Part shown: positions 1 through 64,000 of the stretch, in pieces | Numbering within the stretch: the stretch's first letter is position 1 | Layout of the letters: each line of letters starts with the position of its first letter | Assembly (NCBI GenBank): GCA_951812955.1 | Contig: OX638340.1 | Location: 576,001 to 640,000, forward strand | Length of the DNA: 64,000 nt | Origin: an uncultured Gemmatimonadota bacterium | GTDB lineage: Bacteria > JAAXHH01 | Direction of reading: 5' to 3' | Notes under the pieces: generated by a model | Database searches by the model: none | The model's input: only the letters and a program-made list of their open reading frames with translations | Told to the model about the DNA's origin: nothing | Made by a program: the position numbers and the translations under genes

Positions 1-569
1 TCGATCCTGATATTCATCTGAACCGGGTCGGCGTAATCAACCAGACTACCATGCTCGCCAGCGAGACGCATGAAATCGCGCGGTTAATCAGAGAAGCGCT
101 GGAGGTACGGCATGGCACCGAACTTATATCCGATCATTTCGCCGATACCTCGGATACCCTGTGCTACGCCAGCAACGAAAATCAGAATGCCACATACGCC
201 ATGATTGACAAGGGGGCTGACGTCGCCCTTGTCGTCGGGGGCTACAACTCGTCCAACACTTCTCATCTCGTAGAGCTTTGCGGGGAAACGATCAGCACCT
301 TCTTCATCAACAGCAGCAAAGACATCCTCTCCGACAGGCAGATCCGCCACTTCGACCTGGAATCCAAGTCGATCCTCGCCACCATTGACTGGCTCCCGGC
401 CGCCCGGCCCGTGGACATCATCCTGACCTGCGGCGCTTCGTGTCCCGATATCATGCTGGACAACGTGCTGCTGCGCATTCTTTCATTCTTTCCCAATGCA
501 CCGCCGGTAGCGGAAGTCCTTGCCGATTACGAAAACACCGTACGGAAGCCGGTGGTTGCAGAATCGTGA
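1..569 (+). CDS. ispH: 4-hydroxy-3-methylbut-2-enyl diphosphate reductase, C-terminal part (5' end lies outside the window)
   Basis: Translation contains 'VVGGYNSSNTSHLVEL', matching the conserved IspH/LytB C-terminal region. The ORF runs from the window edge to a stop at 569. Confidence 0.7.
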   Translation, partial: DPDIHLNRVGVINQTTMLASETHEIARLIREALEVRHGTELISDHFADTSDTLCYASNENQNATYAMIDKGADVALVVGGYNSSNTSHLVELCGETISTFFINSSKDILSDRQIRHFDLESKSILATIDWLPAARPVDIILTCGASCPDIMLDNVLLRILSFFPNAPPVAEVLADYENTVRKPVVAES

Positions 570-675
570 ACTGGCCGCCGTCCCTTGAACGGCGGCGTGG
601 CGGAAGATCGCCTTGTGCCCGGTCGCCCGTACATTCGAGACACACTCGAGACACATTTCACTACAGGGGAGTTTC

Positions 676-1542
676 ATGCAGATCGGGGTGAGTTCATACA
701 GTTACAGCAGATTGATCCGAAGCGGTGCGATGACGGAATTCGACGCGGTCCGCCAGACGGCGGAACTCGGATTCGACGTGATCGAATTCTCCTCACTGAA
801 CCCGCCCGGGAACCAGTCATTCGAGGAGTATGCCCCTGAGATACGCGCGGCCTGCGACGAGGCGGGTCTGCCCATCGCCAACTACACGGTCGGAGCGGAT
901 TTCATCAACGGAAGCGAAGGAAACCGGGACGTCGAGGTTGAACGGGTGAAGGACGAGGTGCGTATCGCCCACTTGCTCGGTGCACCCGGCATGCGCCACG
1001 ACGCCACCCGGGGGTTTCCTGGAAGCCGTCCCGGCGAACGATCATTCGACGACGCCCTTGCCATCCTCGTGCCGGCGATCCGGGCGGTCACGGAGTTTGC
1101 CGAGGACCTGGGTGTCCGTACCATGGTGGAGAATCACGGGTTGTTCTGCCAGGACAGCGATCGCGTGGAGAAACTGGTCAATGCGGTAAATCACGAGAAC
1201 TTCGGTGTGCTCATCGACATGGGCAATTTCCTGTGCGTGGATGAACAGCCTGACATCGCCGTGGGACGTTTGATTCCGTACGCTTTTCACGTCCACGCCA
1301 AGGACTTCCACACCAAGCCGGGCACGGCGCCCGATCCCGGCGAGGGATGGTTCCGAACGCGGGGGGGCAACTATCTGAAGGGTGCTGTCGTCGGCCACGG
1401 CGAAGTACCCCTGACTTCGTGTCTGCAGGTGCTATCGCGGCACGGGTACGATGGCGTGCTTTCCATCGAATTCGAAGGCATGGAATATCCCGTCGACGGC
1501 GTTCGCATCGGGCTCGAAAACCTCAAGCGCTATCTGGGCTGA
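676..1542 (+). CDS. sugar phosphate isomerase/epimerase (xylose-isomerase-like TIM barrel) family protein
   Basis: 289-aa ORF starting 'MQIGVSSYSYSRL', preceded by a GGGGAG RBS. Residues such as 'VENHG', 'HVHAKD' and 'LSIEFEG' are typical of the AP-endonuclease-2/xylose-isomerase-like fold. Confidence 0.65.
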   Translation: MQIGVSSYSYSRLIRSGAMTEFDAVRQTAELGFDVIEFSSLNPPGNQSFEEYAPEIRAACDEAGLPIANYTVGADFINGSEGNRDVEVERVKDEVRIAHLLGAPGMRHDATRGFPGSRPGERSFDDALAILVPAIRAVTEFAEDLGVRTMVENHGLFCQDSDRVEKLVNAVNHENFGVLIDMGNFLCVDEQPDIAVGRLIPYAFHVHAKDFHTKPGTAPDPGEGWFRTRGGNYLKGAVVGHGEVPLTSCLQVLSRHGYDGVLSIEFEGMEYPVDGVRIGLENLKRYLG

Positions 1543-1572
1543 GGATCAGACCGGACAGCTGCTCCGCGTTTC

Positions 1573-2538
1573 TTATCCGAGCCGGACGACCTCGCCCGTC
1601 TCCATGGATTCATTCGCTGCAAGCGTGACCGCCAGACTGTCGACCACGTCTCCGTAAGCCGACCGGATCAGAGACGGATTCTCTTCTTCGACGGCCTGCA
1701 GGAAGAGTTCGTTCTCGAGCTGGTAGGGGTTGTTCCGGCCCGGGTACCTTACCGTTTCATCTTCCCTTACGACCACGAGTTCTCCCCGCACGATCTCGAC
1801 CGTCAATCCGCGGGCGATGACCTGGAGTCCGGTGCCATACCCCTGTTCGGCGACACAGGACGAGAGAATCGTGGCCACGGCGCCGCTCGCGAAGGTAAGC
1901 GATACGGTGCTGGCATCCTCCACGTCGTAATTTTGCAGGTCTTCCATAAGGCCCTTCGTACCCGCGGCGTATACGCTGACCACGTCGCCCATGAGATACC
2001 GCGCGCAGTCGTACACGTGCGTGGTCTGTTCCACGATCTGTCCACCTGACTTGGATTTTACGCGCCACCAGGGTGAGCCGGGCGTGTTGCCGATCCAGTA
2101 TCCATAGGCCAGGGCCGGGCGAACGCCGGACAACAGCTCCCGTGCCTTCTGCGTTACGTCGAGGTACCGCCAGTTGTATCCGACGCAGGAGAGCACCCCG
2201 CTTTCCTCGACCTTCGCCGCGATAACCCGCGCGGTATCCATGTCCAGCGCCTGCGGTTTCTCGACGAACAGGTGGAGGTTGCGTTCCAGCACGGCCAACT
2301 CGGGCTCGCCATGGGCGAAGGGCGGGAGGCATACGTACACGGCATCCAGCTCTTCCCTGTCCAGCATCTCACGGTAGTCGCCGTATGCGCGACCGCCGCA
2401 CCGGTCAGCCGCCGCCTGCGCGCGATCGATAGAGATATCCGCGTACGCCACGAGTTCGGCCCGATCGATATCCGGCAAGAGCCCCAGATGCATGCCCGCT
2501 ATGCCGCCGGTTCCTATAAAACCAATACGAACGCCCAT
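1573..2538 (-). CDS. Gfo/Idh/MocA family NAD(P)-dependent oxidoreductase
   Basis: N-terminus 'MGVRIGFIGTGGIAGMH' (Rossmann GxGxxG) with a GGAGGA RBS 6 nt upstream. 'LFVEKP' motif. Internal start chosen over the longer ORF (2637) because of the RBS and family length. Confidence 0.8.
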   Translation of the reverse strand: MGVRIGFIGTGGIAGMHLGLLPDIDRAELVAYADISIDRAQAAADRCGGRAYGDYREMLDREELDAVYVCLPPFAHGEPELAVLERNLHLFVEKPQALDMDTARVIAAKVEESGVLSCVGYNWRYLDVTQKARELLSGVRPALAYGYWIGNTPGSPWWRVKSKSGGQIVEQTTHVYDCARYLMGDVVSVYAAGTKGLMEDLQNYDVEDASTVSLTFASGAVATILSSCVAEQGYGTGLQVIARGLTVEIVRGELVVVREDETVRYPGRNNPYQLENELFLQAVEEENPSLIRSAYGDVVDSLAVTLAANESMETGEVVRLG

Positions 2539-2614
2539 GTGCAGTCCTCCGCTGTTTCTGGTACGTGAAACCCTGGATGACCGGTCATACCCACCGCCGT
2601 TCATCCTTAAAAAG

Positions 2615-4369
2615 TCACTGTTCCCTCTTTGCGACAATCATCGTCGTGTCGTCGTCCTGGCTGTCGCCACCCACGAAGGCGCGCCACACTTCGATCACGT
2701 GGTCCCGGATCTCCTCGACCGTGCATGAATGGCAGTCCTTGATCGCCTGCTCCAGCCGGTCGATTCCGAAGATCTCGTCCCTGTCGTTGGATTTCTCGAT
2801 GAGACCATCGGAATACAGGACCACGACATCGCCTTCGTCCAGGTACACGCGTCCGTCCTCGAAACTCGCGTAGTCGAAGGAACCCACGATCAGGCCCCCG
2901 GTGTAAAGGTTGACCGTTTCGCCGGATTTCCTGCACAGCAAGGGCGGCGGATGGCCGGCATTGCAGTAGACGAAGGTGTTTTCCTGCAGGTTCGCGATGC
3001 CGTAGAACAGGGTGGCGAACCGGTCCGCGGACGTGACCTCGTACAGGACCTCGTTGACGTGCCCGATTACGTAACTCGGCAGGTATACGTAGTAATTGGC
3101 AAATTCGTGGAATGACGTGTAGAGCGAAGCCATGGTCAGCGCGGCGGGAATGCCCTTGCCGACCACGTCGCCCACGGCTAGGCCCAGTTGCTTGTCCGAA
3201 AAGGGAATGAAATCGTAGAAGTCGCCCCCGACCTCCCTGCTGGGCTCGCTGAATACGGCCAGGGAAAGGCCGGGCACTTCAGGCACGGCGCGCGGCAAAA
3301 GGGCGCGCTGGATCTCACCGGCGACCTCCAGCTCCCTGTCCAGCAACCGGCTTCGGCGCGCGTCCTCGAACAGGCGCGCGTTCTGTATAGCGATACTTGC
3401 CTGGGAAGCGAAGGCTTCGAGCAGGAACTGGGCTTCCTCGTTGTAAGCGTTTGCCTCGTCGTTTTCGATGTTGAAGACCCCGATCACCTGATCTCCTGAA
3501 AGTATAGGCACGGCCATCTCCGATTTGGTGCCCGGCCGGTGTTGCACGTACCGGTCGTCCCGGGACACGTCCGACACGATGATCGCCCGGCCGGTCTCGG
3601 CCGCTGATCCGCTGATGCCTTCGCCCATTTTCAGGTTGATCGCGTCCAGATCCGGCGAATATCCCCTGATGGTCCGTTCGACCACCGCGTTCCGGTCTTT
3701 GTCGAGAAGAAAGATGGCCGCTGCGTCGTAGGGCACCACGGTCTGCAGCGCATCGATGATCAGGTTCAGCACCTCGCTCAGATCCAGCGAACTGCTAATC
3801 CGCTTTCCCACCTCGTACAGGGCGGTTCGGTGAATCATCTGCTGACGGGCCAGCTTGAAATGCAAAAGGCGCGTGACCGAGTAGCCCGCGTGGCGCGCCA
3901 GAGAAATGGTGACTTCAAGGCGTTCGGAATCAAATTCGGTCTCGCCGGAATCCATGACCGCCAGCAGTACGCAGTGAAACCGGACGTCGATCTGGTGATG
4001 AAACAACACGGCATGGCCGGAGAGGGCATTCCGGTCAGTCATGGCATGCAGGGGCCAGTCCAATTGCTGCACGTCCTCGATCAACCGGGTACTCGGCTGC
4101 GGTCGCAGCCAGGACAGCAATAATTCGACTTCCCGCTCCTCAATGGGTTGGAAAAACCCGCATCCTGCAGTTTCGAAGACGATCCGATTCGAGTCACAGT
4201 CCACCATGAAGAATCGGCAGACTTCCGCGCCGGACAGCTCCAGCGTGATTTCTTCGATGGCGGCGGACAGGTCGGCTTCGTCCGTTGCGGCCGTCATCCG
4301 GGTCAGGCCCTCGACCACGCGGTGCCACAGGATGTCCGATCGCGCTTCTACGATATTTGGTTCCAGCAT
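2615..4369 (-). CDS. GAF-domain-containing PP2C/SpoIIE-type serine phosphatase (RsbU-like)
   Basis: C-terminal 'GGDFYDF...GLAVGDVVGKGIPAAL...NAGHPPPLL...YSDGLIE' PP2C motifs. A central GAF-like region follows about 170 aa of unknown N-terminal domain. Confidence 0.8.
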   Translation of the reverse strand: MLEPNIVEARSDILWHRVVEGLTRMTAATDEADLSAAIEEITLELSGAEVCRFFMVDCDSNRIVFETAGCGFFQPIEEREVELLLSWLRPQPSTRLIEDVQQLDWPLHAMTDRNALSGHAVLFHHQIDVRFHCVLLAVMDSGETEFDSERLEVTISLARHAGYSVTRLLHFKLARQQMIHRTALYEVGKRISSSLDLSEVLNLIIDALQTVVPYDAAAIFLLDKDRNAVVERTIRGYSPDLDAINLKMGEGISGSAAETGRAIIVSDVSRDDRYVQHRPGTKSEMAVPILSGDQVIGVFNIENDEANAYNEEAQFLLEAFASQASIAIQNARLFEDARRSRLLDRELEVAGEIQRALLPRAVPEVPGLSLAVFSEPSREVGGDFYDFIPFSDKQLGLAVGDVVGKGIPAALTMASLYTSFHEFANYYVYLPSYVIGHVNEVLYEVTSADRFATLFYGIANLQENTFVYCNAGHPPPLLCRKSGETVNLYTGGLIVGSFDYASFEDGRVYLDEGDVVVLYSDGLIEKSNDRDEIFGIDRLEQAIKDCHSCTVEEIRDHVIEVWRAFVGGDSQDDDTTMIVAKREQ

Positions 4370-4441
4370 GGGATGTAGGTGCTGTGTGCCCCGAGTCAGC
4401 GGGCGGTTTCCGGACCTTCTGGTTCGATCGGGGTCGATCGA

Positions 4442-5440
4442 TCAGATGCGGTCCGACAGTAAGGCGACAGCCTGTTGCATGTCGTCAGGCACAGGCGCGC
4501 TAAAGGTATGGGTCCGGCCCGAGTAGGGATGAATAAACTCCAGTTCGGATGCATGTAGCGCTTGCCGCTTCAGGATATCCAGCATCATGCGCAACCGGGG
4601 ACGGCGCCGTGGCGCAATACGGGCCAGCCGTTTGATCCTTCCCCCGTAGACAGGATCCCCGATGACGGGATGGCCCAGATGGGCAAGGTGGACCCTGATC
4701 TGGTGGGTACGGCCGGTTTCCAGCGCCAGGGCCAGCAACGTCCCGTCCTCCATGGAATCACGTACCCGGAAGTGGGTTACGGCCCGGCGGCCTCGGTCCT
4801 CTTCCACTACGGCCATCCGTTGTCTGTACCGTGGATGCCTGCCGATCGGCGCGTCTACCGTACCCGAAGACTCGGCGAACTGGCCCCACACCAGCCCGGT
4901 ATATCCGCGCTTGATGCGGCGCTCGGCCAGTTGGCGGGAAAGAAACGCATGGGCGTCTTCGCGTTTCGCTACGATCATCAGGCCGGACGTATCCTTGTCC
5001 AGACGATGCACGATTCCGGGCCGGACGGGATCGTCAAACCACTTCAGACTCTTGCAGTGGTGCAGCAACGCATTTACCAGCGTAGAACGCGAATGTCCAT
5101 ACGCGGGATGTACGACCATTCCCGCCGCCTTGTTCACAACCAGGAACGCTTCGTCTTCATAGACGATGTCCAGCGGGATGGACTCCGGTTCCACGGTAGA
5201 AGGAGGGGGATCTGGAACGGTCACGATGACGACGTCGCCTTCGCAAACACCGTGTCCACACTTCTCGACGACGATCGAGTTGACCGAAACCGCACCGGCC
5301 CGTATCCAGCGCTGAATCTTCGACCGGGTTACCGGCAGGTCCGTATCCGAAAGATACTGGTCCAGTCGCCTCTGGGACTGCGCGGCGGGCACCACGGTCT
5401 CAACGATGGATCCCTCGCTGTCATCCGGAAGGCGCTTCAT
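4442..5440 (-). CDS. rluD: RluA/RluD-family 23S rRNA pseudouridine synthase
   Basis: 'HRLDKDTSGLMIVAKRE' catalytic-Asp motif and an S4-like N-terminus ('LDQYLSD...'). Overlaps the lspA stop by 20 nt, in conserved lspA-rluD order. Confidence 0.85.
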   Translation of the reverse strand: MKRLPDDSEGSIVETVVPAAQSQRRLDQYLSDTDLPVTRSKIQRWIRAGAVSVNSIVVEKCGHGVCEGDVVIVTVPDPPPSTVEPESIPLDIVYEDEAFLVVNKAAGMVVHPAYGHSRSTLVNALLHHCKSLKWFDDPVRPGIVHRLDKDTSGLMIVAKREDAHAFLSRQLAERRIKRGYTGLVWGQFAESSGTVDAPIGRHPRYRQRMAVVEEDRGRRAVTHFRVRDSMEDGTLLALALETGRTHQIRVHLAHLGHPVIGDPVYGGRIKRLARIAPRRRPRLRMMLDILKRQALHASELEFIHPYSGRTHTFSAPVPDDMQQAVALLSDRI

Positions 5441-5897
5441 CGTTCAAGATCCGGTTGATCGCGGGCAGCCGGGTGAACAGCAGGATGATTCCGATGGTAA
5501 TGGCAGTGTCCGCCACGTTGAATACGGGCCATCGGTACGCTCCCATCCCGATATCTATGAAATCCGTGACCTCGCCATAGAGCGCGCGATCGATCAGGTT
5601 GCCAAAGGCGCCGCCCAGGATACCCATCATGGCATAACGGCCCCACCGCTCGGCGGATGGAAGCCTTATAAGGTAATAGAGCATGACCACACAGGCAATG
5701 ACCGACAGAACCAGGTAGATCCATCGGCCGCCCAGCGTGATTCCGAACGCGGCCCCGGGATTCCGTATGTAGGTTAACTGGACCATTTCCCCAAGGAGGG
5801 GATAGGACTGGTGCAGCGCCATCCCCTGCTGAACGGCGATCTTGGTAATCTGGTCCAGGATCAGGATGACGGCGCAGACGACGGCCGGCTTTGTCAA
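5421..5897 (-). CDS. lspA: lipoprotein signal peptidase II
   Basis: 158 aa with four TM segments. Conserved 'NPGAAFG' and 'FNVADTAITIGIILL' LspA boxes. Confidence 0.9.
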   Translation of the reverse strand: MTKPAVVCAVILILDQITKIAVQQGMALHQSYPLLGEMVQLTYIRNPGAAFGITLGGRWIYLVLSVIACVVMLYYLIRLPSAERWGRYAMMGILGGAFGNLIDRALYGEVTDFIDIGMGAYRWPVFNVADTAITIGIILLFTRLPAINRILNDEAPSG

Positions 5898-5916
5898 TGC
5901 TTGCAGTCTGGAGATG

Positions 5917-6291
5917 TTAGATCAGACCTCGTTCTTCTTTGGATTTACACTCAATGCACATCCGGGCGTGGGGTACGGCCTCGAGCCGCGCCTTGCCGAT
6001 ATCACTGTTACACACGTAGCAAAGGCCGTAGGCGCCGTTCTTGATTCGCTCCAGGGCTTCGTCGATATGAAACAGGAATCTGCCCTCCCGGGAGGCGAGA
6101 TCATAGGCCTGTTCCTGCTCCATGGACTCGGTGCCCTGGTCTGCCGGGTGTTCCGAGAAAGGATAGCTGCCCGCGACATCGCGCGCAGCGGAATTAATCG
6201 TCTTGTCACCGAAATAGCCCAGCTCATGCAACAGGGTTTCACGTTTCTCGAGCAGGAGCTTTTCGAATCGTTTCAAATCTGCACCCGTCAT
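5917..6291 (-). CDS. DksA/TraR-family C4-type zinc-finger protein (ylyA-like position)
   Basis: 'CYVCNSDIGKARLEAVPHARMCIECKSKEE' gives a C4 zinc finger at the C-terminus, with a coiled-coil N-terminus. Start 'MTGADLKRFEK' has a GGAGG RBS. The longer upstream ORF extension (to 6411) has no RBS. Confidence 0.7.
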   Translation of the reverse strand: MTGADLKRFEKLLLEKRETLLHELGYFGDKTINSAARDVAGSYPFSEHPADQGTESMEQEQAYDLASREGRFLFHIDEALERIKNGAYGLCYVCNSDIGKARLEAVPHARMCIECKSKEERGLI

Positions 6292-7063
6292 CCATACCTC
6301 CACGACAAAGAAGACATTGATTGATGATTTCCGCCAGCCTTCCGTATACCTCACTTTGCGCGGGTATCGACGAAAATAAGGCATTTCCGTCGACCGGCCA
6401 ACACTTTTCAACGACCCCCACCGCGGCGACCGGCAAACCGCAATGCACGGCCGCGATCACTTCATCCAGCAATCCTTCGCCGACCACATCTATACCCGCA
6501 TCGATACCCGACTGCAACCACGTAGATGGATCGTCACCGGCCGTGGACCCGCCGATCCGGCCATACACAACGCTCCGCAAGTCAAGGCCCATCGATGCCG
6601 CACCGCGCTTCAGCCTGAACGACCAGAGCGCGTCATAAGGTTCGCTCATGTCGGGATAACGCGGACCCAGCCGTTCGTCGTTGGGGCCCCGCAGCGGGCT
6701 CTCACCTGTGCAGTTTACGTGATCGCCCACAAGCACGTAAGAACCGGCTTCGTATTCGTTATTCAGTGCGGTACAGCCTGCCGCGATTACCAGGCTCTCT
6801 GCGCGCAATATACGCAGGACCCGCACCGCATCGATTCTGCGTTCCGGTTCCACGTCGAATCCAAGGAAGGGAAGCACCACCGGTCCAGCCCGGTATACAG
6901 TCTCAAAGGGCGACCAGGATCCGGACGTCTTCATTTCCTTCCAGTTAAAGGCATGCGATGATTCACGGGGAAGCATCAGACCGACAATTCTGTTGCCCCG
7001 CAGTTGTTCTTCCATCCTGCCGGCCAGCATAGTAATTCGGTCGTAGGTCATCCTGCTGCGCAA
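6239..7063 (-). CDS. purine nucleoside phosphorylase (PNP-I) family protein, divergent
   Basis: '[25 protein letters not shown]' and '[26 protein letters not shown]' align with the PNP motifs '[23 protein letters not shown]' and '[24 protein letters not shown]'. The canonical 'GPSFET' and N-terminal GSGLG boxes are not recognisable. The 3' end overlaps the dksA-like start by about 50 nt. Confidence 0.55.
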   Translation of the reverse strand: [274 protein letters not shown]

Positions 7064-7087
7064 GTCAGCCCCTGGATATCGAGTGAA

Positions 7088-7606
7088 TCACGGAACTCGG
7101 CCCGATTGGGACTGCGGACCGGGTTCCAGCGTCTGGTTCTCGCCGCTTTCTTTCTTCATGCTCAGCATGGTGTCGAGCTGTTCCTGGTGAGATTCGAGCA
7201 GAATCCGGAATTTAACCTCGTAGTCTTTTCTCAAGGAAGTGAGCTCACGGAGTTCCCGTTTGATTTCGGTGACCTGGTTATTCGCGTCGGATATCCAGCG
7301 GTCCGCCTGGTTTTCCGCTTCCTTCAACACGTTCTCCGCTTCCTTCATGGCATTGGCTTTCATGTCGTGAATGACCCGCTGCGCCGACACCAGGGCGTCT
7401 TCGAGCAGTTTCCGCCGCCTGCCGACATCGGATAGCTCGTGATCCATCTTCGCCACCTGGCCGCGCAACGTTTCATTGTCCCTGACCAGTATTTCGAGCG
7501 CGGCGGCGGTAGAATTCAGAAACGCCTCCACTTCATCCATATCATATCCACTGACCCAACGTGTCTTGAATTTCTGACTCCGTATTTCATCGGGATTGAT
7601 GTCCAT
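7088..7606 (-). CDS. divIVA: cell-division/polar-scaffold protein DivIVA
   Basis: N-terminus 'DINPDEIRSQKFKTRWVSGYDMDEVEAFL' is the DivIVA signature, followed by coiled coil. Confidence 0.85.
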   Translation of the reverse strand: MDINPDEIRSQKFKTRWVSGYDMDEVEAFLNSTAAALEILVRDNETLRGQVAKMDHELSDVGRRRKLLEDALVSAQRVIHDMKANAMKEAENVLKEAENQADRWISDANNQVTEIKRELRELTSLRKDYEVKFRILLESHQEQLDTMLSMKKESGENQTLEPGPQSQSGRVP

Positions 7607-7637
7607 GTATCACCTCTATTTCTAGTTCGCGCTCCGG

Positions 7638-8462
7638 TCAGATCCGAAGCAACAGGGGCAGGAGACTTACCTGGATAAACCTGAGGATCAGGATAGCGAT
7701 CAACGGCGAAAAATCGATGCCGTACGTCGTCGGAAGTAACCTGCGGATCGGTTCCAAAATGGGATCGCTGTACAGGATGAGCATTTGAAAGAGCGCGTTG
7801 CTCGTGTCCGGGTTGAAGAACGAGAGCACCGCGCGTACGAGTATCACGATAAAGAGCACGTCGAATATGAAGTCGACCAGGTAGACGATGCTTCCGAGGA
7901 TCATCCCCGCCGCCGAACCGGCCGCCTGTGCCGCCAGCACGCCGACCTGGTAAAACACCATACCGTGCAGAACACCCAGGAGCACGATGCCCAGCAGTGC
8001 GGAAACGTCCGCGCGACCGATACGGTAGCCGGTGAAGCGGCGGATTGGAGCAAGGAAGAAGTGGGCGATGTTGTGCATCATGTGCCCGGACTGGCTGAAT
8101 GCGAACGGAGACTCGATCGAGATGAAAAAGGCGCCTAGGAACAGGATGGCCAGCACCCGCACTGAAAAATCGAATACATCCAGCAATCCGGAAGTCATGG
8201 AGACGGTGAAGGGGACGCCCATGACGACTGTCGTGAGCATTCCCTGCACTACGACGAGCAAAAGAATGGCAAAGACGGGCGACCAGTCGAAACGGGGCTC
8301 GCCGCGCATGATGACCTGGCGAATCGGCCGCAGCACGGGTTCGGTCGCGGTGTACAGGCCCCTTTGGATCGGATTCTCGCTAAAGGGACTCGCAGCAGGC
8401 ATGAACAGGCGAATTCCGAAGGCCAGCATGTATATGTTGATGATTAACTCGATCAGTCCCAT
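7638..8462 (-). CDS. YggT/Ycf19-family membrane protein (duplicated YggT domain)
   Basis: Two internally repeated YggT-like hydrophobic modules ('LIELIINIYMLAFGIRL...' and '...VDFIFDVLFIVILVRAVLSF'). Internal ATG start chosen at the first YggT module. Lies downstream of yggS as in ylmE-ylmG clusters. Confidence 0.7.
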   Translation of the reverse strand: MGLIELIINIYMLAFGIRLFMPAASPFSENPIQRGLYTATEPVLRPIRQVIMRGEPRFDWSPVFAILLLVVVQGMLTTVVMGVPFTVSMTSGLLDVFDFSVRVLAILFLGAFFISIESPFAFSQSGHMMHNIAHFFLAPIRRFTGYRIGRADVSALLGIVLLGVLHGMVFYQVGVLAAQAAGSAAGMILGSIVYLVDFIFDVLFIVILVRAVLSFFNPDTSNALFQMLILYSDPILEPIRRLLPTTYGIDFSPLIAILILRFIQVSLLPLLLRI

Positions 8463-8496
8463 GTAGAGTCCCGTTCCATGCCAGGTCGGTGTCGCG

Positions 8497-9246
8497 TCAC
8501 GCCGGGCGTGCGCCGAAAATCGCCGTACCAACCCGGATCATATCCGCGCCTTCTTCAATGGCTACTTCAAAGTCATGGGACATGCCCATGGAGAGAACGT
8601 CCATGCCGATGCCCGTGACACCGGCGGAAGCAATGCGATCTCGCGTATCCCGGAGCATCCGGAAAGCAGGCCGGACATCTTCAGGATCGGGCGAGAAGGC
8701 GGGGATCGTCATCAGTCCCCTGACGGACAGCCCGGAGAGGACGGACAACTGCTCCGCGAGTTCCAGCGCGCGGTCAGGCTCCACACCTGCCTTCGTCTCC
8801 TCCGACGATGTGTTGACCTGGATCAGCACGGGCATGATCCTTCCCGCGGTCTGGAGACGCCGATCCAGTTCCTGTCCGAGCGAAAGGCGGTCGACTGAGT
8901 GGATCATGTCGAAAATCCGCACGGCAGACTTCGCCTTGTTACGCTGCAGCGGACCGATCATGTGCCACGTGGCGCCGTCTTCCGGACGGGCCTTCTCAAG
9001 CGCTTCCTGCACCCTGTTTTCACCGAAATCCGTGACACCGGCCCGCAAGGCTTCTTCGATCATCGCAAGGGGCTTGGTCTTCGATACCGCAATGAGGTGA
9101 ATGGACGAGGCCTCGCGGCCGGTTCGTTCGGCAGCCTTGGATATACGGTCGTACACCCGGACCAGATTGTCTTTGATCGTGGACAAAGGATCAGCCTCAT
9201 CGAAAAACAAGTCTGATAATATATGCGACCCGGGACTACGTCGCAA
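8497..9246 (-). CDS. yggS: YggS-family pyridoxal-phosphate homeostasis protein (alanine-racemase-N fold)
   Basis: 'LIAVSKTKP' PLP-lysine motif, plus 'GENRVQE', 'HMIGPLQRNKA' and 'SMGMSHDFEVAIEEG'. The exact start is uncertain; a TTG near 'LSTIKDNL' is possible. Confidence 0.8.
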   Translation of the reverse strand: MRRSPGSHILSDLFFDEADPLSTIKDNLVRVYDRISKAAERTGREASSIHLIAVSKTKPLAMIEEALRAGVTDFGENRVQEALEKARPEDGATWHMIGPLQRNKAKSAVRIFDMIHSVDRLSLGQELDRRLQTAGRIMPVLIQVNTSSEETKAGVEPDRALELAEQLSVLSGLSVRGLMTIPAFSPDPEDVRPAFRMLRDTRDRIASAGVTGIGMDVLSMGMSHDFEVAIEEGADMIRVGTAIFGARPA

Positions 9247-9396
9247 TAGAAATCAGAAATTGTCGAGATTGCATCGGTGAACGAGATTCTGCCCGGCTTC
9301 TCCGACTGTAACAAAAGTGCAAACGGCTGCGATGCCGCGTTTCCGGACCGGCCGGCCGGCATGAGTGACGCAGCCTGAAATCGGAAAGGGAACATC

Positions 9397-10938
9397 TTGC
9401 TATCGCGAGTCTCAAGTGGCGCCGTGCAGGGCATCGACGCTATTCACGTAGCCGTGGAAACCCATATCACCAACGGCCTCCCTCATTTTTCCACCGTTGG
9501 GCTTCCGGACAGCGCCGTACGGGAGAGCAAGGATCGCGTGATGGCCGCAATCAAGCAGTCCGGTTTTAACTATCCGTACCGCCGGATCACCATCAACCTT
9601 GCGCCCGCGGACGTGCGGAAGGCGGGTACCTCCTTCGATCTCCCCATCGCCGTCGGCATTCTCGCCGCGTCGGCGCAGTTGCCGGCCCAGTCCCTTGAAG
9701 ATACGGTTCTGCTGGGCGAACTGTCATTGGACGGCGCCCTCCGGCCGGTCAGAGGCGCGCTATCCGTCGCGCTTGCGGCGCGGCGTCTGGGCGCGCGCAG
9801 GGTGATTGTTCCGCGCGAGAATGCCGATGAGGCCGCAATGGCCCGCGACATCGACGTTTACGGCGTACCGACTCTGGAATCCGCGGCCCGCTTCCTCCAG
9901 GGACGAACCGGTTTTGTCCGGTCCCGCCGCGATGCCTGTCAACTCCTCTCGTCCAACGGGGAGTATCCCTTCGATTTCGCCGAAGTAAAAGGACAGGATC
10001 ACGCGAAACGCGCCATAGAAGTAGCTGCCGCGGGATCACACAATCTGCTGCTCATCGGCCCACCGGGTTCGGGCAAAACGATGCTTGCCCGCTGCTTGCC
10101 GTCCATACTTCCCGATTTCACCCTGTCGGAGGCGTTGGAGACTACCCGGATTCATAGTGTGGCGGGCAAGATACCTGCGTTCTCTTCCCTGGTGACCTCA
10201 CGGCCCTTCCGTGCGCCTCACCACACCATTACCGAGGCGGGACTGATCGGCGGCGGGAGGAATCCTAAGCCCGGAGAGGTGTCCCTGGCTCACAACGGCG
10301 TGCTTTTTCTGGATGAACTGCCCGAATTCCGAAAGCACGTGCTGGAAATGCTCCGGCAACCCCTCGAAGACGGAAAAGTCAATCTTTCACGCGCTTCGAG
10401 GTCGCTGGCCTATCCAGCTCGATTTACCCTGGTCGCCGCCATGAATCCCTGTCCATGCGGATACTTCGGCGATCCGGCCCACGAATGCATCTGCCCGCCC
10501 AACCGGATTCATCAATACATGTCCCGGATTTCCGGACCGCTGCTCGACCGGATCGATTTGCACGTCGAGGTACCCCCGGTACCGTACGGGCTCCTCAGCG
10601 GCCGTTCCGGCGGCGAACCGTCCGATCGAATCAGAGATCGGGTCAACCGCTCCAGGGAACGCCAGTTGCCGCGTTTTTCCAACCATCCCGGCTCCTTTGG
10701 CAACGCGCACATGACGCCCCGCGATCTTCACCGCTATTGCAGTATGGACGGAAGCGCCCACGACCTGTTGCGGAGCGCCATCGCCCGTCTGGGTCTCTCC
10801 GCCAGGGCCTACGATCGTATTCTGAAAGTCGCCAGAACCATCGGCGACCTGGCCGGTGCGGAAGAGATCAACGCGGAACACGTGGGCGAAGCTATACAGT
10901 ACCGGTCACTCGACCGCGGCAAATGGATGGACTTCTGA
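9397..10938 (+). CDS. comM: YifB/ComM-family Mg-chelatase-like AAA+ ATPase
   Basis: N-terminal Lon-like domain ('GIDAIHVAVETHITNGLPHFSTVGLPD'). Walker A 'LLLIGPPGSGKTMLA' and 'LFLDELPEF'. TTG start with an AAGGGA RBS. Confidence 0.85.
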   Translation: MLSRVSSGAVQGIDAIHVAVETHITNGLPHFSTVGLPDSAVRESKDRVMAAIKQSGFNYPYRRITINLAPADVRKAGTSFDLPIAVGILAASAQLPAQSLEDTVLLGELSLDGALRPVRGALSVALAARRLGARRVIVPRENADEAAMARDIDVYGVPTLESAARFLQGRTGFVRSRRDACQLLSSNGEYPFDFAEVKGQDHAKRAIEVAAAGSHNLLLIGPPGSGKTMLARCLPSILPDFTLSEALETTRIHSVAGKIPAFSSLVTSRPFRAPHHTITEAGLIGGGRNPKPGEVSLAHNGVLFLDELPEFRKHVLEMLRQPLEDGKVNLSRASRSLAYPARFTLVAAMNPCPCGYFGDPAHECICPPNRIHQYMSRISGPLLDRIDLHVEVPPVPYGLLSGRSGGEPSDRIRDRVNRSRERQLPRFSNHPGSFGNAHMTPRDLHRYCSMDGSAHDLLRSAIARLGLSARAYDRILKVARTIGDLAGAEEINAEHVGEAIQYRSLDRGKWMDF

Positions 10939-11056
10939 GCGGGGTACGCGTTCCATAAACAGCTTTGAATCCACCTTGACCCGTGCTATAGTTAACAGGA
11001 TGGAAGAGGGGGGCGCACCGAGCAGACCAATCACCGCAGGCGCGGAGTCCGAATCC

Positions 11057-12187
11057 ATGTCCAGAACTGGAACGAAGTTTATCGGTCTTTCCGTCGTGTT
11101 CCTGCTGATTGCGGGATGTGGATTTCCCGGGCAGGCGGATCCGGCCGTCTCATTTTCCCCGGAACGCTACGCGGCCCTGGTGGACAGCCTTTCCGAGCAG
11201 GGCGGCTTTTTCGACAGCGACAACCTCGTATCGAACGAGGCCGGTTATCTGCACGTTAAGCATGCGCTTAAGCGGATCGGCGTCGAAGGCGGGGTCTACA
11301 TCGGCGTGGGTCCTGATCAAAATTTCACCTACATTGCGCAGATCCGGCCCCGGTACGCTTTCATACTCGATATTCGCCGGGACAACCTCATCGAGCACCT
11401 GCTGTACAAGGCCATCTTCGCCCTGGCGGAATCGCGTACCGAATTTCTTTCCATCCTCTTCAGCAAACCCGTTTCGAACGCCCGATTCACCGGCGGTACG
11501 CCCACAATTGAAGAACTGGTTACGTATTTCGATCGTACCGAAGGGGACGCAGGTCTGTTCCGCCGCAATCAGGAACGCGTTCTGGCGCGCTTAGGTGCTT
11601 TCAAGGTCCTGTCGAGTGAAGCGGAGATGCAGCGGGTGTCCGAACTGTACCGCGCTTTTTTCGAGCGGCATCTGAACCTGAGGTGGGAGTACCGGTCGGA
11701 CGGAGACCGGGGTATCTCCTTTATTTCCTACAAATCGTTCCTGCTGGGCCAGGACCTCGATGGCGTCCACGGGAATTTCCTGGCATCGGACGAAGACTAC
11801 CAGTTCATCCGGGATATGCAGGAGCGAAACGCCATCATACCCGTAACGGGAGACTTTGCAGGCAGCCATGCCCTCAGGGCCATCGGGGATTTCGTTCGGG
11901 AAAGGGGAGATAGAGTATCTGCGTTCTATCTTTCGAATGTCGAGTACTACCTATATCCCGACGGACGTCTTGACGAATTCGCGGATAACGTCCGGTATCT
12001 GCCGACGGACGGCGGGAGCGTACTGATTCGCGCCTTCGTGAATCTGAGACAGCAGGCCCATCCGTTGCGGGTGGAACGGCACCTGATGACCACCGTACTC
12101 CAGTACACGCGATCCTTCAGCCAACTGTACGCCGACGGGGCCTACTCTTCCTACCTGGACCTGGGCGTGAAAAACTACATGCAGTAG
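11057..12187 (+). CDS. hypothetical lipoprotein
   Basis: Start 'MSRTGTKFIGLSVVFLLIAGCG' gives a signal peptide with an L-I-A-G-C lipobox. No family recognised for the rest. The upstream in-frame extension of the ORF is considered untranslated. Confidence 0.5.
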   Translation: MSRTGTKFIGLSVVFLLIAGCGFPGQADPAVSFSPERYAALVDSLSEQGGFFDSDNLVSNEAGYLHVKHALKRIGVEGGVYIGVGPDQNFTYIAQIRPRYAFILDIRRDNLIEHLLYKAIFALAESRTEFLSILFSKPVSNARFTGGTPTIEELVTYFDRTEGDAGLFRRNQERVLARLGAFKVLSSEAEMQRVSELYRAFFERHLNLRWEYRSDGDRGISFISYKSFLLGQDLDGVHGNFLASDEDYQFIRDMQERNAIIPVTGDFAGSHALRAIGDFVRERGDRVSAFYLSNVEYYLYPDGRLDEFADNVRYLPTDGGSVLIRAFVNLRQQAHPLRVERHLMTTVLQYTRSFSQLYADGAYSSYLDLGVKNYMQ

Positions 12188-12189
12188 GT

Positions 12190-13482
12190 TCAGAGCGTCC
12201 GCTCCACCGCTTCCACCGCTTCCCCGAGCACCGTGGCTATTCGTACAATCTCATCCTCGGTGACGGTGTAGGGCGGACTGATCGCGACGTGATCGCCGTT
12301 CACTCCATCCAGGGGACCAGGTGCGCCCGGCATGATCAACACGCCCCGTTCAAAGGCTTCCCGCACCACCCGGCCCGTCACGCCGAGCGACGGATCGAAG
12401 GTTGTGCCCCGCTCAGCGTCCGCCGCGAACTCGACTCCGCAGAGCAGGCCCTTACCACGCACTGTCCGCACCATGGACAGTCCGGTCAGCGCCTGCAGCT
12501 GGTCAAGCAGCGCTTCTCCCATTTCCGCGCACCGTGCAACGAGGTCATGGTTTTCGACATACTCCTGCACCGCCAGCGCGGTGGCGCAGGACAGGGGATT
12601 GCCGCCGTAAGTATGGCCATGCGCGAAGGCCGGCGCGGTTTCGTAGATGGTATCGTAAATCTCGTCCCTTGCGAGGGTCGCGGCGATCGGCGTGTATCCG
12701 CTGCTGAGTCCCTTCCCGGTGGCCATCAGGTCCGGGACGACCCCCCAGTGATCGATCCCGAAATTTACCCCGGTCCTTCCGTACCCGGTGACGACTTCAT
12801 CGACGATCAGGAGAATCCCGTAGTGATCGCAGATGTCCCTGACTGTGCGGAAGTAGTCGTCCGGCGGCGCCAGTCCGGCGGAGGAAGTCCCCAGGATGGG
12901 TTCGACGATAAAGGCGGATATGTATTCCGCGCCGACCTGAAGGATCTCGCGCTCCAGTTCGTCGGTGCTGTGTTGCGATATGTGGGGGAAATCCAGCAGG
13001 TACGGCGTGTAGTCCTTCCTCCAGGCCGATCGGCCCGACATGGACAGGGCGCCGATCGTGTTTCCGTGCCAGCTCTGCCAGCAGGAAATGACCTTGTATT
13101 TAGACGGGTTGCCGGATTCCACGTGGTATTTCCGCGCGATCTTCATCGCCGCTTCCGTGGCCTCCGACCCGCCGGATACGAAAAACACCCGGCTCATCCC
13201 TTCCGGCGCCAGATCGGTGATCTTCCGCGCCAGGTCGATCTGCGGCTGGCTGATGAACTGTCCATAGGCAAAGGTGATCTTCCGGGCCTGTTCGGACATG
13301 GCCTCGGCGATTTCCTCTACGCCGTGGCCGATGCTGACGACGTGCACCCCCGCGCAGGCATCCAGGTAGGCCATGCCTTCCGTATCATAAAGGTAGCACC
13401 CCCTTCCGTGTGATATCCGCGGCCAACGGTCCCTGCGCGCACGGTGGAAGATGCGCTCTCCCGGTTCGCCTCGATGTACCAT
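12190..13482 (-). CDS. class-III (omega-type) PLP-dependent aminotransferase
   Basis: 'YLDACAGVHVVSIGHG', 'FVSGGSEATEAAMKIARKYH', 'LIVDEVVTGYGRTG' and 'ATGKGLSSGYTP' (PLP-Lys). Start 'MVHRGEPGE' has a GGAG RBS and lies downstream of the stop of the preceding ADC-like gene. Confidence 0.8.
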   Translation of the reverse strand: MVHRGEPGERIFHRARRDRWPRISHGRGCYLYDTEGMAYLDACAGVHVVSIGHGVEEIAEAMSEQARKITFAYGQFISQPQIDLARKITDLAPEGMSRVFFVSGGSEATEAAMKIARKYHVESGNPSKYKVISCWQSWHGNTIGALSMSGRSAWRKDYTPYLLDFPHISQHSTDELEREILQVGAEYISAFIVEPILGTSSAGLAPPDDYFRTVRDICDHYGILLIVDEVVTGYGRTGVNFGIDHWGVVPDLMATGKGLSSGYTPIAATLARDEIYDTIYETAPAFAHGHTYGGNPLSCATALAVQEYVENHDLVARCAEMGEALLDQLQALTGLSMVRTVRGKGLLCGVEFAADAERGTTFDPSLGVTGRVVREAFERGVLIMPGAPGPLDGVNGDHVAISPPYTVTEDEIVRIATVLGEAVEAVERTL

Positions 13483-13529
13483 GTATACTCCAGGATTCGA
13501 TTGCCCACTTCGGAAGTGGTACATCCCAT

Positions 13530-14417
13530 CTACTTCAAAATGCGCTGGTCGCTCAGGTCCTTGCCCCCGACGGTTTCCACGATATTCGCGCCCCGGAAGG
13601 CGACCTGCTCCAGTTCCGAAAAAGCGTTTACTATATGATACTGCGTAGGAAGGTCCTGCCATTCCGCCCGGTGGAACCGCACGCTTCCCCGGCCTGTCTG
13701 CTGCGCCGTCACCCGGCGGTTCGGAGTATGGGAAGGGGTTAAAACGGCATAGGCAGCGTCGGCCCTGCCCCATTCCCCGGTACGTGGTATGTACTTGTAG
13801 TGAAGCGTTCCCGTCAAAGGCTCCTGGCCAGTCTCGGCCGCGACGTCTTCGTCTACGCCGTCCGGCGCAACTTCCACCGCCGCTTCACCTTCTGTCTCCG
13901 ATGCGGGGACTCCTGTCATCTCCGCCAGGCACATGTCCATGAAGACGAAACCGAGCCAGTCAGCCGTGCAGCGTGTGTGCCCGTTCAGGACAACCGGTGG
14001 CTGGATCGCGCAGTAGATCTTCGAGAACCCCAGTTGTTCCCTGCCGGTGAGAATGGGATCGGCAAGGTTTTCCCACAACACCGCAAGGAAGGATCCCCGG
14101 GCACGGTCCCGTTCCCCCGTGTATTCCGCAGGGAAACTCACTCCGAGGGTGTTGTATCCCCTGCCGGCCAGCCATTCGATTTCGGTGATGTAGGAAACCG
14201 TCACGGTAATCACGGGCTCTCCGGCCAGACTGAATCCCTGGGGAAGCAGCGCGTCCAGCTGATCCGCCCTGGTCAGGAAGCTCACGGAATACGAAGTGGT
14301 CCTCGGCGAATCCTTGCAGTCGAATCCGCGCCCGTCGGGTCCCTGCCGGGGTCCCGCCCCAGGCCCGAAATGAGTCGGCATCATATACATACGTCCGGGC
14401 TGAAGCTTATAGGGCAT
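13530..14417 (-). CDS. acetoacetate decarboxylase (ADC/MppR-like) family protein
   Basis: 295-aa ORF of matching size with a 'MPYKLQPGRMYMMP...' N-terminus resembling the ADC fold family. Assignment by resemblance only. Lies immediately upstream of, and co-oriented with, the aminotransferase. Confidence 0.5.
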   Translation of the reverse strand: MPYKLQPGRMYMMPTHFGPGAGPRQGPDGRGFDCKDSPRTTSYSVSFLTRADQLDALLPQGFSLAGEPVITVTVSYITEIEWLAGRGYNTLGVSFPAEYTGERDRARGSFLAVLWENLADPILTGREQLGFSKIYCAIQPPVVLNGHTRCTADWLGFVFMDMCLAEMTGVPASETEGEAAVEVAPDGVDEDVAAETGQEPLTGTLHYKYIPRTGEWGRADAAYAVLTPSHTPNRRVTAQQTGRGSVRFHRAEWQDLPTQYHIVNAFSELEQVAFRGANIVETVGGKDLSDQRILK

Positions 14418-14442
14418 GGCGCACGCTCACACGAAAATCCGG

Positions 14443-14480
14443 CGGACCGCCTGGGTCGCACTCTGTCGGACCGCCTGGGT
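14443..14480. promoter_or_regulatory. 14-bp direct repeat CGGACCGCCTGGGT x2 (24 bp apart)
   Basis: In the divergent region between the ADC-like gene (start 14417) and the AKR gene (start 14619). Confidence 0.4.
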
Positions 14481-14618
14481 TTCCATCGGGTTCCGTTTCG
14501 TACCGAATTGCGCTAAAACAGTCCGAACATCCAGTTTTGTCTGGCATTGCATTGGTCCGACTATATACAATTCCTACAGTTCATGTCAAGTTCAGGGTAT
14601 ACCTCCGGCGGGACAATC

Positions 14619-15605
14619 ATGCGGCACAGAATCCTCGGCAGGACAGGTATTCGGGTAAGTGAAATCGGAATGGGCGGGCTGTTCGTTTCAAAGCACGGTT
14701 CGGAACGAGCCGGCGGGATTCGGGCGGTTCGGCGAGGACTGGAACTCGGCATTAACTACGTTGATACGGCCCCGTCATACATGGACTCCGAGGAAGTGAT
14801 GGGTCAGGCCCTGGACGGGGTTGCGCAGAATTACATCCTTTCTACCAAGCTGGGAGGGCGCCCAGATCCCTTCGATCCCCGGGACCGGAAACAGTTGCGG
14901 CAGTCGGTGGAAACCAGCCTGGAGCTGTTGAAGCGAGATAAAATCGATATTCTTATGATCCATGAACCGGATCGTCCCGGCCAGTACGACTGGTTTAACG
15001 ACTGGGAACGGTTTCATGGCCCGGTCTGCGATCTACTGACGGAATTGAAATCCGAAGGCGTAATCCGTTACACCGGCCTGGGAGGCACCACGGCGTATAC
15101 GCTGCCCGATATCATGGCGACCGGCGCGTACGATGTCGTGCTCACGGCTTTCAATTATAGTCTGCTCTGGCAGGAAGCGCTTCACGTGGTACTCCCTGAA
15201 GCGGTGAAACAGAACATGGGGATCGTCGTGGGATCCCCCCTGCAGCAAGGCGCGCTCTCCGCCTGTTTCACCGAGGAGGTGGAGCACGGAGCGCCGTGGC
15301 TGTCCCCACCACGGCGCGAGCAGTTCAGACAGCTTTACGACCTGGTGGCGGAACTGGATATGCCCCTTCCGGAACTGGCGATCCGCTGGGTGATCTCCAA
15401 TCCCATCGTCTCCACGGTCCTGTCGGGTTCGCGGTCGGTCGAGGAGGTAGAACAGAACGTTGGATACGTGGATTCGGGGCCCCTGCCGGACGCAGTCATG
15501 GAACGGGTGCAGGAGATCGCCGACCTGGTGCCTTTTCGGCCCTTCGAGGAGCCCTTTGGCCTGCCCTTCACGCGCGCTTACCGGGGGCCCGGAATGGCGC
15601 GTTAG
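14619..15605 (+). CDS. aldo/keto reductase
   Basis: 'MRHRILGRTGIRVSEIGMGG...INYVDTAPSY' is the canonical AKR N-terminus. 'IHEPD' and 'LGGTTAY' motifs. Confidence 0.8.
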   Translation: MRHRILGRTGIRVSEIGMGGLFVSKHGSERAGGIRAVRRGLELGINYVDTAPSYMDSEEVMGQALDGVAQNYILSTKLGGRPDPFDPRDRKQLRQSVETSLELLKRDKIDILMIHEPDRPGQYDWFNDWERFHGPVCDLLTELKSEGVIRYTGLGGTTAYTLPDIMATGAYDVVLTAFNYSLLWQEALHVVLPEAVKQNMGIVVGSPLQQGALSACFTEEVEHGAPWLSPPRREQFRQLYDLVAELDMPLPELAIRWVISNPIVSTVLSGSRSVEEVEQNVGYVDSGPLPDAVMERVQEIADLVPFRPFEEPFGLPFTRAYRGPGMAR

Positions 15606-15622
15606 ACCGAATCAGGAACAAT

Positions 15623-16975
15623 TTACCGATTATCGGGGCGAACATCCGTCATGCCCAGCACGTTCCTGAGCTTTGCGGCGGCCGTGGCGAGATCATATTC
15701 CGCCGTTACGTGATCGGTCTCGGCCTGTTTCAGGATGAGCTGGGCATCGATGAGTTCGAGCTGCGTGCTGACTCCGCCTTCGAACTGAACCTGGGCGATG
15801 GTCAGGCCTCGGCTGGCCAGTTCAACGGCCTCCGCGCCTGCCAAAACGCGTTCCGATGCTTCCACCAGGTTGAGCAGGGCCTCGGTGACGTCGACTTCGA
15901 TCTGCTTCCGAAGCTGGCGCTCGAAGTATCGTGACAGCTCATAGTCCGCCTGGGCCTGCATGATCCGGCCCGAATTCTCCCTACCGTCAAAGACCGGAAA
16001 CGACACGTTGATCAGCGTGTTCCAGCTCCGGGAGAAATCGTTGAATCCGAGTGACTTGAAACCCGGGTCGTTCACCTGGGCCTGCATGAGGTAGCCGGCG
16101 GAAAGCGATACGTCGGGACGGTTTTCGCCCCTGGCGAGCCGGATGGACGCATCGTTCATCGCCGCCTGCAGTTGGGCGGCTTTAAGGTCCGAACGGTTCG
16201 ACAGCGCCACGGCCACGGCCGATTCGATGTCGCCCGGCAAACCGGACACATCCACATCGAGACTGCCGGTACATCGAATCGGTACCTGCCGCGGCAACCC
16301 AATCAGGCGCTTGAGGTCCGCTTTTGCAATGGCGAGTCGGTTTTTGGCCTGGGTGACCGGCGGGTGGGCGTTGGTCACCTCCACCTTCGACCTGAGCACG
16401 TCGTATTCGGACACCGTTCCGGCCTCATAGAACCGCTGTATGCCTTCGTACTGGGCTACGGCGCGGTCATAGGCCGCCGTGGCGACCTCTACGATGGCTT
16501 CGGCCAGCAGGACGTCGTAGAACCCGTTACGTACCTGGTGCAAGGTGTTTTCGCGCATCTGGTCCGTGTTGGATTCGGAGATCTGTTGATAGAAACGCGC
16601 CATCTTCAGGCCGGCGCCAACCTGTCCCCCCCGGTAGATGGTCTGGGAAAGATCGAGCCCGAAGTTGATCACGTTGTCGGTGCCCACCTTGAAAGTCTGG
16701 CCGCCGAAATTGAACTCCGGCAGAGACCAGTTACGCGTGACCGTACTGCTGAAATCCAACTTGGGCAGCGCTTCGGAGTAGGCTTCCCGCACGCGCGCAC
16801 GCGCCCGGTCTTCTTCAAGCCTGGTGCTCAACAGGGATTCGTTATTCTTCAGCGCGAGTTCGAACGCCCGGTCGAGCGTAAGCACGATCTCATCGCCCTG
16901 CTGGGCGGAAGACGGGAATGCGATGCTTGTCGCGCATGCGACGGACACCAGTGTTTTCAGCATGGCGCGAATCAT
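15623..16975 (-). CDS. TolC-family outer-membrane efflux factor
   Basis: Signal peptide 'MIRAMLKTLVSVACATSIAFPSSAQQ' with a GGAGGA RBS. Two repeated alpha-helical/beta-barrel halves. Last gene of the MFP-RND operon. Confidence 0.8.
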   Translation of the reverse strand: MIRAMLKTLVSVACATSIAFPSSAQQGDEIVLTLDRAFELALKNNESLLSTRLEEDRARARVREAYSEALPKLDFSSTVTRNWSLPEFNFGGQTFKVGTDNVINFGLDLSQTIYRGGQVGAGLKMARFYQQISESNTDQMRENTLHQVRNGFYDVLLAEAIVEVATAAYDRAVAQYEGIQRFYEAGTVSEYDVLRSKVEVTNAHPPVTQAKNRLAIAKADLKRLIGLPRQVPIRCTGSLDVDVSGLPGDIESAVAVALSNRSDLKAAQLQAAMNDASIRLARGENRPDVSLSAGYLMQAQVNDPGFKSLGFNDFSRSWNTLINVSFPVFDGRENSGRIMQAQADYELSRYFERQLRKQIEVDVTEALLNLVEASERVLAGAEAVELASRGLTIAQVQFEGGVSTQLELIDAQLILKQAETDHVTAEYDLATAAAKLRNVLGMTDVRPDNR

Positions 16976-17007
16976 GTTATCCTCCGGATTCACTCTCTGG
17001 CTTCCGG

Positions 17008-20000
17008 TTACACCGCAGCCACGGGTTGTTCCACGGCGGTCCCGGTATCCGGGCCGCGCTCTTCCTCTGCCTCTCCGCCACCTCCACCACCCCGTTCCGC
17101 CCATCCCGATATGAAGTCATACATCACGGGAACCACGATCAGCGTCAGTACCGTGGCAATGGCCAGGCCGAAGATCACGGCCACCCCCATGGGCCCCCAC
17201 CACTGCGAGCTTTCTCCGCCGATTTCCAGGGTCAAAGTCCAGAAATTGAAACTCAACCCCGTGGTCAGGGGTATGAGCCCGAGAATCGTGGTAATTGCAG
17301 TCAACAAGACGGGGCGCAGACGGGTAACGCCTCCCTGGACGATCGCTTCCCGTTTGCGGAGTCCCCGGTTGCGCAGCTTTCGGATATAGTCGATCAGCAC
17401 GATAGCGTTGTTCACTACCACGCCCGCCAGGCTGATCACTCCGATGCCGGTCATGATGATTCCGAAAGGGGTCGCGGTAACAATCAATCCGAATAGGACG
17501 CCGATCAGCGAGAGCACCACGGACATCATGATGATGAGGGGCATGGTGACGGAATTGAACTGTGTGACGAGCACGAGCGTAATCAGGATCAGGGCGATGA
17601 GAAAGGCCTTGGATAAAAAGTCGGTGGCTTCGTCCTGCTCCACGTTTTCCCCGGTGTACCGCAGGCTGTATCCTTCTGGTAGCGACAGATCCGCGAGGGT
17701 AGTTTGCACGTCCTCGAGCACGTCGTTCGCCAGCCGGCCTTCCACGTCGCCCGCGATGGTCAGCACGCGTTCCTGGTCCTTCCGCTTGATGGATCCTACC
17801 CCGCCGGTCACGCGGGTCTGCGCCAGGGAACTGAGCGAGACCAGTTCGTCATCATGGATGATGTGGATTCTCTCCAGATCGGCGAATGTGGATCGCTCGG
17901 GTTCCGCGAACCGTACTATGATATCGTATTCTTCCTCCCCCACTCTGTATTTGGAGGCTTCCGTGCCATTGATGGCCGTACGCACCGCGCGGGCGATCTT
18001 GGCCGTGTTCAATTCAAGTAGCGCGGCCTGTTCTCTATCGATTTCCACCGTGAGTTCGGGCTTGCCCGAATCGTAATCGTCCTTGAGATCCACCAGGCCG
18101 GGTATATTCTCGATCATCAGCATGGCCTCGTCGGCAAGCCGGCCGAGCACGGAGAAATCCTCCCCGACGAATTCGATGTTTACGGGCGCCGCGGTGGGCG
18201 GTCCGGCCTGAGGCGTAATGATCTCCACGTCGGCGCCGATGAGACGTTCCATCCTTTGCCTGATCATTTCCACGGTCAGGAAAGAGGATTGCGTGCGGTC
18301 TTGCCGTTCGAAGAAGTCCACGATGATCCTGGACTTGTGCGGCGTACCGCCGCCTGCTGCGCTGAAGTCCTGTGGATTCGGCGATGCGCCTACGCTGGCG
18401 ACGTATTGTTTCATGTCCGGTACGTCCCGGATGTAATCCTCCGCCTGGCGTACGATATCATTTGATACGTCCAGCTTGGTGCCGATCGCAGAATTCACGT
18501 CGATATACGCCTGGTTGGGTTCGGTCTCGGGAAAGAACTCCACGCCCTTGCCGATCGCGGCGTAGAGTACGATCATTCCGAAGAGCGAGGCGCAGGTGAC
18601 CAGCATGACCACGGCCCTGTGCGCAAGCGCCCACATGAGAAACCGGCTGTAGCGGCGCCGCAGAACCATCAGCCAGCGTTGGTCCTCGCGTTTGCGGGTC
18701 ACACTGAGCAAAACCGAACAGACGGTAGGATTGATAATGAGACCGACGAACAGGGAAGCAGAGAGCGTGATGATCAGCGTGGCGGGCAGGTAGCTCATGA
18801 AATCACCGATTATGCCGGGCCAGAATAGCATGGGGGCGAAGGCGCACAACGTGGTCAGCGTGGAAGTGCACACCGGCACTGCCACCTCTCCCACGCCCTC
18901 TCGCGCGGCACGAACCAGGGGAGTTCCTTCCTCGCGGTGGCGATAAATGTTCTCGACTATGACGATGGCGTTATCCACGAGCATGCCCAGCGCCAGGATG
19001 AGGCTGAACAACACGACCATGTTCAGGGTGTAGCCGAGGATATCGAGTACGATGAAGGAGATCAGCATGGACAGCGGAATCGCAATAGCCACGAATAGTG
19101 CGTTGCGCACGCCCATGAACATGAACAGTACGCAGACCACCAGGATCAGCCCCGAGATGATGTTGTTCTCGAGGTCGCTGATCATGGACCTGATGTCCTT
19201 AGACTGGTCGGCCAGGACGGCCAGGTTGATGGTCTTCGGCAACCGTTCCCGTTCTTCGTCCAGCAATTCCTTCACGGCGTCGGCAATCTGTATCAGGTTC
19301 TCTCCGCTGCGTTTCTGCACATTCAGCGATACACACGGCAGTCCGTCCAGCCGCGCGTAGGTGGATACTTCCTTGAACCCGAACCGCACCTCCGCCACGT
19401 CCCCGATGGCGATAGGCTGACGATTGAAGGTCTTGATGACAAGCGCTCCGATCTCTTCCGGTGTCGTAAATTCGCCCGGCACCCTGACCGCGTATCTCAG
19501 CGTTCCGGTCTTGATCGAACCGCCGGGCATGTTGAGATTTTCCTGCCGGATCGTTTCGATGATATCCTCGAGTTCCAGCCCGTAATACACCATCCGATCC
19601 GGATCCACGTTGACCTGGACTTCCCTTTCCAACCCGCCCGCGACCGTAACGTCCAGTACGCCCGCGATCTGTTCGATCCGCTGTTCCAGGTCTTCCGCGA
19701 TATCCTTCAGCGTCACGAGGCTGTGCGTGCCGGCGACGTTGATCACCAGAATGGGGATATCGTCGAAGTTGATCTCCCGGATGGTTGATTCTTCCGCGTC
19801 GTCCGGGATCTCGGATCGCGCGAGGTCGACCTCTTCCCGCACCTTCTGGAGCGCGTTGTTGATGTCCACGTCGGTCTCGAATTCGATCACGACCGTCGAG
19901 ATGCCTTCACTGGAGGTCGAGGAGATCTCCTTCACGTTGGCAAGTTCTTCGAGGTGTTTCTCGAGCGGCTGGGTAACCAGGTTCTCTATGTCCGCTGGAG

Positions 20001-20163
20001 ACACCCCGAAATAGGGGGTGGCGACGAACACGATCGGTATGGTGATTGAAGGAGTGGATTCGCGCGGCAGCGAAAGGTAGGACATGAAACCGAGGAAGAT
20101 GACGGCCCCGGTCATGACGAAGATGCTGATTTTGTTTTTTATGGCGAGGTCAGAAACTCTCAA
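17008..20163 (-). CDS. RND-family (AcrB/HAE1-like) efflux pump inner-membrane permease
   Basis: 1051 aa with 12-TM RND architecture, two large periplasmic loops and a Gly/Glu-rich C-terminal tail. Confidence 0.9.
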   Translation of the reverse strand: MRVSDLAIKNKISIFVMTGAVIFLGFMSYLSLPRESTPSITIPIVFVATPYFGVSPADIENLVTQPLEKHLEELANVKEISSTSSEGISTVVIEFETDVDINNALQKVREEVDLARSEIPDDAEESTIREINFDDIPILVINVAGTHSLVTLKDIAEDLEQRIEQIAGVLDVTVAGGLEREVQVNVDPDRMVYYGLELEDIIETIRQENLNMPGGSIKTGTLRYAVRVPGEFTTPEEIGALVIKTFNRQPIAIGDVAEVRFGFKEVSTYARLDGLPCVSLNVQKRSGENLIQIADAVKELLDEERERLPKTINLAVLADQSKDIRSMISDLENNIISGLILVVCVLFMFMGVRNALFVAIAIPLSMLISFIVLDILGYTLNMVVLFSLILALGMLVDNAIVIVENIYRHREEGTPLVRAAREGVGEVAVPVCTSTLTTLCAFAPMLFWPGIIGDFMSYLPATLIITLSASLFVGLIINPTVCSVLLSVTRKREDQRWLMVLRRRYSRFLMWALAHRAVVMLVTCASLFGMIVLYAAIGKGVEFFPETEPNQAYIDVNSAIGTKLDVSNDIVRQAEDYIRDVPDMKQYVASVGASPNPQDFSAAGGGTPHKSRIIVDFFERQDRTQSSFLTVEMIRQRMERLIGADVEIITPQAGPPTAAPVNIEFVGEDFSVLGRLADEAMLMIENIPGLVDLKDDYDSGKPELTVEIDREQAALLELNTAKIARAVRTAINGTEASKYRVGEEEYDIIVRFAEPERSTFADLERIHIIHDDELVSLSSLAQTRVTGGVGSIKRKDQERVLTIAGDVEGRLANDVLEDVQTTLADLSLPEGYSLRYTGENVEQDEATDFLSKAFLIALILITLVLVTQFNSVTMPLIIMMSVVLSLIGVLFGLIVTATPFGIIMTGIGVISLAGVVVNNAIVLIDYIRKLRNRGLRKREAIVQGGVTRLRPVLLTAITTILGLIPLTTGLSFNFWTLTLEIGGESSQWWGPMGVAVIFGLAIATVLTLIVVPVMYDFISGWAERGGGGGGEAEEERGPDTGTAVEQPVAAV

Positions 20164-20208
20164 AGAATGACACTCCAGTGGATGCCGGTGGTGAATGCCG
20201 CCATCGCT

Positions 20209-21276
20209 TTACATTCTATCGTCTCTGACCTGAATGGACTCGCCGTTCACCAGGTTACGGTGGCCGACGACAATCAGGGTGTCACCGGCGGCCAGTCCAT
20301 CCGTTACAAGCACCTGGTCTCCCGAAATCGACCCCAGCGAAATCGGGACGGAACGTGCGACGCTTCCGTCCGCGACGAACACAATCCGGCCCTGATCGGT
20401 ATCGATCACCGCGTCCTGTGGAATGACGATCGCTTCCGGGATATAATCTTTGACGACGCGAATCGTTACGGCCATTTCAGGTTTCAGCAGGTGATCGGGG
20501 TTATCGAGCGTGATCTCAACCGGTACGGTGCGGCTGTCCGGATCCAGGGTCGTTCCGACGTAGGTTACGTCCGCCTCCACGCTGACGTCCGGATAGGCCG
20601 GAAACGCCAGTGCGGCGCGCGTGCCCACCGAGACGTGCTTCAGGTGGCGTTCAGGGACACCGGCCACGACTTTGACCCGGTCGATATCGACCACCTCCAC
20701 GAACTCCCGCCCTGGCGTGGCCAATTCACCCACCTCCATCATACGGCTGTCCACCACGCCGGAGATCGGCGACCGGATCACCGTTTTTCCCAGGTATGTC
20801 AGTGCCTGCTGGTGCCGCGCCCGGTCCATGTCGTTCCTGTACTGGGTGTCCAGGTACACGGATTCCGCAAGCGCCTTTTGTTCAAACAGTCTTTTCTGAT
20901 TGCGCAGGGCCAGGTCGCTGGCGTTAACCGCCGCTTCGGCTTCGTCCACCGCGGCTCTGAGCAACTCGTCGTCCAACCGCGCCAGTATGGTGTTCCGCGT
21001 AACCGATTCGCCTTTTTCAATCTCGATTTCCGTAATCAATCCGGTCGCTTCGATACTCACCACGACGCGCCGGGCCGGCTTGATCTCGCCCACGAGCCGG
21101 AGGTGATTGATGAATTCCCGAGGCTGGACGACCCGGGTCACCACATTCACGGCCCGCGTCTCCTTCACGGCGCCCGTATCGTTGGCGGCGCTGCCACTTT
21201 CACTGCAGCCCGCGGCCATCAGTACGCCTGCCAGGCATGCGGCCGAACCGAACCATTGCCAAACGCGGGTGATCAT
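20209..21276 (-). CDS. RND efflux periplasmic adaptor (membrane fusion protein)
   Basis: Lipoprotein-like N-terminus 'LMAAGCSE'. Coiled-coil hairpin, lipoyl and beta-barrel domains ('VSIEATGLITEIEIEKGESV'). Confidence 0.85.
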   Translation of the reverse strand: MITRVWQWFGSAACLAGVLMAAGCSESGSAANDTGAVKETRAVNVVTRVVQPREFINHLRLVGEIKPARRVVVSIEATGLITEIEIEKGESVTRNTILARLDDELLRAAVDEAEAAVNASDLALRNQKRLFEQKALAESVYLDTQYRNDMDRARHQQALTYLGKTVIRSPISGVVDSRMMEVGELATPGREFVEVVDIDRVKVVAGVPERHLKHVSVGTRAALAFPAYPDVSVEADVTYVGTTLDPDSRTVPVEITLDNPDHLLKPEMAVTIRVVKDYIPEAIVIPQDAVIDTDQGRIVFVADGSVARSVPISLGSISGDQVLVTDGLAAGDTLIVVGHRNLVNGESIQVRDDRM

Positions 21277-21334
21277 CGATGACTGCTCCTCGTGTTCCTG
21301 CCATGTACCGTGTCAGCCCGTCAATACCGACTTG

Positions 21335-21348
21335 TGGGGCCGGCCCCA
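21335..21348. promoter_or_regulatory. perfect 14-bp palindrome TGGGGCCGGCCCCA in the RND-operon/GT9 divergent intergenic region
   Basis: Read directly from the sequence. Lies about 60 bp upstream of the MFP start (21276). Candidate operator. Confidence 0.4.
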
Positions 21349-21481
21349 ATAACGTAATATCAGGTAATCCTGTCAAGTACATCTATACAAGCGGGGAAGG
21401 CCCTTCATTCAATAAAACCGCGGTCCGTGCCGAAGCAGATTCTATCGGCCGGCGGCACGACGGGCCCGGCCTCGAATAGCC

Positions 21482-22699
21482 ATGTGGAAACAGTTCAACA
21501 ACCTAGCCTACCGGATCTTCTTCGCATACCGAAACCGGAAATCGCGCAGCAGGAGCCGGGGATGGGCGGTCCGGGCTCCACTCGCGGCCGAGGCGGGACC
21601 CAGGCCCGTGCTGTATGTGGCGTGGGGCCGCGTCGGGGACGTGGTTCTGAGCACGGGGCATCTGAAATGGTTGCGCCGGTGGTTTCACCCCAGTCCGGTC
21701 TGGTTCCTCGGAAGGTCGAGCGTGAAACCGATCGTCGAACCCCATGTCGACGTCTTCCTGCCGTTCCCGGTACCGTTTGAGCGGAATACCGGCTTCGGCA
21801 ACGTCCCCGCCGCGTCGCTCGGCCGCATGGCGAACCGATCGTTCCAATACCTCATTACGGACATCCACACGTTTTACGGCGGCCTGTTCACTCTGGATGG
21901 CCTGCTGGCCTCCGTGCGGGCGGAACGGAAGTTCGTCTACGAAGGATACCACCTGGGAAAAGACCTGGCTCCGGAGCGGCCTTATCCGGACGATTACGAG
22001 ATCGTGCCGAAGTACGGGGACCGGGATGACCGGGATACGGATTTCGCTGGTGGCCATATGTTGACACACAACGGCCATTACATCCGCCACGTGTTGGACC
22101 GCTGCGGTGTCGAGCCGGATGACGGGGCGCAGTGGCGTCCGGACCTTGGCCATGTCGGAGAGGGGACGGAGGAATGCCGCCGGTTGGGGATCGAACCGGG
22201 TGAATTCGTGGCCTGGCAGCCCACCAGCGCAAACAGGAGGAAAGACTACCCGTTGTCATGCTGGGCGGAGACGATCCGCGCATTTCCGGATCAGCAGTTT
22301 GTCGCGCTGGTCGAGCCGGGCGCCGCCGCCGGTCTGGACCAGGCCGCCTTGCCGGGCGTGCGCGTCGTCGAATCGGGTTTAGCCGTGGCGATGAAGCTGA
22401 TCAGGGAGGCGCGCCTGTTTGTCGGACTGGATTCCGGGCTGAGCCATATCTCGACGGTGCTGGGAACACCGACGGTGTGTGTCTGTCCGGACAGCCATCT
22501 CGGATACTTCTTTCCCTATCCCGACGGCTACGGCTTCACGAACCTGCGCACCGTCGCCCATCCGGACTACCTGTCGTGCCGGGGATGTTTCATGACTTGC
22601 GAACACGAACCCCTCATGTCGACGATCAGCCGGGGCGCGCTTTGCCTGCGCACATTGCCTCCCCGCCAGGTCATCGATGCGATAAAAGCCGCATTATAG
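21482..22699 (+). CDS. glycosyltransferase family 9 (heptosyltransferase-like)
   Basis: 'VLYVAWGRVGDVVLSTGHLKWL' (N-terminal GT9 box) and 'LFVGLDSGLSHISTVLGTPTVCV' (C-terminal GT9 box). Confidence 0.7.
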   Translation: MWKQFNNLAYRIFFAYRNRKSRSRSRGWAVRAPLAAEAGPRPVLYVAWGRVGDVVLSTGHLKWLRRWFHPSPVWFLGRSSVKPIVEPHVDVFLPFPVPFERNTGFGNVPAASLGRMANRSFQYLITDIHTFYGGLFTLDGLLASVRAERKFVYEGYHLGKDLAPERPYPDDYEIVPKYGDRDDRDTDFAGGHMLTHNGHYIRHVLDRCGVEPDDGAQWRPDLGHVGEGTEECRRLGIEPGEFVAWQPTSANRRKDYPLSCWAETIRAFPDQQFVALVEPGAAAGLDQAALPGVRVVESGLAVAMKLIREARLFVGLDSGLSHISTVLGTPTVCVCPDSHLGYFFPYPDGYGFTNLRTVAHPDYLSCRGCFMTCEHEPLMSTISRGALCLRTLPPRQVIDAIKAAL

Positions 22700-22767
22700 T
22701 TCGAATGTCGCCTCCCGCGTCCGCCTTTCCTGTTGTTCGCCTCCCGCGTCCGCCTTACCCGTCCGGC

Positions 22768-24711
22768 TCACGCGTCCGCGTCCGTTCTCAGATCGACCCG
22801 GACCGGGTGGGCCAGCGCGATGAGATCTTCGATATCGAACGAGGCGAGCAGGCCGAAACAGAAGAGCGGCGACAGCGTTTCATACCGTCCCGGTTCATCG
22901 ATCAGCCGTTGAAGGCTTGCAAGTCCCCGGCGCAGCTCGATTTCTTCCACCGCGTGACTGCTCAGGGACGATGCCATGAGCGCGACTACAGAAGAAGCGG
23001 GACCCACGGCCGTCAAGCCGGACAGGGCTGCTGCCTCGTGATCCAAGACCGCCGCGAGCTGCGCGACCTGCAGCCCCAGCATCCTTTCGCCGCCCGATGA
23101 GAGCATCATCGTCCACTGATGCGGCGCCTTGCCCAGTTCACACGCGCCCTGCATGACCACTTCCACCACCATGGCCGCGTTCCCTTCCCGCAGGGCTTCC
23201 GCTACCGGGGCCGACGCGCCCCGGCTTCCGGCGTCCGTCAGGATCAGTCGCTTTTTCGCGTATTCCCGCGTCGATGGAACGGTGGTACGGACAGGAAGCA
23301 CCCAGCCGTCCCGCAAATGGCAATGGCTGTAAGTCGTTTGGCGGCCGTCGCCGGATTCCGATGCCTGCTTGATCATTTCTTCAACCGGGAAGGGCCGGTA
23401 ACGTAGAATGGATCTGAGCCGGTCCCGTCCCGCCTTCTGCCATCGGCGCATCGCGGCCGGTTCCCCTGGTGGCTTTACGCGTTTCAGCCCAAGCGCCTCG
23501 GACCGGGCCAGGGTAACGAAATCGGCGTTTCCAATCGGCGTTCCTACGGTCAGTTCTTCTTCGGAACGCACCTCGTCGGCCGAGGGGATCTCCTCGTCGC
23601 GGCCGCACGCGCCCGGCAGAAAATGCCGGTTCAGGAACCGGTAGAAACTCTCCCTGTGCTCCCGTTCGTAGTTGTGGGTGCCCGGGTCGATGTTGTTGTG
23701 GAATTCAAAGGCATCCTGCCTTCCGTACGACGCGTAAAGCGGCCGGACCGGTTCGTAGACGGATGGTCTGGCCCTGGCGGTCTGGAAGCAGCAGTCGTCA
23801 TATTCGTTATACAGCAGCAGGGCCGGGCGCGGCGCAAGCATGGCCGTGAGTACAGGATAATCGGCCGTGGAGGCGAGATCCGCGGCATTCTGTTCGATGT
23901 CGCCGCGGTCGGCCGGGTGTTTGATCCGGCTGTCCAGGCCGATGTAACCGGCATTGGGCGCGGCGAGACGCACCCGCGTGTCCAGGGCGGCCAGGATAAT
24001 CGTCTGCCATCCGCCGCCGGACAGTCCGGTCACGGCTATACGCTCCGGATCGACATGTTCCTGATTCAGCAGCACGTCCAGCGCTCGGCTCATGGCGAGG
24101 TAGAAAACGGCGATACCGGCAACTCCGCACAGGTCCAGGTAAGCTGCGTTGTTGTGCTGGTAGCCCGGTCCCTGCAACTCGCCGAACCCCAGCCACTCGG
24201 GGTTCAGCGCTACCATGCCCCGCTTGGCCAGGTTGATGCATCGTTCCTGCTTGTAGTCCACCGCTTTGCCCGGGGGACCGACATGCCCGTTCAGGTTCAG
24301 CACCCCCGGCGTTGTATCTCCTAAATCATCCGGTTCATAAAGCAGCGCCGGGATGACGAGACCGGGCTGACCGGGCCAACCGGGCCGACCAGTACTGGCA
24401 GGACTACCGGGCAACGCGTGGTAGGTCAGCTTGCGGATCCGGTATCCTTTGCCGGTCTCGATCACGTCTTTCCACTCGACACGGAGCGCTCCCTCTCGCC
24501 ATTCGTCGGGAACGCCCTTGAAAATAACCTCCTCCAGCATGGTCCGACGCATCTTCGCGGCTTCTGCGTCCCAGGTATTCGCATCTGGAAGCCTGAAACC
24601 GGGAATACGGCCCAGCATATAAGTTCGGAGGGTCTCCATGGCATCGGGTTCACTGCGTGACGGCGATGGCCGCATTACCGCCCTGTCGTCATCCCGATCC
24701 GTTTCATTCAT
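22768..24711 (-). CDS. alpha/beta-hydrolase-fold protein (AXE1/dienelactone-hydrolase-like) with about 300-aa C-terminal extension
   Basis: Nucleophile elbow 'VTGLSGGGW' in the N-terminal ~350-aa hydrolase core. The start ATG overlaps the stop of the transglutaminase gene (ATGAATGA). Confidence 0.55.
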   Translation of the reverse strand: MNETDRDDDRAVMRPSPSRSEPDAMETLRTYMLGRIPGFRLPDANTWDAEAAKMRRTMLEEVIFKGVPDEWREGALRVEWKDVIETGKGYRIRKLTYHALPGSPASTGRPGWPGQPGLVIPALLYEPDDLGDTTPGVLNLNGHVGPPGKAVDYKQERCINLAKRGMVALNPEWLGFGELQGPGYQHNNAAYLDLCGVAGIAVFYLAMSRALDVLLNQEHVDPERIAVTGLSGGGWQTIILAALDTRVRLAAPNAGYIGLDSRIKHPADRGDIEQNAADLASTADYPVLTAMLAPRPALLLYNEYDDCCFQTARARPSVYEPVRPLYASYGRQDAFEFHNNIDPGTHNYEREHRESFYRFLNRHFLPGACGRDEEIPSADEVRSEEELTVGTPIGNADFVTLARSEALGLKRVKPPGEPAAMRRWQKAGRDRLRSILRYRPFPVEEMIKQASESGDGRQTTYSHCHLRDGWVLPVRTTVPSTREYAKKRLILTDAGSRGASAPVAEALREGNAAMVVEVVMQGACELGKAPHQWTMMLSSGGERMLGLQVAQLAAVLDHEAAALSGLTAVGPASSVVALMASSLSSHAVEEIELRRGLASLQRLIDEPGRYETLSPLFCFGLLASFDIEDLIALAHPVRVDLRTDADA

Positions 24712-25621
24712 CGGCGCGTCTCCTCTCGACCGGATTGCGCCGTATCGGGTTATTTTCCGAAAGAGGCCGCATGGTCACAGCTACTTCGATCTCGATCTCA
24801 CCACCGCCCTGCAACACGCCGTGCGTGGGAGAAACGTCCCTGTAATCTCTACCCACGGCCACGCGCACATACCGCTCATCGACCAGGGTTGCATTCGTGG
24901 GATCGAATGCGGTCCAGCCGAGTTCGGGCAACTGGCACTCCACCCAGGCGTGCGTGGTCGTCATTCCATCTCCGCTGACTTCCGCTGCAACGTCATGGAG
25001 ATAGCCGGATACGTACCGGGCGGGTATGCCCCAGGTACGCGCGATGGCGATCATGACGTGGGCGTAATCCTGGCAGACGCCGCGTCCGCTATCCAGTATA
25101 TGTTCAATTGTCGAGGAAAACGTAGTGGTTCCAGGATCATAGTGGAAGCGATCGTACAGCGTGGCCGAAAGCCGCCCCAACGCGTTCAGCGGGTCGTCCG
25201 TGGGCTTGATCCCGTTCTCTCGAACGAAGCGTTCAAGGACTGATGAAGGCCTGGCCAGGGCGCTATGGTCCAGAAAAACCCGATGATGAAACGAGTTGCG
25301 CCAACCCCTGATGGTCGCCCATGCCTCGTCTTCTATACGCTCCGAAGATGATTCGCAAGGAGTCACATCGACCGTGGATCGTGCCGTGATTACCAGTGAC
25401 CGGTGTTCGCGGTACAGGTGAAACTGGTGCCTGGTATTTCCGAAACTGTCCTCGACTTGAAAGAGCGATCCGGTCGGCTCCGTATCGATCCGGAAACCAG
25501 ATACGCGCTGTCTGCGGTCTTCCGTCGGTTTCAAAGCCAGCGACATCGCGCAGTTGCGCACGGGAATGCCGTAGCGGTATTTCGTGACGTGTTCGAGTTC
25601 GTAACGTACGTTTCCGACCAT
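24704..25621 (-). CDS. transglutaminase-like protein (bacterial transglutaminase N-domain plus Cys-protease-like core)
   Basis: N-terminus 'VRYELEHVTKYRYGIPV' matches the Bact_transglu_N domain. Core 'GRGVCQDYAHVMIAIARTWGIPARYVSGY...HAWVECQLPELGWTAFDPTN' carries the Cys-His-Asp triad. Confidence 0.85.
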   Translation of the reverse strand: MVGNVRYELEHVTKYRYGIPVRNCAMSLALKPTEDRRQRVSGFRIDTEPTGSLFQVEDSFGNTRHQFHLYREHRSLVITARSTVDVTPCESSSERIEDEAWATIRGWRNSFHHRVFLDHSALARPSSVLERFVRENGIKPTDDPLNALGRLSATLYDRFHYDPGTTTFSSTIEHILDSGRGVCQDYAHVMIAIARTWGIPARYVSGYLHDVAAEVSGDGMTTTHAWVECQLPELGWTAFDPTNATLVDERYVRVAVGRDYRDVSPTHGVLQGGGEIEIEVAVTMRPLSENNPIRRNPVERRRADE

Positions 25622-25625
25622 GGCG

Positions 25626-26594
25626 TCAGTGAGCCGGTAGAATCTCCAGCGGGTAGTCTATGTATGCGTCTATGACAAGGTGATGGAGTTTTTTGCTGTC
25701 GGCATGTACCCGGTCGAGTACCGGTTGCCATACCGCTACGTCGTTCCGGCGTGCCGTTACGCATTTGCACAGCGTGTCGCCCAGTCCAAGCGCTTCCCGG
25801 CTCGAATTCGGCGCCGGACCGTGGCCTATGGCGCGCAAAACTTCGGCGGCCGAATCGACGGAACGGCGGATCGAAGCAGGAAGCAGGCCATCTGTTACGA
25901 GCAGATCCAGCACCTGGCCGGGCTGGACCACCACGCTGTAGGTATGCACGTAGGCGTCGAATGCGTGAAACGCGTGCAGCAGGTTCGCCCAGTCCGCGTC
26001 GAAGGATTCGTCCTGCCGGCCGTGATCGGCGATCTGCGCGAGCATGACCGCGGCGGAGAGCTGCACCCTTTCGATATATCTACCCAGCTGAATGAAATGC
26101 CAGCCTTCGTCGCGGTACATGGTGGCGTCGGTCACGCCGGCAAACGTGTTGATTTCCACTGAAGTGCCGGCGTAAAACGACTCGGGGGTCGTCTTCCAGA
26201 TTTCCTGGATGTTCAGCTTCTGCAGGTGCAGATAGGCCGTGTTTAATGAAAGCCACATCTCCGCGCTGATGTAGTTGCGGACCTGCCTGGCGTTTTCCCT
26301 TGCGTACACGAAACAATTCCAGATGGAATCCGGATTCGTGGGCTCGAAGGTAAGATGGTCGGCAAGGGTGTACGAATCAGCGAGTGTGTAGTCATCACTG
26401 CGGAAGGCTTCAAGTGTGCCCGCGGGCGGCGCCTGGTTCATGCTGCGGTAAACCCGGTTCCAGCCGAAGTGGATTTCCCTCAGCGGACGATCCACGAGCG
26501 TTTCCACCTGCAGTTGCATCAAACGACACAGGTGCGCCGCACGTTCCAGGTATCTCCCCATCCAATAAAGACCTTGAGCGCTTCTGGACAGCAT
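25626..26594 (-). CDS. alpha-E domain protein (DUF403)
   Basis: 'MLSRSAQGLYWMGRYLERAAH' is the hallmark N-terminus of the alpha-E family. All-helical composition. Confidence 0.8.
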   Translation of the reverse strand: MLSRSAQGLYWMGRYLERAAHLCRLMQLQVETLVDRPLREIHFGWNRVYRSMNQAPPAGTLEAFRSDDYTLADSYTLADHLTFEPTNPDSIWNCFVYARENARQVRNYISAEMWLSLNTAYLHLQKLNIQEIWKTTPESFYAGTSVEINTFAGVTDATMYRDEGWHFIQLGRYIERVQLSAAVMLAQIADHGRQDESFDADWANLLHAFHAFDAYVHTYSVVVQPGQVLDLLVTDGLLPASIRRSVDSAAEVLRAIGHGPAPNSSREALGLGDTLCKCVTARRNDVAVWQPVLDRVHADSKKLHHLVIDAYIDYPLEILPAH

Positions 26595-28028
26595 TTAATC
26601 TCCCAGGACCCAGATGTCTTTGCCTCCCCCGCCCTGGCTGGAGTTCACGACGAGACTTCCCTCACGCAGCGCCACACGGCAGAATGCCCCCGGGACGATG
26701 CGCGTCTCGCGTCCGTGCAGGACAAAAGGGCGCAGGTCCACGTGTCGCGCCGCGGCGCGGCCCTCGATCATGCAGGGAGCGCGTGAAAGGTCGAGCACGG
26801 GTTGCGCAATGAAATCGGCCGGATTTTCCAGGATCTCGCGGATGTAGGCATCCCGCACCGCAGAGGTCGATCGGGGACCGACCAGCATGCCATAGCCCCC
26901 GGACTCGCCCACCCTTTTAACGATGAGATCCTCCAGATTGTCCAGCGTGTATTCCAGGTCTTCCTCCCTCCGGCAGATGTAGGTTTTTACGTTCATAAGC
27001 AGCGGTTCTTCGCCCAGATAGTAACGTATCATGTCCGGAACGTAGGCGTACACGCTCTTGTCGTCTGCAACCCCCGTGCCCGGTGCATTCGCCAGGGTAA
27101 CGTTTCCGGCCCGATAGACTCCCATCAGCCCGGGAAGTCCCAGCAGAGAGTCCGGACGGAAAACCAAAGGGTCAAGGAAGTCGTCGTCCACCCGCCGGTA
27201 TATGACGTCCACCTTGCGCAGGCCCGACGTGGTGCGCATGTACACGTAACCCCCGTTGACAAGCAGGTCCCGGCCTTCTACCAGGGTCGCACCGATCTCT
27301 TCGGCCAGGTAAATATGTTCGTAGAACGCCGAATTGTATACGCCAGGCGTCAGCAAAACCACGCACGGATCGGGATCTTCCCGGGGTGCGAGTTCCTTCA
27401 GGATTTCACGAAGCAGGCGGCCGTAGTGCTCGACCTCCTGTACCCGGCAACTGCGATAAAGCCTTCGAAGATTGGCCTTCACCGCCTTCCGGTTGGCGAC
27501 CATGTAGGACACGCCGGAGGGCACACGGAGGTTGTCCTCGAGGACGTGGAACCCCTCGTTCGTGCGCACCAGATCCGTTCCACAGACGGCGACATACGTG
27601 CCGTGGGGGACGTTTATGCCCCGCATTTCCACGCGATACTGGGGACAACCGTGCACCATGTCGACGGGAATGACCCCGTCCTCGACGATACGGGCTGATC
27701 CGTAGATGTCGGCCAGGAAAAGGTTCAGGGCTTTCAGGCGCTGGGTAAGTCCGGCTTCGAGTTGCCGCCATTCCCCGGCTGTGATAAGACGGGGTAGACA
27801 GTCGACCGGCATAATTCGTTCATTGGCCTCATCGCCGCCGTAGACTGTAAACGTGATGCCTTCGCTGGAAAAGGAATGGGTGACCCTTTCCTGCATGCGA
27901 ACGAGTTCTTCAACAGGAAGCCTGAGCAGGGAATCGTAGAGCGTACGGCAGTGATCACGGGGGTTGCCGTCGGGCTGGAACATCTCGTCGTAGAAAGCGC
28001 TGTCGATTTCGTAATCTTCAAAGTCCAT
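26595..28028 (-). CDS. circularly permuted type-2 ATP-grasp protein
   Basis: 477 aa with the N-terminus and architecture typical of cpATP-grasp-2 (DUF404/DUF407) proteins. Its stop abuts the alpha-E start (26595/26594). Confidence 0.8.
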   Translation of the reverse strand: MDFEDYEIDSAFYDEMFQPDGNPRDHCRTLYDSLLRLPVEELVRMQERVTHSFSSEGITFTVYGGDEANERIMPVDCLPRLITAGEWRQLEAGLTQRLKALNLFLADIYGSARIVEDGVIPVDMVHGCPQYRVEMRGINVPHGTYVAVCGTDLVRTNEGFHVLEDNLRVPSGVSYMVANRKAVKANLRRLYRSCRVQEVEHYGRLLREILKELAPREDPDPCVVLLTPGVYNSAFYEHIYLAEEIGATLVEGRDLLVNGGYVYMRTTSGLRKVDVIYRRVDDDFLDPLVFRPDSLLGLPGLMGVYRAGNVTLANAPGTGVADDKSVYAYVPDMIRYYLGEEPLLMNVKTYICRREEDLEYTLDNLEDLIVKRVGESGGYGMLVGPRSTSAVRDAYIREILENPADFIAQPVLDLSRAPCMIEGRAAARHVDLRPFVLHGRETRIVPGAFCRVALREGSLVVNSSQGGGGKDIWVLGD

Positions 28029-28257
28029 AACGAGGGTCTCCTATCTTTGGACCAGCGAGATCCTTGTCCTGGAACGGCAGGATATTTCGGGCTCAAAGGC
28101 GCCCTTCATACCTTGCTCATGCATTTATCACATCTTTCTCATGCTTTCTACTGCATAAGCATGTTATATGTGGTCATGCAATAGATCAAGCGAAGTTCTG
28201 AATCATCGCGATGCCGGCCAGACACGCAGAATTGATCCTGCACATTTGGAGAATTTC

Positions 28258-28298
28258 CAAACATTTTCAATACTGAAGTAAATTGAAACATTTTCATT
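28258..28298. promoter_or_regulatory. direct repeat 'AAACATTTTCA' (x2, 27 bp apart) in a 420-bp AT-richer divergent region
   Basis: 'ccaaacattttcaatactgaagtaaattgaaacattttcattg', between the cpATP-grasp operon start (28028) and the permease::SPFH start (28452). Confidence 0.4.
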
Positions 28299-28451
28299 GC
28301 GCTTTCCCTGTGCAGGGGTATTTTGCGTTTTAGTTCGAGTTAGCCAGCCGGTTTTCGTCACAGAATAGACAATTCAACAACCTCAAATTGCTACGCTTTA
28401 ATGTAATATGTTGATAACCGCGGGTTTATCCATCGTGCGGGAGGCGGACGA

Positions 28452-30788
28452 ATGGTAATGGAGTTTGGCAATATCCTTACCGCTTACTTCGATTTCATCT
28501 GGATGTCGTTCCTGCTTCTGGGTCCGATGTTGATGCTGGGTCTGCTGCTTTCGGGCCTGATCCACGTTTTCATCTCCCGGGAAGCGATACTCAGATGGCT
28601 TCAGGACGACAGCCTTCGCTCGGTCTCAATCAGTTCCGCCGTAGGCGTTCCGGTACCGCTCTGCAGCTGTTCCGTCGTTCCCGTAGTTGCCGAAATGCGA
28701 CGAAAGGGGGCTTCCCGCTCATCCTGCATGGCCTTCCTGATTACGGCGCCTGAAACCGGGGCCGACTCCATCCTCGTCACGAACGCTTTTTTCGGCTTCA
28801 TCGCCGCCGTTGTGCGACCTGTCATCAGTTTTATCACAGCCGTCGTGGCGGGTATTTTCTGCATCGGCCTGATCCGGGACGATAGTGGCGAGGCCAAGCC
28901 GGAGGAGGAAGACCACGGACACGCCCACCACGACCATGACCACGGTCACGACCATGGACATGACCACGATCATGACCACGATCACTCGGTCCACGATCCG
29001 CTGCTGTCGGACAAGGATGACTGCTATGTAAGCCCCTCCGCCATGAAGATCCTCATGACGAAGTGGATCAAGGGGTTGACTACCGTGGCGTCCACCTGGA
29101 GGTTCGGATCGTGGATCAAACCGGAATTCTACCGGGAGATCATCGGAGAGCAACCGGCGAAATCCGCGAATCGGACCGAACTGGATGAGGTGGAAGAAAA
29201 ATACCCCGGGCTCGATTTCAAGAAGATCGTCAAGCATATCTTCCACTACGGCTTTGTCGAGATCGCCGATGATATACTCTTCGCGCTGCTCGTCGGTATC
29301 GCGCTGGGCGGCGTGCTGTTCCTGGTCATACCGGCCGACCTGATGTCCAACGAATACGCACGCTGGCTTTCCTACCCCGTAATGATCATCGTCGGCGTGC
29401 CCCTTTACATCTGCGCCTCCGCCAGCACGCCGATTGCCGCCGCGCTGGTCGCCCGGGGCGTCAGTCCAGGGGCCGCCCTGATATTCCTGATGACAGGCCC
29501 CGCGACCAACACAAGCACCATCGCCATCATCATGAGTCAGTTCGGCGCGCGTTTCGCGGCCGTATACGTCACGTCAGTCATCGCGGTCACCGCGGTGATC
29601 GGCATAGCCATCGATTTCATACTGGTGGCCACCGGGTTTGCCATTTCCGTCAACCTGTTGCCTTCCGATTCCCCCACGCTTCAAATTCTGCAGTGGGGCG
29701 GCGCGCTCGGGCTGATCGCGCTTATCGTCTGGAGGTACCGCGCCGGCGCCATGCGCAGCGGTTACGAAGACCTCATGCTCAACATCCGACCCTTCTCCCG
29801 GCCATGGCGGAACACGTGGAAGCGGCTGACCCGTGACCGGTCGTTCCGGGGTACGATTTCACCCACCACACCCATGGGCATGATGCTGTGGGGCTTGCTG
29901 CTGGTCCTCTTTCTTGGCAGCGGGTTCACGGCCGTGCCGCCGGGTCACGTCGGATACGGCCGGTTGTTCGGCGAGGTATACTGGAAAGACCTTCAGCCCG
30001 GGCTTCATTACCTGGCGCCGCGCCCCCTCGTCCAGGTCGACAAGTGGCCAGTCAGGGAAGTAAAATCAATTATGTCCGAGACACCGTACGAGTACGTGTC
30101 GGGCGACCTGAACATGCTCACGCTCACCCTGGACGTCCAGTACCGGGTAAACGACCCGTACACGTATCACTACCGTACGGTCGATCCGGAAGAGATCATC
30201 GAAGACGCGGTGCGCGAGCACGTTCGTACTTTTGTCAACGCACGTGACCTGGATCGGCTCCTCACTGCATACCGGGCGGAACTGGAAGATGAGCTGACGA
30301 ATCTCTTCGTGACGGATGCCCGGATGCACGGCGACAAGTCGGTGCTTGGCACCGTCGACCTCGTGAAGGTCAGCCTGCTGAACGTCACCCCGGCGGCGGA
30401 AGCCCTGAGTTCCTTCCGGGAGATTTCAAGCGCCCAGGAAGACAGGGAAAGAATCATCGTCAACGCGCAACGGTTCATGGTGTCCCTGGTGCCGCGCGCT
30501 CACGGCAATGCCGAGTATGAGAAAGAACAGGCCGATGGAGAGGCATTTCGCAAGGTGGCGACCTCCGCGGCGGAAGCGGATGCCATTATGGTCATTTCTT
30601 CTGCCATGCAGACGGCGCCGGAAGTCCTGCGGAACATGCTGTGGCGGGAAAAGTTGGAATCCGCTCTCGCCGGCAATCCCAAGATTATCGTGCCCAACAG
30701 ACAGAGTTTCAACAAGGTCGCGATCTGGAAAAAGAGGCCGGCGGAAGCCGCCGCCCCATCCGCCAAGACAGGAGGTAAAGGCAAATGA
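28452..30788 (+). CDS. fusion protein: DUF318/ArsP-like, His-rich metal permease (N, ~460 aa) :: HflK-like SPFH/band-7 domain (C, ~320 aa)
   Basis: GGGAGG RBS. N-terminus has at least 8 TM helices, 'VPVPLCSCSVVPV' (like the ArsP 'TPFCSCS' motif) and a cytoplasmic 'HGHAHHDHDHGHDHGHDHDHDHDH' tract. From about residue 455 there is one TM ('MGMMLWGLLLVLFLG') followed by the band-7 core 'VPPGHVGYGRLFGEVY...'. Confidence 0.7.
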   Translation: MVMEFGNILTAYFDFIWMSFLLLGPMLMLGLLLSGLIHVFISREAILRWLQDDSLRSVSISSAVGVPVPLCSCSVVPVVAEMRRKGASRSSCMAFLITAPETGADSILVTNAFFGFIAAVVRPVISFITAVVAGIFCIGLIRDDSGEAKPEEEDHGHAHHDHDHGHDHGHDHDHDHDHSVHDPLLSDKDDCYVSPSAMKILMTKWIKGLTTVASTWRFGSWIKPEFYREIIGEQPAKSANRTELDEVEEKYPGLDFKKIVKHIFHYGFVEIADDILFALLVGIALGGVLFLVIPADLMSNEYARWLSYPVMIIVGVPLYICASASTPIAAALVARGVSPGAALIFLMTGPATNTSTIAIIMSQFGARFAAVYVTSVIAVTAVIGIAIDFILVATGFAISVNLLPSDSPTLQILQWGGALGLIALIVWRYRAGAMRSGYEDLMLNIRPFSRPWRNTWKRLTRDRSFRGTISPTTPMGMMLWGLLLVLFLGSGFTAVPPGHVGYGRLFGEVYWKDLQPGLHYLAPRPLVQVDKWPVREVKSIMSETPYEYVSGDLNMLTLTLDVQYRVNDPYTYHYRTVDPEEIIEDAVREHVRTFVNARDLDRLLTAYRAELEDELTNLFVTDARMHGDKSVLGTVDLVKVSLLNVTPAAEALSSFREISSAQEDRERIIVNAQRFMVSLVPRAHGNAEYEKEQADGEAFRKVATSAAEADAIMVISSAMQTAPEVLRNMLWREKLESALAGNPKIIVPNRQSFNKVAIWKKRPAEAAAPSAKTGGKGK
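28915..28990 (+). repeat. low-complexity CAC/GAC codon repeat encoding the His/Asp/Gly tract of the permease
   Basis: Visible run 'cacgacggacacgcccaccacgaccatgaccacggtcacgaccatggacatgaccacgatcatgaccacgatcac' within the CDS. Confidence 0.8.
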
Positions 30789-31678
30789 CCGGTAAGGGAC
30801 GTGGCATCCGAACGGCCATCGTCGCGCTCGTGCTGGCGGCGATCGTTTACGACTGTTTCTATGTGATCAACGAAACCCAGCAGGGGGTCCTGACGAACTT
30901 CGGCCGGATTTCGCCTCCGGTGAAGCAGCCCGGACTACATGTCAAGTGGCCCCGACCGATTTCAAGAGTCTACAAGGTGGACCGGAGGCTGCAGACACTC
31001 ACCGACGTGTCCCATGAGTTGATTACCGAAGATCAGAAGAACATCCTGATCAGCGGCTACCTGCTCTGGCGCATCGTAGACCCAATCCTGTATGTCGAGG
31101 CGATACGCACGGGCGCCAATGCAGCCGAACGTCTGCGGGATCTCTACCTTTCGAGCAGTGGGATCGTGATCAGTAACAAGGCCCGTGATGCATTCATCAG
31201 CCTTGGGCTGGAACACGAAGACCTGCACGAAGCGGCCCGTGACATCCTGAGCAGTGTCGCCCCGATTGCCAGTACCAACTATGGTATCGAGGTGCTGAAA
31301 GCCGGTATCATCGAATACACGCTGCCCATGGAAAACCGCCCGGCCGTGATCCAGCGTATGATATCGGAGCGCGCGCGCATCGCGGCCCGGTACCGCAGCG
31401 AGGGCGAGGAGATGGCCATCCGCATCGAAGCGCTGGCAATAAACGAACATGAGAAGCTTATGGCGGAGGCGCACGCGGAAGCCACGGCCATACTCGGTGA
31501 GGCCGAAGCGGAAGCGATGGCTTTGCTGGGCAGGGCTTACCGGAGGGACCCGGCGTTCTACCGGTTCATCCGGGCCCTTGACAGTTATGATCTGATTATC
31601 GACAAAAACACGACCCTTATGTTGCCGGCCGACAACGAACTGTTCAGATACCTGGACAGCAGAACGGTTCCCAGGTAG
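30785..31678 (+). CDS. HflC-like SPFH-domain protein
   Basis: ATGA start/stop overlap with the preceding gene and an AGGAGG RBS. N-terminal TM, then 'QQGVLTNFGRISPPVKQPGLHVKWP' band-7 start. Confidence 0.8.
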   Translation: MTGKGRGIRTAIVALVLAAIVYDCFYVINETQQGVLTNFGRISPPVKQPGLHVKWPRPISRVYKVDRRLQTLTDVSHELITEDQKNILISGYLLWRIVDPILYVEAIRTGANAAERLRDLYLSSSGIVISNKARDAFISLGLEHEDLHEAARDILSSVAPIASTNYGIEVLKAGIIEYTLPMENRPAVIQRMISERARIAARYRSEGEEMAIRIEALAINEHEKLMAEAHAEATAILGEAEAEAMALLGRAYRRDPAFYRFIRALDSYDLIIDKNTTLMLPADNELFRYLDSRTVPR

Positions 31679-31695
31679 AGCGAGATCTCAAACCC

Positions 31696-33033
31696 ATGAC
31701 GAACGAAAAGCGACCTTTACCTTACAGCACGCGCGTAATCTATGCCATGTTCGATTGGGCGCGCACCTACGGCTGGAACCGGCTGTTCTGGAGCGTGATC
31801 GCCTTTTCCATCGTGGCCGTGCTGGCCAGCGGGTTTTATATCATAAAGAAAGAAGAGCAGGGCGTCCTCGTTCGTTTCGGCAAGGTGGTGGACGAGAACC
31901 TTGGTCCGGGCATTCATTACTGCGTTCCGTTCATATACGAAACCCACATACGCAAGGTGAAGCGCATCGTCCGTGTCTCTATCGTCAGCGAAGGGACGGC
32001 TGGGGATACGCACGTCACGCTGCTGTCCGGCGACACGAACCTTGTGGAGGTGGATGTGGCCGTGCAGTACAAGATAGACAACCTGCGAAACTATCTCTTT
32101 GCGGTTTCGGACCCGACGATGTTGATGACCATGATCGTACGGGAAGAAATGGTCAATATCGTGGGGCAGAATTTCATCGACCTTATACTCACGTCTAACC
32201 GGAACATCATCGAACGTCATCTCCACGACTTCCTCGCCGGACGTCTCGAAACGATTGACATCGGTATCGAACTCGTCGACCTGAACATCCTGGACATCCG
32301 CCCCATCGAAGAGACCGTAGAGGCCTTCCGGGACGTCAACGATGCCATTTCCGAGCGCATGCAGTCCATCAGCAACGCCAACCTGCGCAGGGAGAAACTG
32401 GTCGCCCGCACGAAGGGCCAGACGGAAGCGATTGTCATGGATGCGAAAGCCACGGCGAGAGAACGCGTTCTGCAGGCCGAAAGCAGTGCCGGCGCATTCT
32501 CGAAACTGCTAGACGAATACGCCAAGCAACCGGCCCAGGTGGGCATTACCCGTTACTGGCAGCGGATGCGAACGATTTTCGCCGAAGCGAACCTGGCCGC
32601 GGTTAATCCCGGCAACGACGCGAATATCGAAGTCAACCTGGTAGACAGCGGCACGGCGTTGACGCCGGTGGAAATGGCTTTCGATTCGCCGGAAGCGTTG
32701 TCGGCCGCCGGCCCCGATTCGCTGGACAGGCCGGTTTATTCGACCTTGCCCCCGGATATTCATCGATATGAGAACATCGACAGGGACGGTTTCCTGATCG
32801 AAGGCAGATTCCATAGCAGGAACACCGAACGGGATCACCTTCCCGTCGCCAGGCCTCGATCGCTCATTTTCGACACGCCTTCCATCTTCAGCCATGGACA
32901 CGTGGCGACAAGCAGCACGGACACGGCGAATCAATCAGGCGAGAAGGCCATGGTCGATACCATGCACGACGAAGAAAGCGAAGAAGAATCTAAAGAGGGC
33001 ACGGAAGGGAGCCAAAGTGATCCGAAGCAATAA
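31696..33033 (+). CDS. HflK-like SPFH-domain protein
   Basis: N-terminal TM then 'EEQGVLVRFGKVVDENLGPGIHYCVPFI' band-7 core. Long coiled coil and an acidic C-terminal tail ('DEESEEESKEGTEGSQSD'). Confidence 0.8.
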   Translation: MTNEKRPLPYSTRVIYAMFDWARTYGWNRLFWSVIAFSIVAVLASGFYIIKKEEQGVLVRFGKVVDENLGPGIHYCVPFIYETHIRKVKRIVRVSIVSEGTAGDTHVTLLSGDTNLVEVDVAVQYKIDNLRNYLFAVSDPTMLMTMIVREEMVNIVGQNFIDLILTSNRNIIERHLHDFLAGRLETIDIGIELVDLNILDIRPIEETVEAFRDVNDAISERMQSISNANLRREKLVARTKGQTEAIVMDAKATARERVLQAESSAGAFSKLLDEYAKQPAQVGITRYWQRMRTIFAEANLAAVNPGNDANIEVNLVDSGTALTPVEMAFDSPEALSAAGPDSLDRPVYSTLPPDIHRYENIDRDGFLIEGRFHSRNTERDHLPVARPRSLIFDTPSIFSHGHVATSSTDTANQSGEKAMVDTMHDEESEEESKEGTEGSQSDPKQ

Positions 33034-34180
33034 ATCGCCCGGTCTTGCCTCGCTGGCAGCCGCCATTTTCATCACATTGCTGGCACACCCCTTGCCGGCC
33101 AGGGCGGAAACAGGCATATCCTCGGATGCCATCGTATTCGGTCAAAGCGCATGCTTTACGGGTCCCAACCGGAATCTGGGACTGTACTACAGGGCAGGCA
33201 TTCTTTCCGCATTCGAGGAACGGAACCGAGAGGGCGGGATCAACGGAAGGACGTTAAGGCTGCTTTCGCTGGATGATGGATATGAGCCGGAACAGGCCGC
33301 AGCGAACGCGGAGCGGTTTGCGGCGGAAAATGACGTCTTCGCGGTAATCGGCGGCGTGGGGACGCCGACTGCAAAGCGCATCGCCCCCGTTCTCCGCTCA
33401 GCCGACATACCCTTCGTCGGTCCTTTCACTGGCGCGGATTTCCTGCGTAATTTCGACCGGTTCCCCAACGTCATCAACCTCCGGGCCGCGTACCTGGATG
33501 AAGTCGTGACCATGGTTGATTATATCGTAAATGATCTGGGAAAGAACCGGTTCGGCGTCATCTACCAGGACGACGCCTTTGGACGCTCTGTACTTCGAGA
33601 CTTCCAGATTGCGCTCAACGCCCATGACCTGCCAATCCTTGCAAAGACCGCCCATTCCCGGAACACCCACGCGGTACACGCGGGGTTGTTTATGATCTCC
33701 AAGGCGGACCTCGATGCCATTCTGATTGTGGGATCGTATGCCGCAAACTCTGAGATCATCAACCTGTCCCACTCCCTGGGTCATGACTACATCGTTGCGA
33801 ATCTTTCTTTTGTCCTTTCCCACGAACTGAAGAAGCTGGTCGAAAACCATTCGAACAAAATCCTGGTGACCGAGGTAATACCGGATCCGAACAGCACTTC
33901 CAGCCTGGTAGTCCAGCGTTTCCTGGACGCGTTGCGGCCGGAATACGGAGAGGCCGAGACTGTCACGGCCCTGGTGAACGAAGTGGCCCTGGAAGGCTAC
34001 ATCCTCGGACGTTTCGTAATTGATGTGCTGGAGCGCATGGAAGGCGTTTTGACACGGGAACAATTCATGAACGTCGCGCTGTCTCCCGATAAAGTCATGA
34101 TCGACGACTGGACCCTGGAGTTCGCGCCCGGTACGAATACGGGGTCAAGATACATCCGGCTTACCAATCTGGGCGAATAG
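33017..34180 (+). CDS. type-1 periplasmic binding protein (Leu/Ile/Val-binding, Peripla_BP_6-like), orphan (no ABC permease or ATPase adjacent)
   Basis: GTG start with a GGGAG RBS, overlapping the hflK-like stop by 17 nt. Signal peptide '...AHPLPARA|ET'. 'LDDGYEP', 'AVIGGVGTPTA' and 'PFVGPFTGADFLR' are family boxes. Confidence 0.7.
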   Translation: MIRSNKSPGLASLAAAIFITLLAHPLPARAETGISSDAIVFGQSACFTGPNRNLGLYYRAGILSAFEERNREGGINGRTLRLLSLDDGYEPEQAAANAERFAAENDVFAVIGGVGTPTAKRIAPVLRSADIPFVGPFTGADFLRNFDRFPNVINLRAAYLDEVVTMVDYIVNDLGKNRFGVIYQDDAFGRSVLRDFQIALNAHDLPILAKTAHSRNTHAVHAGLFMISKADLDAILIVGSYAANSEIINLSHSLGHDYIVANLSFVLSHELKKLVENHSNKILVTEVIPDPNSTSSLVVQRFLDALRPEYGEAETVTALVNEVALEGYILGRFVIDVLERMEGVLTREQFMNVALSPDKVMIDDWTLEFAPGTNTGSRYIRLTNLGE

Positions 34181-34204
34181 CAACCTTTACACGAGGACTG
34201 ACCT

Positions 34205-34693
34205 GTGAAGAAGGTGGATGAGTTTACGGTCGAGGAAATCGGCGAGGAGTGGTTGCGCGAGCTTTACAAGGTCGTCGCGCTCCGGCGCGGTACCATGTTC
34301 AGGATGATTACTGAATCGACCCGTCTTCTCTTGTTCGGTAACGCGGGTGGCGCGGCGCTGATCATCGGCTTCATGAGCGCGGCAACGGGCGACCAGGCGT
34401 CCTCCTACCACTGGTTCAGCTTGTTTTCACTGCTCTCGTTCGCGCTAGGCACCCTTGCCTCCGCCCTGACGATGATCCTGGTGGCCGTAGTCTCGGTAAA
34501 AGAAGCCCACGGCGCCGAGAACGCGCTGAAACGTTTCGTCGATGGAGAAATCAACCGGTCACAGGTCATGTTCACCGTTGAAGAGCAAACCTTCCGTCTC
34601 GCCGATTCGGCCACCGTATCGGGTATTGTGAGTGCACTGGGGTTCATGGTGGGCGGGTTGGTCACGATAGCACTGCTTACGATTTTCTTCTAA
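34205..34693 (+). CDS. hypothetical small membrane protein
   Basis: GTG start. 162 aa with 3-4 predicted TM helices. No family recognised. Confidence 0.4.
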   Translation: MKKVDEFTVEEIGEEWLRELYKVVALRRGTMFRMITESTRLLLFGNAGGAALIIGFMSAATGDQASSYHWFSLFSLLSFALGTLASALTMILVAVVSVKEAHGAENALKRFVDGEINRSQVMFTVEEQTFRLADSATVSGIVSALGFMVGGLVTIALLTIFF

Positions 34694-34766
34694 ATCGGCA
34701 CGCCGCAGTATAGCATACGTCCTCGCAGGAACATACACGCACATAGATGGTTAGGACGCTTCCGCT

Positions 34767-35642
34767 GTGTTGAATGATATTGTATTGCTTCTCCTGACCT
34801 ACTCGGCGGCGATCTTTGCCGTATCCCTTCTGGGCGGCAAACTTTCGGCCATCGTCACCATGACCCATTTCCGCACGCAACTGGTCATGAGTCTCGTGGC
34901 GGGGTTTCTGCTGGGCGTCGCCATGTACCACCTCCTGTTGCACAGCCTGGAGGATATCCCCGGACCGTATGCCGGTGAAATCGCCGTGGGGTGTGCGGTA
35001 CTTGGCGTCATCATGATTATCGTGCTGCTGCGAATATTCCGGTTTCATCAACACGAATTCGATCACGAAGCAGTGGAGACGCCGGACCAGCATGGCCACC
35101 ACGATCATCATGGTTCGGTAAACGTCAACCCCCGCAGCGTGTTCGGTGTCGCCACGGGTCTCGGGCTGCACACGGTAACCGAAGGTATCGCCCTCGGCGC
35201 GAGCATGCGTATCGGTTTGATTCATGAAGGGGAAACGATTCTTGTCGGCCTGGGGGTATTTCTGGCGATCATGCTGCATAAGCCGTTGGACGCGTACTCC
35301 ATTATAGGATTGATGAGAGTGTCGGGCTACGGCGACCGGGCTTGTACGTTGACTAACGTCGGTTTCGCCCTGTTGTGTCCGCTCATTACGATATTGACCT
35401 ACCTTGGCGTCGGCGTGTTGAGTGAACTCAACGAGCTGCATGTCGTGGGATACATCATGGCCTTCGCCGCCGGAGTCTTTCTGTGCATCTCCCTGAGCGA
35501 TCTGCTGCCCGAGATACAGTTTCACACTCACGACCGCGGAATACTCGCCGTCGCCTTCCTCATCGGGATCGGTCTCGCCTACGCCCTGTTCTATTTCGAA
35601 TCCGACACCATGCATGGGCTGGAGACGCTGGACACCCATTAG
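34767..35642 (+). CDS. ZIP-family divalent metal transporter (ZupT-like)
   Basis: GTG start. His-rich loop 'HQHEFDHEAVETPDQHGHHDHHG'. 'GLHTVTEGIALGAS' and '...HKPLDAY...' match ZIP signature helices. Confidence 0.8.
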   Translation: MLNDIVLLLLTYSAAIFAVSLLGGKLSAIVTMTHFRTQLVMSLVAGFLLGVAMYHLLLHSLEDIPGPYAGEIAVGCAVLGVIMIIVLLRIFRFHQHEFDHEAVETPDQHGHHDHHGSVNVNPRSVFGVATGLGLHTVTEGIALGASMRIGLIHEGETILVGLGVFLAIMLHKPLDAYSIIGLMRVSGYGDRACTLTNVGFALLCPLITILTYLGVGVLSELNELHVVGYIMAFAAGVFLCISLSDLLPEIQFHTHDRGILAVAFLIGIGLAYALFYFESDTMHGLETLDTH

Positions 35643-35669
35643 CGTTCCCCCGCACTGCGAGTACTGGAG

Positions 35670-37898
35670 ATGACGACAAACTCCACGCAAGCGCAGCACT
35701 TCGACGTGGATACCGAAACCCGCGTATTCCACGTAGAGGGCATGACCTGCAGCGCGTGTTCCGCGCGGGTTGAGAAAATCCTTTCCGATGTCCCGGGTGT
35801 CGCCGCCGCCCACGTAAACCTTGCCCTTGAACGTGCGACACTTACAGTCAGGCCAACCCTGGATGTTGACACGCTGGCCGGGCCCGTGGCCGATGCCGGA
35901 TACAGGCTGACTCCCGTACAGGATGATCGATACGAACCTGAAATGGCACGCGGTCAGGCAAGCCGGGATCGTGTCGCCATGATCACCGCGATCATCGTGA
36001 CCTCCCCCTTTCTTCTGCAGATGCTGAGCAGACTGCTGCAAAGCTGGACCGGCATCGAATGGCATATGCCGGTCTACGCGGAAGCGCTGGCGGCTACTGT
36101 TCTGCAGATCGGTATCGGCGCCCGTTATTACCGGAGCGCTTTTCACGCGTTGCGCGGCGGCGGCGCGAACATGGACGTCCTGGTGGCCCTGGGCACGTCG
36201 TCCGCCTTCGCATACAGCTGGTACCTGGTGATCAGTCAGGGTTCCGGCGCGTCGGGGCAACTCTACTTCGAAGCCTCGGCGATCATCATTACTCTCGTGC
36301 TCGTCGGCAAGCACATCGAAACCCGTGCGCGGCGAAGCGCGGGCCGTGCGATACGCGAGCTGCTCGCCATCCGGCCGGTTACCGCGCAGATACGAACGGC
36401 GGACGGTACGGAGTGGGAAATGCCGGTGCACGCTTTGAAGGTGGGTGACGTCGTGATCTGCCGCCCCGGCGACCGGGTAGCCGTGGACGGCGTCGTGCTG
36501 CGGGGAGAGGCCGAAGTCGACGAGGCCCTCATCACCGGCGAGAGCGTACCCGTTCCGAAAAGCCCTGCCGACACCGCGATTGCCGGATCGTTGAATATCA
36601 ACGGCTTCATGGAAATCGAGGCCCGAGCCGTCGGAAGTGATTCGACCCTGGGCCGGGTGATCCGCCTGGTCGAAAACGCCCAGGCCGCCAAACCAGCCAT
36701 CCAGCGCCTGGTGGATCGAATCAGCGGCGTATTCGTACCTGTTGTCGTAGGCCTGGCCGTGATCACTTTTGCCGGGTGGATCCTCGCAGGGGGCGATCTT
36801 GAAACTGCTTTGATAAATGCCGTTTCCGTCCTCGTCATCGCCTGTCCCTGCGCGCTGGGACTGGCGACACCGACGGCGATCGTGGCCGGCGCCGGAGCGG
36901 CGGCCCGGGCAGGTATCCTGGTTAAGGACATCGAATCCCTGGAACAGGCTCACGGGCTGACTCACATCGTATTCGACAAGACGGGAACGCTGACCGAAGG
37001 CAGGTCAGTCCTCGCGTCCCTGGTTCCCCTGGCCGACCGAGGCGAAGAGGAGTTGCTTTCAATCGCCGCGGGGCTGCAGCAGGGCAGTGAGCATCCCTTC
37101 GCCAGGGCATTCAAGTTGGCCGCGGCCGGACGGAGCGTGTCACCCGCCGGGGTTGAACGATTCAGAAGCGTGGTGGCGCGCGGCGTCGAGGGCGAAGTCG
37201 AAGGGACGCGTTACCTGCTCGGCAACCGAAGACTCTTCCACGAGGCCTGCGGGGATACGCCACCGCCAGATTCCCCGCAATCCGGCGGCGTGTCCGCGGT
37301 CTGGCTGGCCGCCCGAGGAGATGCCGGATGCGAATACCTGGCTCGCTTCGATCTCGTCGATGCATTACGCGCCGACGCGGCTGAAGTGGTTGACAGGCTC
37401 AGGAAGCTCGGGGTAAGGATCTTGCTCGTATCGGGCGATGCGGAATCCGTAGTGGCGCAGATCGGCAGCGCGGCGGGTGTCGACGAATCGTACGGCGGCG
37501 CCACGCCGGAAGACAAGGAGCGTATCGTCGGACGATTGACGGAGAGCGGGGCGAAGGTCTGCATGGTCGGCGACGGGATCAACGACGCGCCGGCCCTCGC
37601 CCGCGCAACCGTGGGTATCGCCATGGGTTCCGGTACGGACGTGGCGATGGAAACGGCAGCGATCACGCTGATGAGACCCGAACCGGTCCTGGTGGCCGGC
37701 GCCATCGACGTGAGTCGAAGGACAATCCGGAAAATAAAGCAGAATCTGTTCTGGGCGTTTATCTACAACGTAATCGGACTTCCGCTGGCCGCAACGGGAT
37801 TCCTCTTCCCGGCGCTCGCCGCGGCCATGATGGCCTGCTCCAGCATCAGCGTCGTGCTCAACTCTATGACGCTCCGCGCATGGCGGCCCGATTCGTAA
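35670..37898 (+). CDS. heavy-metal translocating P1B-type ATPase (Cu+-type, CopA-like)
   Basis: N-terminal HMA 'GMTCSACSARVE'. TM6 'CPC', 'DKTGTLT' and 'VGDGINDAPAL'. TM7/8 'YN...MACSS', resembling the Cu+ subgroup signature. Confidence 0.85.
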   Translation: MTTNSTQAQHFDVDTETRVFHVEGMTCSACSARVEKILSDVPGVAAAHVNLALERATLTVRPTLDVDTLAGPVADAGYRLTPVQDDRYEPEMARGQASRDRVAMITAIIVTSPFLLQMLSRLLQSWTGIEWHMPVYAEALAATVLQIGIGARYYRSAFHALRGGGANMDVLVALGTSSAFAYSWYLVISQGSGASGQLYFEASAIIITLVLVGKHIETRARRSAGRAIRELLAIRPVTAQIRTADGTEWEMPVHALKVGDVVICRPGDRVAVDGVVLRGEAEVDEALITGESVPVPKSPADTAIAGSLNINGFMEIEARAVGSDSTLGRVIRLVENAQAAKPAIQRLVDRISGVFVPVVVGLAVITFAGWILAGGDLETALINAVSVLVIACPCALGLATPTAIVAGAGAAARAGILVKDIESLEQAHGLTHIVFDKTGTLTEGRSVLASLVPLADRGEEELLSIAAGLQQGSEHPFARAFKLAAAGRSVSPAGVERFRSVVARGVEGEVEGTRYLLGNRRLFHEACGDTPPPDSPQSGGVSAVWLAARGDAGCEYLARFDLVDALRADAAEVVDRLRKLGVRILLVSGDAESVVAQIGSAAGVDESYGGATPEDKERIVGRLTESGAKVCMVGDGINDAPALARATVGIAMGSGTDVAMETAAITLMRPEPVLVAGAIDVSRRTIRKIKQNLFWAFIYNVIGLPLAATGFLFPALAAAMMACSSISVVLNSMTLRAWRPDS

Positions 37899-37959
37899 TG
37901 GTAATACGCTGTTCCCGCGATGATCCGGTCATCCGACCGTTCGCCGTACTGATGAAACG

Positions 37960-40116
37960 CTAGGAGGATTCCTGCGGGGCTACGGCAGGTTCGAACGGAA
38001 GGCTAATGGCCATCTCGGTGTACTCCCCCGGTTCGGAATCCACCTCGATGTTACCCCCGTGCTCGCGGACGATATCGTTGGAGAGCGCCAGACCGAGGCC
38101 TGTGCCCTGGTCGGTAGGCTTGGTGGTAAAAAAGGGATTGAAGATCTTCTCCCGCACGTGGGGCGGTATCCCCTTGCCATTGTCCTTTATGCGCACGACG
38201 ATATGATCTTCCTCGCGGCGGGTGGACAGCCAGATCGCGGGTACGTATCCGCTTTCCGTATCCGGGTCTTCTCTTTTCTCGTTGGTCGCATGGCAGGCAT
38301 TGTTCACCATATTCAGAAACACACGGGCCATTTCCTGCGAAACGATCTCAATCTTTCCGAGATCGGGGTCGAAGTCCTCGTTGATTTCGAGTTGAAAATC
38401 CGGGTTGGATGCCCTGGCGGCGTGGTACGCCAGCCGGGCATGTTCTTCCAGTAACGCGTTTACGTCCGTGGACTGCTTGTCTCCCGATCCGCGCCCCATC
38501 TGCAACATGTCCCGCACGATCCGGTTGGCCCGTTCGCCGTGTTCCCTGATCCGGCGCAGATTATCCGTAAGATCACCGCCGATTTCCCGGATGAGATCGT
38601 TCTGCGCTTCGTCGAGCGAACCGCCGCCTTCAGGCAGTTCTTCATGCAGTTCCTCCAGCAGTTCTTCCGACGACTCCGCGAAGTTTTTTACGAAGTTCAG
38701 CGGGTTCTGGATTTCGTGGGCAACGCCTGCAGTTAGTTCGCCGAGGGCCGCCAGCTTTTCCCGCATGACGATCTGGTTCTGCGCCCGCTGCAGTTCGCCC
38801 AACGTTTCTTCCAGTTTGTCGTTCTTGCCCCGCAATTCCTCCGCGAGTTTTTCCACGAGGTTCAGCCGTTGCGCTTCGATCGAATGCAACCTGAACACTT
38901 CAAGCGCCGAGGCCATGTCCGCCACCTCGTCGCGGCCGTCCAGCTCCACTTTTTGTTTCAAGTCGCCCCCCGCCATGCGCCGCATGTGTTCGGACAGAAA
39001 ACCCAGGCGACGCAGCAGGACTTTTCCCACGAACAACCAGGCGATCAGCAAAGCGCCAATCAGGCTGACCGCGTTCAGAGCGAGCAGGAGCTGTCTTCCC
39101 ACCTGGATCGTCCGGGTCGACGCGACCGTCGCGGCCTGGGTGCTTGTCTGCGCCGAGTTTACGAGATTTTCCACCTCAGCAACCAGATCGACCGCGATAT
39201 TCCGATTGTTCTCTATCAGTGCTCGCTGCTGGTCAAGGAGTTCCAGATCTTCCGCACGAATCTGAAATATCTGCTCGTTTCCGCTTCCCAGTTCAAACAA
39301 TTGAGCGAATACCGGTTCGAGCCTCTGTCTCAGTGAAGACGTACCCAGGCCGGCGAGACTTCTTTCCACTCCCCCGCTGGCCGATTCGAACCGTTCCAGC
39401 AAGGGCTCTATCCTGTCGGCGTCGACGAGATTGAAGACATTCGACAGGATCCGGGTACTGACAGTCGCCTCGGTCTGCAATTCAGCGAGGTGGCGGTACC
39501 GCTGAAGTTCCAGCTCGGAAAGATACTCCGAACGGGGCGCCGCGGGCTCGTCGATGTTCCGGTAACCCGTCGTCGTGTAAAACAGCTGGTCGTCCAGGGC
39601 CGGGACAAGAATACCGGTCAGTTCGGATTGCAGCCGCCCCAGTTCCCTTCGTAACAACTGGCTTTGTTCTTCAAGGATGAAACGGCGCGCCACAGACTCC
39701 TCGATCATCCTGATGTTGGACATCAGCGTATTCCCGCTTTCGCTGATGCGTTGAAAGCGCTCGTTTTCCATGCTGTACGCGGCGATTGCCTCCAACTGAT
39801 CCGCGAAACTCTCCCGCTCGTTGGCAATACTCGCGGTCACGGCTTCGAAAGCCTCGGGGGTCTCCGCGGCCGCCAGACGAGGAGCGGCCGCCGCCAGCGT
39901 TCCGCTCCGCTGCGCCACCCCGAAGGCCGCGGCGATTTCGGGTACGGCTACCTCGTTCACTTCGCGCTGTGCTTCACCTACCTCGTTGAAGGCGAACCAC
40001 GCCACCAGACTTGCGAACATGGTGATCGCTACCGCAGTCCCGATACCCAGGTACAGCTGCCCCGAAATTCGGGACGGGCCCTTGTCGTATAACCACAGCA
40101 GCCACTTTTTGATCAT
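37960..40116 (-). CDS. sensor histidine kinase (2 TM, ~300-aa periplasmic domain, HAMP, HisKA, HATPase)
   Basis: 'LTAGVAHEIQNPLNFVKNF' H-box. 'DNGKGIP', 'FFTTKPTDQGTGLGLALSNDIVREHGG' G-boxes. Start overlaps the stop of the upstream binding-protein gene (ATGA). Confidence 0.85.
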   Translation of the reverse strand: MIKKWLLWLYDKGPSRISGQLYLGIGTAVAITMFASLVAWFAFNEVGEAQREVNEVAVPEIAAAFGVAQRSGTLAAAAPRLAAAETPEAFEAVTASIANERESFADQLEAIAAYSMENERFQRISESGNTLMSNIRMIEESVARRFILEEQSQLLRRELGRLQSELTGILVPALDDQLFYTTTGYRNIDEPAAPRSEYLSELELQRYRHLAELQTEATVSTRILSNVFNLVDADRIEPLLERFESASGGVERSLAGLGTSSLRQRLEPVFAQLFELGSGNEQIFQIRAEDLELLDQQRALIENNRNIAVDLVAEVENLVNSAQTSTQAATVASTRTIQVGRQLLLALNAVSLIGALLIAWLFVGKVLLRRLGFLSEHMRRMAGGDLKQKVELDGRDEVADMASALEVFRLHSIEAQRLNLVEKLAEELRGKNDKLEETLGELQRAQNQIVMREKLAALGELTAGVAHEIQNPLNFVKNFAESSEELLEELHEELPEGGGSLDEAQNDLIREIGGDLTDNLRRIREHGERANRIVRDMLQMGRGSGDKQSTDVNALLEEHARLAYHAARASNPDFQLEINEDFDPDLGKIEIVSQEMARVFLNMVNNACHATNEKREDPDTESGYVPAIWLSTRREEDHIVVRIKDNGKGIPPHVREKIFNPFFTTKPTDQGTGLGLALSNDIVREHGGNIEVDSEPGEYTEMAISLPFEPAVAPQESS

Positions 40117-41327
40117 GGCATTACGTCCCGGAGGGTATTGATGGGATGGTAACGGCCATCCTTTCCGATCACCGTGAGGAAAACGGCGTCGGAACCCTGG
40201 TTGTCCCCGGCTCCGAATTCAAGACGAAGACCGCCCATATCGATGGTCCCGGCCTGGTTCAGACTTTCCACGAGACAAGTCCGCCTTACGTCGGGACCGC
40301 AGCCTTCGAGCGCGGTGATGGCCAGTCTGCCCGCCAGGTATCCTTCGAAAGAAACGAATCCGGGTGTGGAGCCGGGCGCGTGCGCGGCGAGTGCGCGGCG
40401 ATACCGCACTGCAATGGCAATATTGCCGGCTGCAGGGAAGGGTACTACCTGGGAAACCAGTACACCCTGGCCATCGGGACCCAGCTCACCGGCCAGGGCG
40501 TTGCTTCCCACGAAGGAGATCGTCGCGAACACCGGGTTGAATCCCACGTGCCGCGCCCATGAGATGAGCGTAGCGACCGGATGGTACGCGCCGATGACGA
40601 CCACGGCGTCCGGCTTGCCGGCCTGCAGATCTAGCAGCCCCGCCTTGATCGCCGTGGTGTTCCGGGGATACACGCCGATCGCCACCGGATCCAGGTTCCT
40701 TCGATCCAGCGCTCGCCGCACACCCCGGTAACCCACCCGGCCGAAGGAATCGTTCTGGTACATCACGCCTATGCGCGTGATCCCCAGATCGCGCGAAAGG
40801 CGGTCGACGATTTCCTCGGTTTCCTGGAAATAGGAGGCGCGTAGATTGATGACGCCGGTTTCCGTGTTGTCCCTTAGGAAGATCGCGCCGGTAAATGGCG
40901 CGATATAGGGCACACCGGCCTGCGACGTGATGGGAACGGCCGAACGGGAAGTCGGCGTGCCGACCGCGCCGATCAGCGCGAATACGCCTTCGTCCTCAAT
41001 CAGCTTGCGCGTGTTTGCGATGGCGGCTTCGGGTTCGTAGGCGTCGTCGAGCGTAATGAGCGCAAGCCGCCGTCCATGTACGCCGCCCCTGCGGTTTGCT
41101 TCCTGGAAGGCCGCCTCGATGCCGAGGTTCATGTTGCGGCCGAGTTCCCTGGCAGGACCGCTGAACGCCGCCGACTGTCCGAACAGAATTTGTTCGTCCG
41201 TTACGCCGGGTTCTTCGATCTGGGAGGCGTTCGCGCCGCTGTGTGCTGGAATTAAAGCGGGAGAGAACGCCGTCGCACCAAGGGCGAGTAGTATGGCGAC
41301 CGCCCAGTGGTCACGCGTTCGTCTCAT
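40113..41327 (-). CDS. type-1 periplasmic binding protein (paralog of 33017..34180), coupled to the histidine kinase
   Basis: Signal peptide present. Shares 'ILFGQSAAFSGPARELG', 'LDDAYEP', 'ALIGAVGTPTS' and 'PFTGAIFLR' boxes with the other binding protein. 4-nt overlap with the kinase gene. Confidence 0.8.
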   Translation of the reverse strand: MRRTRDHWAVAILLALGATAFSPALIPAHSGANASQIEEPGVTDEQILFGQSAAFSGPARELGRNMNLGIEAAFQEANRRGGVHGRRLALITLDDAYEPEAAIANTRKLIEDEGVFALIGAVGTPTSRSAVPITSQAGVPYIAPFTGAIFLRDNTETGVINLRASYFQETEEIVDRLSRDLGITRIGVMYQNDSFGRVGYRGVRRALDRRNLDPVAIGVYPRNTTAIKAGLLDLQAGKPDAVVVIGAYHPVATLISWARHVGFNPVFATISFVGSNALAGELGPDGQGVLVSQVVPFPAAGNIAIAVRYRRALAAHAPGSTPGFVSFEGYLAGRLAITALEGCGPDVRRTCLVESLNQAGTIDMGGLRLEFGAGDNQGSDAVFLTVIGKDGRYHPINTLRDVMP

Positions 41328-41749
41328 CCATTTTCCTTCCGCTTGACGATCGTCAGGACGTTCTTGTCGTTTTCCCGGCGGTAGCTCAGTTCATCCATCA
41401 TGGTCCGAACCAGATAGATGCCGAGACCGCCGACGGGCCGGTCTTCAACCCCAGACTCGATATCCGGTTCCGGGGAGTCGGTAAGCGGGTTGAACGCCGG
41501 GCCTTCGTCCCGCAACTCGATGGTCAACGTTTCGGAATCGGAGTCCAGTACCACTTCGAATTCGTGTTCCGGGTCGTTGGCGTGGCCGTGGGTAACGATG
41601 TTGACGCCCAGTTCCTCAAGGACCAGCTTGACCTGGTACACCATGCCCGGCGGCCATTCTTCCGACTCGCCAAGTTCGTCCACGGCCTCGTAAATCCGTT
41701 CGAGTTGGTCCAGTCTGGTAGGCAGGCGAAGAGAGAGTTTTCTACGCAT
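41324..41749 (-). CDS. RsbW/SpoIIAB-like anti-sigma regulatory factor (GHKL Ser kinase)
   Basis: 141 aa with 'ELGVNIVTHG' (N-box) and 'DEGPAFNP...GGLGIYLVRTMMDE' (G-boxes). Confidence 0.7.
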   Translation of the reverse strand: MRRKLSLRLPTRLDQLERIYEAVDELGESEEWPPGMVYQVKLVLEELGVNIVTHGHANDPEHEFEVVLDSDSETLTIELRDEGPAFNPLTDSPEPDIESGVEDRPVGGLGIYLVRTMMDELSYRRENDKNVLTIVKRKENG

Positions 41750-41757
41750 GGGCGAAC

Positions 41758-42915
41758 CTAGCGTTGAAGCACGGTGACACAGGTTATATCATCCGACTGC
41801 GCCGTCTCCCCCGCGAAATCATGAACCGCTTTGAACACGGCCTTGTTCGCTTCTTCCGTGGTGGCGGGAGGGGAATCCGAGAATACCGCCTGCAGGCGAT
41901 CCATACCGAATTCCTCGCCGTCGGCGTTCATGGCTTCGGTAACTCCGTCCGTGTAGAGCACAAGCAAATCGCCGGGCGAGACCGAGATGGCAGACTGGCC
42001 AAACTCGACGCCGGGGAAGACCCCGAGGGCCATCCCGTCGGTTCCGGGGAGCAGGGTCGAAGAGCCATCGGGATGGACTACGAGCGGGGGATTGTGTCCT
42101 CCATTGGCGTAGTCGACCTGGCCGGTTTCGGGGGTGTACACCGCGTAGAACGTGGTGACGAACATAGCCGCTTCGTTTTCTTCAGTAAGGAGATCGTTGA
42201 CTTCCTTCAATACGGCGCCGGGATCCATGGCCCCGATTGCCGATCCCTTCAGCAGGGTCCGGCTCGACATCATGAACAGGGCCGCCGGCACGCCCTTGTC
42301 GGATACATCGGCGATGGCCAGGCCGATTCTACCGCCAGGCAAGGGAAAGACGTCGAAAAAATCGCCGCCGACTTCTCGGGCGGGCTCCATGTTCGCGAAG
42401 ATCGTGCAGTGATCGGAATCGGGAAACTCGGTCGGCAGAATCGACTGCTGCATCTTGCTGGCCACGTTCAGTTCGTTCTGCAGCCGAACCAGCTTATCCC
42501 GCGACTCCAGGGCTTCGCGCCATTCCTCCATGTTCTTCAGGGTGCGTTCGATGGTTACACGAAGGTCCTGGAAATCGATAGGCTTGGTAATGAAGTCGAA
42601 AGCACCCCGGTTCATGGCCGTCCGGATGTTCTTCATGTCCCCGTATGCGGATACCACGACGGCGCGGATGTCGGGGGCGATGTTCGGTATCTGCGCCAAC
42701 AGGGTCAGACCGTCCATCCTGGGCATGTTGATATCCGATAACACCATATCGATATCGGGGATCTCGCTCAGACGTTCCAGGGCTTCCACGCCGTTCTGGG
42801 CGAAAAACAGGGTGTATTGGCCGGAACGGACATCACGGCGCAATCGCTGACGCATGAGGTGTTCGAGATCCGGCTCATCGTCCACTACAAGGATTTTATA
42901 CGGTGTCTGCGTCAT
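41758..42915 (-). CDS. response-regulator receiver + PP2C/SpoIIE phosphatase (RsbU/HsbR-like)
   Basis: REC 'KILVVDDEP...DMVLSDINMPRMDG...FDFITKP'. PP2C 'GGDFFDVF...GLAIADVSDKGVPAAL...NGGHNPPLV...YTDGVTE'. Confidence 0.85.
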   Translation of the reverse strand: MTQTPYKILVVDDEPDLEHLMRQRLRRDVRSGQYTLFFAQNGVEALERLSEIPDIDMVLSDINMPRMDGLTLLAQIPNIAPDIRAVVVSAYGDMKNIRTAMNRGAFDFITKPIDFQDLRVTIERTLKNMEEWREALESRDKLVRLQNELNVASKMQQSILPTEFPDSDHCTIFANMEPAREVGGDFFDVFPLPGGRIGLAIADVSDKGVPAALFMMSSRTLLKGSAIGAMDPGAVLKEVNDLLTEENEAAMFVTTFYAVYTPETGQVDYANGGHNPPLVVHPDGSSTLLPGTDGMALGVFPGVEFGQSAISVSPGDLLVLYTDGVTEAMNADGEEFGMDRLQAVFSDSPPATTEEANKAVFKAVHDFAGETAQSDDITCVTVLQR

Positions 42916-43007
42916 CGCATCCCTGGACGCCGGCGCATCCGTTCGCTATCGACGCGCCCGGCATTTGAGCAGGTTTCTACCGTGAAGCGATCGGCCCGCA
43001 CGGCTAC

Positions 43008-43346
43008 TTACTGACCGATCTTATCCACGGCTTCCGCCTGGGTATCGTGGATGGAAATGATCTTGTCAAATCCGCTGATTTCGAAGACTTCACGGATCGG
43101 GTCCGACAGGGAGCACAGCGCGAAAGCGGCATTCCGCTTCTGAAGCAATCTAGCGATCAGCAGGATGACCCTCAGCCCGGCGCTGCTTATATAGGACAGC
43201 GCTCCGAAATCAAGCAACACCTTGCTGTCGTCTTCCGCAATGGCGCCGTTAAGCGCATCCTCGAATTCCCGGGCGTTCGCACCGTCGATTCGACCTTCAA
43301 CCTTCGCAATCAGTACCTCGTTTGCTCGGTCGACACTGATCTCCAT
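43008..43346 (-). CDS. STAS-domain anti-sigma-factor antagonist (RsbV/SpoIIAA/HsbA-like)
   Basis: 112 aa. 'LDFGALSYISSAGLRVIL' carries the conserved phosphorylatable Ser (underlined position: DFGALS-Y-I-S-S). Confidence 0.8.
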   Translation of the reverse strand: MEISVDRANEVLIAKVEGRIDGANAREFEDALNGAIAEDDSKVLLDFGALSYISSAGLRVILLIARLLQKRNAAFALCSLSDPIREVFEISGFDKIISIHDTQAEAVDKIGQ

Positions 43347-43485
43347 GAAACCATCCCCCTTTATCAGGTTTATAAAATCACCCTATTTGGCAAAAAGGCT
43401 TTATGTACTCCAATGGTAAAACTCGGTTGCGTATCCGGCAGGTGACCCATTGCCGGCCTGATCAATTCCCTGATACGGTACCTAC

Positions 43486-44277
43486 CTATCCCGAGGCGAG
43501 AATGGGATGCAACGGTCCACCGAACGGCTCGCCCGGTTTCAGTGTCTGGTCGCCTCCTGCGTCCCATCGGCCGTTGTAGTTCACGTATTCGGGAATATAG
43601 ATGATCGCCAGGGCTCTCCTGGGCGAATCGGTACGGTTCGATGTGGCGTAATGGAACGTGCATCCGTGATGAAAGGTGACGCCGCCTGCTTCCATTTCCA
43701 TTATGACGGGTTCAACCTCGTCATCGACGTCCGTACCTTCGATTTCTTTCAGTACGCTCGCACCCTCCGTACTCAAGGGCACGGGCGCCAGCCGGCCGTA
43801 TTGGTGCGAGCCTGGTATGAACTGCATGCAGCCGTTGTCTACAGTGACATCGTCCACGGCGATCCAGGCCGACAGCGCACCCACCTGCTCCATGGGCCAG
43901 TAAGGAGCGTCCTGATGCCAGTTGGTTTCCTTGCTCCGCTCGCCACCAGGCTTGATCAGTCCATGGTCATGGTAGATGACCAGGCGTTTGCACTTCGATA
44001 TCTTACGGGCGATCTCCGCCAGGCGCGCGTCAAAGGAATACTTGCGGATTACTTCGTGGTCCACCCACAGGTTGACCATCTGGTTGAATACGCGGTTGTA
44101 ATCCTCGTCCGTTTCACGCCCGCCGCCCAGTATGCGTTCCCTCTTCTCCGCTACCGTTTTGTCCAGCGCTTCTCTCAGTTCCGTCACTTCATCCTTCGAG
44201 AAGAACCTCGGAATCCGGAGATAACCATTCTCCTGAAAAAACTCAACCTCTTCGGCGCCAATGTGATTTGGATTCAT
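43486..44277 (-). CDS. phytanoyl-CoA dioxygenase (PhyH) family Fe(II)/2-oxoglutarate oxygenase
   Basis: 'WHQDAPYWP' (HxD) and '...FHHGCTFHYATSNRTDSPRRAL' (distal His, Arg). Confidence 0.75.
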   Translation of the reverse strand: MNPNHIGAEEVEFFQENGYLRIPRFFSKDEVTELREALDKTVAEKRERILGGGRETDEDYNRVFNQMVNLWVDHEVIRKYSFDARLAEIARKISKCKRLVIYHDHGLIKPGGERSKETNWHQDAPYWPMEQVGALSAWIAVDDVTVDNGCMQFIPGSHQYGRLAPVPLSTEGASVLKEIEGTDVDDEVEPVIMEMEAGGVTFHHGCTFHYATSNRTDSPRRALAIIYIPEYVNYNGRWDAGGDQTLKPGEPFGGPLHPILASG

Positions 44278-44501
44278 GTTAACGTAGAACCCGGGATTTA
44301 ATCGAATAAATCATATATAATCCTGGTCAACACAAATCAACAATAATAAACGTTTCAATGTCACAATCCGCACAAATCAAGTAATTTAACATTCGGTCTA
44401 TATTTATCAACCCTTTTCAAGTAGAAAGGGATATTTTACTTTATTGAACCGTACCGAAAACGCTTCGAATTTCGAATTCGTACCGCCGCAAGGAGCCGAC
44501 C

Positions 44502-45479
44502 ATGCCGCAAGACCGTTATCAAATCGGTGTCCAGGACTATATCGACTACCACCGGGATGGCTACCTGGTTGCCCGGGGACTCGTACCCGACACGGAAGTG
44601 GAGGAAATCCGCCGCCATACCGAGGAACTGATGCATGGCAGGATCATCATCGACGGTGTTGAGCCACCGCCGCCTGGCCTTACTCCCGAGCAGATGGGGC
44701 AGCACTGGCTGCGTATACACATGCTCCACCGGAAGCATGAACTGCATGAACGGTACCTGCTGCAACCCCGGATTCTGGATGTGCTAGAAGCCCTGATCGG
44801 TCCCGATGTGTCGGCGCTCCAGACCATGTTGTTTCTCAAGCCGCCGGGACGTGAGGGCCAGGGTTACCACCAGGACGCCTACTATATCCCCACCTATCCC
44901 GATACGCTGATCGGTTCGTGGCTGGCCGTGGATCCGGCGGATGAAGAGAATGGCTGCATGAAGGTCATACCGGGATCACACCATGAACCAATCTATCCGG
45001 ACGAAAACAAGCTGGGCCAAAACCATACCGACGGATCCATCGAGGATCTTGCCGTGATCGCGGGCGCCAGCGCGACGGATGAATCCGTGAACGGACTGAC
45101 GCCTGTCGCGGCAAAATACGGTGGCCGCGAGGTGGCTGCCTGCATGGCCCCGGGCGACGTCCTGTTCTTCCACAGCCATCTCCTGCACCGGTCGCACGCC
45201 AACCGGACGCAGACGCGTTTCCGCAGGGCCTTTGTAAGCCACTATTGTAACGCGAGGTCATTGGTGCCGTGGAACCACGGCGCCGAATTCGAGGGGACGA
45301 CCGCGAACAATCTCCATATCCTCGCCCGGGGAAATACTCACCTTGACTACGCGTTGCCGAAGTTCGGCACCCCGTGCGACGCGCTCAATCCCAGGGAGAC
45401 GGCCCGGGGTGTCCGCCCGGCGCGCATGATGGGCGGCATGCCTGCTTCGACCGTAAAGGGTGTTATGGTAACACGCTGA
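44502..45479 (+). CDS. phytanoyl-CoA dioxygenase (PhyH) family oxygenase, paralog
   Basis: 'YHQDAYYIP', 'GCMKVIPGSHH' and 'FFHSHLLHRSHANRTQTRFRRAF'. AAGGAG RBS. Confidence 0.75.
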   Translation: MPQDRYQIGVQDYIDYHRDGYLVARGLVPDTEVEEIRRHTEELMHGRIIIDGVEPPPPGLTPEQMGQHWLRIHMLHRKHELHERYLLQPRILDVLEALIGPDVSALQTMLFLKPPGREGQGYHQDAYYIPTYPDTLIGSWLAVDPADEENGCMKVIPGSHHEPIYPDENKLGQNHTDGSIEDLAVIAGASATDESVNGLTPVAAKYGGREVAACMAPGDVLFFHSHLLHRSHANRTQTRFRRAFVSHYCNARSLVPWNHGAEFEGTTANNLHILARGNTHLDYALPKFGTPCDALNPRETARGVRPARMMGGMPASTVKGVMVTR

Positions 45480-45564
45480 TCACTGGCAGGCCGGGCCGGT
45501 GATGGCTTTTAATGTAAACGGTGACCGGAAAGATCGTTTCAACGCGGTCGGAATGCCGCATGCC

Positions 45565-46845
45565 CTAAGCCCTGAAGAGATTCCGCGCCTTGTGAATGGC
45601 GGCGATCATGACATCGATCTCTTCGGAGGTGTTGTAGAAGTAGACACTTGCGCGCGCCGTAGCGCCATAGGGCGTGCCGAGTCGCCGCATCAGCGGTTGC
45701 GCGCAGTGATGACCCGCGCGGATGGCGACCCCCTGCCGATCCAGCACGGTGGACAGATCGCTGGGATGCATGTCTTCCAGGTTGAAAGAAACGGCGCCTC
45801 CCCTGCCCGGCGCGTGGCCGTAGACGGTCAGGCCGTCAATTTCCTCGAGCCGTCCGACCATGTAGTCCGTCAGCGCTCTTTCATGGGTATGAATCTGCTC
45901 CATGCCGACAGCTTCGAGGTAATCCACCACGTCTCCGAACACGATGGCATGGGCGATATTCGGGGTGCCTGCTTCGAATTTCTCTGGTATGTCCGCACAG
46001 GTAAACCCATCGAGGCGGACTTCGTCGATCATCGATCCCCCGCCCATGTACGGATCCATGGCTTCCAGCAGTTCCTCACGCCCGTAGAGTCCGCCGATAC
46101 CGGTCGGACCGCACATCTTGTGGCCGGAGAAGGCAAAGAAGTCGCAATCCAGACGCTGTACGTCCACCGGCATGTGAGGAACGCTTTGCGCGGCGTCTAA
46201 GAAGACCAGCGCGCTGGCCTGGCGGGCCCGCGTTACGATGTCGTCGATGGGGTTGACGGTACCGAGTACGTTCGACATGTGTGCGAGGGCGACGATGCGC
46301 GTCTTCTCCGAGATCAGCCGGTCCGCCTGTTCCATGTCGAGGGACCCGTCGTCTCGAATGTCGAAATACCGGATGACAGCGCCGGTTTCCTTCGCGAGCA
46401 TCTGCCAGGGCACGATATTGCTATGGTGCTCCATGACGGACAGCACGATTTCGTCCCCTGCCCGGACGTTCTTCCGGCCCCAGGCAGTGGCGACCAGGTT
46501 TATGCCTTCGGTGGTGTTGCGGACGAACACCAGGTTCCGGGCCGGCGCGTTGATGAATCGAGCCACTCGCTCCCGGGCGCCTTCGTAGGCATTGGTCGCT
46601 TCCTCGCTGAGCGTGTGGAGGCCGCGGTGTACATTGGCGTTGAGCCTGGTATAGTAATCGTCGAGGGCGTCGAGTACGACCCGGGGTTTCTGCGACGTCG
46701 CGCTGTTGTCCAGGTAGACCAGCGGTTTCCCGTGTATCCTGCGATCTAGAATTGGAAAATCACCGCGGTACCGCAGGGCGTGTTCGTCCGACCGGCGTAC
46801 CGCTTCATCCAGTTCTCGTGGCGTCTCAACCAGCGTTTCCGACAT
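45565..46845 (-). CDS. sufS: cysteine desulfurase, SufS subfamily
   Basis: 'FSGHKMCGPTGIGGLYG' (PLP-Lys) and 'RAGHHCAQPLMRRLG' (active Cys loop). Start 'MSETLVE' has an AAGGGA RBS. Confidence 0.85.
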   Translation of the reverse strand: MSETLVETPRELDEAVRRSDEHALRYRGDFPILDRRIHGKPLVYLDNSATSQKPRVVLDALDDYYTRLNANVHRGLHTLSEEATNAYEGARERVARFINAPARNLVFVRNTTEGINLVATAWGRKNVRAGDEIVLSVMEHHSNIVPWQMLAKETGAVIRYFDIRDDGSLDMEQADRLISEKTRIVALAHMSNVLGTVNPIDDIVTRARQASALVFLDAAQSVPHMPVDVQRLDCDFFAFSGHKMCGPTGIGGLYGREELLEAMDPYMGGGSMIDEVRLDGFTCADIPEKFEAGTPNIAHAIVFGDVVDYLEAVGMEQIHTHERALTDYMVGRLEEIDGLTVYGHAPGRGGAVSFNLEDMHPSDLSTVLDRQGVAIRAGHHCAQPLMRRLGTPYGATARASVYFYNTSEEIDVMIAAIHKARNLFRA

Positions 46846-46867
46846 AGATCCCTTACCAGCCAGGTGT

Positions 46868-47182
46868 TCAGTAGTCGATGCCAAGTTCAAGCTTGGCGTC
46901 TTCGGTCATCATGTCGATATGCCAGGTCGGTTCCCAGACGATCTCGATCAGCGCGTCCGAGACCTGTTCCAGGTCCTTCACCTTGGTCTCCACCTCGGCG
47001 GGGAGCGACTGGGCCGCCGGACAGTTCGGCGAGGTGAGCGTCATCTTGATGTTCGTCATACCGTCCTGTTGCACGTCGATCTCGTAGATCAGTCCCATTT
47101 CGTAGATGTTGACCGGGATCTCGGGATCGTAACACGACTTCAATACGTCCACGATCTGCTCTTTAACGGCATCCGTATCCAT
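46868..47182 (-). CDS. sufT: SUF-system FeS assembly protein, DUF59/MIP18 family
   Basis: 104 aa with 'DPEIPVNIYEMGLIY...TLTSPNCPAA' (DUF59 with conserved Cys). Confidence 0.8.
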   Translation of the reverse strand: MDTDAVKEQIVDVLKSCYDPEIPVNIYEMGLIYEIDVQQDGMTNIKMTLTSPNCPAAQSLPAEVETKVKDLEQVSDALIEIVWEPTWHIDMMTEDAKLELGIDY

Positions 47183-47213
47183 CCATAGACTCCTGTAAGC
47201 GTGAATGCGCCGG

Positions 47214-48584
47214 TTATCTTCCCGCCTTGTCCCTGGCCAACGAAAGATCCCGGATCGTGGTCTCGAAAAGCGTATCCAGCGAGGACCTGACCGCGTCGAT
47301 CCTGAGACGCCGTATCAGGTCCGCCGCAAACCCGTAGGTGAGTAGACTGCATGCGCTGTCGTGTGACAGACCGCGGGTTCGCAGGTAGAAAATCTGGTCT
47401 TCGTCGAGCTGGCCCACGGTGGCGCCATGGGTGCATTTCACCTGGTCCGCGTAGATTTCGAGCTGCGGCTTGGTGTGTATCATCGCATCGGGCGACAGCA
47501 TCAGATTCTTGTTCAGTTGCTTGGCATCCGTTTCCTGGGCGTCCTGGTGGACGAACACTTTGCCGTTGAATACTCCGCGCGACCGGCCTTCAAGGATGCC
47601 CTTGTAAACCTCGTAGCTATCGCAGTTGGGTACGGCATGATCAATCGCGGTGTGATTGTCCACATGCTGATTTCCCGTAACCAGGAACAGTCCGTTCATG
47701 CGAACCACCGCGTGCTCGCCGTCAAGTCGGGCATTGGTGTCGTTGCGGGTCAACGCGCCGCCCATGCACATGTTGAAGGTTGAGATCCGGCCGTTCCCTT
47801 CCAGGTGCAGTTGTGTGGTGGAAAGGTGCGCGGCTCCGGCGCCTTCCCGGTTGATCCGGTAGTGATCCACGTTGCCGTCCCGGCCCACGGCGATCTCAGT
47901 CACCGCGTTGGTCAGGTAAGCCTGTTCGGTGAGCCCGGTATAGCTTTCGACCACTTTGAGGCTCGCGCCGTCGCCCGCCGCGATGAGCGTACGCGGCTGC
48001 GTGGCCAATGGCGTATCATGACCGGCGGTGACGTAGTGGACGTGCACGGGCGTTTCAAGGTGCCCGCCACGGGGTACATAAACGAACAGCCCATTCTCGA
48101 AGAGTGCCGAGTTCAAGGCCGTCAGGCCGGTTCGTTCAAACTCGGCATATCGTGCAAGGTGAGGACGAACCAACTCCGGGTGTTCGACCAGCGCTTCGGC
48201 AAGGGTGCTCACCACGGCGCCACCGGGCAGGCCGTCTACACGCGACAACGCGGGCGAGAACACACCGTTCACAAAAACCAGCCGGTGCCAGTCGTCCTGA
48301 CCGAATTCGTAAGGCGCAAGCGCGGCCTCATCGAGTCGAGCTTCTACCGGCCCTGCGTGATAGGATGTTTCCGCGATGCCTCGAAGATCGGTGTATACCC
48401 AGTCTTCCCTGAGCGGGAAGGCAATCTCACGTGCGACCGGCATCCCCAGTTCCCTGAAGTGCGCCATGGCATCCGAGCGAAGCCGGTGCAGCCACAACGG
48501 CGCGTCCTGGGACAGGACACGGTCGAAAGCATCATAGAACGTGGTGTAACGAGCCGTCTCTGCCTGTTTTATTGCTTCTGTCAT
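47214..48584 (-). CDS. sufD: Fe-S cluster assembly protein SufD
   Basis: Beta-helix SufB/D family, C-terminal 'QLDEDQIFYLRTRGLS'. Start 'MTEAIKQ' chosen because it lies after the sufC stop. Confidence 0.8.
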   Translation of the reverse strand: MTEAIKQAETARYTTFYDAFDRVLSQDAPLWLHRLRSDAMAHFRELGMPVAREIAFPLREDWVYTDLRGIAETSYHAGPVEARLDEAALAPYEFGQDDWHRLVFVNGVFSPALSRVDGLPGGAVVSTLAEALVEHPELVRPHLARYAEFERTGLTALNSALFENGLFVYVPRGGHLETPVHVHYVTAGHDTPLATQPRTLIAAGDGASLKVVESYTGLTEQAYLTNAVTEIAVGRDGNVDHYRINREGAGAAHLSTTQLHLEGNGRISTFNMCMGGALTRNDTNARLDGEHAVVRMNGLFLVTGNQHVDNHTAIDHAVPNCDSYEVYKGILEGRSRGVFNGKVFVHQDAQETDAKQLNKNLMLSPDAMIHTKPQLEIYADQVKCTHGATVGQLDEDQIFYLRTRGLSHDSACSLLTYGFAADLIRRLRIDAVRSSLDTLFETTIRDLSLARDKAGR

Positions 48585-48612
48585 TTCGTGTTCCCGTTCT
48601 CCCTGTGATCGC

Positions 48613-49377
48613 TTAACCGGCTGCTTCCACTTCCTCCCGAATCCACTCGTAACCTCGTTCTTCCAGCTGGAGAGCGAGGTCTTTTTCACCAGACTTGACG
48701 ATCCGGCCCTCGTACATGACGTGCACGTAGTCCGGCACCACGTAATCCAGCAGTCGCTGGTAGTGGGTGATGACGATCATCGCATTGTCGGCTGATCGCT
48801 GCTGGTTGATCCCGCGCGCCACGATCCGCATGGCATCGATGTCCAGGCCGGAATCGGTCTCGTCCAGTATGGACAGAGTCGGCTCGAGCACGGCCATGTG
48901 GAAGATCTCGTTGCGTTTCTTCTCGCCGCCGGAGAAGTCCTCGTTCACCGGCCGCCTCGCCAGATCGGGGTCCATGTCGACCTGCTTCATCTTTTCGTTC
49001 ATCAACCGGCGGAACGCACCAGCGCTCATCTCCGACTCGCCCCGGTACTTCAGGCGCTCGTTCAGCGCGGCCCGCAGGAAGTAGGCATTGCTTACGCCGG
49101 GAATCTCGACGGGATACTGAAAGGCCAGGAACATGCCCTCGTTAGCCCGCTCCTCGGGTGTCAGCTCGAAGAGGTCCTTGCCATGGAACCGTACCGTGCC
49201 ACCGGTCTCCGCGTATTCCTCGTGGCCGGCCAGGATTTTGCCCAGGGTACTTTTGCCGGATCCGTTGGGACCCATGATCGCGTGCACCTCGCCCCGGTTG
49301 ACCGTCAGGTCGATCCCGTTTATGATGTCCAGGTCCTTGATGCCGCCGCGCAGATTTCTGATTTCCAGTAATGCCAT
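48613..49377 (-). CDS. sufC: Fe-S cluster assembly ATPase SufC
   Basis: 'LEIRNL' start, Walker A 'MGPNGSGKST', 'LSGGEKKRNEI' and 'LDETDSGLDIDA'. Confidence 0.9.
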   Translation of the reverse strand: MALLEIRNLRGGIKDLDIINGIDLTVNRGEVHAIMGPNGSGKSTLGKILAGHEEYAETGGTVRFHGKDLFELTPEERANEGMFLAFQYPVEIPGVSNAYFLRAALNERLKYRGESEMSAGAFRRLMNEKMKQVDMDPDLARRPVNEDFSGGEKKRNEIFHMAVLEPTLSILDETDSGLDIDAMRIVARGINQQRSADNAMIVITHYQRLLDYVVPDYVHVMYEGRIVKSGEKDLALQLEERGYEWIREEVEAAG

Positions 49378-49434
49378 GTTACGTTCCGTCTCCCGTTAAT
49401 GTATTGAACAGATTCCCGACTGCCGTCCGCTCCG

Positions 49435-50868
49435 TTAGCCTACGCTGCCTTCCAAGCTGATCCCCAGCAGCTTCTTCGCCTCCACGGCGAATTCCATGGG
49501 CAGTTCCTGAAACACTTCCTTGCAGAACCCGTTGATAATCATGGAAATGGCGTCTTCCGTGGATATGCCCCGGGTCTTGCAGTAGAATAACTGGTCTTCG
49601 CTGATCCGCGCCGTAGACGCTTCGTGTTCCACGCTCGCGGTGTTATTGCCCACGTCGATATAGGGGAAGGTGTGGGCACCGCAGCGGTCGCCGATGAGCA
49701 TCGAATCGCACTGGGTATAGTTCTTGGCTCCATCGGCCTTCTTCAGTACCTGGATCCGGCCCCGGTATACGTTCTGGCCGTTTCCGGCGGATATCCCTTT
49801 CGATACCACCGTGCTGCGCGTGTCCTTTCCCACGTGGATCATCTTGGTTCCCGTATCGGCCACCTGCTTGTTGCGGGTCAGCGCCACGGAATAGAACTCG
49901 CCGATCGAATGGTCGCCCTGCAGGATCACGCTGGGGTACTTCCAGGTGATGGCGGACCCCGTTTCCACCTGCGTCCAGGAGATCTTGGCGTTGTCCCCCT
50001 TGCAGATTCCGCGCTTGGTCACGAAGTTGTATACGCCGCCCTTTCCCTCTTCATTGCCGGGATACCAGTTCTGCACCGTGGAGTACTTGATCTGGGCGTC
50101 CTTCAGCGCAACCAGTTCCACGACGGCCGCGTGCAGTTGATTCTCGTCGCGCATCGGCGCGGTACAACCCTCGAGGTAGCTGACGTAGGAGCCCTCGTCG
50201 GCAATGATCAGCGTACGCTCGAATTGTCCCGTTCCGGCCGTGTTGATCCGGAAATAGGTGGACAGTTCCATGGGACACCGTACGCCGGGAGGGATGTAGC
50301 AGAAGGAACCGTCGCTGAAGACGGCCGAGTTCAGCGATGCAAAGTAGTTGTCCCTGTAGGGCACCACGGTACCCAGGTACTTCTCCACCAGGTCGGGATG
50401 TTCCTGCGCCGCTTCCGAGAAGGAACAGAAGATGATGCCCAGTTCTGCCAGCTTGTCCTTGAAGGTCGTGTGGACCGACACGCTGTCGAAAACCGCGTCC
50501 ACGGCCACGCCCGCTAGCATCTTCTGTTCCTCCAGCGGTATACCGAGCTTGTTGTAGGTTTCCAGCAGCTCGGGATCCACCTCGTCAAGGCTGTTGAATT
50601 CCGGCGTGTTCTTCGGCGCGGCGTAATAGACGATGTTCTGGTAATCGACCGGCGGATAGGCCATGTACTGCCAGTTGGGCTCCTTCATCTTGAGCCAGTG
50701 GCGATACGCCTTCAGACGCCATTCCAGCAGGAACCCGGGCTCATTCTTCTTTGCGGATATGAACCGGACTATATCCTCGTTGAGTCCCGGCGGCGCCGTT
50801 TCCATCTCGATATCGGTAACCCAGCCTTCTTTGTATTCCTGTTGGGCCAGGGTCTCAATGGCTTCCAT
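49435..50868 (-). CDS. sufB: Fe-S cluster assembly scaffold SufB
   Basis: 477 aa with '[21 protein letters not shown]' and '...[26 protein letters not shown]'. AAGGAG RBS. Confidence 0.9.
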
Positions 50869-50901
50869 TTTCTCTCCTTGAAACGAATGTAACCCGCCGC
50901 G

Positions 50902-51420
50902 CTAGCGGCCTATCTTGATCGTACTGCCCATCGCCTGGTCCCGCGAGGTATCCTGGGAGACCTGCTCCACCACCTCGAGTACCTGGAATTCCGTCTGCAG
51001 CAGGTCCGACAGGGATATGTGATCGAGCACACCGGACAGGTACCGGGCCAGCACCGTCCAGACGGGACGGATGGCGCATGCGTTCAGGTGCGTGCACGCT
51101 TCCAGGTGACCGGAGAAATGTTCGCACATGTGGCTGTCCGGGCTGGTGAGCACAACCCCGTCTTCCGAACTCAGGGCGCGCATGACTTCGCCCAGCGAAA
51201 TGGTGTGCGGTTCCTTCTCCAGTGCGTAGCCACCCCTGATACCCCTTACGCTTCGTACAAGACCTGACCGCCTGAGGATCATCAGCAGTTTCGAGACGTA
51301 GTCCAGGGAAATGCCTTCCGATTCTGCGATTTGACGGCCCGTGACCGGGTCACGGGAATGGTGCCGTGCCAGCTGCAGAATGCAACGAAGGCCATATTCT
51401 TCCTGGGCGGTCACTTTCAT
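50902..51420 (-). CDS. Rrf2-family transcriptional regulator (IscR/SufR-like, Cys-containing)
   Basis: wHTH 'YGLRCILQLARH...GRQIAESEGISLDYVSKLLMILRRSGLV'. Three Cys ('CEHFSGHLEACTHLNAC') could ligate a cluster. GAGGAG RBS. First gene of the suf operon. Confidence 0.8.
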   Translation of the reverse strand: MKVTAQEEYGLRCILQLARHHSRDPVTGRQIAESEGISLDYVSKLLMILRRSGLVRSVRGIRGGYALEKEPHTISLGEVMRALSSEDGVVLTSPDSHMCEHFSGHLEACTHLNACAIRPVWTVLARYLSGVLDHISLSDLLQTEFQVLEVVEQVSQDTSRDQAMGSTIKIGR

Positions 51421-51675
51421 GCCTTTGTCTCCTCTTTCCGTTCAATTTGCCTAACTGAATATAGCAAACCGGACTTTTATGTCAAGTATTAAATCCGCAG
51501 CAGTCGGCTGGGTATCCCGTGCGTGATTTGCCTGTAACGTGTGACGACGAAGCCGGATCTGCAACGGCATGCGGAATGACCTGTTCTATCTCCTTGACAT
51601 GGGGGACATCAGAAGTTACCGTCGATCCCAATCCACTTTAATCCCACTAAGCTACTAAAAGGACATTCTCATCAA

Positions 51676-52758
51676 ATGCCCAAGAAACTGGATGTACGCA
51701 TGATACCCGGCACCCGTTCCGTCGACGCGCTGACTGGCGAAGGCTATTTCCCTGTCATCACCTGTCTGGGTGGCAATGAACTGCTCCTGGCCTACCGGGC
51801 CGGCGCAGCGCACATGGGCCTGGGCGGCCGGCTGGACGTGAGACGGTCGGTCGACGGGGGCCTTAACTGGACTGCGCCTGTGACCGTGGCCGACAGCGAA
51901 AGGGACGACCGTAACCCCGCGCTGGGTCTGGCGCCGGACGGTACGCTTGTACTGGCCTATCACTGGCAGGGGTCCTACGATGACGAAGGCGCATGGAAAC
52001 TGGAATTGGGCAGGGCCGATACTCGGGTCGTATTCTCCGAGGATGGCGGCCATACCTGGACCGGTGACGAGCTCATCGATTTCACTCCGATCAACGGCGC
52101 CTCGCCCTTCGGCAAGATCTTCACGGTAGACGGCGTCATGCACATGCTGATCTATGGCGGTTCGCCCTGCTGCGAGGCCGGATCTGGAACGGTCAGGGTC
52201 GGGCCGGCTTCGACGCCGACGTACATCCTCAGATCCAGGGACAACGGGCGATCCTGGGGGGATCCCACGCTGGTCGCACTGGGACTCAACGAATCGGACG
52301 CAGCCATCCTACCCGACGGCCGCTGGCTCTTCGTCGCCCGTTCCGAGGACCGCGCCGAACAGGCGCTTTATGCCTGCGTTTCTGAGGACGGCGGGTACAC
52401 ATGGCGCAACGTGGGACGGGTCACGGACGCAAAGGAACATCCGCCGGACATCACCCTGATGTCCAACGGATGGCTGCTGCTGCTCTTCGGGCGACGGCAT
52501 CCTCCCTTCGGCGTGGAGGGCCTGATCAGCCGGGACGGCGGGATGACCTGGGATGATCGAAGACTGGTTCTGGACGACTCCCTGCCCGGCGGCGACATCG
52601 GTTATCCCTCCACTGCCCGCCTCGAAGACGGTCGTCTGGTTACCGCCTATTACACCGCGGGAACAGCGGAGAGAAAGTGGGAGATGTTCCGTGCCGCAGA
52701 CGTAGCATGCAAGGTCGTGTCTTACGACGAGTCCAGCCTTATTGATCACTGGAGCTAA
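51676..52758 (+). CDS. BNR-repeat (sialidase-like beta-propeller) protein, no signal peptide
   Basis: Five Asp-box motifs: 'SVDGGLNWT', 'SEDGGHTWT', 'SRDNGRSWG', 'SEDGGYTWR' and 'SRDGGMTWD'. Confidence 0.7.
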   Translation: MPKKLDVRMIPGTRSVDALTGEGYFPVITCLGGNELLLAYRAGAAHMGLGGRLDVRRSVDGGLNWTAPVTVADSERDDRNPALGLAPDGTLVLAYHWQGSYDDEGAWKLELGRADTRVVFSEDGGHTWTGDELIDFTPINGASPFGKIFTVDGVMHMLIYGGSPCCEAGSGTVRVGPASTPTYILRSRDNGRSWGDPTLVALGLNESDAAILPDGRWLFVARSEDRAEQALYACVSEDGGYTWRNVGRVTDAKEHPPDITLMSNGWLLLLFGRRHPPFGVEGLISRDGGMTWDDRRLVLDDSLPGGDIGYPSTARLEDGRLVTAYYTAGTAERKWEMFRAADVACKVVSYDESSLIDHWS

Positions 52759-52806
52759 ATATCGTAATGCGCTGTCCAAGAGCAGGTTACGTATCAGGAA
52801 CCTTGT

Positions 52807-53937
52807 GTGAGACTCGTTGATTCCGGTGAAATCCGCGACGGCCGTGCCATCCCGGATCACCGCAGGAACTGCGCCTTCACCACCATCAACAGGCTGAACG
52901 ACGGCACGATCCTCGTTTCAGGCCGGTGGGGAACGGCGCGGGATTCGGTGGACGGGCACGCCTGCATCTGGGCCACGTCGGACACCGGCCGTACCTGGCG
53001 CCTTCGATATGACGGAAACGGGAAGGGGACTTGGGACGGAACAGCGGGTGAAGTCAAGGGACTGACGAGTACGGAGCTGTCCCCAGGCACGCTCACGGCG
53101 ACGGCCCTGTGGGTCGACCGTTCCAATCCGGATCTTCCTTTCATCCATCCGGAAACGCAGGGCCTGCTGCCCATGCGCATCATGCACGTCGACTCGGGGG
53201 ACGGTGGCCGCACATGGGGTCCGCCGCGCCGAATGGACACAACGCCCCACCTCGCCGCTTCCCCCTGTTCACACCATATCATCCGGTTGTCCGGCGGTAC
53301 CCTTGTCCAGCCCTACGAACAGTGGAAGGAATACGGGGACACGTCGCCGGGCCGGCCCGCCGCGAGGCTGCGGTTATCACGGGACGGTGGGCGTAGCTGG
53401 CCGGATTTCGTCACCGTGGCCCGGCATCCGGACAACAAGCTCGCCTACTGGGACCAGCGGCTGGCTGTCCATCCCGTTGACGGCCGCCTGGCCGCCACCT
53501 TCTGGACCCACGATTTCGATGCGGGCGTCGACATCGACATCCATATCGCCTACGGGTCGCCGGACGGCCGTGCGTGGACGATCCCCCGCGGCACCGGACT
53601 TCCCGGCCAGCACTGCCAGCCCCTCGCCCTTGGTGGGGATCGCCTGCTGGCCGCTTATCCGCGACGCGGGGATCCTCCCGGCATCGTGCTTTCCATCAGC
53701 GAGGATTTCGGCGAAAGCTGGGACCGGAGCCGGGATCTCCTAGTCTACGACAGCATCGCCGGCAATGAGTCCGGATCCCGCGGCAGCCGTACGCAGTCCG
53801 AATTGTGGGGTGACATGGAGCGCTGGCGCTTCGGACATCCCCGGATGGTGCGATTGCCGGACGACGAGGTGTTCGTCGTCTACTACGCGGGAGATGATGC
53901 CGTCAAGACCGCGCGGTGGGCGAGGGTCCGCGTTTAG
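52807..53937 (+). CDS. BNR-repeat (sialidase-like) protein, paralog, no signal peptide
   Basis: GTG start. Asp-boxes 'SDTGRTWR', 'SGDGGRTWG', 'SRDGGRSWP', 'SPDGRAWT' and 'SEDFGESWD'. Confidence 0.7.
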   Translation: MRLVDSGEIRDGRAIPDHRRNCAFTTINRLNDGTILVSGRWGTARDSVDGHACIWATSDTGRTWRLRYDGNGKGTWDGTAGEVKGLTSTELSPGTLTATALWVDRSNPDLPFIHPETQGLLPMRIMHVDSGDGGRTWGPPRRMDTTPHLAASPCSHHIIRLSGGTLVQPYEQWKEYGDTSPGRPAARLRLSRDGGRSWPDFVTVARHPDNKLAYWDQRLAVHPVDGRLAATFWTHDFDAGVDIDIHIAYGSPDGRAWTIPRGTGLPGQHCQPLALGGDRLLAAYPRRGDPPGIVLSISEDFGESWDRSRDLLVYDSIAGNESGSRGSRTQSELWGDMERWRFGHPRMVRLPDDEVFVVYYAGDDAVKTARWARVRV

Positions 53938-54072
53938 CCCGGCTTCGACACTGTCTGCAGGGCAGTGCCGCTGAGGATACGGTCCGACGATCAGTGCAGC
54001 GCCTGGGGTGAACGACTCTGGCTCAGCCTCGCACATCCCGCCAGAGCCGCGCTTGCGGCGTTCGATCCGGGC

Positions 54073-55263
54073 TCAGCCCCTCACATCCCGCCAGGGACGA
54101 ACCATAATCCGCTCGAAACCTGCCGGATCGATGTCCACGCCGAGTCCCGGGCCCGGTGGTACCGCCACGCAGCCGTCCTCATCCAACACAAAAGGCTCGG
54201 CGAAATAACCCTTGCCGATGAACGTCCGCCCATCCTCGCGCCAGCAATTCACTTCATTGTGTTCCTGGACCAGGAAGTTCGACGCGCAGGCGTCGATCTG
54301 AATGGATGCGGCGAGGGCCAGCGGGCTTAAGGGGCAGTGCAGGGCGAGTTTCGCATAGGCGCTTTCACCCATCACCGCGATCTTGTGACACTCGGTGATG
54401 CCGCCGGCGTGGCACAGGTCCGGCTGCATCACGGACAGGGCGTTCTTGCGCAGGGCGTCGTAGAAGATCCACTTGCCCATCCAACGTTCGCCGGCTGCGA
54501 TAGGGATTTCGCTGTTGCGCGCGATGTCCGCGAGCACGTCGACCCGTTCCACGGGCATGGGTTCCTCGATGAACAGGGGCCGGTGCGGCGTCAGGGCCGA
54601 TATCATCTGTTTGGCCATCACGGGGTGTGGATTATGGATATCCACGGCCACTTCCACATCGGGCCCGGCGCCCCTGCGCACGGCGGCGAAGGCTTCGGCG
54701 ATCCGCTCCACCTCCGAGGTGGGTTCCAGTCCGGTGCCCATGCCCACGTGCAGCTTCATGCACCGGAAGCCCCACTCCTCGACAATGACCCTGGCCGCCT
54801 CCTCATGCGCCCCGGGAAAATCCACGTCCGGGTCATACGAAGGATGATAACCCGCGTCGTAGGGCTGCCCGGGTTCCACGTACCAGGGCAGTTGTCCCCC
54901 CACAGCGCGGTACATGCGTATCCGGTCGCGGCAGGCTCCGCCAAGCATGGCATGGACCGGAAGCCCTGCGGCTTTGCCGGCAAGGTCCCAGAGCGCCATG
55001 TCGATTCCGCTGATCGCGCTCATCTTCACCGGTCCGCCGACATATCCCGAACCGCCCTCGTACATGGTATGCCAGAGCGACTCGACGCGGCAGGGGTCTT
55101 TCCCGACAAGCAACGGCTCCAGGCGCCGCACCTCGGCGATGACGCTTTCCGGGTGGTTTTCCAGGTAGGGTTCGCCCCAGCCGAACAGTTCGGTGTCCGT
55201 GTGGATCTTCAGCCATACCCAACTCGGCGGAACGCGCAGGATTTCGAAGTGAGTGATTCGCAT
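54073..55263 (-). CDS. enolase-superfamily dehydratase (D-galactonate/mandelate-racemase-like, DgoD-type)
   Basis: 'MRITHFEILRVPPSWVWLKIHTDTELFGWGEP' is the typical DgoD N-terminus. 'KLHVGMG' and 'EEP' metal-ligand regions. Confidence 0.8.
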   Translation of the reverse strand: MRITHFEILRVPPSWVWLKIHTDTELFGWGEPYLENHPESVIAEVRRLEPLLVGKDPCRVESLWHTMYEGGSGYVGGPVKMSAISGIDMALWDLAGKAAGLPVHAMLGGACRDRIRMYRAVGGQLPWYVEPGQPYDAGYHPSYDPDVDFPGAHEEAARVIVEEWGFRCMKLHVGMGTGLEPTSEVERIAEAFAAVRRGAGPDVEVAVDIHNPHPVMAKQMISALTPHRPLFIEEPMPVERVDVLADIARNSEIPIAAGERWMGKWIFYDALRKNALSVMQPDLCHAGGITECHKIAVMGESAYAKLALHCPLSPLALAASIQIDACASNFLVQEHNEVNCWREDGRTFIGKGYFAEPFVLDEDGCVAVPPGPGLGVDIDPAGFERIMVRPWRDVRG

Positions 55264-55340
55264 GCTCGGCTTTGCTCCCTGTTCTTGATGGCATCATGTT
55301 CTGACGGTATCACAAATCGTGCAATGGCCAGGACGCCTAC

Positions 55341-56318
55341 CTATCGGCCATAGACCGTCTGGATCATCGCACGGATGTAGCCGTTCGCGTAGGCCTTGCC
55401 TGCCGGACCAGCCATTGATTGGGGGAAGCCCGGTGTGTGGTCCATGCCGAAGGGGCCGCTGTACCCGTTATCGCGGTAGGTTTCCATGGCCCGGCGCATA
55501 TCCACTTCGCCCTCGTCGATGAAAACCTCCGCGAACCTCGGCAGCCGGCCTCTGACGTTCCGGAAATGGACCAGGGCGATCTTTTTCCGGGAGGCCATCT
55601 CGGCGATGATATGGTAGACGTCCTGTGGACCCGCCAGTTCGGTCATGCAACCCTGGCAGAAGAGCATCCTGTGATATGCGCTGGGTACCGCGTCGAAAAT
55701 CCGGCGGAAATGCTCCACCGTGGAGCAGATCTGCGCGACGCCGCCCAGAGGCTCCGGTATGGGCGGGTCGTCCGGGTGGAGCGCCAGGTTTACCCCGGCC
55801 TTTTCGGCCGCCGGGACCGCGGCGCGCATGAAGGCGACCATGTTGTCCCACATCACCTCGGCCGAGACGGGCGGCTCGTGGGGCTGCGGGCGGCTCCGGT
55901 CGAATTCGGCATAATCGAAGGTACTGTACACCGCGCCGCCGCGGCCGATGTCGGAAATGGTGCGGAAGTTGCCCATGGGCTTGAAATTCCAGGCCAGGGT
56001 CGGTATCCCTGCCTTGCCCAGGCATTCGATAAGCCGGACGAAAGCGCCCAGTTCTTCGTCCCGTTCCGCCGTGGCCAGCGTGATCCCCTCCAGGACCGGC
56101 ATGAAGACGGTCTGCAGTTTCAGCCCATGGGACTCGGTCTTTTCCCGGGCCTGTTCGAAAAGCTCGGTACTGTCTTTGCCCGCACGAACGTGCCGTTCCG
56201 CTTCGACCTTCCCTCCGGTCCTCAGGTCCAGCTGGATCATGTCCACGCTGATCGCGCGATAGAAACTAAGGGTCTCGTCGTTGAAATCGGACCAGTTTAC
56301 GACATCATGCAGGTACAT
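55341..56318 (-). CDS. uxuA: mannonate dehydratase (UxuA family)
   Basis: 325-aa xylose-isomerase-like TIM barrel. Overall UxuA-like layout. Adjacent to the DgoD-like dehydratase and HpcH aldolase. The N-terminus is less certain. Confidence 0.65.
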   Translation of the reverse strand: MYLHDVVNWSDFNDETLSFYRAISVDMIQLDLRTGGKVEAERHVRAGKDSTELFEQAREKTESHGLKLQTVFMPVLEGITLATAERDEELGAFVRLIECLGKAGIPTLAWNFKPMGNFRTISDIGRGGAVYSTFDYAEFDRSRPQPHEPPVSAEVMWDNMVAFMRAAVPAAEKAGVNLALHPDDPPIPEPLGGVAQICSTVEHFRRIFDAVPSAYHRMLFCQGCMTELAGPQDVYHIIAEMASRKKIALVHFRNVRGRLPRFAEVFIDEGEVDMRRAMETYRDNGYSGPFGMDHTPGFPQSMAGPAGKAYANGYIRAMIQTVYGR

Positions 56319-56381
56319 CGATCGCCTCCAATGCTGGCGCTACGGGTTGGACGACTTCCGCTTCGACCTGACCTACGGGAT

Positions 56382-56427
56382 GGTGATCTGGTGATCTGGT
56401 GATCTGGTGATCTGGTGATCTGGTGAT
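56382..56427. repeat. perfect 8-bp tandem repeat (GGTGATCT) x about 5.7
   Basis: Read directly: 'ggtgatctggtgatctggtgatctggtgatctggtgatctggtgata'. Starts 64 bp upstream of the uxuA start codon, in the uxuA/HpcH divergent intergenic region. Confidence 0.95.
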
Positions 56428-56531
56428 AAGATAACCCCCCGGGCCAGTGCAGCAATTCGAAAATCGATCAGACACCACGTATATCCATATTGGGCTAACG
56501 CAAAGCGGAATCATGTATTATAATCGGTAGT

Positions 56532-56615
56532 CCGGCGCACCCGTAGGCATAGCGCATCCATAGGCTAAGCGCATCCGTAGACTGAGCGCATCCGTAAGCC
56601 GGCGCATCCGAATAT
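56532..56615. promoter_or_regulatory. about five imperfect tandem copies of a 17-bp unit (consensus AGCGCATCCGTAGRCTR)
   Basis: 'ccggcgcacccgtaggcat agcgcatccataggcta agcgcatccgtagactg agcgcatccgtaagccg gcgcatccgaatatcg'. Lies between uxuA (minus) and the HpcH aldolase (plus). Candidate iterated regulator binding sites. Confidence 0.6.
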
Positions 56616-56687
56616 CGCGTACGGAAACACGGAGTCAATCCCATCCCATTTCAATCTCGGCAGGCAAACGACACAGGAGCCCTTCCA

Positions 56688-57413
56688 ATGGCGGAACGCA
56701 ACTTGAAACAGCGCATCGGCGCGGGAGAACAGGTCATCGGCGCTAACGTCGGCATGTCCCATACAAGGGAACAGCTTAAAAAGGTAGTAGAGTCAGGTGA
56801 GTACGACTTTCTCTGGGTAGACGGACAGCACAGCGCTTTCAGCGAAGACTCCCTGGTGGAATTCTGCGACAGGGCCGATGCGCTGGATGCCGACGTCATG
56901 TTCCGCATCAAGCACACGTTTCACAGCTACCTGGTCGGTAACCTGCTCGACCTTGGGCCCGCCGGGATCGAAGTGCCCCAGGTCGAATTGGAATCAACGG
57001 TGGATGAGGCGGTCGACTTCTTCTACTATCCTCAGCAGGGCATGCGGAGCTGGGGAGGCGGAGCGCGGCGTAAAGTGGATGAACAGGGCGGCGACCGGCT
57101 GGGCTATGCCGAGTGGTGGAACAACTACGGCGTGCTGATGATGCAGCTTGAATCGATACCCGCGGTGACAGGTGCGCGGAGACTGGCCAAAGCGGGGGTA
57201 GACTGCCTGTCCTTCGGTCCAAACGATCTCATGTACAGTATCGAGGCCCATCCGCACCATCCGTTCCGCGACGTGGACGATTGCGTTCGCCACGTGGTCG
57301 AACAGCTCGCCGGTTCCGGTACGAGGGTGTGTTTCCGGAACCACCCGGCCAGCATGCGGCAGCGGTACGTTGACATGGGTGTAACGGTGTTTCTGGAGAG
57401 TCCGTCGCTGTAG
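56688..57413 (+). CDS. HpcH/HpaI-family 2-keto-3-deoxy-acid aldolase
   Basis: 241 aa. 'GANVGMSHTREQLKK...DFLWVDGQHS' and '...GVDCLSFGPNDL' are HpcH/citrate-lyase-beta-like motifs. AGGAG RBS. Confidence 0.75.
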   Translation: MAERNLKQRIGAGEQVIGANVGMSHTREQLKKVVESGEYDFLWVDGQHSAFSEDSLVEFCDRADALDADVMFRIKHTFHSYLVGNLLDLGPAGIEVPQVELESTVDEAVDFFYYPQQGMRSWGGGARRKVDEQGGDRLGYAEWWNNYGVLMMQLESIPAVTGARRLAKAGVDCLSFGPNDLMYSIEAHPHHPFRDVDDCVRHVVEQLAGSGTRVCFRNHPASMRQRYVDMGVTVFLESPSL

Positions 57414-57486
57414 AGGCTGCCGCCAGATAGAATTTGCCGATGCCGGCGGAGTTTTTCCCATTGCGGACGCGGTCCCCACGAATCTG

Positions 57487-59316
57487 TTATGCGCCGGGAC
57501 GCCCTCCGGCAATGTCGGATTTCGCATCGAAATCCAAAGACTGAGCCTCGTACATCTTCGCGAATAGACCACCCTGTTCTACCAGTTCCTTCGGCGTACC
57601 CGATTCGGCCAGTCGGCCCTCACTGATAACCAGGATGCGATCCGCGTGCCGGATCGTCGAGAGTCTGTGGGCGATGACCATGATGGTTCGGCCGGTCCTT
57701 GCCCGTTCGACGGCGATTCGGATCTCTTCTTCGGCCAGTGCATCCAGGGCCGAAGTGGCCTCGTCAAGCACGAGAATACAGGTCGAGGTCCGCATGAGCG
57801 CACGGGCCATGGCGATGCGTTGCTTTTCACCACCGGATAGCAGGATACCGTCTTCTCCCGCCTCGGTAGCGTACCCTTCCGGCAGATTCTCAACGAATTC
57901 GTGCAGTGCGGAAGAACGCGCGGCTCGCTCCACCGCCTCAATTTCATAGTCCGCAACGGGGTAAGCGATGTTGTCGGCAAGCGAAGCGTTCCACATGAAA
58001 ACATCCTGGGGCACGACGGCGATTCGCGACCTGAGAGAGGCCAGCGTCATCTCGCGTACATCCGTTCCGCCAATGGAAATGCTTCCGCTTTCTGGTTCCT
58101 GCATACGGGTCAGCAGGTCGATGATCGTGGTCTTCCCGCCGCCGCTCGGCCCCACGATGCCGACGAACTCACCCCCGTTGACCGTGAAGGAGAGATCTTT
58201 CACCTCGTATCCCCGTTCATAACTGAACCAAATGTCGGAAAACTCGATAGTCGGAGGCGTGATGTCGATCCGTTCCACCGGGCGTCCACGGCCGAATCCT
58301 TCCTCAGCGGGAAGCGCGAATAATCCGTCCAGGCTCTTCACGGAGACGTCGATGAGTTTTGTGCCGGTATAGGTCGCAATTACGGACCGCAACGCGGCGG
58401 AGGCTCTCGGCGTATAGGCCATGACGGCCACGAGACTGCCGATGGTGATATCACCGGCCATGGCCTGGAAAGCGCCATATCCGAGGAGGACGCCCAGGAC
58501 CAGTCCGCTGATCACTTCGTTCGGAAAGTTGAGCACGATATCGTGGAGGGCCGCACCACGCATCTTAACCCGGGCGTGTTTTTCTAATAGCCCCCCACAT
58601 CGCTTCCTGGTATGCGTTTCCCCATTGAACAGGCGTATCGTACGAAACGCGCCGACCATCTCGTAGAGGAAGCTCTCGACGGCCTTGCTCTGTTCGTTCG
58701 AACGGCGGTCCATTTCCTTCGAGTACCTGGACAGGAACCGGGTGGCCAGGTACGTCGCCGGCATCGCGACACAGAAAATCACCGCGAGTTCGACATTTAG
58801 CAGGAACACCATGATCAGCGTCCCCGCCAGCATGATCGAGCTTGTAAAGACGGGGAGCAGTTCCTGCGCGATGTACATCTCGCCGATCCGGCCGGTATCC
58901 CGCGTAACGCGAAAGACGATGTTCCCCCTGGGGATCTTTTCCAGGGCGTCCAGCCTGACATGCAGAAGGTGGTTCAGGACCGCCTTGCGCAGGGCAAGGG
59001 TAACCGACGCACCGATGCGGACCCGCAGATGTCCCTGTACGTAGGAGAAAGCGATCGCCACCAGCGGCGTGGCGACCATGGCCACCAGCAGTCTCCACGC
59101 CAGTGTTGTATCCGACTCCGGGATCGCCGTGTCGAAGAGCATTTTGAAGAACAGGGGCTGGATCAGCATGACCGCTGATCCAGCGAGCATCATGATAACC
59201 GCGGCGCCAATAGTATACTTATGTTGATACAGCGTCTGCCGAACGACTTTGGCGGCATGTGCCACCGGTTCTTTGTTCCTGTGGACTCGATTGGCTTTCC
59301 GATCGTCTGATGGCAT
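57487..59316 (-). CDS. ABC exporter, fused permease-ATPase (MsbA/type-I exporter fold)
   Basis: 6 TM, then NBD with 'GPSGGGKTT', 'LSGGEKQRIAMARAL' and 'ILVLDEATSALD'. Confidence 0.85.
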   Translation of the reverse strand: MPSDDRKANRVHRNKEPVAHAAKVVRQTLYQHKYTIGAAVIMMLAGSAVMLIQPLFFKMLFDTAIPESDTTLAWRLLVAMVATPLVAIAFSYVQGHLRVRIGASVTLALRKAVLNHLLHVRLDALEKIPRGNIVFRVTRDTGRIGEMYIAQELLPVFTSSIMLAGTLIMVFLLNVELAVIFCVAMPATYLATRFLSRYSKEMDRRSNEQSKAVESFLYEMVGAFRTIRLFNGETHTRKRCGGLLEKHARVKMRGAALHDIVLNFPNEVISGLVLGVLLGYGAFQAMAGDITIGSLVAVMAYTPRASAALRSVIATYTGTKLIDVSVKSLDGLFALPAEEGFGRGRPVERIDITPPTIEFSDIWFSYERGYEVKDLSFTVNGGEFVGIVGPSGGGKTTIIDLLTRMQEPESGSISIGGTDVREMTLASLRSRIAVVPQDVFMWNASLADNIAYPVADYEIEAVERAARSSALHEFVENLPEGYATEAGEDGILLSGGEKQRIAMARALMRTSTCILVLDEATSALDALAEEEIRIAVERARTGRTIMVIAHRLSTIRHADRILVISEGRLAESGTPKELVEQGGLFAKMYEAQSLDFDAKSDIAGGRPGA

Positions 59317-59470
59317 GCCCTCGCTCTCCTATGGTCGTCGATTCTCACCAGTAGAGTACGAAATCGTACACGGACAGGGATCGTTCCGGCAGATTCCACA
59401 AAAAGGCAAAGCCCCCGGCGGCATTTACCACCGGGGGCCTGGATCTGCATACCTCTGGAGCGACCTGCGT

Positions 59471-60742
59471 CTATCCCTGCCCCGATCCGCCGAGGACGTC
59501 TTCCAACTCGTTCACGAACACCTCGAGTTCGTCCGGCTTCCCGATGGTTACCCGCAGGTGATTGCTCAGGAGATTGATCTCCCTCGTCCGGTACCCGGAA
59601 CCGCCCCGTACCATCACGCCGCGTTCCATAAGCGCGGAGCCCATGCGGCGGCTGTCCCGCTTGACGTCCACGATCATGTAATTGCCGTGGCTCGGTGTGT
59701 ATGCCAGTCCCAGACGGTCGAATTCGGCGGACAGGTAGTCCTTGCCGTCGCTCACGACCTCTTTCGTACGGGCTACGAATTCGTGATCGTCCAGGGCCGC
59801 GAGGGCCGCGTGCATGCCCAGGGTGCTCAGTCCGCCGCCGAAGAACCCCATGTGCGCCATCAGCATATCCATCATGCGCTGGCTGCCGATCGCGTACCCG
59901 ATTCGCATGCCGGCCAAGCCGTAGATCTTGGAAAAAGTACGGGCGACGACCACATTGTCTCGCTCCAGGGCGAGTTTCGCGGCATCCCGGTAGTCCGGAT
60001 CCCGGACGAAGTGGATGTAGGCCTCGTCGATGAGGACGATGGCCTGCGCTGGCGCCGCGTCTACGAGGGACACCAGGTCCTCGTAGGGCACGATCGTTCC
60101 CGTGGGATTGTTGGGATTGGTGACGACGATCAGGGATGTTCTTGGAGTGATTGCCGCCTTCATGGCGTCGAGGTCGTGAACGAAGTCAGCCGTCGTGGGA
60201 ACGCGGACGGTACTGACGTCCTTGCCCATCATCTGATAGGTTTGAAAACCACGCGCGACCGATCCATAACCCGGGACCGCCTCGATGCACTCCCCGCCAT
60301 TGCTCGCGGCTATTACGGCCAGCGCCTGTAGTATCGGACCGGAACCAGGCGTGACCATTACCCGGTTCAACTCCCTGAAACGCATGAATGACCGCATGTC
60401 GCTAAAGCTCAGTTCGAAATCCTCGACACCCGGAACGCCGTGTAATTTGTTGAGACGAACGGGCAGATCGACACCGAAATCGTACCGGTTGATCTTGTGC
60501 AGGTTTTCGGCAATGGCCGCAACGGCGCGTGGCGAAGCGCCCAGGGGATTCTCGTTGGCTCCAATCTGGACCCGGCCCGGTTCCACGCCGTATCCGCGGA
60601 CGTCGCCGGCCTTCTTACCGGTCGCCATGGCCTGCGCGATCTCCCAGGCCGAACCTGAGGCGAGGGCGCCGGCACCCAGCAGGGCGCCTTTCATGAATCG
60701 ACGCCGCGTAAACCCGTTTTTTAATACACTCCCGAAACCCAT
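59471..60742 (-). CDS. Tat-signal-peptide-bearing class-II PLP aminotransferase (HisC/histidinol-phosphate-aminotransferase-like)
   Basis: N-terminus 'GFTRRRFMKGALLGAGALASGSAWEIAQA' has a twin-arginine motif, an h-region and AxA. 'GANENPLG', 'TNPNNPTG' and 'SKIYGLAGMRIGY' (PLP-Lys box). GGAGG RBS at start 'MGFGS'. Confidence 0.8.
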   Translation of the reverse strand: MGFGSVLKNGFTRRRFMKGALLGAGALASGSAWEIAQAMATGKKAGDVRGYGVEPGRVQIGANENPLGASPRAVAAIAENLHKINRYDFGVDLPVRLNKLHGVPGVEDFELSFSDMRSFMRFRELNRVMVTPGSGPILQALAVIAASNGGECIEAVPGYGSVARGFQTYQMMGKDVSTVRVPTTADFVHDLDAMKAAITPRTSLIVVTNPNNPTGTIVPYEDLVSLVDAAPAQAIVLIDEAYIHFVRDPDYRDAAKLALERDNVVVARTFSKIYGLAGMRIGYAIGSQRMMDMLMAHMGFFGGGLSTLGMHAALAALDDHEFVARTKEVVSDGKDYLSAEFDRLGLAYTPSHGNYMIVDVKRDSRRMGSALMERGVMVRGGSGYRTREINLLSNHLRVTIGKPDELEVFVNELEDVLGGSGQG

Positions 60743-60903
60743 GGTATGAACCTCCATTCAATGATTACTCGTAAATTGCATCGTATCTACAAAGTGTACA
60801 CCACCTAAGAGTCTGAACCTCCAACTAAAGATTGCCTGCGGATTTCCCACCATCCAAATGTGTAACGCCTGAATTCGAAACCTTATTTCGCTACCTTATT
60901 TCG

Positions 60904-62568
60904 TTACCTGATGTTGAGCCTTGCCATTTGCGTGACGATGTAGTCGGCGCAGCGGAACGCGAGCGCCTGTATGGTTAGCGTCGGGTTGCTCTTGCCGCTG
61001 GTGACGAAGGACGAACCGTCGACGATGAACAGGTTGTCCACGTCGTGGGCCTGGTTGAACTTGTTCACGACCGACGTCGCCGGATCGTTGCCCATTCGGC
61101 AAGTGCCCATGAGATGGGCGTCGCCATGGGGCACGAAATTCGGAGAGGCCACGATCCCATGGGCGCCGGCGGTGTCCAGCAGTTCGCGTGCGCGGTCCCG
61201 AAAGAAGTCGCCGAGTTTGTGCTCGTTCGGATGCACGTTGTACGTCACACGCGGTACCGGCAGGCCCCACTTGTCGTTTACGTCCGGGTCCAGGTCGATC
61301 ATGTTGGATTCCTGGGACATGGACTGCATGCTGGTAAGGGCGACCATGTACCGGGTGTAATTGTCCATGATCCATTTCTTGCGGCGGGCGCCCCACCTGC
61401 GGAGCCGGGGCATGTTCAGGTTGGCGAAGGAAATGGTTTCGCCGTCACCCCGCGGTTCCAGCACGCCTCCGCCGAAGAAACCGTACTTGTCCGGATCCGG
61501 GTCGTAGAAATCCTGGATAATGCGTGAATCCATGACGCCTTTGTACTCGTTGAGATCCTTTTCGTAGAATCCCCGGGCGGACTGGTAGTAGTTGAACATC
61601 AGGTGCCTTCCCACCTTGCCGCTGCTGTTGGCGAGGCCGTCCGGAAAGAGATTGGACTTCGACATGAGCAGCAGGCGCGGCGTATGGACGCCGTTACAGC
61701 AAACGATTACCGCGCGGGCTTCCAACCGGTGTTCACGCAGGTCTTTATCCAGATAGATCACTCCCTCGGCCCGGCCATCCTCGTCGACCACGATCTCCCG
61801 AACGCAGGCATCGGCCCGTATCTGGCAGTTGCCCGTCCTCAGCGCCTGGGGAATCATGGTAACCAGCATGCTGGACCGCGCGCCGATGGTACAGACGTAA
61901 CTTTCGCAGAAACCGCAATTCATGACCGGCGGCCGGCCTCCGTATTCCCGCGAGTTGATTGCCAGCGGCGCCGGATACGAGTGCCATCCCAGCTTCTGGG
62001 CGGCCATGTCTGCCAGGGCGCCCGAACTGGTTCGCGGCACCGGCGGCATGGGGTAGGGACGGCGTCGCGGCGGATCGAAGGGATTGGCGCCCGCCAGGCC
62101 GGATATCCCGACTTCGTATTCGGCCTTCTCGTAGTAATGTTCCAGGTCCCAGTAGTCGATGGGCCAGTCCTGCACGTCCGCGCCGTCCAGGTCGCCGAAA
62201 AGGCTTCTTTCCTTGAAATCGTTCTCGTGCAGCCGCCAGGAAATACCGGTGTAATGGAGCGTGCTGCCGCCCACCGTGCTTTGCATGTGAATCCCGTGAT
62301 CTTCAACGGCCTGATCGTCCGACGACTGCCGGTACGTATTGGGCTGATCGTGGCGATAGATGTTGGGATGGTCATGGTTATTGCTGGCGGGATGCATCGC
62401 CTGGAGTTCGTCCTGGTCGAAGTGGCGCGTCTTTTGAAATGATCCCATTTCCATGGCGACCACCTGCAGGCCCTTCGTGCTCAGTTCCTTGGCCATGACC
62501 GCGCCGGCGGCGCCTGTGCCGATGACGATGACGTCCGGTCGTCGAATCGTGGGATTGGGCAGGGACAT
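60904..62568 (-). CDS. GMC-family FAD-dependent oxidoreductase (no signal peptide)
   Basis: '[18 protein letters not shown]' FAD Rossmann at the N-terminus. Length and C-terminal region are GMC-like. Confidence 0.85.
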
Positions 62569-62581
62569 GGGGACTCCGAAA

Positions 62582-63262
62582 CTACGCTTCGCCGACGATT
62601 CTACTCTTCATCGGACCGTCATATGGCTTCCATTCGGGGTATTCGATCTCCGGAATGGTCATGTCGAATTCACTGAAAGGGGGATCGTAGCCAAAAGCCG
62701 CGCGACCTGGAAATCGGATCAGCTTCCATCCGGTCTCGCGATAGTTTCCGCCATAGGAGGGATCACTGAACATGCCCTCCATGGTATGCGTGACCAGCAT
62801 GCGCAGGAAATCCCTGGCGCCCATGGGGGCGTCGTCCGGCCAGTTCCGCGGGGACCTTGCACGGTCGATACCCATCAGGGCCCTGCGCTGATTTCTTGTA
62901 TCGAGATCCAGGAAGCCGGCTTCGTGCGAGAGCTGACAGTACCGGTCGAAAGCGGCCAGGCCGGAGACATAGGACTCCTTGTATTCGGCCCGGTGGCTGC
63001 CGAGGGCCCGGTCGATGTATACGATCACGCGGGCTTCCGCCGCACCGGGGTCGTTGTCGTCGGACGGCATGATCATCCGGGTCAGCGCGTCCACGGTACG
63101 GCCCTGGCGGGCGTCCAGGTTCTGCCAGGTGTATTCGAAGGGAGGTGTTTCCTGGGCGTCGATCGCACCGGTACGGGACAGCACGCCAAGTGTTATCACT
63201 CCACCGGTCGCCCGTGCGGTATTGGAAAGAAACGATCGGCGGGAAAACGGCTTTGACGTCAT
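62582..63262 (-). CDS. gluconate-2-dehydrogenase-subunit-3-family protein with Tat signal (small partner subunit of the GMC enzyme)
   Basis: 'MTSKPFSRRSFLSNTARATGGVITLGVLS' Tat motif. GGGAG RBS. Directly upstream of, and co-oriented with, the GMC gene. Confidence 0.7.
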   Translation of the reverse strand: MTSKPFSRRSFLSNTARATGGVITLGVLSRTGAIDAQETPPFEYTWQNLDARQGRTVDALTRMIMPSDDNDPGAAEARVIVYIDRALGSHRAEYKESYVSGLAAFDRYCQLSHEAGFLDLDTRNQRRALMGIDRARSPRNWPDDAPMGARDFLRMLVTHTMEGMFSDPSYGGNYRETGWKLIRFPGRAAFGYDPPFSEFDMTIPEIEYPEWKPYDGPMKSRIVGEA

Positions 63263-63460
63263 GGATTCCAGGCTCCCGACTCTATAGTTTCCATCGTTCG
63301 AATGCACATCAGGACTGTATACACATATCGCGTTGATTTATTCAATCTATCCGCTTCGAAAATACGGTTGAAAACCGGGTTGACAATAGAATTCGGCAGG
63401 GTTCTGATCGCGCGGGCAAAGAGGTTGACGGCAATACCCGCGAATCTATATTCATAAAGC

Positions 63461-64000
63461 ATGAACATTCTGAAGCCGCAGGCCCTCAAACCAGGTGATA
63501 CAATCGGGATCGTCGCACCGGCCAGCCATTCCGCGCTCCCGAGCGCGCTGCTGAACGGCCGCCGTTCACTCGAAGCCCTCGGATTCCACACGGTGACCGC
63601 ACCGCACCTGGCGGACAGGCACGGTTTTCTGGCCGGCCGGGACGCCGACCGCCTGGCCGACCTGGAAGGCATGTTCACCGATCCAGATATCCATGGAATC
63701 GTTTGCCTTCGCGGCGGATACGGGTCCGTCCGCATGCTGCAGCGCATGGATTTCGATATCGTCCGCACCAACCCCAAGGTCTTCGTCGGATACAGCGACA
63801 TAACCGCCCTCCATGGGGCAATCCATCAACGTACCGGCCTGGTCACCTTTTGGGGTCCCATGGTTGCCTCGGATATGAGTCCGGGTTTCCACCCATACAA
63901 CCGGGATGCCTTCATGAAGGCGGTTACAGGAGCCGATTCCATAGGCAGCATCGTGCATCCCGAGGACATGCCTCCCGTGCAGACCATTCATGGCGGCATG
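63461..64000 (+). CDS. LD-carboxypeptidase (peptidase S66, LdcA-like), N-terminal part (3' end lies outside the window)
   Basis: 'LKPGDTIGIVAPAS' and 'VGYSDITALH' (Ser nucleophile box). The ORF is open to the window end. Confidence 0.7.
   Translation, partial: MNILKPQALKPGDTIGIVAPASHSALPSALLNGRRSLEALGFHTVTAPHLADRHGFLAGRDADRLADLEGMFTDPDIHGIVCLRGGYGSVRMLQRMDFDIVRTNPKVFVGYSDITALHGAIHQRTGLVTFWGPMVASDMSPGFHPYNRDAFMKAVTGADSIGSIVHPEDMPPVQTIHGGM

Follow-up and report, generated by a model that had tools for sequence, protein, structure and literature searches.

A carbohydrate-esterase-like gene was found directly downstream of an amidoligase-type gene triad in one clade of Gemmatimonadota-type bacteria, and we consider it probable (roughly three chances in four) that this esterase was captured by the triad operon, is functionally independent of it and is not part of the amidoligase system. 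By this reading, the triad would have come to lie directly upstream of a pre-existing cytoplasmic two-domain CE19-like esterase gene in a single, sponge-associated clade, and the esterase would have joined the transcription unit of the triad. The reading frame of the transglutaminase-like peptidase (TGase) would have been extended across what was once spacer DNA, up to a stop codon overlapping the esterase ATG, with the presumed ribosome-binding GAGGAG placed inside the TGase 3' end. The esterase would take no part in the presumed peptide ligation and cleavage chemistry of the triad.

The open reading frame list of the window (the whole stretch of 64,000 nucleotides that was analysed) revealed four co-oriented genes on the minus strand (Table 1), as the first-pass annotation of this DNA had described, and the compact operon-like layout that it had proposed was borne out by reading of the sequence. 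The stop of the ATP-grasp gene and the start of the Alpha-E gene abut at 26595/26594, a 4-nt gap (25622-25625) separates the Alpha-E and TGase genes, and the hydrolase ATG (24711-24709) and TGase TGA (24706-24704) form an 8-nt overlap. The GAGGAG site is located 8 nt before the hydrolase ATG. The domain assignments made in that annotation for all four genes also held, with Pfam matches for the triad and a GLSGGG motif in the alpha/beta hydrolase, as did that of the convergent GT9 gene (PF01075, 7.2e-10).

Table 1. Coordinates of the four-gene block and associated features in the window.
Feature	Position	Strand	Basis
Circularly permuted ATP-grasp protein, triad gene 1	26595..28028	-	ORF 477 aa + Pfam
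Alpha-E domain protein	25626..26594	-	ORF 322 aa + Pfam
Transglutaminase-like cysteine peptidase (TGase), Bact_transglu_N domain	24704..25621	-	ORF 305 aa + Pfam
Two-domain alpha/beta hydrolase, BT1017-like (CAZy CE19), 647 aa	22768..24711	-	profile, Foldseek, AlphaFold model
Predicted catalytic CE19-like domain, ~residues 25-375	23587..24639	-	A1 invariant residues, BT1017 alignment
Degenerate second alpha/beta-hydrolase-fold domain, residues 393-647	22771..23535	-	separate model + Foldseek
ATGAATGA stop/start overlap, TGase/hydrolase, 8 nt	24704..24711	-	read in sequence
GAGGAG Shine-Dalgarno-like site within TGase 3' end	24720..24725	-	read in sequence
Divergent intergenic region, triad vs ArsP/Band7 gene; presumed operon promoter region	28029..28451	.	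ORF coordinates
GT9-family glycosyltransferase, 405 aa, convergent	21482..22699	+	ORF + Glyco_transf_9

The triad at this locus is a canonical cpATP-grasp / Alpha-E / transglutaminase-like-peptidase set that is apparently functional and free of Anbu. The ATP-grasp protein gave a full-length match to CP_ATPgrasp_2 (PF14403, 1.3e-154, 1-374/374) and a match to PF04174 (2.2e-140), the Alpha-E protein gave a full-length match to PF04168 (5.9e-63), and the TGase was found to carry Bact_transglu_N (PF08379, 1.1e-19) and Transglut_core (PF01841, 4e-23) domains. The TGase catalytic residues Cys183, His224 and Asp240 are intact and invariant in alignment A4. Proteins annotated as 'circularly permuted type 2 ATP-grasp' and encoded on plasmids from five phyla were 47-53% identical to the ATP-grasp protein, and members found in Deinococcota, Pseudomonadota, Actinomycetota and soil metagenomes were 47-60% identical to it. 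The order of the three domains, the abutting genes and the TGase Cys-His-Asp residues all conform to the amidoligase ('Anbu-type') operon, known but uncharacterised, which is the identity proposed beforehand; the locus differs from that operon in the lack of Anbu and in the unrelated esterase gene appended in this clade only. Anbu is a frequent, non-obligatory fourth gene of the amidoligase operon. To our knowledge, the cpATP-grasp/Alpha-E/transglutaminase system is biochemically uncharacterised, with no function assigned to it in the literature. The cpATP-grasp / Alpha-E / transglutaminase-like peptidase operon was reportedly described as an amidoligase system by Iyer et al. 2009, and 'Anbu operon' is said to be the name given to such an operon by Valas & Bourne 2008, Fuchs et al. 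2017 and Piasecka et al. 2018. A search of the whole window for a homologue of Anbu, a proteasome-type Ntn hydrolase, gave none at E<=1.

Pfam matches of the 647-aa hydrolase were weak and local, at the nucleophile elbow (AXE1, 3.2e-6; GCE_fung, 4.5e-6). When a profile of 15 homologues was compared to the PDB, 6GOC (BT1017) was matched at E=5.1e-15 (58 bits, positions 53-363, ~310 aligned), and the same structure was the top Foldseek match (E=2.1e-13) of the hydrolase AlphaFold model (pLDDT 77, pTM 0.78), followed by BF1801, BVU_4111 and CE15 and CE7 esterases. As judged from profile and model, the hydrolase is a member of the BT1017-like (CAZy CE19) family of serine carbohydrate esterases. 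We know of no functionally characterised CE19 member other than BT1017. BT1017 of Bacteroides thetaiotaomicron (PDB 6GOC), the founding member of CE19, is a Ser-Asp-His pectin (RG-II) methylesterase with catalytic residues demonstrated by mutagenesis (PMC7939467). In the window protein, GLSGGG spans residues 229-234 (Ser231 codon, 24019-24021), and the other residues are embedded in the motifs DDCCF (Asp305), PGTHNY (His346) and NGHVG (oxyanion His143). None of the four residues varies in hydrolase alignment A1, and they line up with BT1017 Ser282, Asp352, His388 and the NGH histidine in the profile alignment, and catalysis is predicted to occur via Ser231/Asp305/His346 with His143 in the oxyanion hole. 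The two proteins thus have in common the alpha/beta-hydrolase fold, the G-x-S-x-G-G elbow, the Ser/Asp/His residues and the NGH oxyanion histidine, at an identity of only ~20%. By contrast, BT1017 carries DUF3826 at its N-terminus, is part of a polysaccharide-utilisation locus and works outside of the cytoplasm, whereas the window protein is without a signal peptide and has an extra C-terminal pseudo-hydrolase domain. The CE15 glucuronoyl esterases and CE7 acetyl-xylan esterases/cephalosporin-C deacetylases were the next-best structural neighbours of both domains (Foldseek E 1e-10 to 1e-8); sequence matches to them cover only ~50 residues around the nucleophile, and by score the hydrolase is a member of neither family.

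An identity as an S9 or lasso-peptide isopeptidase-type serine peptidase was rejected, with Peptidase_S9 (E=0.0058) below the cut-off, Atxe2 isopeptidase at 17.8 bits vs a cut-off of 400 and DPP-IV at E~0.3. By profile and Foldseek, the relatives of the hydrolase are carbohydrate esterases, not peptidases. Most likely, the enzyme would de-esterify a sugar-linked ester (a methyl or acyl ester of a uronic acid or similar), a substrate class suggested by homology at ~20% identity to one characterised enzyme.

The second domain of the hydrolase, when modelled alone (pLDDT 81, pTM 0.82), was matched by Foldseek to CE7 acetyl-xylan esterases (E~5e-9), with a TM score of 0.71 to BF1801/BVU_4111. No conserved nucleophile or Ser was found at its elbow (G570-P-A-S-S), and the residues vary in alignments A1 and A3. 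The two-domain CE19 architecture is not new, having been described previously in silico for TBR22_41900 of Luteitalea sp. TBR-22, a 634-aa protein predicted, not characterised, to consist of a CE19 domain (1-380) and a degenerate alpha/beta domain (380-634) in the form of an alpha-beta-alpha sandwich like a reduced alpha/beta hydrolase (10.1101/2022.12.02.518825). Likened by its published description, TBR22_41900 is the same in length class and two-domain architecture and differs in that no link to an amidoligase operon was reported for it. By N-terminal hydrophobicity, a signal peptide is absent from all members of this clade, unlike most distant family members (0/63 vs 38/49), and the esterase is therefore placed in the same cytoplasm as the triad. 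Triad-less relatives at 51-57% identity are likewise without a signal peptide, and its absence predates the association with the triad.

In related genomes, the TGase/hydrolase junction was found as ATGA (-4), ATGAATGA (-8) or gaps of +1/+2 nt. An overlap or short gap together with the GAGGAG site is conserved in 11 related genomes, with the site at identical spacing in L001, L003-L007 and L009, and the tight junction was kept over ~30% protein divergence in 11/14 of the clade genomes sampled. The overlap arises because the last ~20-25 TGase residues form a clade-specific, poorly conserved tail that reaches into the hydrolase start and is absent in other phyla (alignment A4). Given the overlap and the internal GAGGAG site, the four genes are likely co-transcribed in this clade and the hydrolase is probably translationally coupled to the TGase, in line with the translational coupling proposed in the first-pass annotation, which had suggested looking for a single transcript. 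Further support comes from a natural deletion (L008) that removed the triad cleanly and left an intact 637-aa hydrolase; its start is directly fused to a homologue of the stretch that lies upstream of the ATP-grasp gene in L002 and L009. This deletion kept the triad upstream region and not the TGase 3' sequence, which suggests that the upstream promoter drives the hydrolase.

These observations bear on whether the hydrolase belongs to the operon at all. The alternative is a separate hydrolase promoter near the TGase 3' end, the overlap then being due to genome compaction only. In its favour, the hydrolase stands alone in hundreds of genomes, and the junctions of L005 and L007 are small gaps, not overlaps. 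By contrast, no terminator-like site was found between the TGase and hydrolase genes, and the L008 deletion retained the triad upstream region in place of the TGase 3' end. No match to a sigma-70 consensus was detected in 21000-29000, including the divergent intergenic region, a weak argument as Gemmatimonadota promoters may differ. We thus regard an independent promoter as unlikely.

Relatives of the hydrolase are encoded in 583 species-representative genomes, and synteny was surveyed over at most +-10 kb, with some loci short. The triad was adjacent to the hydrolase only in L001, L003-L007 and L009, all of one Gemmatimonadota-type clade with hydrolase identity of at least 69%, and the order Band7-ArsP-triad-Hyd-GT9-HlyD-AcrB was collinear throughout over ~15 kb. 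At the other hydrolase loci, the triad was detected in 0/71 even at E<=10, and at ~56 of them the sequence reached 3.3 kb or more upstream. Neighbours at distant hydrolase loci were heterogeneous (233/346 singletons), the recurrent ones being GFO/IDH/MocA oxidoreductases, sulfatases and SDRs, and the closest outgroups were located after SASA-esterase and PhyH genes. Conversely, a hydrolase homologue was found in 0/85 independent triad loci (5 plasmid, 80 metagenomic), Anbu was present in ~10/85, and the gene after the TGase differed from locus to locus (MBL, ECH, GFO, Uma2, MBOAT, OMP, GltX). Thus, outside of one narrow and fully collinear clade, hydrolase and triad were essentially never syntenic in the type of survey that the first-pass annotation had proposed, an outcome that it had named as speaking against its own inference.

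Within the clade, loss of the triad with retention of the esterase was observed directly. In addition to the L008 deletion, the triad of L002 is pseudogenised, being broken up between several frames and shortened by internal deletions, and the Hyd, GT9, HlyD and AcrB genes are intact. L002 and L008 are sisters nested inside the triad-bearing clade (bootstrap 92 and 82), and in basal L166 (bootstrap 98) the ArsP|Hyd|GT9|RND backbone is the same and the triad is absent; co-loss or dependence of the hydrolase on the triad was thus not seen. The hydrolase dN/dS for L002 vs L008 was 0.195, within a clade range of 0.19-0.32; being averaged over pairs, such values give no date for the loss of the triad. 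The hydrolase thus appears to be under purifying selection where the triad was lost, and a relaxation of selection since a loss in the very recent past is also compatible with these values. As to the direction of the evolutionary event (triad insertion vs repeated loss), we infer it only.

These distributions weigh against the role that the first-pass annotation had proposed for the hydrolase, namely that of an extra component of the system or of an enzyme processing its substrate. In such a recruitment, the cytoplasmic esterase would act as a hydrolytic fourth component in the slot of Anbu, for example by cleaving off a tag or intermediate, linked through an ester or amide, that the ATP-grasp ligase had produced. 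The coupling-type junction and Shine-Dalgarno site conserved in 11 genomes, the lack of Anbu in the window, the absence of signal peptides from the esterases of this clade and the location of the L008 hydrolase under the triad upstream region, implying shared regulation, are all in its favour, and a conserved tight junction is also expected had the esterase gained a triad role, which counts against pure capture. However, the two were not found together elsewhere (0/71 and 0/85 loci), the hydrolase was intact with unchanged dN/dS where the triad was pseudogenised or deleted, and the basal relative has a triad-less backbone. The catalytic apparatus is of carbohydrate-esterase type with negligible similarity to peptidases, a fourth hydrolase is missing altogether from most triad loci, and the absence of the signal peptide is older than the association. 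Taken together, these results make functional recruitment very unlikely. Highly improbable, in our estimation, is the specific form in which a CE19-type esterase was co-opted in the sponge-associated Gemmatimonadota clade as hydrolytic partner of the triad, replacing Anbu; if true, an ester or something like it would be expected among the bonds in the product of the system, giving the first chemical hint as to what is made by the triad. Capture of a functionally independent esterase is the reading that we prefer.

The convergent GT9 gene is degraded in L008 and was kept beside the hydrolase in L001-L007, L009, L166 and L170-L172; it is a neighbour of the four genes, and membership in the unit is not implied.

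The four genes of the run were borne out by the ORFs and by reading of the sequence, on the minus strand and with the coordinates and junctions that the first-pass annotation had assigned to them (see table). The Alpha-E start directly abuts the stop of the ATP-grasp gene, and a gap of 4 nt separates the Alpha-E gene from that of the transglutaminase-like peptidase (TGase), in which the catalytic residues Cys183, His224 and Asp240 are intact by alignment. The domain calls of that annotation were likewise right: Pfam matches were strong for the cpATP-grasp/Alpha-E/TGase triad and weak and local for the 647-aa alpha/beta hydrolase (AXE1 and GCE_fung, residues ~204-257), and a GT9 family glycosyltransferase gene does converge on the operon. 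No promoter was detected by scan of positions 21000-29000, where terminator-like sites were at or below chance. The window triad is one more member of a well-known orphan operon, the usual fourth gene of which is Anbu (a proteasome-type Ntn hydrolase) and the function of which is unknown (PMC6376114, PMC5666114). No functional characterisation of the triad was found in the recent literature searched under the old DUF names.

Genes of the triad-hydrolase run and the convergent neighbour, with window coordinates and Pfam E-values
Gene	Position	Strand	Basis
cpATP-grasp	26595-28028	minus	ORF; CP_ATPgrasp_2 1.3e-154
Alpha-E	25626-26594	minus	ORF; Alpha-E 5.9e-63
TGase	24704-25621	minus	ORF; Bact_transglu_N 1.1e-19, Transglut_core 4e-23
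Hydrolase	22768-24711	minus	ORF; AXE1 3.2e-6, GCE_fung 4.5e-6
GT9 family (convergent)			Pfam 7.2e-10

Homologues of the full ~640-aa hydrolase were found to be abundant by homology search. A 15-sequence alignment revealed two conserved halves, the first with invariant NGHVG, GLSGGGWQT, DDCCF and PGTHNY motifs. When the profile of this alignment was compared to PDB, it matched the Bacteroides thetaiotaomicron esterase BT1017 (6GOC) over ~310 positions (E=5.1e-15); the other matches were carbohydrate esterases, around the nucleophile only, and dipeptidyl peptidases at E~0.3. BT1017 was also the best Foldseek match (2.1e-13) of an AlphaFold model of the hydrolase (pLDDT 77, pTM 0.78), followed by BF1801, BVU_4111, CE15 glucuronoyl esterases and CE7 acetyl-xylan esterases. 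BT1017 is a pectin methylesterase that uses Ser282, Asp352 and His388 plus an oxyanion-hole histidine (PMC7939467); their counterparts by HMM alignment are S231, D305, H346 and H143 of the window protein. The hydrolase thus adds one more member to an already described esterase family, CAZy CE19, of which BT1017 is the sole functionally characterised member. A peptidase or isopeptidase reading was rejected: a weak NCBIfam match to Atxe2, a lasso-peptide isopeptidase (E=0.0011; score 17.8 bits, cut-off 400), and a Pfam Peptidase_S9 match were both dismissed as nucleophile-elbow noise.

Residues 393-647 of the hydrolase, modelled separately (pLDDT 81), matched CE7 esterases (~5e-9) and BF1801/BVU_4111 (TM 0.71) by Foldseek, and no conserved serine was found at the elbow of this region in the hydrolase alignments. 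Thus, the large C-terminal extension described by the first-pass annotation is a degenerate second hydrolase-fold domain. The same two-domain layout was already noted in an in-silico study of TBR22_41900, a 634-aa CE19 protein with a CE19 domain (1-380) and a reduced alpha/beta-sandwich domain (380-634). Hydrophobic, signal-peptide-like N-termini were detected in 38 of 49 distant family members compared to 0 of 63 members of the Gemmatimonadota-type clade; clade members of 51-57% identity that have no triad nearby likewise lack such an N-terminus. The assignment best supported by these comparisons, and one part of the joint explanation given below, is a putative cytoplasmic CE19-type carbohydrate esterase unrelated to the triad.

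The first-pass annotation had put the hydrolase forward as an added part of the amidoligase system, or as an enzyme that processes its substrate. This proposal failed the comparative tests that the same annotation had set for it, in which neighbourhoods were compared from either side. Five annotated plasmid loci of four phyla were found to carry the triad alone or the triad with a "proteasome-type protease" (Anbu). When these were combined with the best 80 triad loci from metagenomes, whose ATP-grasps share 50-60% identity with that of the window, a homologue of the window hydrolase was detected at E<=1e-3 in 0 of the 85 loci and Anbu in ~10. Where sequence sufficed, the gene after TGase was inverted relative to the triad in about half of the cases, and co-oriented genes at this position were unrelated between loci (MBL-fold, enoyl-CoA hydratase, GFO oxidoreductase, Uma2, MBOAT, outer-membrane barrel and GltX). 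On Klebsiella pneumoniae plasmid pKp_SB612_1 (L082, 4883-5797), a complete ATP-grasp/Alpha-E/TGase/Anbu operon is preceded, at a distance of 183 nt, by a co-oriented 304-aa alpha/beta hydrolase gene; its product was rejected as a relative of the window hydrolase (BLASTP E=0.35). Two divergent paralogous triad sets were observed within a few kb in the metagenomic triad loci L100, L146, L156 and L165, with ATP-grasps of 28-38% versus 50-58% identity to that of the window, and the ORF that holds the TGase match is very long (~1100 aa) in L156, L157 and L165.

From the side of the hydrolase, a scan of one genome per species yielded 583 relatives, of which the best 80 were examined together with flanks of up to 10 kb. 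By tblastn of these best 80 of 583 loci, the triad adjoins the hydrolase only in close-clade loci L001, L003-L007 and L009 (hydrolase identity at least 69%), in which the entire Band7-ArsP-triad-hydrolase-GT9-HlyD-AcrB stretch is collinear. The 71 distant loci (38-54% identity; ~56 with at least 3.3 kb of upstream sequence) were from Poribacteria, Planctomycetota, Latescibacterota, Armatimonadota, Hydrogenedentota, Acidobacteriota and others, and in none did a triad protein match better than E=0.46 by tblastn. Three further metagenomic relatives (74-81% identity) have the same gene layout as the close-clade loci, with an ATGA overlap. Among the loci covered, the neighbourhood survey suggested by the first-pass annotation thus confined the adjacency to one collinear clade. 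Neighbourhoods of the distant loci were not conserved (233 of 346 flanking genes were singletons), with GFO/IDH/MocA oxidoreductases, sulfatases and SDRs among the few recurrent neighbours. In the nearest outgroups (53-55% identity), the hydrolase directly follows SASA-type esterase and PhyH dioxygenase genes amid sulfatase/GFO genes, surroundings of a predicted catabolic, carbohydrate-type theme. Co-oriented SASA (sialate-O-acetylesterase-like)-PhyH(-PhyH)-hydrolase runs, with the hydrolase last, were observed in these outgroup lineages at L168 5679-9860 and L169 4813-9947, and two PhyH genes are ~5 kb upstream in L166; such a run may form a catabolic cluster, which would give a clue to what the hydrolase really acts on.

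Within the close clade, it is the triad that varies at this locus. In L008, all three triad genes are absent and an intact hydrolase ORF (637 aa) is directly after the divergent ArsP gene. The ~60 nt that immediately precede this hydrolase start share homology with the sequence in front of ATP-grasp in L002 and L009; the deletion thus took out the triad and joined the hydrolase to the triad's own 5' region. In L002, ATP-grasp is broken across three frames and has lost ~48 residues, Alpha-E survives as three fragments and TGase is without its first 44 residues; the hydrolase, GT9, HlyD and AcrB genes are all full length. By neighbor-joining, L002 and L008 were sisters (bootstrap 92) nested among triad-bearing genomes, and the pairwise dN/dS of their hydrolases was 0.195, compared to 0.19-0.32 elsewhere in the clade. 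L166 (62% identical), which is basal to the clade (bootstrap 98), has the ArsP/hydrolase/GT9/MFP/AcrB/OEP backbone, and no triad remnants were found in L166, L168, L169 or L028. Loss of the triad with the hydrolase kept, together with the triad-free backbone of L166, indicates that the hydrolase predates or at least outlasts the triad here. The convergent GT9 gene of L008 is also degraded (11894-12400, with only 84- and 69-aa fragments matching); thus, the hydrolase is not strictly tied to GT9 either. Decay in L002 (OZ252103.1, a complete 3.7-Mb MAG chromosome) is regional, at about 5200-10000, with the Band7 gene missing, ArsP/Band7 truncated and the triad pseudogenised, and may represent ongoing genome reduction in a symbiont.

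At the junction, ATGAATGA holds both the TGase TGA (24706-24704) and the hydrolase ATG (24711-24709), with a GAGGAG site 8 nt upstream of this ATG and ~8 nt upstream in every clade junction compared. The distance from TGase stop to hydrolase start was -4 (ATGA), -8 (ATGAATGA), +1 or +2 nt in the clade. The TGase C-terminal tail of ~20-25 residues (residues about 283-305; window 24704-24775) is clade-specific, being absent from other phyla and poorly conserved inside the clade, and the first ~24 residues of the hydrolase are also variable. This tail appears to be translated former spacer. Both variable ends are to be expected if the TGase frame ran through spacer DNA to the next stop. Taken together with the L008 fusion, the junction pattern suggests that the genes are probably transcribed as one operon and that translational coupling of the hydrolase to TGase is plausible.

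Our main reading, to which we assign a probability of about 0.75, is that, in a single sponge-associated lineage of Gemmatimonadota type, a canonical triad has come to adjoin the gene for a cytoplasmic CE19-type carbohydrate esterase that is unrelated to it, and that the two are co-transcribed. With the triad in place, the TGase ORF would have extended through spacer DNA to overlap the start of the next gene (operon capture); the upstream triad genes would then have been lost secondarily, with their promoter kept for the captured hydrolase gene. The close junctions of the clade could also be read as a lineage-specific recruitment of the esterase into the triad system in place of Anbu, which we consider unlikely given the survival of the hydrolase where the triad is lost. 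The evidence favours a co-transcription that arose by chance from the order of the genes and is no sign of joint function. This negative outcome is useful, in that the hydrolase should not be propagated as an amidoligase-system component and offers no handle on the substrate of the triad; a smaller, positive gain is that the clade provides a clear case in nature of operon capture followed by upstream-gene loss.

Two further features of the locus were observed. An exact 20-nt direct repeat, AAGGCGGACGCGGGAGGCGA, is present between the stop codons of the hydrolase and GT9 genes (22708-22756, minus strand) as two copies 29 nt apart and is found nowhere else in the window (chance expectation 0.01); a terminator hairpin was rejected, as the repeat folds no better than shuffled sequence (z=0.05). 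On the plus strand, 28452-30788 encodes a 778-aa protein in which an ArsP_1-type permease is fused to an SPFH/Band7 domain. Next come a 297-aa Band7 gene that overlaps it (30785-31678) and a 445-aa ORF (31696-33033); in the relatives L171 and L172, a Band7 domain is present in the homologous gene at that position. The permease of basal L166 (461 aa) is without the Band7 part, and the fusion is conserved across the clade.

Follow-up and report, generated by a model that had tools for sequence, protein, structure and literature searches.

The window, by which we mean the whole stretch of 64,000 nucleotides that was analysed, contains a five-gene operon at 28452-34693 that encodes a permease-HflK fusion (gene 1), an HflC-like protein (gene 2), an HflK-like protein (gene 3), a binding protein (gene 4) and a 162-aa protein (gene 5) (Table 1). 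Genes 1 to 3 are the three reading frames delimited in a first-pass annotation of this DNA; all were found with those boundaries, and gene 2 starts, as had been noted, in an ATGA (30785-30788) that overlaps the stop of gene 1. The annotation closed the unit at 33033, whereas the conserved unit ends at 34693, genes 4 and 5, which occupy the space between gene 3 and a ZIP gene, having been overlooked. The start codon of gene 4 is probably a GTG at 33017, giving a 17-nt overlap with the end of gene 3, and a ribosome-binding site and a signal-peptide-like N-terminus are present. The four partners of the fusion gene are found in this order at all 24 non-redundant loci with enough sequence, gene 2 being present at all loci compared and gene 5 in every complete cassette; neighbouring genes often overlap at these loci, and the gene set persists at 36% identity.

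Table 1. Features of the cassette and its flanks, in window coordinates.
Feature	Position	Strand	Description
Promoter-like element	28284..28326	+	AACATTTTCATTGCGC, ~16 nt, then TATTTT; low certainty
Gene 1, permease-HflK fusion	28452-30788	+	778 aa, one polypeptide
Permease part of gene 1	28452..29747	+	residues 1-432, SO_0444/ArsP_1 type, predicted, ~nine TM helices
His/Asp-rich loop	28902..28985	+	EEEDHGHAHHDHDHGHDHGHDHDHDHDH, residues 151-178, between TM4 and TM5
Basic linker helix, predicted cytoplasmic	29748..29870	+	residues ~433-473, connects permease to SPFH anchor
HflK-like part of gene 1 (K1)	29871..30788	+	predicted periplasmic; phmmer, Foldseek, TIGR01933
Gene 2, HflC paralogue (C)	30785..31678	+	297 aa, basic N-terminus, one TM helix, predicted periplasmic body
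Gene 3, second HflK paralogue (K2)	31696..33033	+	445 aa, C-terminal tail ~140 residues
His/Asp/Glu linear motif in gene 3 tail	32761..32895	+	invariant in 60 homologues
Gene 4, secreted type-I binding protein	33017..34180	+	Peripla_BP_6, LivJ-like, Pfam 3.2e-44
Gene 5, three-TM protein	34205..34693	+	162 aa
ZIP-family transporter	34767..35642	+	Pfam Zip 2e-16; frequent, variable neighbour
Copper-type P1B ATPase with HMA domain	35670..37898	+	TIGR01511 IB1_Cu 540 vs cutoff 397

The N-terminal part of gene 1 is, by its profile matches, an SO_0444/ArsP-type Cu/Zn permease. Pfam ArsP_1 (residues 24-388, 1.3e-43) and Band_7 (residues 495-671, 8e-13) are both matched within one polypeptide, which is what the first-pass annotation had expected of a DUF318/ArsP N-terminal and a Band_7 C-terminal part, and the NCBIfam SO_0444 family NF033936 is matched with 314 bits against a cutoff of 300. 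The CSC motif (PLCSCSVVP) begins at residue 69, the motif of the second repeat reads PLYICASASTP, the permease has invariant columns across an alignment of 64 homologues, and its TM helices are visible in the AF2 model. The tract earlier described as 24 residues of His, Asp and Gly measures 20 (159-178), or 28 if Ala and Glu are allowed; among homologues the character of the loop is conserved and its length is variable. The AF2 models are of moderate confidence (pLDDT 65.7 and 51.5), with pLDDT below 50 at residues 143-180 of the gene 1 product and residues 143-241 mostly disordered or low-confidence. The positive-inside pattern of the adjacent loops suggests that the His/Asp-rich loop is cytoplasmic.

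Beyond the permease, whose C-terminus is predicted to be cytoplasmic, the chain runs on into an HflK paralogue, first its TM anchor and then its SPFH/coiled-coil body, which is predicted to be periplasmic. The intervening linker is rich in basic residues (11 K/R within the 41 residues 428-468) and carries the conserved motif WRFRAGALRSGYEDL..N.RP. A search for homologues of gene 1 returned 892 matches, and the best 120 of these are mostly full length (59-97% identity) with the junction conserved, nearly all of them with both Pfam domains. A sequencing or assembly artefact, in which a frameshift or lost stop merged two genes, can be given practically no weight: stand-alone permease homologues terminate inside the linker segment, approximately at the join, and no other support was found, against hundreds of independent full-length fusions in many assemblies and several phyla, in which the linker is conserved and the lengths are unremarkable. 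Since the junction is conserved across these homologues, and with GC3 even over the permease/SPFH join, the frameshift origin that the earlier annotation had wished to see excluded is ruled out.

K1 comprises a TM anchor (474-489), an SPFH core (492-647), coiled-coil helices (665-721 and 723-739) and a C-terminal strand/helix. Its HflK type, proposed at first pass, is upheld by phmmer, in which the best PDB match is E. coli HflK (residues 87-353, 8.5e-17, the alignment beginning at the TM helix), and by Foldseek, in which HflK chains 7vhq_E and 9cz2_XA are the top matches; its score against the HflK equivalog TIGR01933 is 124 bits, under the cutoff of 159.4. The HflC- and HflK-like identities assigned to genes 2 and 3 also hold, both passing the curated cutoffs (158.7 vs 134.4 for TIGR01932 and 160.0 vs 159.4 for TIGR01933, respectively) in addition to being conserved as partners; their matches to E. 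coli HflC and HflK reach 7e-34 and 1.8e-31, and both have basic N-termini. Gene 3 has 391 homologues, and the 120 listed cover mostly 94-100% of the query. Its tail is acidic, as had been noted, but not only acidic: it contains the invariant motif of Table 1, with H356, E359, D364, G370, H373, E378, R379, H381, S389, L390, F392, D393, P395 and H400. The motif is predicted to be disordered (pLDDT ~30), and the distant L074 system does not preserve it.

Gene 4 encodes an amino-acid/amide-type binding protein without conserved metal ligands, which makes a link to metal hard to explain: its homologues have one invariant His and no conserved Cys, and its nearest structures (4kv7 and 3lop) are labelled only as probable or putative binding proteins. 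Gene 5 has a conserved N-terminal EEWLRE.YKV segment and H69-W70; it has no Pfam match itself, and among the 120 listed of its 338 homologues, all of 159-164 aa, none is assigned a Pfam domain or called anything other than 'hypothetical'. A homologue of 40% identity is encoded in the L074 system.

A search for DUF318-Band_7 fusions had been suggested, and 36 of the 150 closest SPFH representatives proved to be fused to SO_0444-type/ArsP heads. Altogether, transporter fusions account for 63 of the 150, the other heads being CDF (21), P1B ATPases (4, of which the two scanned are of Zn/Cd type) and EamA (2); none of these 63 heads was seen to belong to an importer family. The order transporter-HflK, HflC, HflK also occurs with CDF, EamA and distant ArsP heads. 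CDF-type trios clear the HflC/HflK cutoffs easily (242, 204 and 238 bits), and the CDF fusions no longer possess the cytoplasmic C-terminal domain of that family. Binding proteins are absent from the CDF- and EamA-type trios, and in L071 the P1B-HflK fusion stands without SPFH partners in its vicinity. The CDF, P1B and DMT families have an established topology in which the C-terminal end is expected in the cytoplasm, and the heads would thus match the N-in anchor of HflK. Judged by these sequences, the cassette belongs, as a single branch, to a broad class in which exporters are fused to HflK. The recurrence of the permease-HflK join on other metal pumps looks like a widespread, undescribed bacterial strategy of placing a pump in a protein ring, and no publication describing a transporter-HflK fusion module was found in the literature.

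For all three paralogues, the best match in sequence and fold is the E. coli HflK/HflC-FtsH complex (PDB 7vhp, 7wi3, 9cz2). As there, HflK-type and HflC-type proteins are paired, each with an N-in anchor of one TM helix, a periplasmic SPFH core, a long coiled coil and a conserved strand at the C-terminus. Unlike that system, the cassette has three paralogues in K-C-K order, a nine-TM metal permease on K1 instead of a cytoplasmic tail, no hfq-hflX or ftsH context, and the binding protein and three-TM protein as constant partners; presumably its client is a transporter, encoded in cis, that of E. coli HflK/HflC being FtsH. An FtsH-coupled function, which we consider unlikely, would have the paralogues organise the membrane protease FtsH as E. 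coli HflK/C does, and would make the fused exporter a permanent resident of the FtsH enclosure with its lifetime set by proteolysis, for example by degradation from the metal-free, disordered His-rich cytoplasmic loop, stopping zinc loss in scarcity. MgtA offers a precedent for FtsH control of a cation pump, and this function is consistent with the mostly low-confidence or disordered loop 143-241, with the curated cutoffs passed by genes 2 and 3 and clearly by the CDF-type trios, and with the best solved relatives being HflK/C chains of FtsH complexes. However, no ftsH gene lies in any cassette or fusion neighbourhood examined, dedicated C and K2 would be superfluous if a housekeeping HflK/C exists, and the exporter-only heads, the binding protein, the 162-aa protein and the periplasmic His-motif tail are left unaccounted for.

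The reading that we tentatively prefer, at slightly less than an even chance as a whole, is that a zinc/copper exporter is tethered within an HflK/C-type ring of its own, which faces the periplasm. The operon would constitute a zinc, possibly also copper, transport module in which an SO_0444/ArsP-type secondary exporter replaces the cytoplasmic N-terminal tail of HflK and is joined at the K1 membrane anchor. We infer that K1, C and K2, which have the topology of E. coli HflK/HflC (N-in, single TM, periplasmic body), most likely co-assemble and form an HflK/C-type ring or dome at the periplasmic side of the membrane; the permease would be held in the ring's membrane patch, and K2 would fill the permease-free HflK positions. 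It is probable that the permease is physically held by a dedicated assembly of K1, C and K2, and the idea of a transporter within its own HflK/C assembly is strengthened by the invariable partners and by the same gene order with CDF and EamA heads. Transport is also rather likely to be directed outward, because of the SO_0444 family membership and the exporter-only fusion heads. It is more doubtful, albeit possible, that the specific function is an outlet under a dome, with exported metal emerging under or beside the SPFH dome and not in the open periplasm; a sealed dome would trap the metal, so an outlet or acceptor must be assumed, and the binding protein, the three-TM protein and the K2 His-motif tails may serve as acceptors, sensors or gates. 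The sub-cutoff score of K1, the stand-alone permeases, the partnerless L071 fusion, the binding protein without conserved metal ligands, the predominance of zinc uptake genes among the neighbours and the moderate AF2 confidence count against the tethered exporter. The first-pass interpretation was partly supported: permease, HflK-like part and partners stand, while cage, gating and quality control stay at the level of interpretation.

The same stand-alone permeases, which are nested among fused relatives, show that the permease also occurs with no SPFH part attached, and suggest that this module is dispensable. They would suit a passive scaffold that only stabilises, oligomerises or localises the permease, with no enclosed compartment and no specific control, e.g. 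as a substitute dimerisation domain in the CDF fusions; the loss of the CDF cytoplasmic domain and the L071 fusion without partner genes point the same way. We nevertheless consider this quite improbable, as the two extra paralogues are strictly conserved, the full-length coiled-coil and C-terminal segments, dome-building in HflK/C, are kept, and the K2 tail motif is conserved.

Zinc genes (zur, znuABC, a ZnuD-like receptor, ZIP) lie within 10 kb of the cassette at 18 of the 20 loci with large flanks, or 19 if Pfam calls are included (adding L004), the neighbours finding their best matches in Zur, ZnuA and a ZnuD-like receptor; in L024/L025 the cassette is placed between znuA and znuCB on one strand. 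Most of these genes serve zinc uptake, and an importer or a function in zinc starvation would suit them no less well than an exporter. A zinc-acquisition importer would be a binding-protein-dependent secondary uptake system, similar to TRAP or TTT and scaffolded by an SPFH ring, which is switched on with znuABC/ZIP under zinc limitation and takes up zinc or a zinc-ligand complex. AT-rich, Zur-box-like palindromes 5' of both znuA and the cassette in L034 and L046 would favour it, as does the parts list of one operon (secreted binding protein, three-TM protein, nine-TM permease), shared with TRAP (DctPQM) and TTT (TctCBA) by analogy and not by homology: the cassette binding protein belongs to Peripla_BP_6 and not to the DctP/TctC type, the small protein is without family, and the permease family is known for export. 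We regard the importer as improbable, since the permease passes the curated cutoff of an efflux family, relatives protect against zinc excess, the same HflK module is found on CDF and P1B pumps, which are exporters, gene 4 lacks conserved metal ligands, the binding protein is absent from CDF- and EamA-type trios, and a periplasmic dome would hinder substrate access. With the SO_0444 Cu/Zn efflux family (NF033936; ArsP/DUF318/UPF0718 superfamily), the cassette shares the CSC motif, the two-repeat permease and the His-rich loop; relatives from SO_0444/DUF318 carry efflux-transporter names and are of importance in zinc stress. The characterised members are stand-alone and lie beside zntR-type efflux regulation; the cassette clade differs in being HflK-fused, in its four dedicated partner genes and in its setting among genes for zinc uptake.

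The downstream ZIP importer and Cu-type ATPase of the first-pass annotation are present, but as variable neighbours and not as core parts, a ZIP gene adjoining the five-gene unit at 9 of the 20 non-redundant loci and the ATPase only in close relatives and L063. That annotation had missed the two constant partners encoded by genes 4 and 5, the zinc genes nearby and the wider exporter-HflK class.

That an SPFH assembly can hold a channel has a structural precedent in stomatin-aquaporin-1 (PDB 9zd2/9zd5), and erlin and prohibitin (with the m-AAA protease) also hold membrane proteins. The SPFH/coiled-coil part of K1 is similar to stomatin-type assemblies at the fold level; however, their clients are separate, non-covalently bound polypeptides, whereas that of the cassette is covalently joined to K1. 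Stomatin also faces the cytoplasm, whereas the cassette SPFH bodies are predicted to be periplasmic. SPFH-NfeD operons (QmcA-YbbJ, PDB 8z5g) likewise encode an SPFH protein with dedicated membrane partners, but no NfeD domain is found in the cassette by Pfam. A published, uncharacterised operon of three SPFH genes is P. aeruginosa PaFlo5-7 (PMC13086221); the words 'transporter' and 'permease' are absent from that text, so neither PaFlo5-7 nor SPFH-NfeD is reported there with a fused transporter.

The leader of gene 1 has no Rfam match, and its promoter-like element, ~130-170 nt 5' of the start codon, was missed by a generic sigma-70 scan; similar elements are shared by the window, L018, L045 and L063.

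The 778-residue product of gene 1 carries two membrane protein families in a single reading frame. Its N-terminal part matches ArsP_1 (PF03773; residues 24-388, 1.3e-43, 149.7 bits against a Pfam gathering threshold of 32.3) and the SO_0444 family Cu/Zn efflux transporter (NF033936), for which it scores 314.0 bits over residues 19-426, above the equivalog cutoff of 300; the distantly related fusion proteins P0387 and P0378 reach 353 and 333 bits with the same model. The Cys-Ser-Cys (CSC/USC) motif of the SO_0444 family has been described (10.1101/2022.07.06.499078), and in gene 1 it lies in the first repeat as PLCSCSVVP, starting at residue 69 and invariant across 64 homologues. The C-terminal part matches Band_7 (residues 495-671, 8e-13). 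A first-pass annotation of this region, made from the sequence alone, had described a metal permease with the PLCSCSVVP motif fused to an HflK-like domain and coupled to HflC-like and HflK-like partners. Its domain assignments, the positions of its three reading frames and the ATGA overlap of genes 1 and 2 (at 30785-30788) are all confirmed; the His/Asp/Gly tract that it reported is present as well, but the pure run is 20 residues long rather than 24 (28 if Ala and Glu are allowed).

Positions in the window of the genes and sites discussed in the text
Feature	Position (nt)	Strand	Remark
Circularly permuted ATP-grasp / Alpha-E / transglutaminase-like operon with 647-aa AXE1-like esterase	22768-28028	-	divergent from the cassette
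Near-palindrome ATAAGCATGTTAT	28105-28130		~330 nt upstream of gene 1; conserved in locus L018
Promoter-like AACATTTTYATTGC...TATYTT	28284-28326		common to loci L018, L045 and the stand-alone permease locus L063
Gene 1, permease-HflK fusion	28452-30788		778 aa
Gene 2, HflC paralogue	30785-31678		297 aa
Gene 3, second HflK paralogue	31696-33033		445 aa
P1B ATPase	35670-37898		downstream of the cassette
TorS-like sensor histidine kinase	37960-40116	-	4-nt overlap with next gene
Second Peripla_BP_6 protein	40113-41327	-	37% identical to gene 4 product

That the fusion arose from a frameshift or an assembly artefact is ruled out by the conservation of the full-length protein and of its junction. 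A search of the protein collection returned 892 relatives, of which the best 120 are mostly full length (59-97% identical) and nearly all contain both Pfam domains; the named ones among these 120 come from Gemmatimonadota, Opitutae, Latescibacteria and gammaproteobacterial MAGs and bear the sole name “SO_0444 family Cu/Zn efflux transporter”. In alignments of 20 and of 64 members, conservation extends over the whole length, with the linker and SPFH anchor included, and the GC3 level stays even over the join. The full-length fusion is absent from the PLSDB plasmids. A scan of the genome collection with the single gene 1 protein was dominated by the HDHDHDHD pattern and yielded only one true relative, while an alignment-based scan of metagenomes succeeded.

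Although HflK is both the best-matching family and the best solved relative of the C-terminal half (K1), its 124.4 bits with TIGR01933 fall below the equivalog cutoff of 159.4, so this half is HflK-like rather than an HflK equivalog. Among solved structures, residues 482-758 align to residues 87-353 of E. coli HflK, that is, from the HflK transmembrane (TM) helix onward (8.5e-17). AF2 models the gene 1 product with moderate confidence (mean pLDDT 65.7, with 70-85 for the main helices and SPFH core). In this model, a TM helix spans residues 474-489, and after it come an alpha/beta core (492-647), a long helix (665-721) and two more helices (723-739 and 750-765). In Foldseek comparisons HflK chains rank first, with HflC, erlin, QmcA, prohibitin and stomatin next. 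The permease half has no sequence match among solved structures and is spanned by no confident Foldseek match. The gene 2 product (C) exceeds the HflC equivalog cutoff (TIGR01932; 158.7 bits against 134.4) and is closest to E. coli HflC (7e-34), a match that takes in the FRY segment at the C-terminus, and the gene 3 product (K2), closest to E. coli HflK (1.8e-31), barely exceeds the HflK cutoff (160.0 bits against 159.4); the order of SPFH subunits is therefore K-C-K.

Both C and K2 have a short basic N-terminus followed by a single TM helix, and the linker at residues 428-468 of gene 1 holds 11 Lys/Arg in 41 residues. Because the linker and these N-termini are basic and the HflK alignment starts at the TM helix, the three SPFH bodies are predicted to be periplasmic; positive-inside analysis, AF2 secondary structure and that alignment together point to an N-in topology in which a single TM helix precedes a periplasmic body of SPFH core and coiled coil, as in E. 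coli. With this topology and alignment, the permease would take the place of the cytoplasmic N-terminal tail of HflK. The C-terminal tail of K2 displays a motif (H356, E359, D364, G370, H373, E378, R379, H381, S389, L390, F392, D393, P395, H400) that is invariant in 60 sequences. A folded metal-binding domain was considered for the tail and rejected, since AF2 predicts it to be disordered and the motif is missing from the distant homologue in locus L074.

The three-gene unit of the first-pass annotation proved too small. When reference proteins were mapped onto 69 related loci (L-numbers) from metagenomes and long contigs, a sample skewed to a few sponge metagenomes, the fusion was followed in fixed order by the HflC-like gene, the tailed HflK-like gene and genes for a Peripla_BP_6 binding protein and a ~162-residue protein. 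This order held in 24/24 non-redundant loci, clustered at 95% identity and each with 4.3 kb or more of sequence downstream, and the constant set thus comprises five genes. In L067 and L068, overlaps occur at all four gene junctions. For gene 4, the most likely start is GTG 33017, preceded by an AGGGAG site and overlapping gene 3 by 17 nt; the N-terminus of the product resembles a signal peptide, and its closest structures are LivJ-type binding proteins. These structures bear only generic names, probable or putative, and conserved metal ligands are lacking in the gene 4 product, with no conserved Cys and one invariant His only. Gene 5 encodes three TM helices, a conserved N-terminal EEWLRE.YKV and an invariant H69-W70; searches of Pfam and NCBIfam gave no match. 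It has 338 homologues, of which the 120 listed are all 159-164 residues long and carry no annotation.

The genomic surroundings point to a particular metal. Genes znuA, znuB, znuC, zur or ZIP lie within 10 kb of the cassette in 18/20 non-redundant loci with large flanks (nine Znu/Zur, nine ZIP), and L004, where Pfam identifies divergent znuCB and znuA, is a nineteenth zinc-associated locus. The FUR-family regulators near cassettes score highest as Zur and the binding proteins as ZnuA (one above the cutoff), a divergent TonB-dependent receptor in L067 scores highest as the zinc-piracy receptor ZnuD, and in L024 and L025 the cassette is located between znuA and znuCB, all on one strand. Zinc is well supported by this neighbourhood as the relevant metal. 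As for the ZIP importer and copper-type ATPase that the initial reading had placed downstream in the window, the ATPase is indeed copper-type (TIGR01511, 540 bits against 397), with CPC, YN(x)4P and M(x)2SS motifs in the translation, but both genes are only variable neighbours of the cassette.

A comparison of znu promoters with cassette upstream regions on the same contigs gave no consistent common operator: similar AT-rich palindromes, candidate Zur operators, precede both znuA and the cassette in L034 and L046, and no shared motif was found in L037, L026 and L001. In L004 (~9600-9900), the palindrome TTCGCGAWTTCGCG occurs four times upstream of the cassette and, unlike the AT-rich Zur-like boxes elsewhere, looks like an operator array for some regulator. 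L001 (7255-8000) has an imperfect tandem duplication of ~230 bp between znuA and the fusion gene, with TGCATCGTTATAGTGTTACTTT in each copy. The counterpart in L045 of the near-palindrome ATAAGCATGTTAT is the perfect palindrome ATAACATGTTAT. Rfam gave no match at E <= 1 in the long leader or across the cassette, and a generic promoter/terminator scan found nothing beyond chance.

The same kind of fusion extends to other exporters. An exhaustive HMMER search with residues 457-778 of gene 1 against 1.84 billion representatives gave 3314 matches; among the best 150, long proteins with a C-terminal SPFH part are frequent. Their transporter parts, or heads, were assigned in two steps: samples were scanned with Pfam and NCBIfam, and all 150 were then classified locally against Pfam-verified references. 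Among these best 150 of 3314, 36 are fusions to ArsP/SO_0444, 21 to CDF, 4 to P1B-ATPase and 2 to EamA domains; the other 87 comprise 83 stand-alone proteins or fragments and 4 with unassigned N-termini. No importer family was found among the fusion heads of these 150 representatives. The HflK modules of all scanned CDF (three) and P1B (two) fusions pass the HflK cutoff, and the two P1B fusions are of the Zn/Cd type (IB2) by score. A cytoplasmic C-terminal domain is typical of the CDF family; in the CDF fusions (P0402, P0430, P0434; L070), only the six-helix membrane domain is left (profile positions ~2-200 of 285), and the HflK anchor and body stand in place of that domain. The order transporter-HflK, HflC, HflK recurs in L070 (CDF), in L072 and L073 (EamA) and in L074 (a distant ArsP, 36% identity), the last of which also retains a binding protein and a homologue of the 162-residue protein (40% identity, 2e-37). 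No SPFH partner is encoded near the one P1B fusion whose locus was examined. A rough tree of the SPFH modules groups them mainly by head type. Weakly related stand-alone HflC/HflK-like pairs or triplets were also observed immediately upstream of P-type ATPase genes in L007, L014 and L015, from Verrucomicrobiota MAGs and Pseudomonas akapageensis; they may represent an unfused form of the transporter-SPFH partnership.

Coiled-coil and C-terminal segments build the HflK/C dome. Since K1, C and K2 constantly co-occur, are encoded by overlapping genes, have a common topology and retain the dome-building segments, the most economical reading is that they would form a dedicated assembly. By analogy with HflK/HflC-FtsH, constant co-occurrence and gene overlap suggest an alternating HflK/HflC ring, in which HflK positions without a permease would be filled by K2. 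The main rival is an FtsH-coupled turnover device. No ftsH gene was seen in any neighbourhood inspected, which neither supports nor excludes FtsH binding. Canonical HflK/C genes occur as hfq-hflX-hflK-hflC in gamma- and betaproteobacteria and as an hflK-hflC pair elsewhere (PMC13086221); the cassette, with its order of permease fusion, HflC, HflK, binding protein and 162-residue protein, departs from this context even in gammaproteobacterial MAGs. It also differs from SPFH-NfeD pairs, as an NfeD domain is absent from the cassette proteins and from Pfam-annotated neighbours. The nearest published analogue of three successive SPFH genes is the uncharacterised PaFlo5-7 operon of P. aeruginosa (PMC13086221), and stomatin bound to aquaporin-1 (PDB 9zd2) is a precedent among solved structures for a channel held by an SPFH assembly.

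A dedicated K1/C/K2 assembly would have its permease outlet under or beside the periplasmic SPFH dome, where the binding protein, the 162-residue protein and the K2 tails would act. Export appears the favoured direction of transport, with less certainty than zinc as the metal, mainly because a dome would obstruct an importer and would suit pumps discharging into it; membership in the SO_0444 family (for which fitness data exist at the family level only) and the exporter-only fusion heads argue the same way. Import by the cassette would agree with the uptake genes around it and with a parts list resembling that of TRAP/TTT systems, yet it is less favoured in view of the arguments just given. 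The likeness to TRAP/TTT is one of analogy only: in place of DctP/TctC, DctQ/TctB and DctM/TctA, the cassette has a Peripla_BP_6 binding protein, a small protein without a Pfam match and an ArsP_1 permease.

A bolder proposal, which we regard as improbable, is that such cassettes build dedicated periplasmic SPFH chambers over cation exporters: an HflK/HflC ring, one subunit of which covalently carries an SO_0444, CDF, P1B or DMT pump, would enclose the outlet, and the space so formed between the membranes, nanometres in scale, would confine exported Zn or Cu; the His-motif tails would sense the metal there, and specific acceptors, for example the secreted binding protein, would receive it. If this were true, prokaryotes would have an equivalent of metal loading or storage compartments, and the cage would be the first of the SPFH type whose transport client is genetically defined. 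The purpose and contents of SPFH/HflK-type cages are, as far as we know, a long-standing question, and FtsH is, to our knowledge, their only well-defined client in bacteria. Here the client is encoded in the gene itself, as a metal pump fused to a scaffold subunit with the other ring subunits adjacent, and the same kind of fusion occurs on the unrelated SO_0444, CDF, Zn/Cd P1B ATPase and EamA families. The finding has considerable reach, since with the cassette a bacterial SPFH ring gains a client that is defined by its gene. The system also lends itself to direct tests: a single operon would suffice for expression, purification, imaging and transport assays in the presence or absence of the ring. 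The parts belong to known families; a literature search covering SPFH with transporter fusion, CDF, Zur, COG0701/YraQ and SO_0444 did not find this architecture described. Present names, either “SO_0444 family Cu/Zn efflux transporter” or else “protease modulator HflK”, describe only one half of the protein in a sizeable group of metal transporters, and the zinc loci of several phyla, notably in sponge symbionts, gain an uncharacterised five-gene module that includes a wholly unannotated protein family.

Stand-alone homologues of the permease (52-66% identity) still have TM9 and the first part of the amphipathic helix WRFRAGALRSGYEDL and end about where the fusions run on into the SPFH anchor. 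In a rough neighbour-joining tree, stand-alone sequences occupy the basal positions, and several others, complete and likewise unfused, fall amid fused ones, which suggests a single old fusion followed by secondary losses; for these nested permeases, a view as “unfused ancestors” was rejected because of their placement. The stand-alone permeases of L005 (9995-11347) and L047, ~64-66% identical to the gene 1 product, stop inside a fusion-type linker (…RSTWARMTRNR*), and in L005 the next gene encodes an unrelated P-loop protein. With a fused form as their neighbour in the tree, they appear to have lost the SPFH part and the remaining cassette secondarily. In L063 (10001-14559), ZIP and P1B ATPase genes (66% and 57% identical to those of the window) come after a basal stand-alone permease, so the association of permease, ZIP and ATPase may be older than the HflK fusion.

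All 50 metagenome loci (L016-L065) come from a handful of projects, among which MKWU, LXNI and LXNJ are Mediterranean sponge microbiomes. The presence of the cassette across several phyla in sponge metagenomes points to enrichment in this habitat or to horizontal transfer between sponge symbionts. Since gene 5 shares 93-94% identity with homologues in Gemmatimonadota MAGs and the gene 1 product is 97% identical to that of an Aplysina aerophoba metagenome contig (L018), the host of the window is probably a Gemmatimonadota sponge symbiont. The ATP-grasp/Alpha-E operon adjoins the cassette only in close relatives (L003, L018, L045) and is therefore probably unrelated to it. The pair of TorS-like kinase and Peripla_BP_6 genes recurs after the cassette in L003 and L018 and may encode a sensor that depends on its binding protein; this Peripla_BP_6 protein could sense the same class of ligand as the gene 4 product.

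Follow-up and report, generated by a model that had tools for sequence, protein, structure and literature searches.

The question raised by this locus is what a solute-binding protein and a membrane sensor kinase are doing in one tight row of genes with the three proteins of a serine-phosphorylation partner switch, when no sigma factor is encoded nearby. The row lies on the minus strand of the window (the whole 64 kb stretch of DNA analysed), where five co-oriented open reading frames run from 43346 down to 37960 in the order STAS protein, REC-PP2C, RsbW-like kinase, binding protein and histidine kinase. The reading preferred here, to which a probability of about 0.72 is given, is that they form one unit in which the state of the partner switch is controlled by a two-component system that depends on the solute-binding protein. 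The features concerned are as follows.

43347–43485, minus strand: intergenic region of 139 nt 5' of the STAS gene, which may be the promoter region of the cassette
43008–43346, minus strand: STAS anti-sigma-antagonist-like protein, 112 aa (Pfam STAS, 3.7e-21)
41758–42915, minus strand: REC-PP2C response regulator, 385 aa (Pfam Response_reg, 2.8e-25; SpoIIE, 8.9e-54)
41324–41749, minus strand: RsbW/SpoIIAB-like GHKL serine kinase of anti-sigma-factor type, 141 aa (Pfam HATPase_c_2, 4.1e-29, full length)
40113–41327, minus strand: Peripla_BP_6 type-1 solute-binding protein, extracytoplasmic, with N-terminal signal peptide, 404 aa (Pfam, 2.7e-53)
37960–40116, minus strand: membrane sensor histidine kinase, 718 aa (Pfam TorS_sensor_domain, HAMP, HisKA, HATPase_c)
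39097–39984, minus strand: periplasmic sensor domain of the kinase, residues ~45–340, all-helical, a two-module four-helix bundle of TorS type (AlphaFold2 model of the kinase)

The outer limits of this row match exactly those given in a preliminary description of the locus, all five of whose domain calls were borne out by Pfam scans, as was its placing of the RsbW-like, REC-PP2C and STAS genes upstream of the binding protein and kinase. The operon-like packing that it reported can be read directly from the sequence: the stop of the binding protein gene (TGA, 40115–40113) overlaps the start of the kinase gene (ATG, 40116–40114) in a 4-nt ATGA, a second 4-nt ATGA (41327–41324) couples the stop of the RsbW-like gene to the start of the binding protein gene, and the gaps further upstream are 8 nt between REC-PP2C and RsbW-like genes and 92 nt between STAS and REC-PP2C genes. 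A consensus scan found no sigma-70-like site within 43347–43485, the sole minus-strand promoter-like match being at 44410–44383, upstream of a PhyH gene.

The catalytic residues of the three partner-switch proteins are conserved. The STAS protein scores 79.6 bits against NCBIfam TIGR00377 (cut-off 53.45), and its predicted phospho-serine, S55 (codon 43184–43182), aligns with the phosphorylatable serine of SpoIIAA (1TH8_B), which the 1TID variant replaces by alanine, and with the serine at the corresponding position of TM1442; of 68 orthologues at least 95% retain the stretch Y52-I-S-S-A-G57 around it, such that the conserved serine anticipated in the preliminary description is indeed present. 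REC-PP2C consists of an N-terminal REC domain with predicted acceptor D61 (codon 42735–42733), a helical linker (~123–160) and a C-terminal PP2C/SpoIIE phosphatase, its best NCBIfam match being Pseudomonas RssB at 117 bits, under the cut-off of that model. Across 76 orthologues D12, D13, D61 and K111 are conserved, together with the phosphatase motifs GGDFFD, ADVSDKG, YTDG and SDD. The RsbW-like protein aligns to B. subtilis RsbW (6M36) and to SpoIIAB (1TH8), retaining, as its orthologues do, E45, N50, H53, D81, G83 and G107-G-L-G, with scores far below the NCBIfam RsbW/SpoIIAB equivalog cut-offs. The conservation of S55, D61 and the kinase and phosphatase motifs in 68–76 orthologues supports competence for partner switching.

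On the input side, the kinase has a first transmembrane segment (~21–43), a periplasmic TorS-type sensor, a second transmembrane segment (~343–365), then HAMP, HisKA and HATPase_c domains, with a conserved, predicted phospho-histidine at H467 in HisKA (codon 38718–38716). Pfam detects neither a REC nor an HPt domain, in other words the kinase is not a hybrid. Its sensor passes the Pfam TorS_sensor_domain cut-off (36.8 bits against 27), and the NCBIfam TorS model covers residues 17–447 at 178 bits, as compared with an equivalog cut-off of 676; relatives of the kinase in the protein database number 4283 at E <= 1e-10. Since the TorS sensor binds the binding protein TorT (PMC8050422), the periplasmic domain is predicted to be the docking site for the binding protein encoded beside it.

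The closest solved structure to that protein is 4KV7 (E 7.7e-69). Its orthologues in diderm hosts carry a Sec-type signal peptide, and those of Chloroflexota and Acidimicrobiia either a lipobox together with a Pro/Thr-rich linker or a transmembrane anchor, export signals which suit the envelope type of each host. Orthologous Peripla_BP_6 proteins, of 47–51% identity, occur in Terrarubrum, Phaeobacter, Ruegeria and Thioclava, all genera of cultured alphaproteobacteria, and are encoded there immediately upstream of a membrane chemoreceptor rather than a kinase, from which the family is taken to be one of signalling solute-binding proteins. In Terrarubrum the 51%-identical protein overlaps the chemoreceptor gene by 4 nt, and the receptor has the same type of sensor domain as the kinase, its sensor and HAMP regions being homologous to kinase residues 17–409 (E 7e-31). 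The roseobacter receptor beside the orthologous protein has no detectable sequence similarity to the kinase sensor, such that the binding protein may dock on more than one type of receptor. A Ralstonia homologue (37% identity) is an orphan. These pairs resemble binding-protein-dependent chemoreceptors such as BasB–BasT (PMC8050422), where a binding protein likewise feeds a membrane receptor, but their output is chemotaxis signalling as against a kinase and partner switch here. Binding protein and sensor would accordingly seem to make up a portable input module. The earlier proposal that the binding protein delivers a ligand to the kinase is strongly supported by these sequence comparisons, that is, by the TorS-homologous sensor, by the chemoreceptor pairs and by the adjacency of the two genes in all 80 of the orthologous species-level loci compared.

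Across those 80 loci, 77 of which are untruncated, the complete five-gene order is kept in about 62 species from at least 10 phyla, a recurrence far beyond chance. REC-PP2C is in the same cluster as the binding protein and kinase in 75 of the 77 untruncated loci, and the five proteins show correlated pairwise distances (r 0.47–0.77, counted as co-evolution). The five tightly packed genes are, then, coupled and inherited together as one signalling cassette, which is a real and mobile module.

We infer each protein–protein contact and phosphotransfer step of the mechanism that this cassette would follow. The secreted Peripla_BP_6 protein would bind a small solute outside the cytoplasm and, in the manner of TorT with TorS, dock on the kinase's TorS-like periplasmic domain, altering autophosphorylation of H467 through the HAMP domain. 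The kinase would then hand its phosphoryl group to D61 of REC-PP2C, the sole receiver in the cassette, and so alter phosphatase activity through the helical linker. The RsbW-like kinase would phosphorylate S55 of the STAS protein and the PP2C domain remove that phosphate, the unphosphorylated STAS protein binding the RsbW-like protein, such that the switch would release or engage a target encoded elsewhere, which could be a distant sigma factor or some other kind of protein.

There are precedents for parts of this route. A histidine kinase acting through REC-PP2C on a STAS protein is known from M. smegmatis and B. cereus (PMC10950880, PMC4574943), and separate REC-PP2C, RsbW and STAS proteins are established in B. 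cereus RsbK-RsbY-RsbV-RsbW (PMC4574943), M. smegmatis RsfS-RsfR-RsfB-RsbW1 (PMC10950880) and Rhodobacter RbaV/RbaW/RbaY (PMC3999984). In the M. smegmatis system, as here, a membrane kinase with a helical extracytoplasmic sensor has a separate REC-PP2C as its target, which dephosphorylates the STAS antagonist against a separate RsbW-type kinase; RsfS, however, senses through a CHASE3 domain without a binding protein, the sigma factor targeted is known to be SigF, REC phosphorylation of RsfR lowers phosphatase activity (PMC10950880), and the genes do not form a compact five-gene operon. In B. cereus (PMC4574943, PMC9912610) two-component input likewise passes through a stand-alone REC-PP2C, RsbY, with RsbW and RsbV separate, but RsbK is a cytoplasm-facing hybrid kinase under the methyltransferase RsbM, there is no binding protein and sigB is in the cluster; REC phosphorylation switches the RsbY phosphatase on (PMC4574943). 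The Rhodobacter capsulatus RbaV/RbaW/RbaY proteins and the three-gene VWY operon of Rhodopseudomonas palustris share with the cassette the separate STAS, RsbW-like and REC-PP2C proteins and the lack of a nearby sigma gene, and differ in gene order and in having no kinase or binding protein encoded alongside, rbaY of R. capsulatus being moreover unlinked from rbaVW (PMC3999984). For the input, a close comparison is TorT–TorS (PDB 3O1H; PMC8050422), known from E. coli and Vibrio parahaemolyticus, yet TorT, which binds TMAO, belongs to Peripla_BP_1, such that its docking geometry is not simply transferable to a Peripla_BP_6 protein, and TorS, being a hybrid kinase, carries REC and HPt domains and signals to TorR, which binds DNA, whereas the present kinase is non-hybrid and its receiver a phosphatase.

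The preliminary description turned instead to HptB-HsbR-HsbA (P. aeruginosa) and CrsR-CrsA (S. oneidensis), an account that is accurate (PMC6482189). In these, and in SypE-SypA (V. fischeri), a receiver-controlled PP2C and a GHKL kinase set STAS phosphorylation, and the targets are not encoded beside the switch, as in the cassette; but REC, PP2C and kinase share one polypeptide fed by an Hpt phosphorelay (PMC6482189, PMC10120452), where the cassette has two proteins and classical kinase input from its own operon. The RsbKY, RsfSR and RbaVWY systems are closer analogues. Hence, while the domains, the packing, the missing sigma gene and the input through the binding protein all stand from that description, its notion of a fused HsbR-type protein split in two, implying descent from a fusion, is not supported. 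What had escaped that description was that the sensor is TorS-like, that the cassette has spread horizontally and widely, and that ammonium-transporter genes recur in its neighbourhood.

As to the target, it is quite possible, if short of an even chance, that this is an ordinary RsbV-RsbW-sigma module, with the RsbW-like protein as a genuine anti-sigma factor, a SigB/SigF-type sigma factor encoded elsewhere in the genome and a stress or stationary-phase regulon as output. The likeness of the RsbW-like protein to RsbW and SpoIIAB, with their motifs, and the STAS score above the anti-sigma-antagonist superfamily cut-off argue for it, as does the binding of non-adjacent RpoS by the equivalent kinase domain in Shewanella and Pseudomonas (PMC6482189). 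The RsbW-like protein is also the least conserved of the five across loci (39–56%, against 59–75% for REC-PP2C), as expected were it adapting to host-specific partners, and in one locus (L042) 40 nt separate the end of rpoD from the REC-PP2C gene downstream of it. Against this, the absence of a sigma gene from the window, as previously reported, holds: Pfam scans found no Sigma70 or Sigma54 domain among all its major ORFs, and phmmer searches with RpoD regions 2–4 and RpoE matched none of its six-frame ORFs of at least 80 aa, the RpoD query being validated by 447 bits on the genuine rpoD of L042 and coverage of ECF-type factors resting mainly on the Pfam scans, since the RpoE query had no comparable positive match. 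No SigB/F-type gene lies within ±8 kb in any of the 80 loci, and no sigma gene of any type within 8 kb in 79 of the 80 other genomes; a cassette that crosses at least 10 phyla in this state would need a compatible sigma factor in each recipient, and for RbaVWY, the closest sigma-less analogue, the search for a cognate sigma factor failed (PMC3999984). This alternative touches the final step alone and leaves the remainder of the preferred reading intact.

A rather doubtful variant is that the output is not a sigma factor at all, the STAS or RsbW-like protein acting directly on a nitrogen-acquisition target, with Amt or the ATP-grasp/Alpha-E/transglutaminase proteins as candidates. STAS proteins are documented to have targets other than sigma factors: those of HsbA are FlgM and HsbD (PMC6482189), and in the Rba system it is apparently RbaV that determines the output (PMC3999984). 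An Amt gene is found within 8 kb in 25 of the 80 loci, from two clades, upstream or downstream and in either orientation, beginning in one locus (L004) only 36 nt past the kinase gene; PII adjoins Amt in just 2–3 of the Amt-bearing loci. An ATP-grasp protein is near the cassette in 22 of the 80 loci and the trio in 14–22, the window having its own trio at 24704–28028, 10 kb from the cassette, although such associations may be inflated, as flanking genes travel with the cassette. In marine metagenomes the occurrence of this trio is correlated with that of urea-metabolism domains (PMC3597751). The argument is nevertheless purely one of guilt by association: 55 of the 80 loci have no nearby Amt gene, the window has none, and the 70–81% identity of Amt genes across phyla may mean island co-transfer rather than regulation.

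It is improbable that the locus holds two independent neighbours, with the binding protein and kinase signalling to a distant DNA-binding response regulator and the STAS, REC-PP2C and RsbW-like proteins fed by another kinase. The halves are separable, as seen from two loci (L038 and L074) where the binding protein and kinase have no partner-switch gene within 8 kb, and from five gammaproteobacterial loci with no STAS gene nearby; the binding protein also pairs with chemoreceptors in cultured alphaproteobacteria, and REC-PP2C homologues adjoin unrelated kinases on Bacteroidota plasmids. The 4-nt overlap nonetheless joins the halves here, across phyla they remain side by side in about 70 of the 77 untruncated loci, three loci retain exactly REC-PP2C, binding protein and kinase, the kinase is non-hybrid, and REC-PP2C supplies the cassette's single receiver, further response-regulator genes not recurring nearby. 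That the binding protein is instead the capture subunit of an ABC importer encoded elsewhere, the kinase sensing its ligand directly, is very improbable: most Peripla_BP_6 proteins are transporter components, and the window has a second such gene (32894–34180), but Pfam scans show no ABC-transporter genes flanking the binding protein in the window, permease and ATPase genes are not adjacent to it there or among the conserved neighbours of other loci, its gene is translationally coupled to that of the kinase, in other bacteria its partner is a receptor of another class, and the kinase sensor is of the one histidine kinase sensor type crystallised with a binding protein.

In the preferred reading of a single unit, the cassette is a new combination of known parts, the novelty of which lies in its solute-binding-protein/TorS-like input and in its spread across phyla. 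The recurrence of Amt and the ATP-grasp trio beside it suggests that its role is related to nitrogen.

The five minus-strand genes lying between positions 43346 and 37960 of the window are a real, conserved, operon-like unit, whose coordinates and domain assignments in the preliminary description proved correct against the ORF list, the sequence and Pfam:

43346..43008, minus strand: STAS protein of 112 aa (Pfam STAS)
42915..41758, minus strand: REC-PP2C protein of 385 aa (Pfam Response_reg and SpoIIE/PP2C)
41749..41324, minus strand: RsbW-like kinase of 141 aa (Pfam HATPase_c_2, RsbW/SpoIIAB type)
41327..40113, minus strand: solute-binding protein of 404 aa (Pfam Peripla_BP_6)
40116..37960, minus strand: membrane histidine kinase of 718 aa (Pfam TorS_sensor_domain, HAMP, HisKA and HATPase_c)

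A shared ATGA contains the stop of the RsbW-like gene and the start of the binding-protein gene, and another, a 4-nt overlap, contains the stop of the latter and the start of the kinase gene. Upstream of these, a stop codon and an 8-nt gap separate the REC-PP2C gene from the RsbW-like gene, and 92 nt lie between the STAS and REC-PP2C genes. The base composition of the cassette is the same as that of its surroundings. A promoter and terminator scan returned sites no more numerous than in shuffled sequence, so that the operon boundaries are tentative. Two divergent PhyH-family dioxygenase genes (43486-45479) adjoin the STAS gene upstream, the first of them co-oriented and 139 nt away; these were dropped as candidate members of the unit, as they stand beside the cassette only in its two closest relatives (loci L002 and L003).

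For comparison, 80 species-level loci were retrieved from the GTDB genome collection with an alignment of kinase homologues, and their gene arrangements were counted by tblastn and HMM searches. The full order, STAS, REC-PP2C, RsbW-like, binding protein and kinase, occurs in about 62 of the 80. In four loci the STAS gene is inverted and lies downstream of the kinase; a further five, all gammaproteobacterial, have no STAS gene within 8 kb; three consist of the REC-PP2C, binding-protein and kinase genes only, two of the binding-protein and kinase genes only, and three are cut by contig ends. The REC-PP2C gene, which in the window shares strand and cluster with the binding-protein and kinase genes, accompanies that pair in 75 of the 77 untruncated loci.

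The partner switch of the cassette looks functional, judging from the residues that its proteins retain. The STAS protein is a single-domain protein which scores above the TIGR00377 cut-off and carries a phosphorylatable serine in a (D/S)-S-x-G-L loop. The check for a conserved phospho-serine, proposed in the preliminary description, gave a positive answer: in the alignment S55 falls on the serine that is phosphorylated in SpoIIAA and on its equivalent in TM1442, and S54 replaces the preceding aspartate; the S55 position is kept in at least 95% of 68 orthologues, and the Y-I-S-S-A-G stretch around it is nearly invariant. The RsbW-like protein is a small GHKL serine kinase with N, G1 and G2 boxes and a full-length HATPase_c_2 match, in which the conserved E45, N50, D81, G83 and GGLG align with B. 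subtilis RsbW and SpoIIAB, such that the ATP-binding residues are kept. The phosphatase belongs to the PPM/PP2C (SpoIIE-type) family (SpoIIE, 8.9e-54) and has the conserved metal-binding aspartates, its motifs GGDFFD, ADVSDKG, YTDG and SDD being conserved in 76 orthologues. In this protein the receiver (Response_reg, residues 8-122) is N-terminal to the phosphatase domain (SpoIIE, residues 193-381), and residues D12, D13, D61 and K111 are conserved in the orthologue alignment, D61 being the acceptor aspartate. The two domains are joined by a helical stretch at about residues 123-160; such a helical linker is the proposed general route by which sensor domains control PPM phosphatases (PMC12143880).

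A second SpoIIE/PP2C phosphatase, of 584 aa with an N-terminal GAF domain, is encoded 37 kb from the cassette (2615-4369, minus strand). The window holds no second STAS or RsbW-like gene, including beside this phosphatase, which may serve as an additional input phosphatase for the STAS protein of the cassette.

On the input side, the kinase has a periplasmic sensor of the TorS type, that is, a two-module four-helix bundle. Its Pfam match, which scores 36.8 bits where the cut-off is 27, extends over the entire TorS sensor profile, and a profile built from 27 orthologous sensor domains retrieved just two PDB entries, the TorS sensor structures 3O1H and 3I9Y, over their full length (E 2e-7); a single-sequence phmmer search of the PDB with the kinase did not reach TorS. 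The AlphaFold2 model has a pLDDT of about 90 over residues 60-320. The subtype is uncommon, with 394 matches at E <= 1e-3 among 1.84 billion cluster representatives. TorS is the textbook case of a kinase that senses its ligand by way of a periplasmic binding protein (PMC8050422). The cassette kinase as a TorS orthologue is ruled out: it has no REC or HPt domain in Pfam, and the NCBIfam TorS model (TIGR02956), which matches residues 17-447, gives 178 bits against a cut-off of 676.5.

The binding-protein gene lies directly upstream of the kinase gene in all 80 loci, and no ABC permease or ATPase genes accompanying it were found in the Pfam scan of the window or by clustering of the flanking ORFs of the related loci. 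The protein is, on the evidence of its sequence and gene context, an extracytoplasmic signalling solute-binding protein. In diderm hosts a Sec-type signal peptide leads directly into a conserved GV(S/T)(D/E)xRILFGQSAAFSGPA start; in Chloroflexota and Acidimicrobiia there is either a lipobox followed by a Pro/Thr/Ser-rich tether of 30-40 residues or an N-terminal membrane anchor. The closest solved structure is 4KV7 (E 7.7e-69), which comes from structural genomics and bears no more than a generic name.

Orthologues of the binding protein (47-51% identity) are also encoded immediately upstream of methyl-accepting chemotaxis proteins, on plasmids of four cultured bacteria: Terrarubrum flagellatum, Phaeobacter inhibens DSM 17395, Ruegeria sp. 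TM1040 and Thioclava (L083 3760-7106, L084 6941-10874, L085 6935-10861 and L087 6986-11001). The Terrarubrum genes share a 4-nt overlap, and there the periplasmic domain and HAMP of the chemoreceptor are homologous to residues 17-409 of the kinase (E 7e-31). The binding protein and the TorS-like sensor therefore appear to be a portable input module serving varied outputs, and this portability is independent genomic evidence that the two would interact. The chemoreceptor sensor of Phaeobacter has no detectable similarity to that of the kinase, and an Azospirillum lipoferum chemoreceptor whose sensor is related lacks an adjoining binding-protein gene. A more distant homologue in Ralstonia belongs to the family of PDB 3LOP and is encoded by an orphan gene. 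The hosts of the chemoreceptor pairs are culturable and could serve to find the ligand.

Two further observations concern binding-protein genes. In a Dehalococcoidia MAG (L034 6833-7998) the gene is in two pieces in different frames, which is a frameshift or an assembly error. In the window itself, a second orphan Peripla_BP_6 gene, its product 36% identical to the cassette protein, heads a co-oriented row (32894-37898, plus strand). After it come genes for a 162-aa protein that fits no known family, for a ZIP metal transporter and for an HMA-domain P-type ATPase; the second binding-protein copy is also present in the relative L003.

The earlier statement that no sigma factor is nearby was borne out. 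Pfam scans of all major ORFs of the 64 kb window contained no sigma-70 or sigma-54 domain, and when RpoD regions 2-4 and RpoE were run as queries against all six-frame ORFs of 80 aa or longer, from the window and from 81 related loci, the window gave no match. The sole strong match was the housekeeping rpoD of locus L042, whose recovery indicates that the RpoD query works; coverage of ECF factors rests mainly on the Pfam scans, because the RpoE query gave no comparable positive match. The sigma gene that marks a classical Bacillus-type cluster is absent within 8 kb in 79 of the 80 related loci. In L042 itself (3034-6186), from a gammaproteobacterial MAG of Ca. Azotimanducaceae, a gap of 40 nt separates the end of rpoD from the REC-PP2C gene, which follows it on the same strand, and no STAS gene is close by; the arrangement may be accidental, or it may hint that the primary sigma factor matters here.

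The cassette had been likened to an HsbR-type protein split into separate genes. The separate genes are real, there being two ORFs (41758-42915 and 41324-41749) here and in 73 orthologous loci as well. The comparison with HsbR is not the most accurate one, because in HsbR, CrsR and SypE the REC, PP2C and GHKL kinase domains form one polypeptide, which is fed by an Hpt phosphorelay from hybrid kinases, whereas the cassette kinase has neither REC nor HPt and no Hpt protein was found by Pfam among the window ORFs. The closest functional analogues are instead RsfS-RsfR-RsfB-RsbW1 of M. smegmatis, RsbK-RsbY-RsbV-RsbW of B. cereus and the sigma-less RbaV/W/Y of Rhodobacter, all of which have a stand-alone REC-PP2C protein; like the RsbKY and RsfSR types, the cassette combines this protein with a genetically linked kinase. 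The Vogesella TciK/TciR system, with its REC-RsbW fusion (PMC12826045), was set aside as a match since its architecture differs. As to the input, TorT-TorS is closest and likewise has adjoining binding-protein and kinase genes, but TorT is a Peripla_BP_1 protein (PMC8050422) where the cassette has Peripla_BP_6, and TorS is a hybrid kinase with REC and HPt where the cassette kinase is non-hybrid. The only Peripla_BP_6 entry found in a 2021 review table of characterised receptors dependent on solute-binding proteins is BasB, a chemoreceptor partner (PMC8050422). Our literature search found no description of this five-gene cassette. In other words, the family of every part, and the logic running from kinase through REC-PP2C to STAS/RsbW, are established; what is new is that they are joined to a Peripla_BP_6/TorS-like input and that the unit moves between phyla.

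The carriers are Chloroflexota (mostly Dehalococcoidia), Acidobacteriota, Gemmatimonadota, Latescibacterota, Alpha- and Gammaproteobacteria, together with Acidimicrobiia, Rhodothermales, Spirochaetia and Binatia. Identity across phyla is 50-70% for all five proteins. Median kinase identity is 0.52-0.60 within five of the six phylum-level groups (0.86 for the three alphaproteobacterial loci) and 0.55 between groups, and for 13 loci the nearest relative belongs to another group. Pairwise distances are correlated among the five proteins, with r of 0.47-0.77. With identity across at least ten phyla not tracking taxonomy, the cassette makes a clear example of an entire signalling pathway being passed on horizontally, and its repeated transfer as a whole is the simplest reading of these comparisons. 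A plasmid search for the REC-PP2C protein yielded nothing but unrelated kinase-phosphatase clusters, from Bacteroidota and other groups. Many of the MAG labels and taxa in the titles of loci L002-L081 (RHO and SB06xx bins, Langseth, SAR202 bin90, Ca. Aldehydirespirator) are ones that we take to come from marine sponge-microbiome studies. On this tentative reading the carriers would be unrelated marine bacteria, many of them apparently sponge-associated; some of the named taxa are mainly free-living. One carrier family includes a sponge-symbiotic lineage (PMC11706023), and another is mainly free-living (PMC12625764).

Clustering of flanking ORFs, together with Pfam, identified recurrent neighbours that hint at nitrogen. 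An ammonium transporter (Amt) gene, from two different clades, is found no more than 8 kb from the cassette in 25 of the 80 loci, on one side or the other; in L004 its start follows the kinase gene at a distance of 36 nt. The genes of a CP_ATPgrasp_2, Alpha-E and transglutaminase trio, into which Amt is often inserted, adjoin the cassette in 22, 19 and 14 loci respectively; the window has the trio on the cassette strand (24704-28028, minus) and no Amt gene. No known function for the trio was found in the literature, although its domains co-vary with urea-metabolism domains in marine metagenomes (PMC3597751). The link to nitrogen is a lead only, because neighbours so alike across phyla (66-81% identical, 66-76% for the trio itself) may simply travel with the cassette. 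Also in the window (28452-33033, plus strand) is the gene of a 778-aa fusion between an ArsP-type permease and an SPFH/Band_7 domain, followed by two more SPFH-domain genes.

From homology, gene coupling and co-inheritance, a five-step scheme can be proposed, of which these considerations bear on the first four steps. The binding protein would capture its solute and then dock on the kinase sensor, modulating autophosphorylation at H467; the kinase would phosphorylate D61 of the REC-PP2C protein; the phosphatase and the RsbW-like kinase would jointly set the phosphorylation state of S55 in the STAS protein; and the STAS and RsbW-like proteins would swap partners, thereby controlling a target encoded elsewhere. 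We put the probability of the overall scheme at about 0.7. The sign of the third step may be either, to judge from B. cereus, where REC phosphorylation activates RsbY, and M. smegmatis, where it inhibits RsfR (PMC9912610, PMC10950880). By analogy, the target could be a distant sigma factor, as for CrsR and HsbR with RpoS (PMC6482189), or could be other than a sigma factor, as proposed for HsbA, SypA and RbaV (PMC6482189, PMC12826045, PMC3999984). A more specific reading, which we consider improbable, takes the cassette as a self-contained mobile 'plug-in' sensor of marine bacteria in at least ten phyla, in which the binding protein would read a nitrogen compound derived from the habitat or host, and STAS/RsbW would act on a universal non-sigma target tied to ammonium uptake, for example Amt or the trio. 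If true, such a target would explain how the cassette functions after cross-phylum transfer without a sigma factor.

Partner switches without an adjacent sigma factor are common, and their signals and targets are mostly unknown. Here the switch is tied to a soluble, easily purified binding protein, and its input signal could therefore be identified in a simple ligand screen, after which the whole chain of ligand, kinase, phosphatase and STAS protein could be reconstituted from five small genes. If the coupling is true, this would be the first kinase of the TorS-sensor type shown with a Peripla_BP_6 partner. Beyond this, a cassette found across phyla raises the question of which common cue and which common target serve such different cells.

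Follow-up and report, generated by a model that had tools for sequence, protein, structure and literature searches.

The window analysed here, a stretch of DNA of 64 kb, contains a divergent pair of genes whose 369-bp intergenic region, between a uxuA-like and an aldolase open reading frame, carries an octanucleotide tandem repeat. The genes and arrays at this locus are the following:

54073-55263, minus strand: enolase-superfamily galactonate-dehydratase-like gene (345 bits against an NCBIfam cut-off of 311)
55341-56318, minus strand: gene for a UxuA-like xylose-isomerase-type TIM-barrel protein of 325 aa, downstream of the 8-bp array
56325-56329, minus strand: GGAGG, Shine-Dalgarno sequence of the uxuA-like gene
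56381-56427, no strand assigned: octanucleotide microsatellite with 5.9 perfect copies; the unit is GGTGATCT when read on the plus strand and AGATCACC in the direction of the uxuA-like gene
56535-56610, no strand assigned: second tandem array, about 4.5 imperfect copies of the 17-bp unit GCGCATCCGTAGGCTAA, in the putative aldolase leader
56688-57413, plus strand: divergent HpcH/HpaI-family aldolase-like gene, 241 aa

The name uxuA, given to the gene in the initial annotation, holds only approximately. The Pfam UxuA model passed over the C-terminal half of the 325-aa protein alone, and the protein reached 117.7 bits with the NCBIfam mannonate-dehydratase model, against a cut-off of 191. The start codon, the ATG at 56318, was backed by the conserved GGAGG and by conserved N-terminal codons in 12 aligned sequences. 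The galactonate-dehydratase-like gene lies on the same strand, 77 nt downstream, and the two genes probably form one operon. The nearest relatives of the uxuA-like gene were found in uncultured genomes labelled Latescibacterota or Gemmatimonadota, some of them complete chromosomes of about 3.5-3.9 Mb, and many of the isolate names presumably correspond to those of sponge and coral metagenome studies.

Positions 56381-56427 spell T(GGTGATCT)x5 GGTGAT, with the five full units at 56382-56421. Tandem Repeats Finder reported a period of 8, 5.9 copies, 100% matches and a score of 94, the highest among the tandem arrays of the window. The two-unit 16-mer gave five overlapping matches at up to two mismatches, against 0.03 expected from shuffles. 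The array lies 64 bp upstream of the uxuA-like ATG (minus strand) and contains five GATC sites spaced 8 bp. Its coordinates, copy number and distance from the gene had been described correctly in the initial annotation. With a short unit (within 1-9 nt), head-to-tail order and high identity, it belongs among the simple-sequence repeats. The accompanying remark that the rest of the window has no similar feature was not quite accurate, since the 17-bp array (81-85% matches, score 82-89 in Tandem Repeats Finder) lies in the same intergenic region, 108 bp away. A dispersed regulatory motif or REP-like element was considered and rejected: GGTGATCT occurs four times elsewhere in the 64 kb, where about two occurrences are expected, and matches to the 17-mer outside its array were at chance level. 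GATC as such is not avoided in the window, which holds 530 sites against about 232 expected from base composition. A further array, with a period of 6/12/18 (ACCACGATCATG, 4.8 copies, score 74), lies at 28927-28985 inside a predicted coding region and is probably a repetitive peptide segment.

The exact UxuA-like protein was present on two contigs, one of 3,813,436 bp and the shorter ptg002375l of ENA assembly ERZ18545484. Contig ptg002375l carries the same genes as the window, and its 8-bp array has 3.9 copies, as compared with 5.9 in the window. The alignment showed a gap of 16 bp, exactly two units, in the array of ptg002375l; the units are perfect and the flanks identical in both contigs. 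This gap was the sole indel over 13.7 kb aligned (window positions 50300-64000), and 27 mismatches were found over the same length, 3 of them in 13.2 kb and the other 24 at 63556-63991. The length variation among related strains that the initial annotation had proposed to look for was thus found, with 5.9 and 3.9 copies in near-identical contigs and at most 1.75 in sister species. A difference of whole units between identical flanks in close relatives is also a defining property of simple-sequence repeats. The copy-number difference among relatives supports slipped-strand hypermutability. The array thus changed by two units while about 2e-4 substitutions per site accumulated; its per-locus rate would be some 10^3-10^4 times the per-site substitution rate, an estimate from one event with a wide error. 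The array is therefore a real, fast-mutating slipped-strand microsatellite of a well-known kind.

The polymorphism was read from assembled long-read contigs, which provide two alleles of the expanded state. Tandem repeats are prone to indels in sequencing, and the difference could in principle be an artefact that arose during assembly or consensus calling of the long reads. We give this explanation next to no probability, given that the arrays of both contigs are made of perfect units and differ by exactly two whole ones, that the contigs are distinct haplotypes with linked single-nucleotide differences, and that an array of 47 bp is far below read length. Furthermore, the same position gives a clean series of 1, 1.75, 3.9 and 5.9 copies over independent assemblies. 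Additional strains were sought by exact-protein look-up with five proteins of the window, which returned ptg002375l alone or nothing, and by a metagenome DNA scan, which returned one locus only, belonging to the sister species.

Two other features of the comparison between the contigs were observed. The 24 clustered mismatches fall within 436 bp (63556-63991) inside a Peptidase_S66 (LD-carboxypeptidase-like) gene, and this cluster looks like a recombination tract between otherwise near-identical strains. Contig ptg002375l (184,469 bp) ends at about window position 50300, near or inside the open reading frame 49435-50868, which may mark a strain-variable or assembly-breaking point.

The array was born recently. 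In sister lineages at about 94% nucleotide identity, the homologous position is occupied by ATCACCAGATCACC, equal to 1.75 units. This sequence was identical in six independent assemblies (L003/L088, L087, L090, L091, L028 and L083); therefore the low-copy state is stable and the variation is limited to the expanded state. L089 and L092, which encode the same UxuA-like protein as the 1.75-copy sister lineage, have AACTCCAGATCACC, that is, one unit plus one degenerate unit. In more distant orthologues the homologous sequence is non-repetitive, e.g. GACATCAGACCGCC. The series is a classical case of microsatellite birth, from 1 to 1.75 and on to 3.9 or 5.9 units. According to the mechanism proposed, point changes would have given rise to the proto-repeat ATCACCAGATCACC, with 1.75 copies, right where the leader of the uxuA-like/galactonate-dehydratase operon begins. 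The proto-repeat would then have passed the slippage threshold in the lineage of the window, and the array would now grow and shrink by whole 8-bp units through slipped-strand mispairing.

The position of the array relative to regulatory signals was assessed by aligning the divergent region across about 20 species, among them the orthologous loci L003-L022. The conserved elements of the window are the following:

56428-56433, minus strand: TATCTT, -10-like, adjoining the 8-bp array; invariant in about 20 species (TATTTT in two)
56450-56455, minus strand: TTGCTG, -35-like, 16 nt upstream of TATCTT; TTGC invariant
56452-56464, minus strand: conserved block ATTTTCGAATTGC, overlapping the -35-like element; kept in L022
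56485-56500, plus strand: conserved block CCATATTGGGCTAACG
56517-56524, plus strand: palindromic ATTATAAT, invariant, with TATAAT at 56519-56524

Read in the uxuA-like sense, the invariant blocks of the alignment are CGATTATAAT, CG(T/A)TAG.CCAAT.TGG, ATTT(T)CG..TTGC and (C)TATCTT. In all of the species, ATTATAAT and TATCTT are 91-93 bp apart, and the interval from TATCTT to the ATG varies through tandem insertions alone. The spacer between TTGC and TATCTT is constant in length and variable in sequence, which is the signature of a -35/-10 pair, and the pattern TTGCTG-16 nt-TATCTT (56455-56428, minus strand) occurs nowhere else in the window. It is the candidate promoter of the uxuA-like gene, a weak one with 7 of 12 positions by the E. 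coli consensus. For the aldolase gene, TATAAT within ATTATAAT is the putative -10 element, and the CCATATTGGGCTAACG block may represent an operator or the -35 region of the same promoter. A consensus promoter scan called neither of the two proposed promoters.

The assignment of these modules to the two genes was based on L022. This locus has a different upstream neighbour and, without the ATTATAAT and CCAAT blocks, keeps TTTTCGATTTGC...TATTTT alone; the uxuA-like gene was accordingly matched with that module and the aldolase gene with the TATAAT module. The ATTTTCGAATTGC block is likewise kept in L022 without the aldolase-side blocks, and so it belongs to the uxuA-like side. A sigma-54 promoter at TTGC was rejected on reading the sequence, as the GG element is absent at the -24 position. 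A riboswitch or structured leader was also discarded. Rfam at E ≤ 1 gave nothing relevant, the lone match being a snoRNA hit within the aldolase gene that is attributable to chance, and RNAalifold predicted 0 pairs for the core in 20 species. The absence of conserved structure in the core by RNAalifold argues for DNA signals. Taken as a whole, the conserved core at 56428-56524 probably consists of two back-to-back promoters plus an operator.

The 8-bp array starts at the base right after TATCTT, outside the constrained core of 91-93 bp. Reading of the roughly 63 nt from the array to the ATG revealed no TAnnnT or other -10-like hexamer. With the conserved -35/-10-like pair just on the promoter side and no hexamer on the array side, the array is most likely transcribed and would form the first nucleotides of the 5' leader of the uxuA-like mRNA, within the presumed promoter/UTR zone. 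The initial annotation had invoked a repeat between promoter elements, altering their spacing; this idea was not borne out, because the array lies downstream of the conserved pair. A change in copy number would therefore alter leader length and not promoter geometry. Each unit gained or lost would shift the length of the 5' UTR by 8 nt, and the -35/-10 spacing, the divergent core and the ribosome-binding site would stay untouched. Small open reading frames across the array start upstream of the proposed promoter and lack conservation, and the 16-bp difference between the alleles is not frame-preserving; a coding or leader-peptide frameshift switch was rejected on these grounds.

Within the shared regulatory region, the array is located 92-138 bp upstream of the invariant TATAAT (56519-56524), and a role for it as an upstream element, or an upstream spacer of variable length, of the divergent aldolase promoter is conceivable. 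Such a role appears extremely unlikely, because the array lies beyond the whole 91-93-bp core and the -35/-10 pair of the uxuA-like gene, and nothing conserved was found on its far side that a change in copy number would bring nearer to the aldolase promoter or move away from it.

The length of the uxuA-like leader was compared among the species. From TATCTT to the ATG there are 82-88 nt in most of them, and the distance is longer by independent tandem duplications in some lineages. In the lineage of the window, the 8-mer accounts for +16 and +32 nt. L012 has +27 nt from a 9-mer (3899-3934), with 4 copies of the homologous segment, beginning 3 nt after TATCTT. In L008 the increase is +32 nt, and the 32-bp unit takes in TATCTT itself (3878-3943). 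L015 and L016 have +22 and +66 nt, respectively, from a 22-mer (3879-3964 in L016), and L011 has about +18 nt in this leader (positions of L008, L012 and L016 are counted with the uxuA-like start at 4001). Arrays were also found in the aldolase-side leader. The 17-bp array begins a few bases past the putative aldolase start site and has 4.5 copies in the window and in ptg002375l, 5.4 in L003, 6.5 in L028 and L083, and 0-1 in L089 and L092. Elsewhere, independent arrays are built from a 25-mer in L004 and a 15-mer in L013. The units are thus of 8, 9, 22 and 32 bp on the uxuA-like side and of 15, 17 and 25 bp on the aldolase side.

In a rough census of 21 sources, four arrays scoring at least 50 were found in about 1.75 kb of uxuA-like leaders and four in aldolase leaders, whereas the remaining intergenic DNA, about 21 kb, held 8-11. 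The arrays of the uxuA-like leader, which arose independently in at least four lineages, amount to a modest enrichment of about 5-fold over this rough intergenic background, a figure resting on small and phylogenetically non-independent numbers. The enrichment could reflect relaxed constraint, slippage associated with the start site, or selection. The independent leader arrays could accordingly be a result of selection for variable leaders rather than of neutrality. In the strongest form of this idea, the leaders beside the conserved core would repeatedly gain arrays near the presumed start site, and the 8-mer of the window would be the most mutable of a set of selected leader-length rheostats; we regard this as improbable. 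In a variant reading, open-complex or transcription-driven slippage would generate arrays at start sites.

Arrays with a unit of 7 bp (AGAATTA, TCTCCAG) were also observed about 60-100 nt upstream of distant uxuA-like genes, namely in L055 (607-636), L072 (600-636) and L047 (604-642), positions being counted in a segment of 700 nt taken in front of the respective start codon. The neighbouring upstream gene of L055 and L072 runs in the same direction, and in the three loci the regulatory context is unlike that of the window and the conserved core is missing. Given this differing upstream context, the distant homologues (L047, L055, L072 and others) were left out of the phenomenon described here. 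Short intergenic arrays seem to be common in these symbiont genomes.

Leaders with 0.9 to 10.9 units were folded in silico (minimum free energy and partition function). The probability of being unpaired was 0.38 for the Shine-Dalgarno sequence and 0.32 for the AUG, the same for every copy number. Added units yielded weak GAUC-GAUC pairing at the 5' end alone; the minimum-free-energy folds also showed one ACCAG/CUGGU contact, and no long hairpin with a complementary arm of the type known from the Haemophilus hmw genes was predicted. Thermodynamic folding of this kind is blind to decay, RNase processing and protein binding. The 3' tail of 16S rRNA contains a GAUCACC segment, and AGAUCACC resembles it and might pair with GGAGGCGAUC, the extended ribosome-binding site. 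As a thermodynamic effect, such an anti-Shine-Dalgarno mimic was rejected, since accessibility was flat across copy numbers. The folding results suggest that copy number is nearly neutral for expression of the uxuA-like gene, and two further observations point in the same direction: the orthologous leader accommodates insertions of +18 to +66 nt in other species, and tandem arrays are a common feature of intergenic DNA elsewhere in this clade. We consider it probable, on balance, that the uxuA-like leader contains in this array a young and hypermutable octanucleotide microsatellite, whose effect on expression is nil or small, and graded rather than on/off.

The initial annotation had offered as an alternative that the repeat is an iterated half-site for a regulator. 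Either the 8-bp units or pairs of them could be bound, or the GATC sites could constitute a Dam-methylation-sensitive operator shortly after the start site, with occupancy set by copy number. The arrangement is suggestive, as the direct repeats adjoin the -10-like box, a frequent position for repressors, and the five GATC sites recur at 8-bp spacing. A comparable case is that of OxyR at agn43. However, most orthologous leaders have neither a direct repeat nor a GATC at this place, and the number of units is 1.75 in the sister species and one in L089 and L092. The motif is not dispersed in the window, given its four other occurrences against about two expected, and a period of 8 bp puts consecutive sites on different faces of the helix. 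The iterated-site proposal was therefore set aside as very unlikely.

The microsatellite reading invites comparison with known repeats in leaders and promoter regions. In Moraxella catarrhalis, the surface-protein gene uspA2 has a tetranucleotide AGAT repeat in its 5' UTR, which is needed for wild-type expression. Like it, the window array is a short, strain-variable repeat placed, in all likelihood, in a leader; its unit has 8 nt and its gene is metabolic. In Haemophilus influenzae, transcription of hmw1A/hmw2A includes their heptamer repeat, (ATCTTTC)n, within the 5' UTR, where it tunes expression (PMC12721329). The hmw arrays have 11 to 38 units and form a long hairpin with a G-rich arm, with RNase III cleavage, and expression was found by experiment to be inversely proportional to repeat length (PMC12721329; PMC2651432). 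Changes in repeat length there need transcription (PMC12721329). The window array shares with hmw a tandem unit of 7-8 nt, a position about 60-100 bp upstream of the start codon and a strain-variable number of copies, as well as transcription within the 5' UTR, which for the window array is a prediction. It differs in having 4-6 units, in the lack of a predicted complementary arm and in serving metabolic genes instead of adhesins.

Another octanucleotide of H. influenzae, (ATTATTTG)1-6, lies between the divergent genes cmkB and pdxS, and its function is unproven (PMC2651432). It resembles the window array in unit length, in its 1-6 copies among strains and in its place between divergent housekeeping or metabolic genes. 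Its sequence and organism are different, it lies 12 bp upstream of pdxS as compared with 64 bp here, and it comes from a cultured pathogen of which many strains have been sampled. The TAAA tract of Neisseria meningitidis nadA, also an intergenic repeat of variable length in the promoter region of one gene, separates repressor operators from the core promoter, being located upstream of the -35 element, and acts by setting the spacing of the distal promoter elements (PMC2791445). In contrast, the window array lies downstream of the putative -10 element, and on its far side conservation is limited to the ribosome-binding site.

Since the transcribed repeat of hmw1A tunes expression, location in the 5' UTR does not imply that a repeat is without effect. 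The array could thus be a contingency or rheostat locus at which copy number acts on mRNA stability, processing or translation and in this way tunes expression of the operon, as in hmw1A. Several observations are consistent with this possibility, which we nevertheless regard as doubtful. Copy number differs between near-identical strains, and the array lies in the presumed 5' UTR directly at the start site. GATC being self-complementary, added units would add weak 5'-terminal stems of about -1.5 to -2 kcal/mol each. Independent arrays recur in the orthologous leader (L008, L012 and L015/L016) and in the aldolase leader, and there is precedent in transcribed or intergenic repeats of 7-8 nt with a known or suspected effect on expression (PMC12721329; PMC2651432). 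On the other hand, the predicted accessibility of the ribosome-binding site is constant over copy numbers, nothing like the long complementary arm provided by the hmw G-rich region was predicted, and the genes are metabolic, whereas surface or restriction-modification genes are typical of contingency loci. In other species the units have different lengths (9, 22 and 32 nt) and sequences, and intergenic DNA elsewhere in the clade often contains arrays too, which fits relaxed constraint. The alleles known are two. A regulatory role that is weak or absent is, on the evidence gathered here, more likely than a switch-like one.

As it stands, the array adds one case to the known microsatellites, next to those of Haemophilus hmw and cmkB/pdxS, and it offers a clean example of microsatellite birth together with a length marker that resolves strains. 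The comparison also produced a map of a conserved divergent promoter core in a sugar-acid gene cluster of a poorly known lineage. If the repeat tunes expression, it would provide a simple marker for strain dynamics inside hosts, and repeat-driven heritable heterogeneity would extend from the surface antigens of pathogens to the carbohydrate catabolism of an uncultivated symbiont of animals. A rheostat at this locus would mean heritable, reversible heterogeneity of sugar-acid catabolism within a symbiont population, and, if it acted through leader length, it would represent contingency-type regulation of metabolism in a non-pathogenic symbiont, diversifying co-resident cells.
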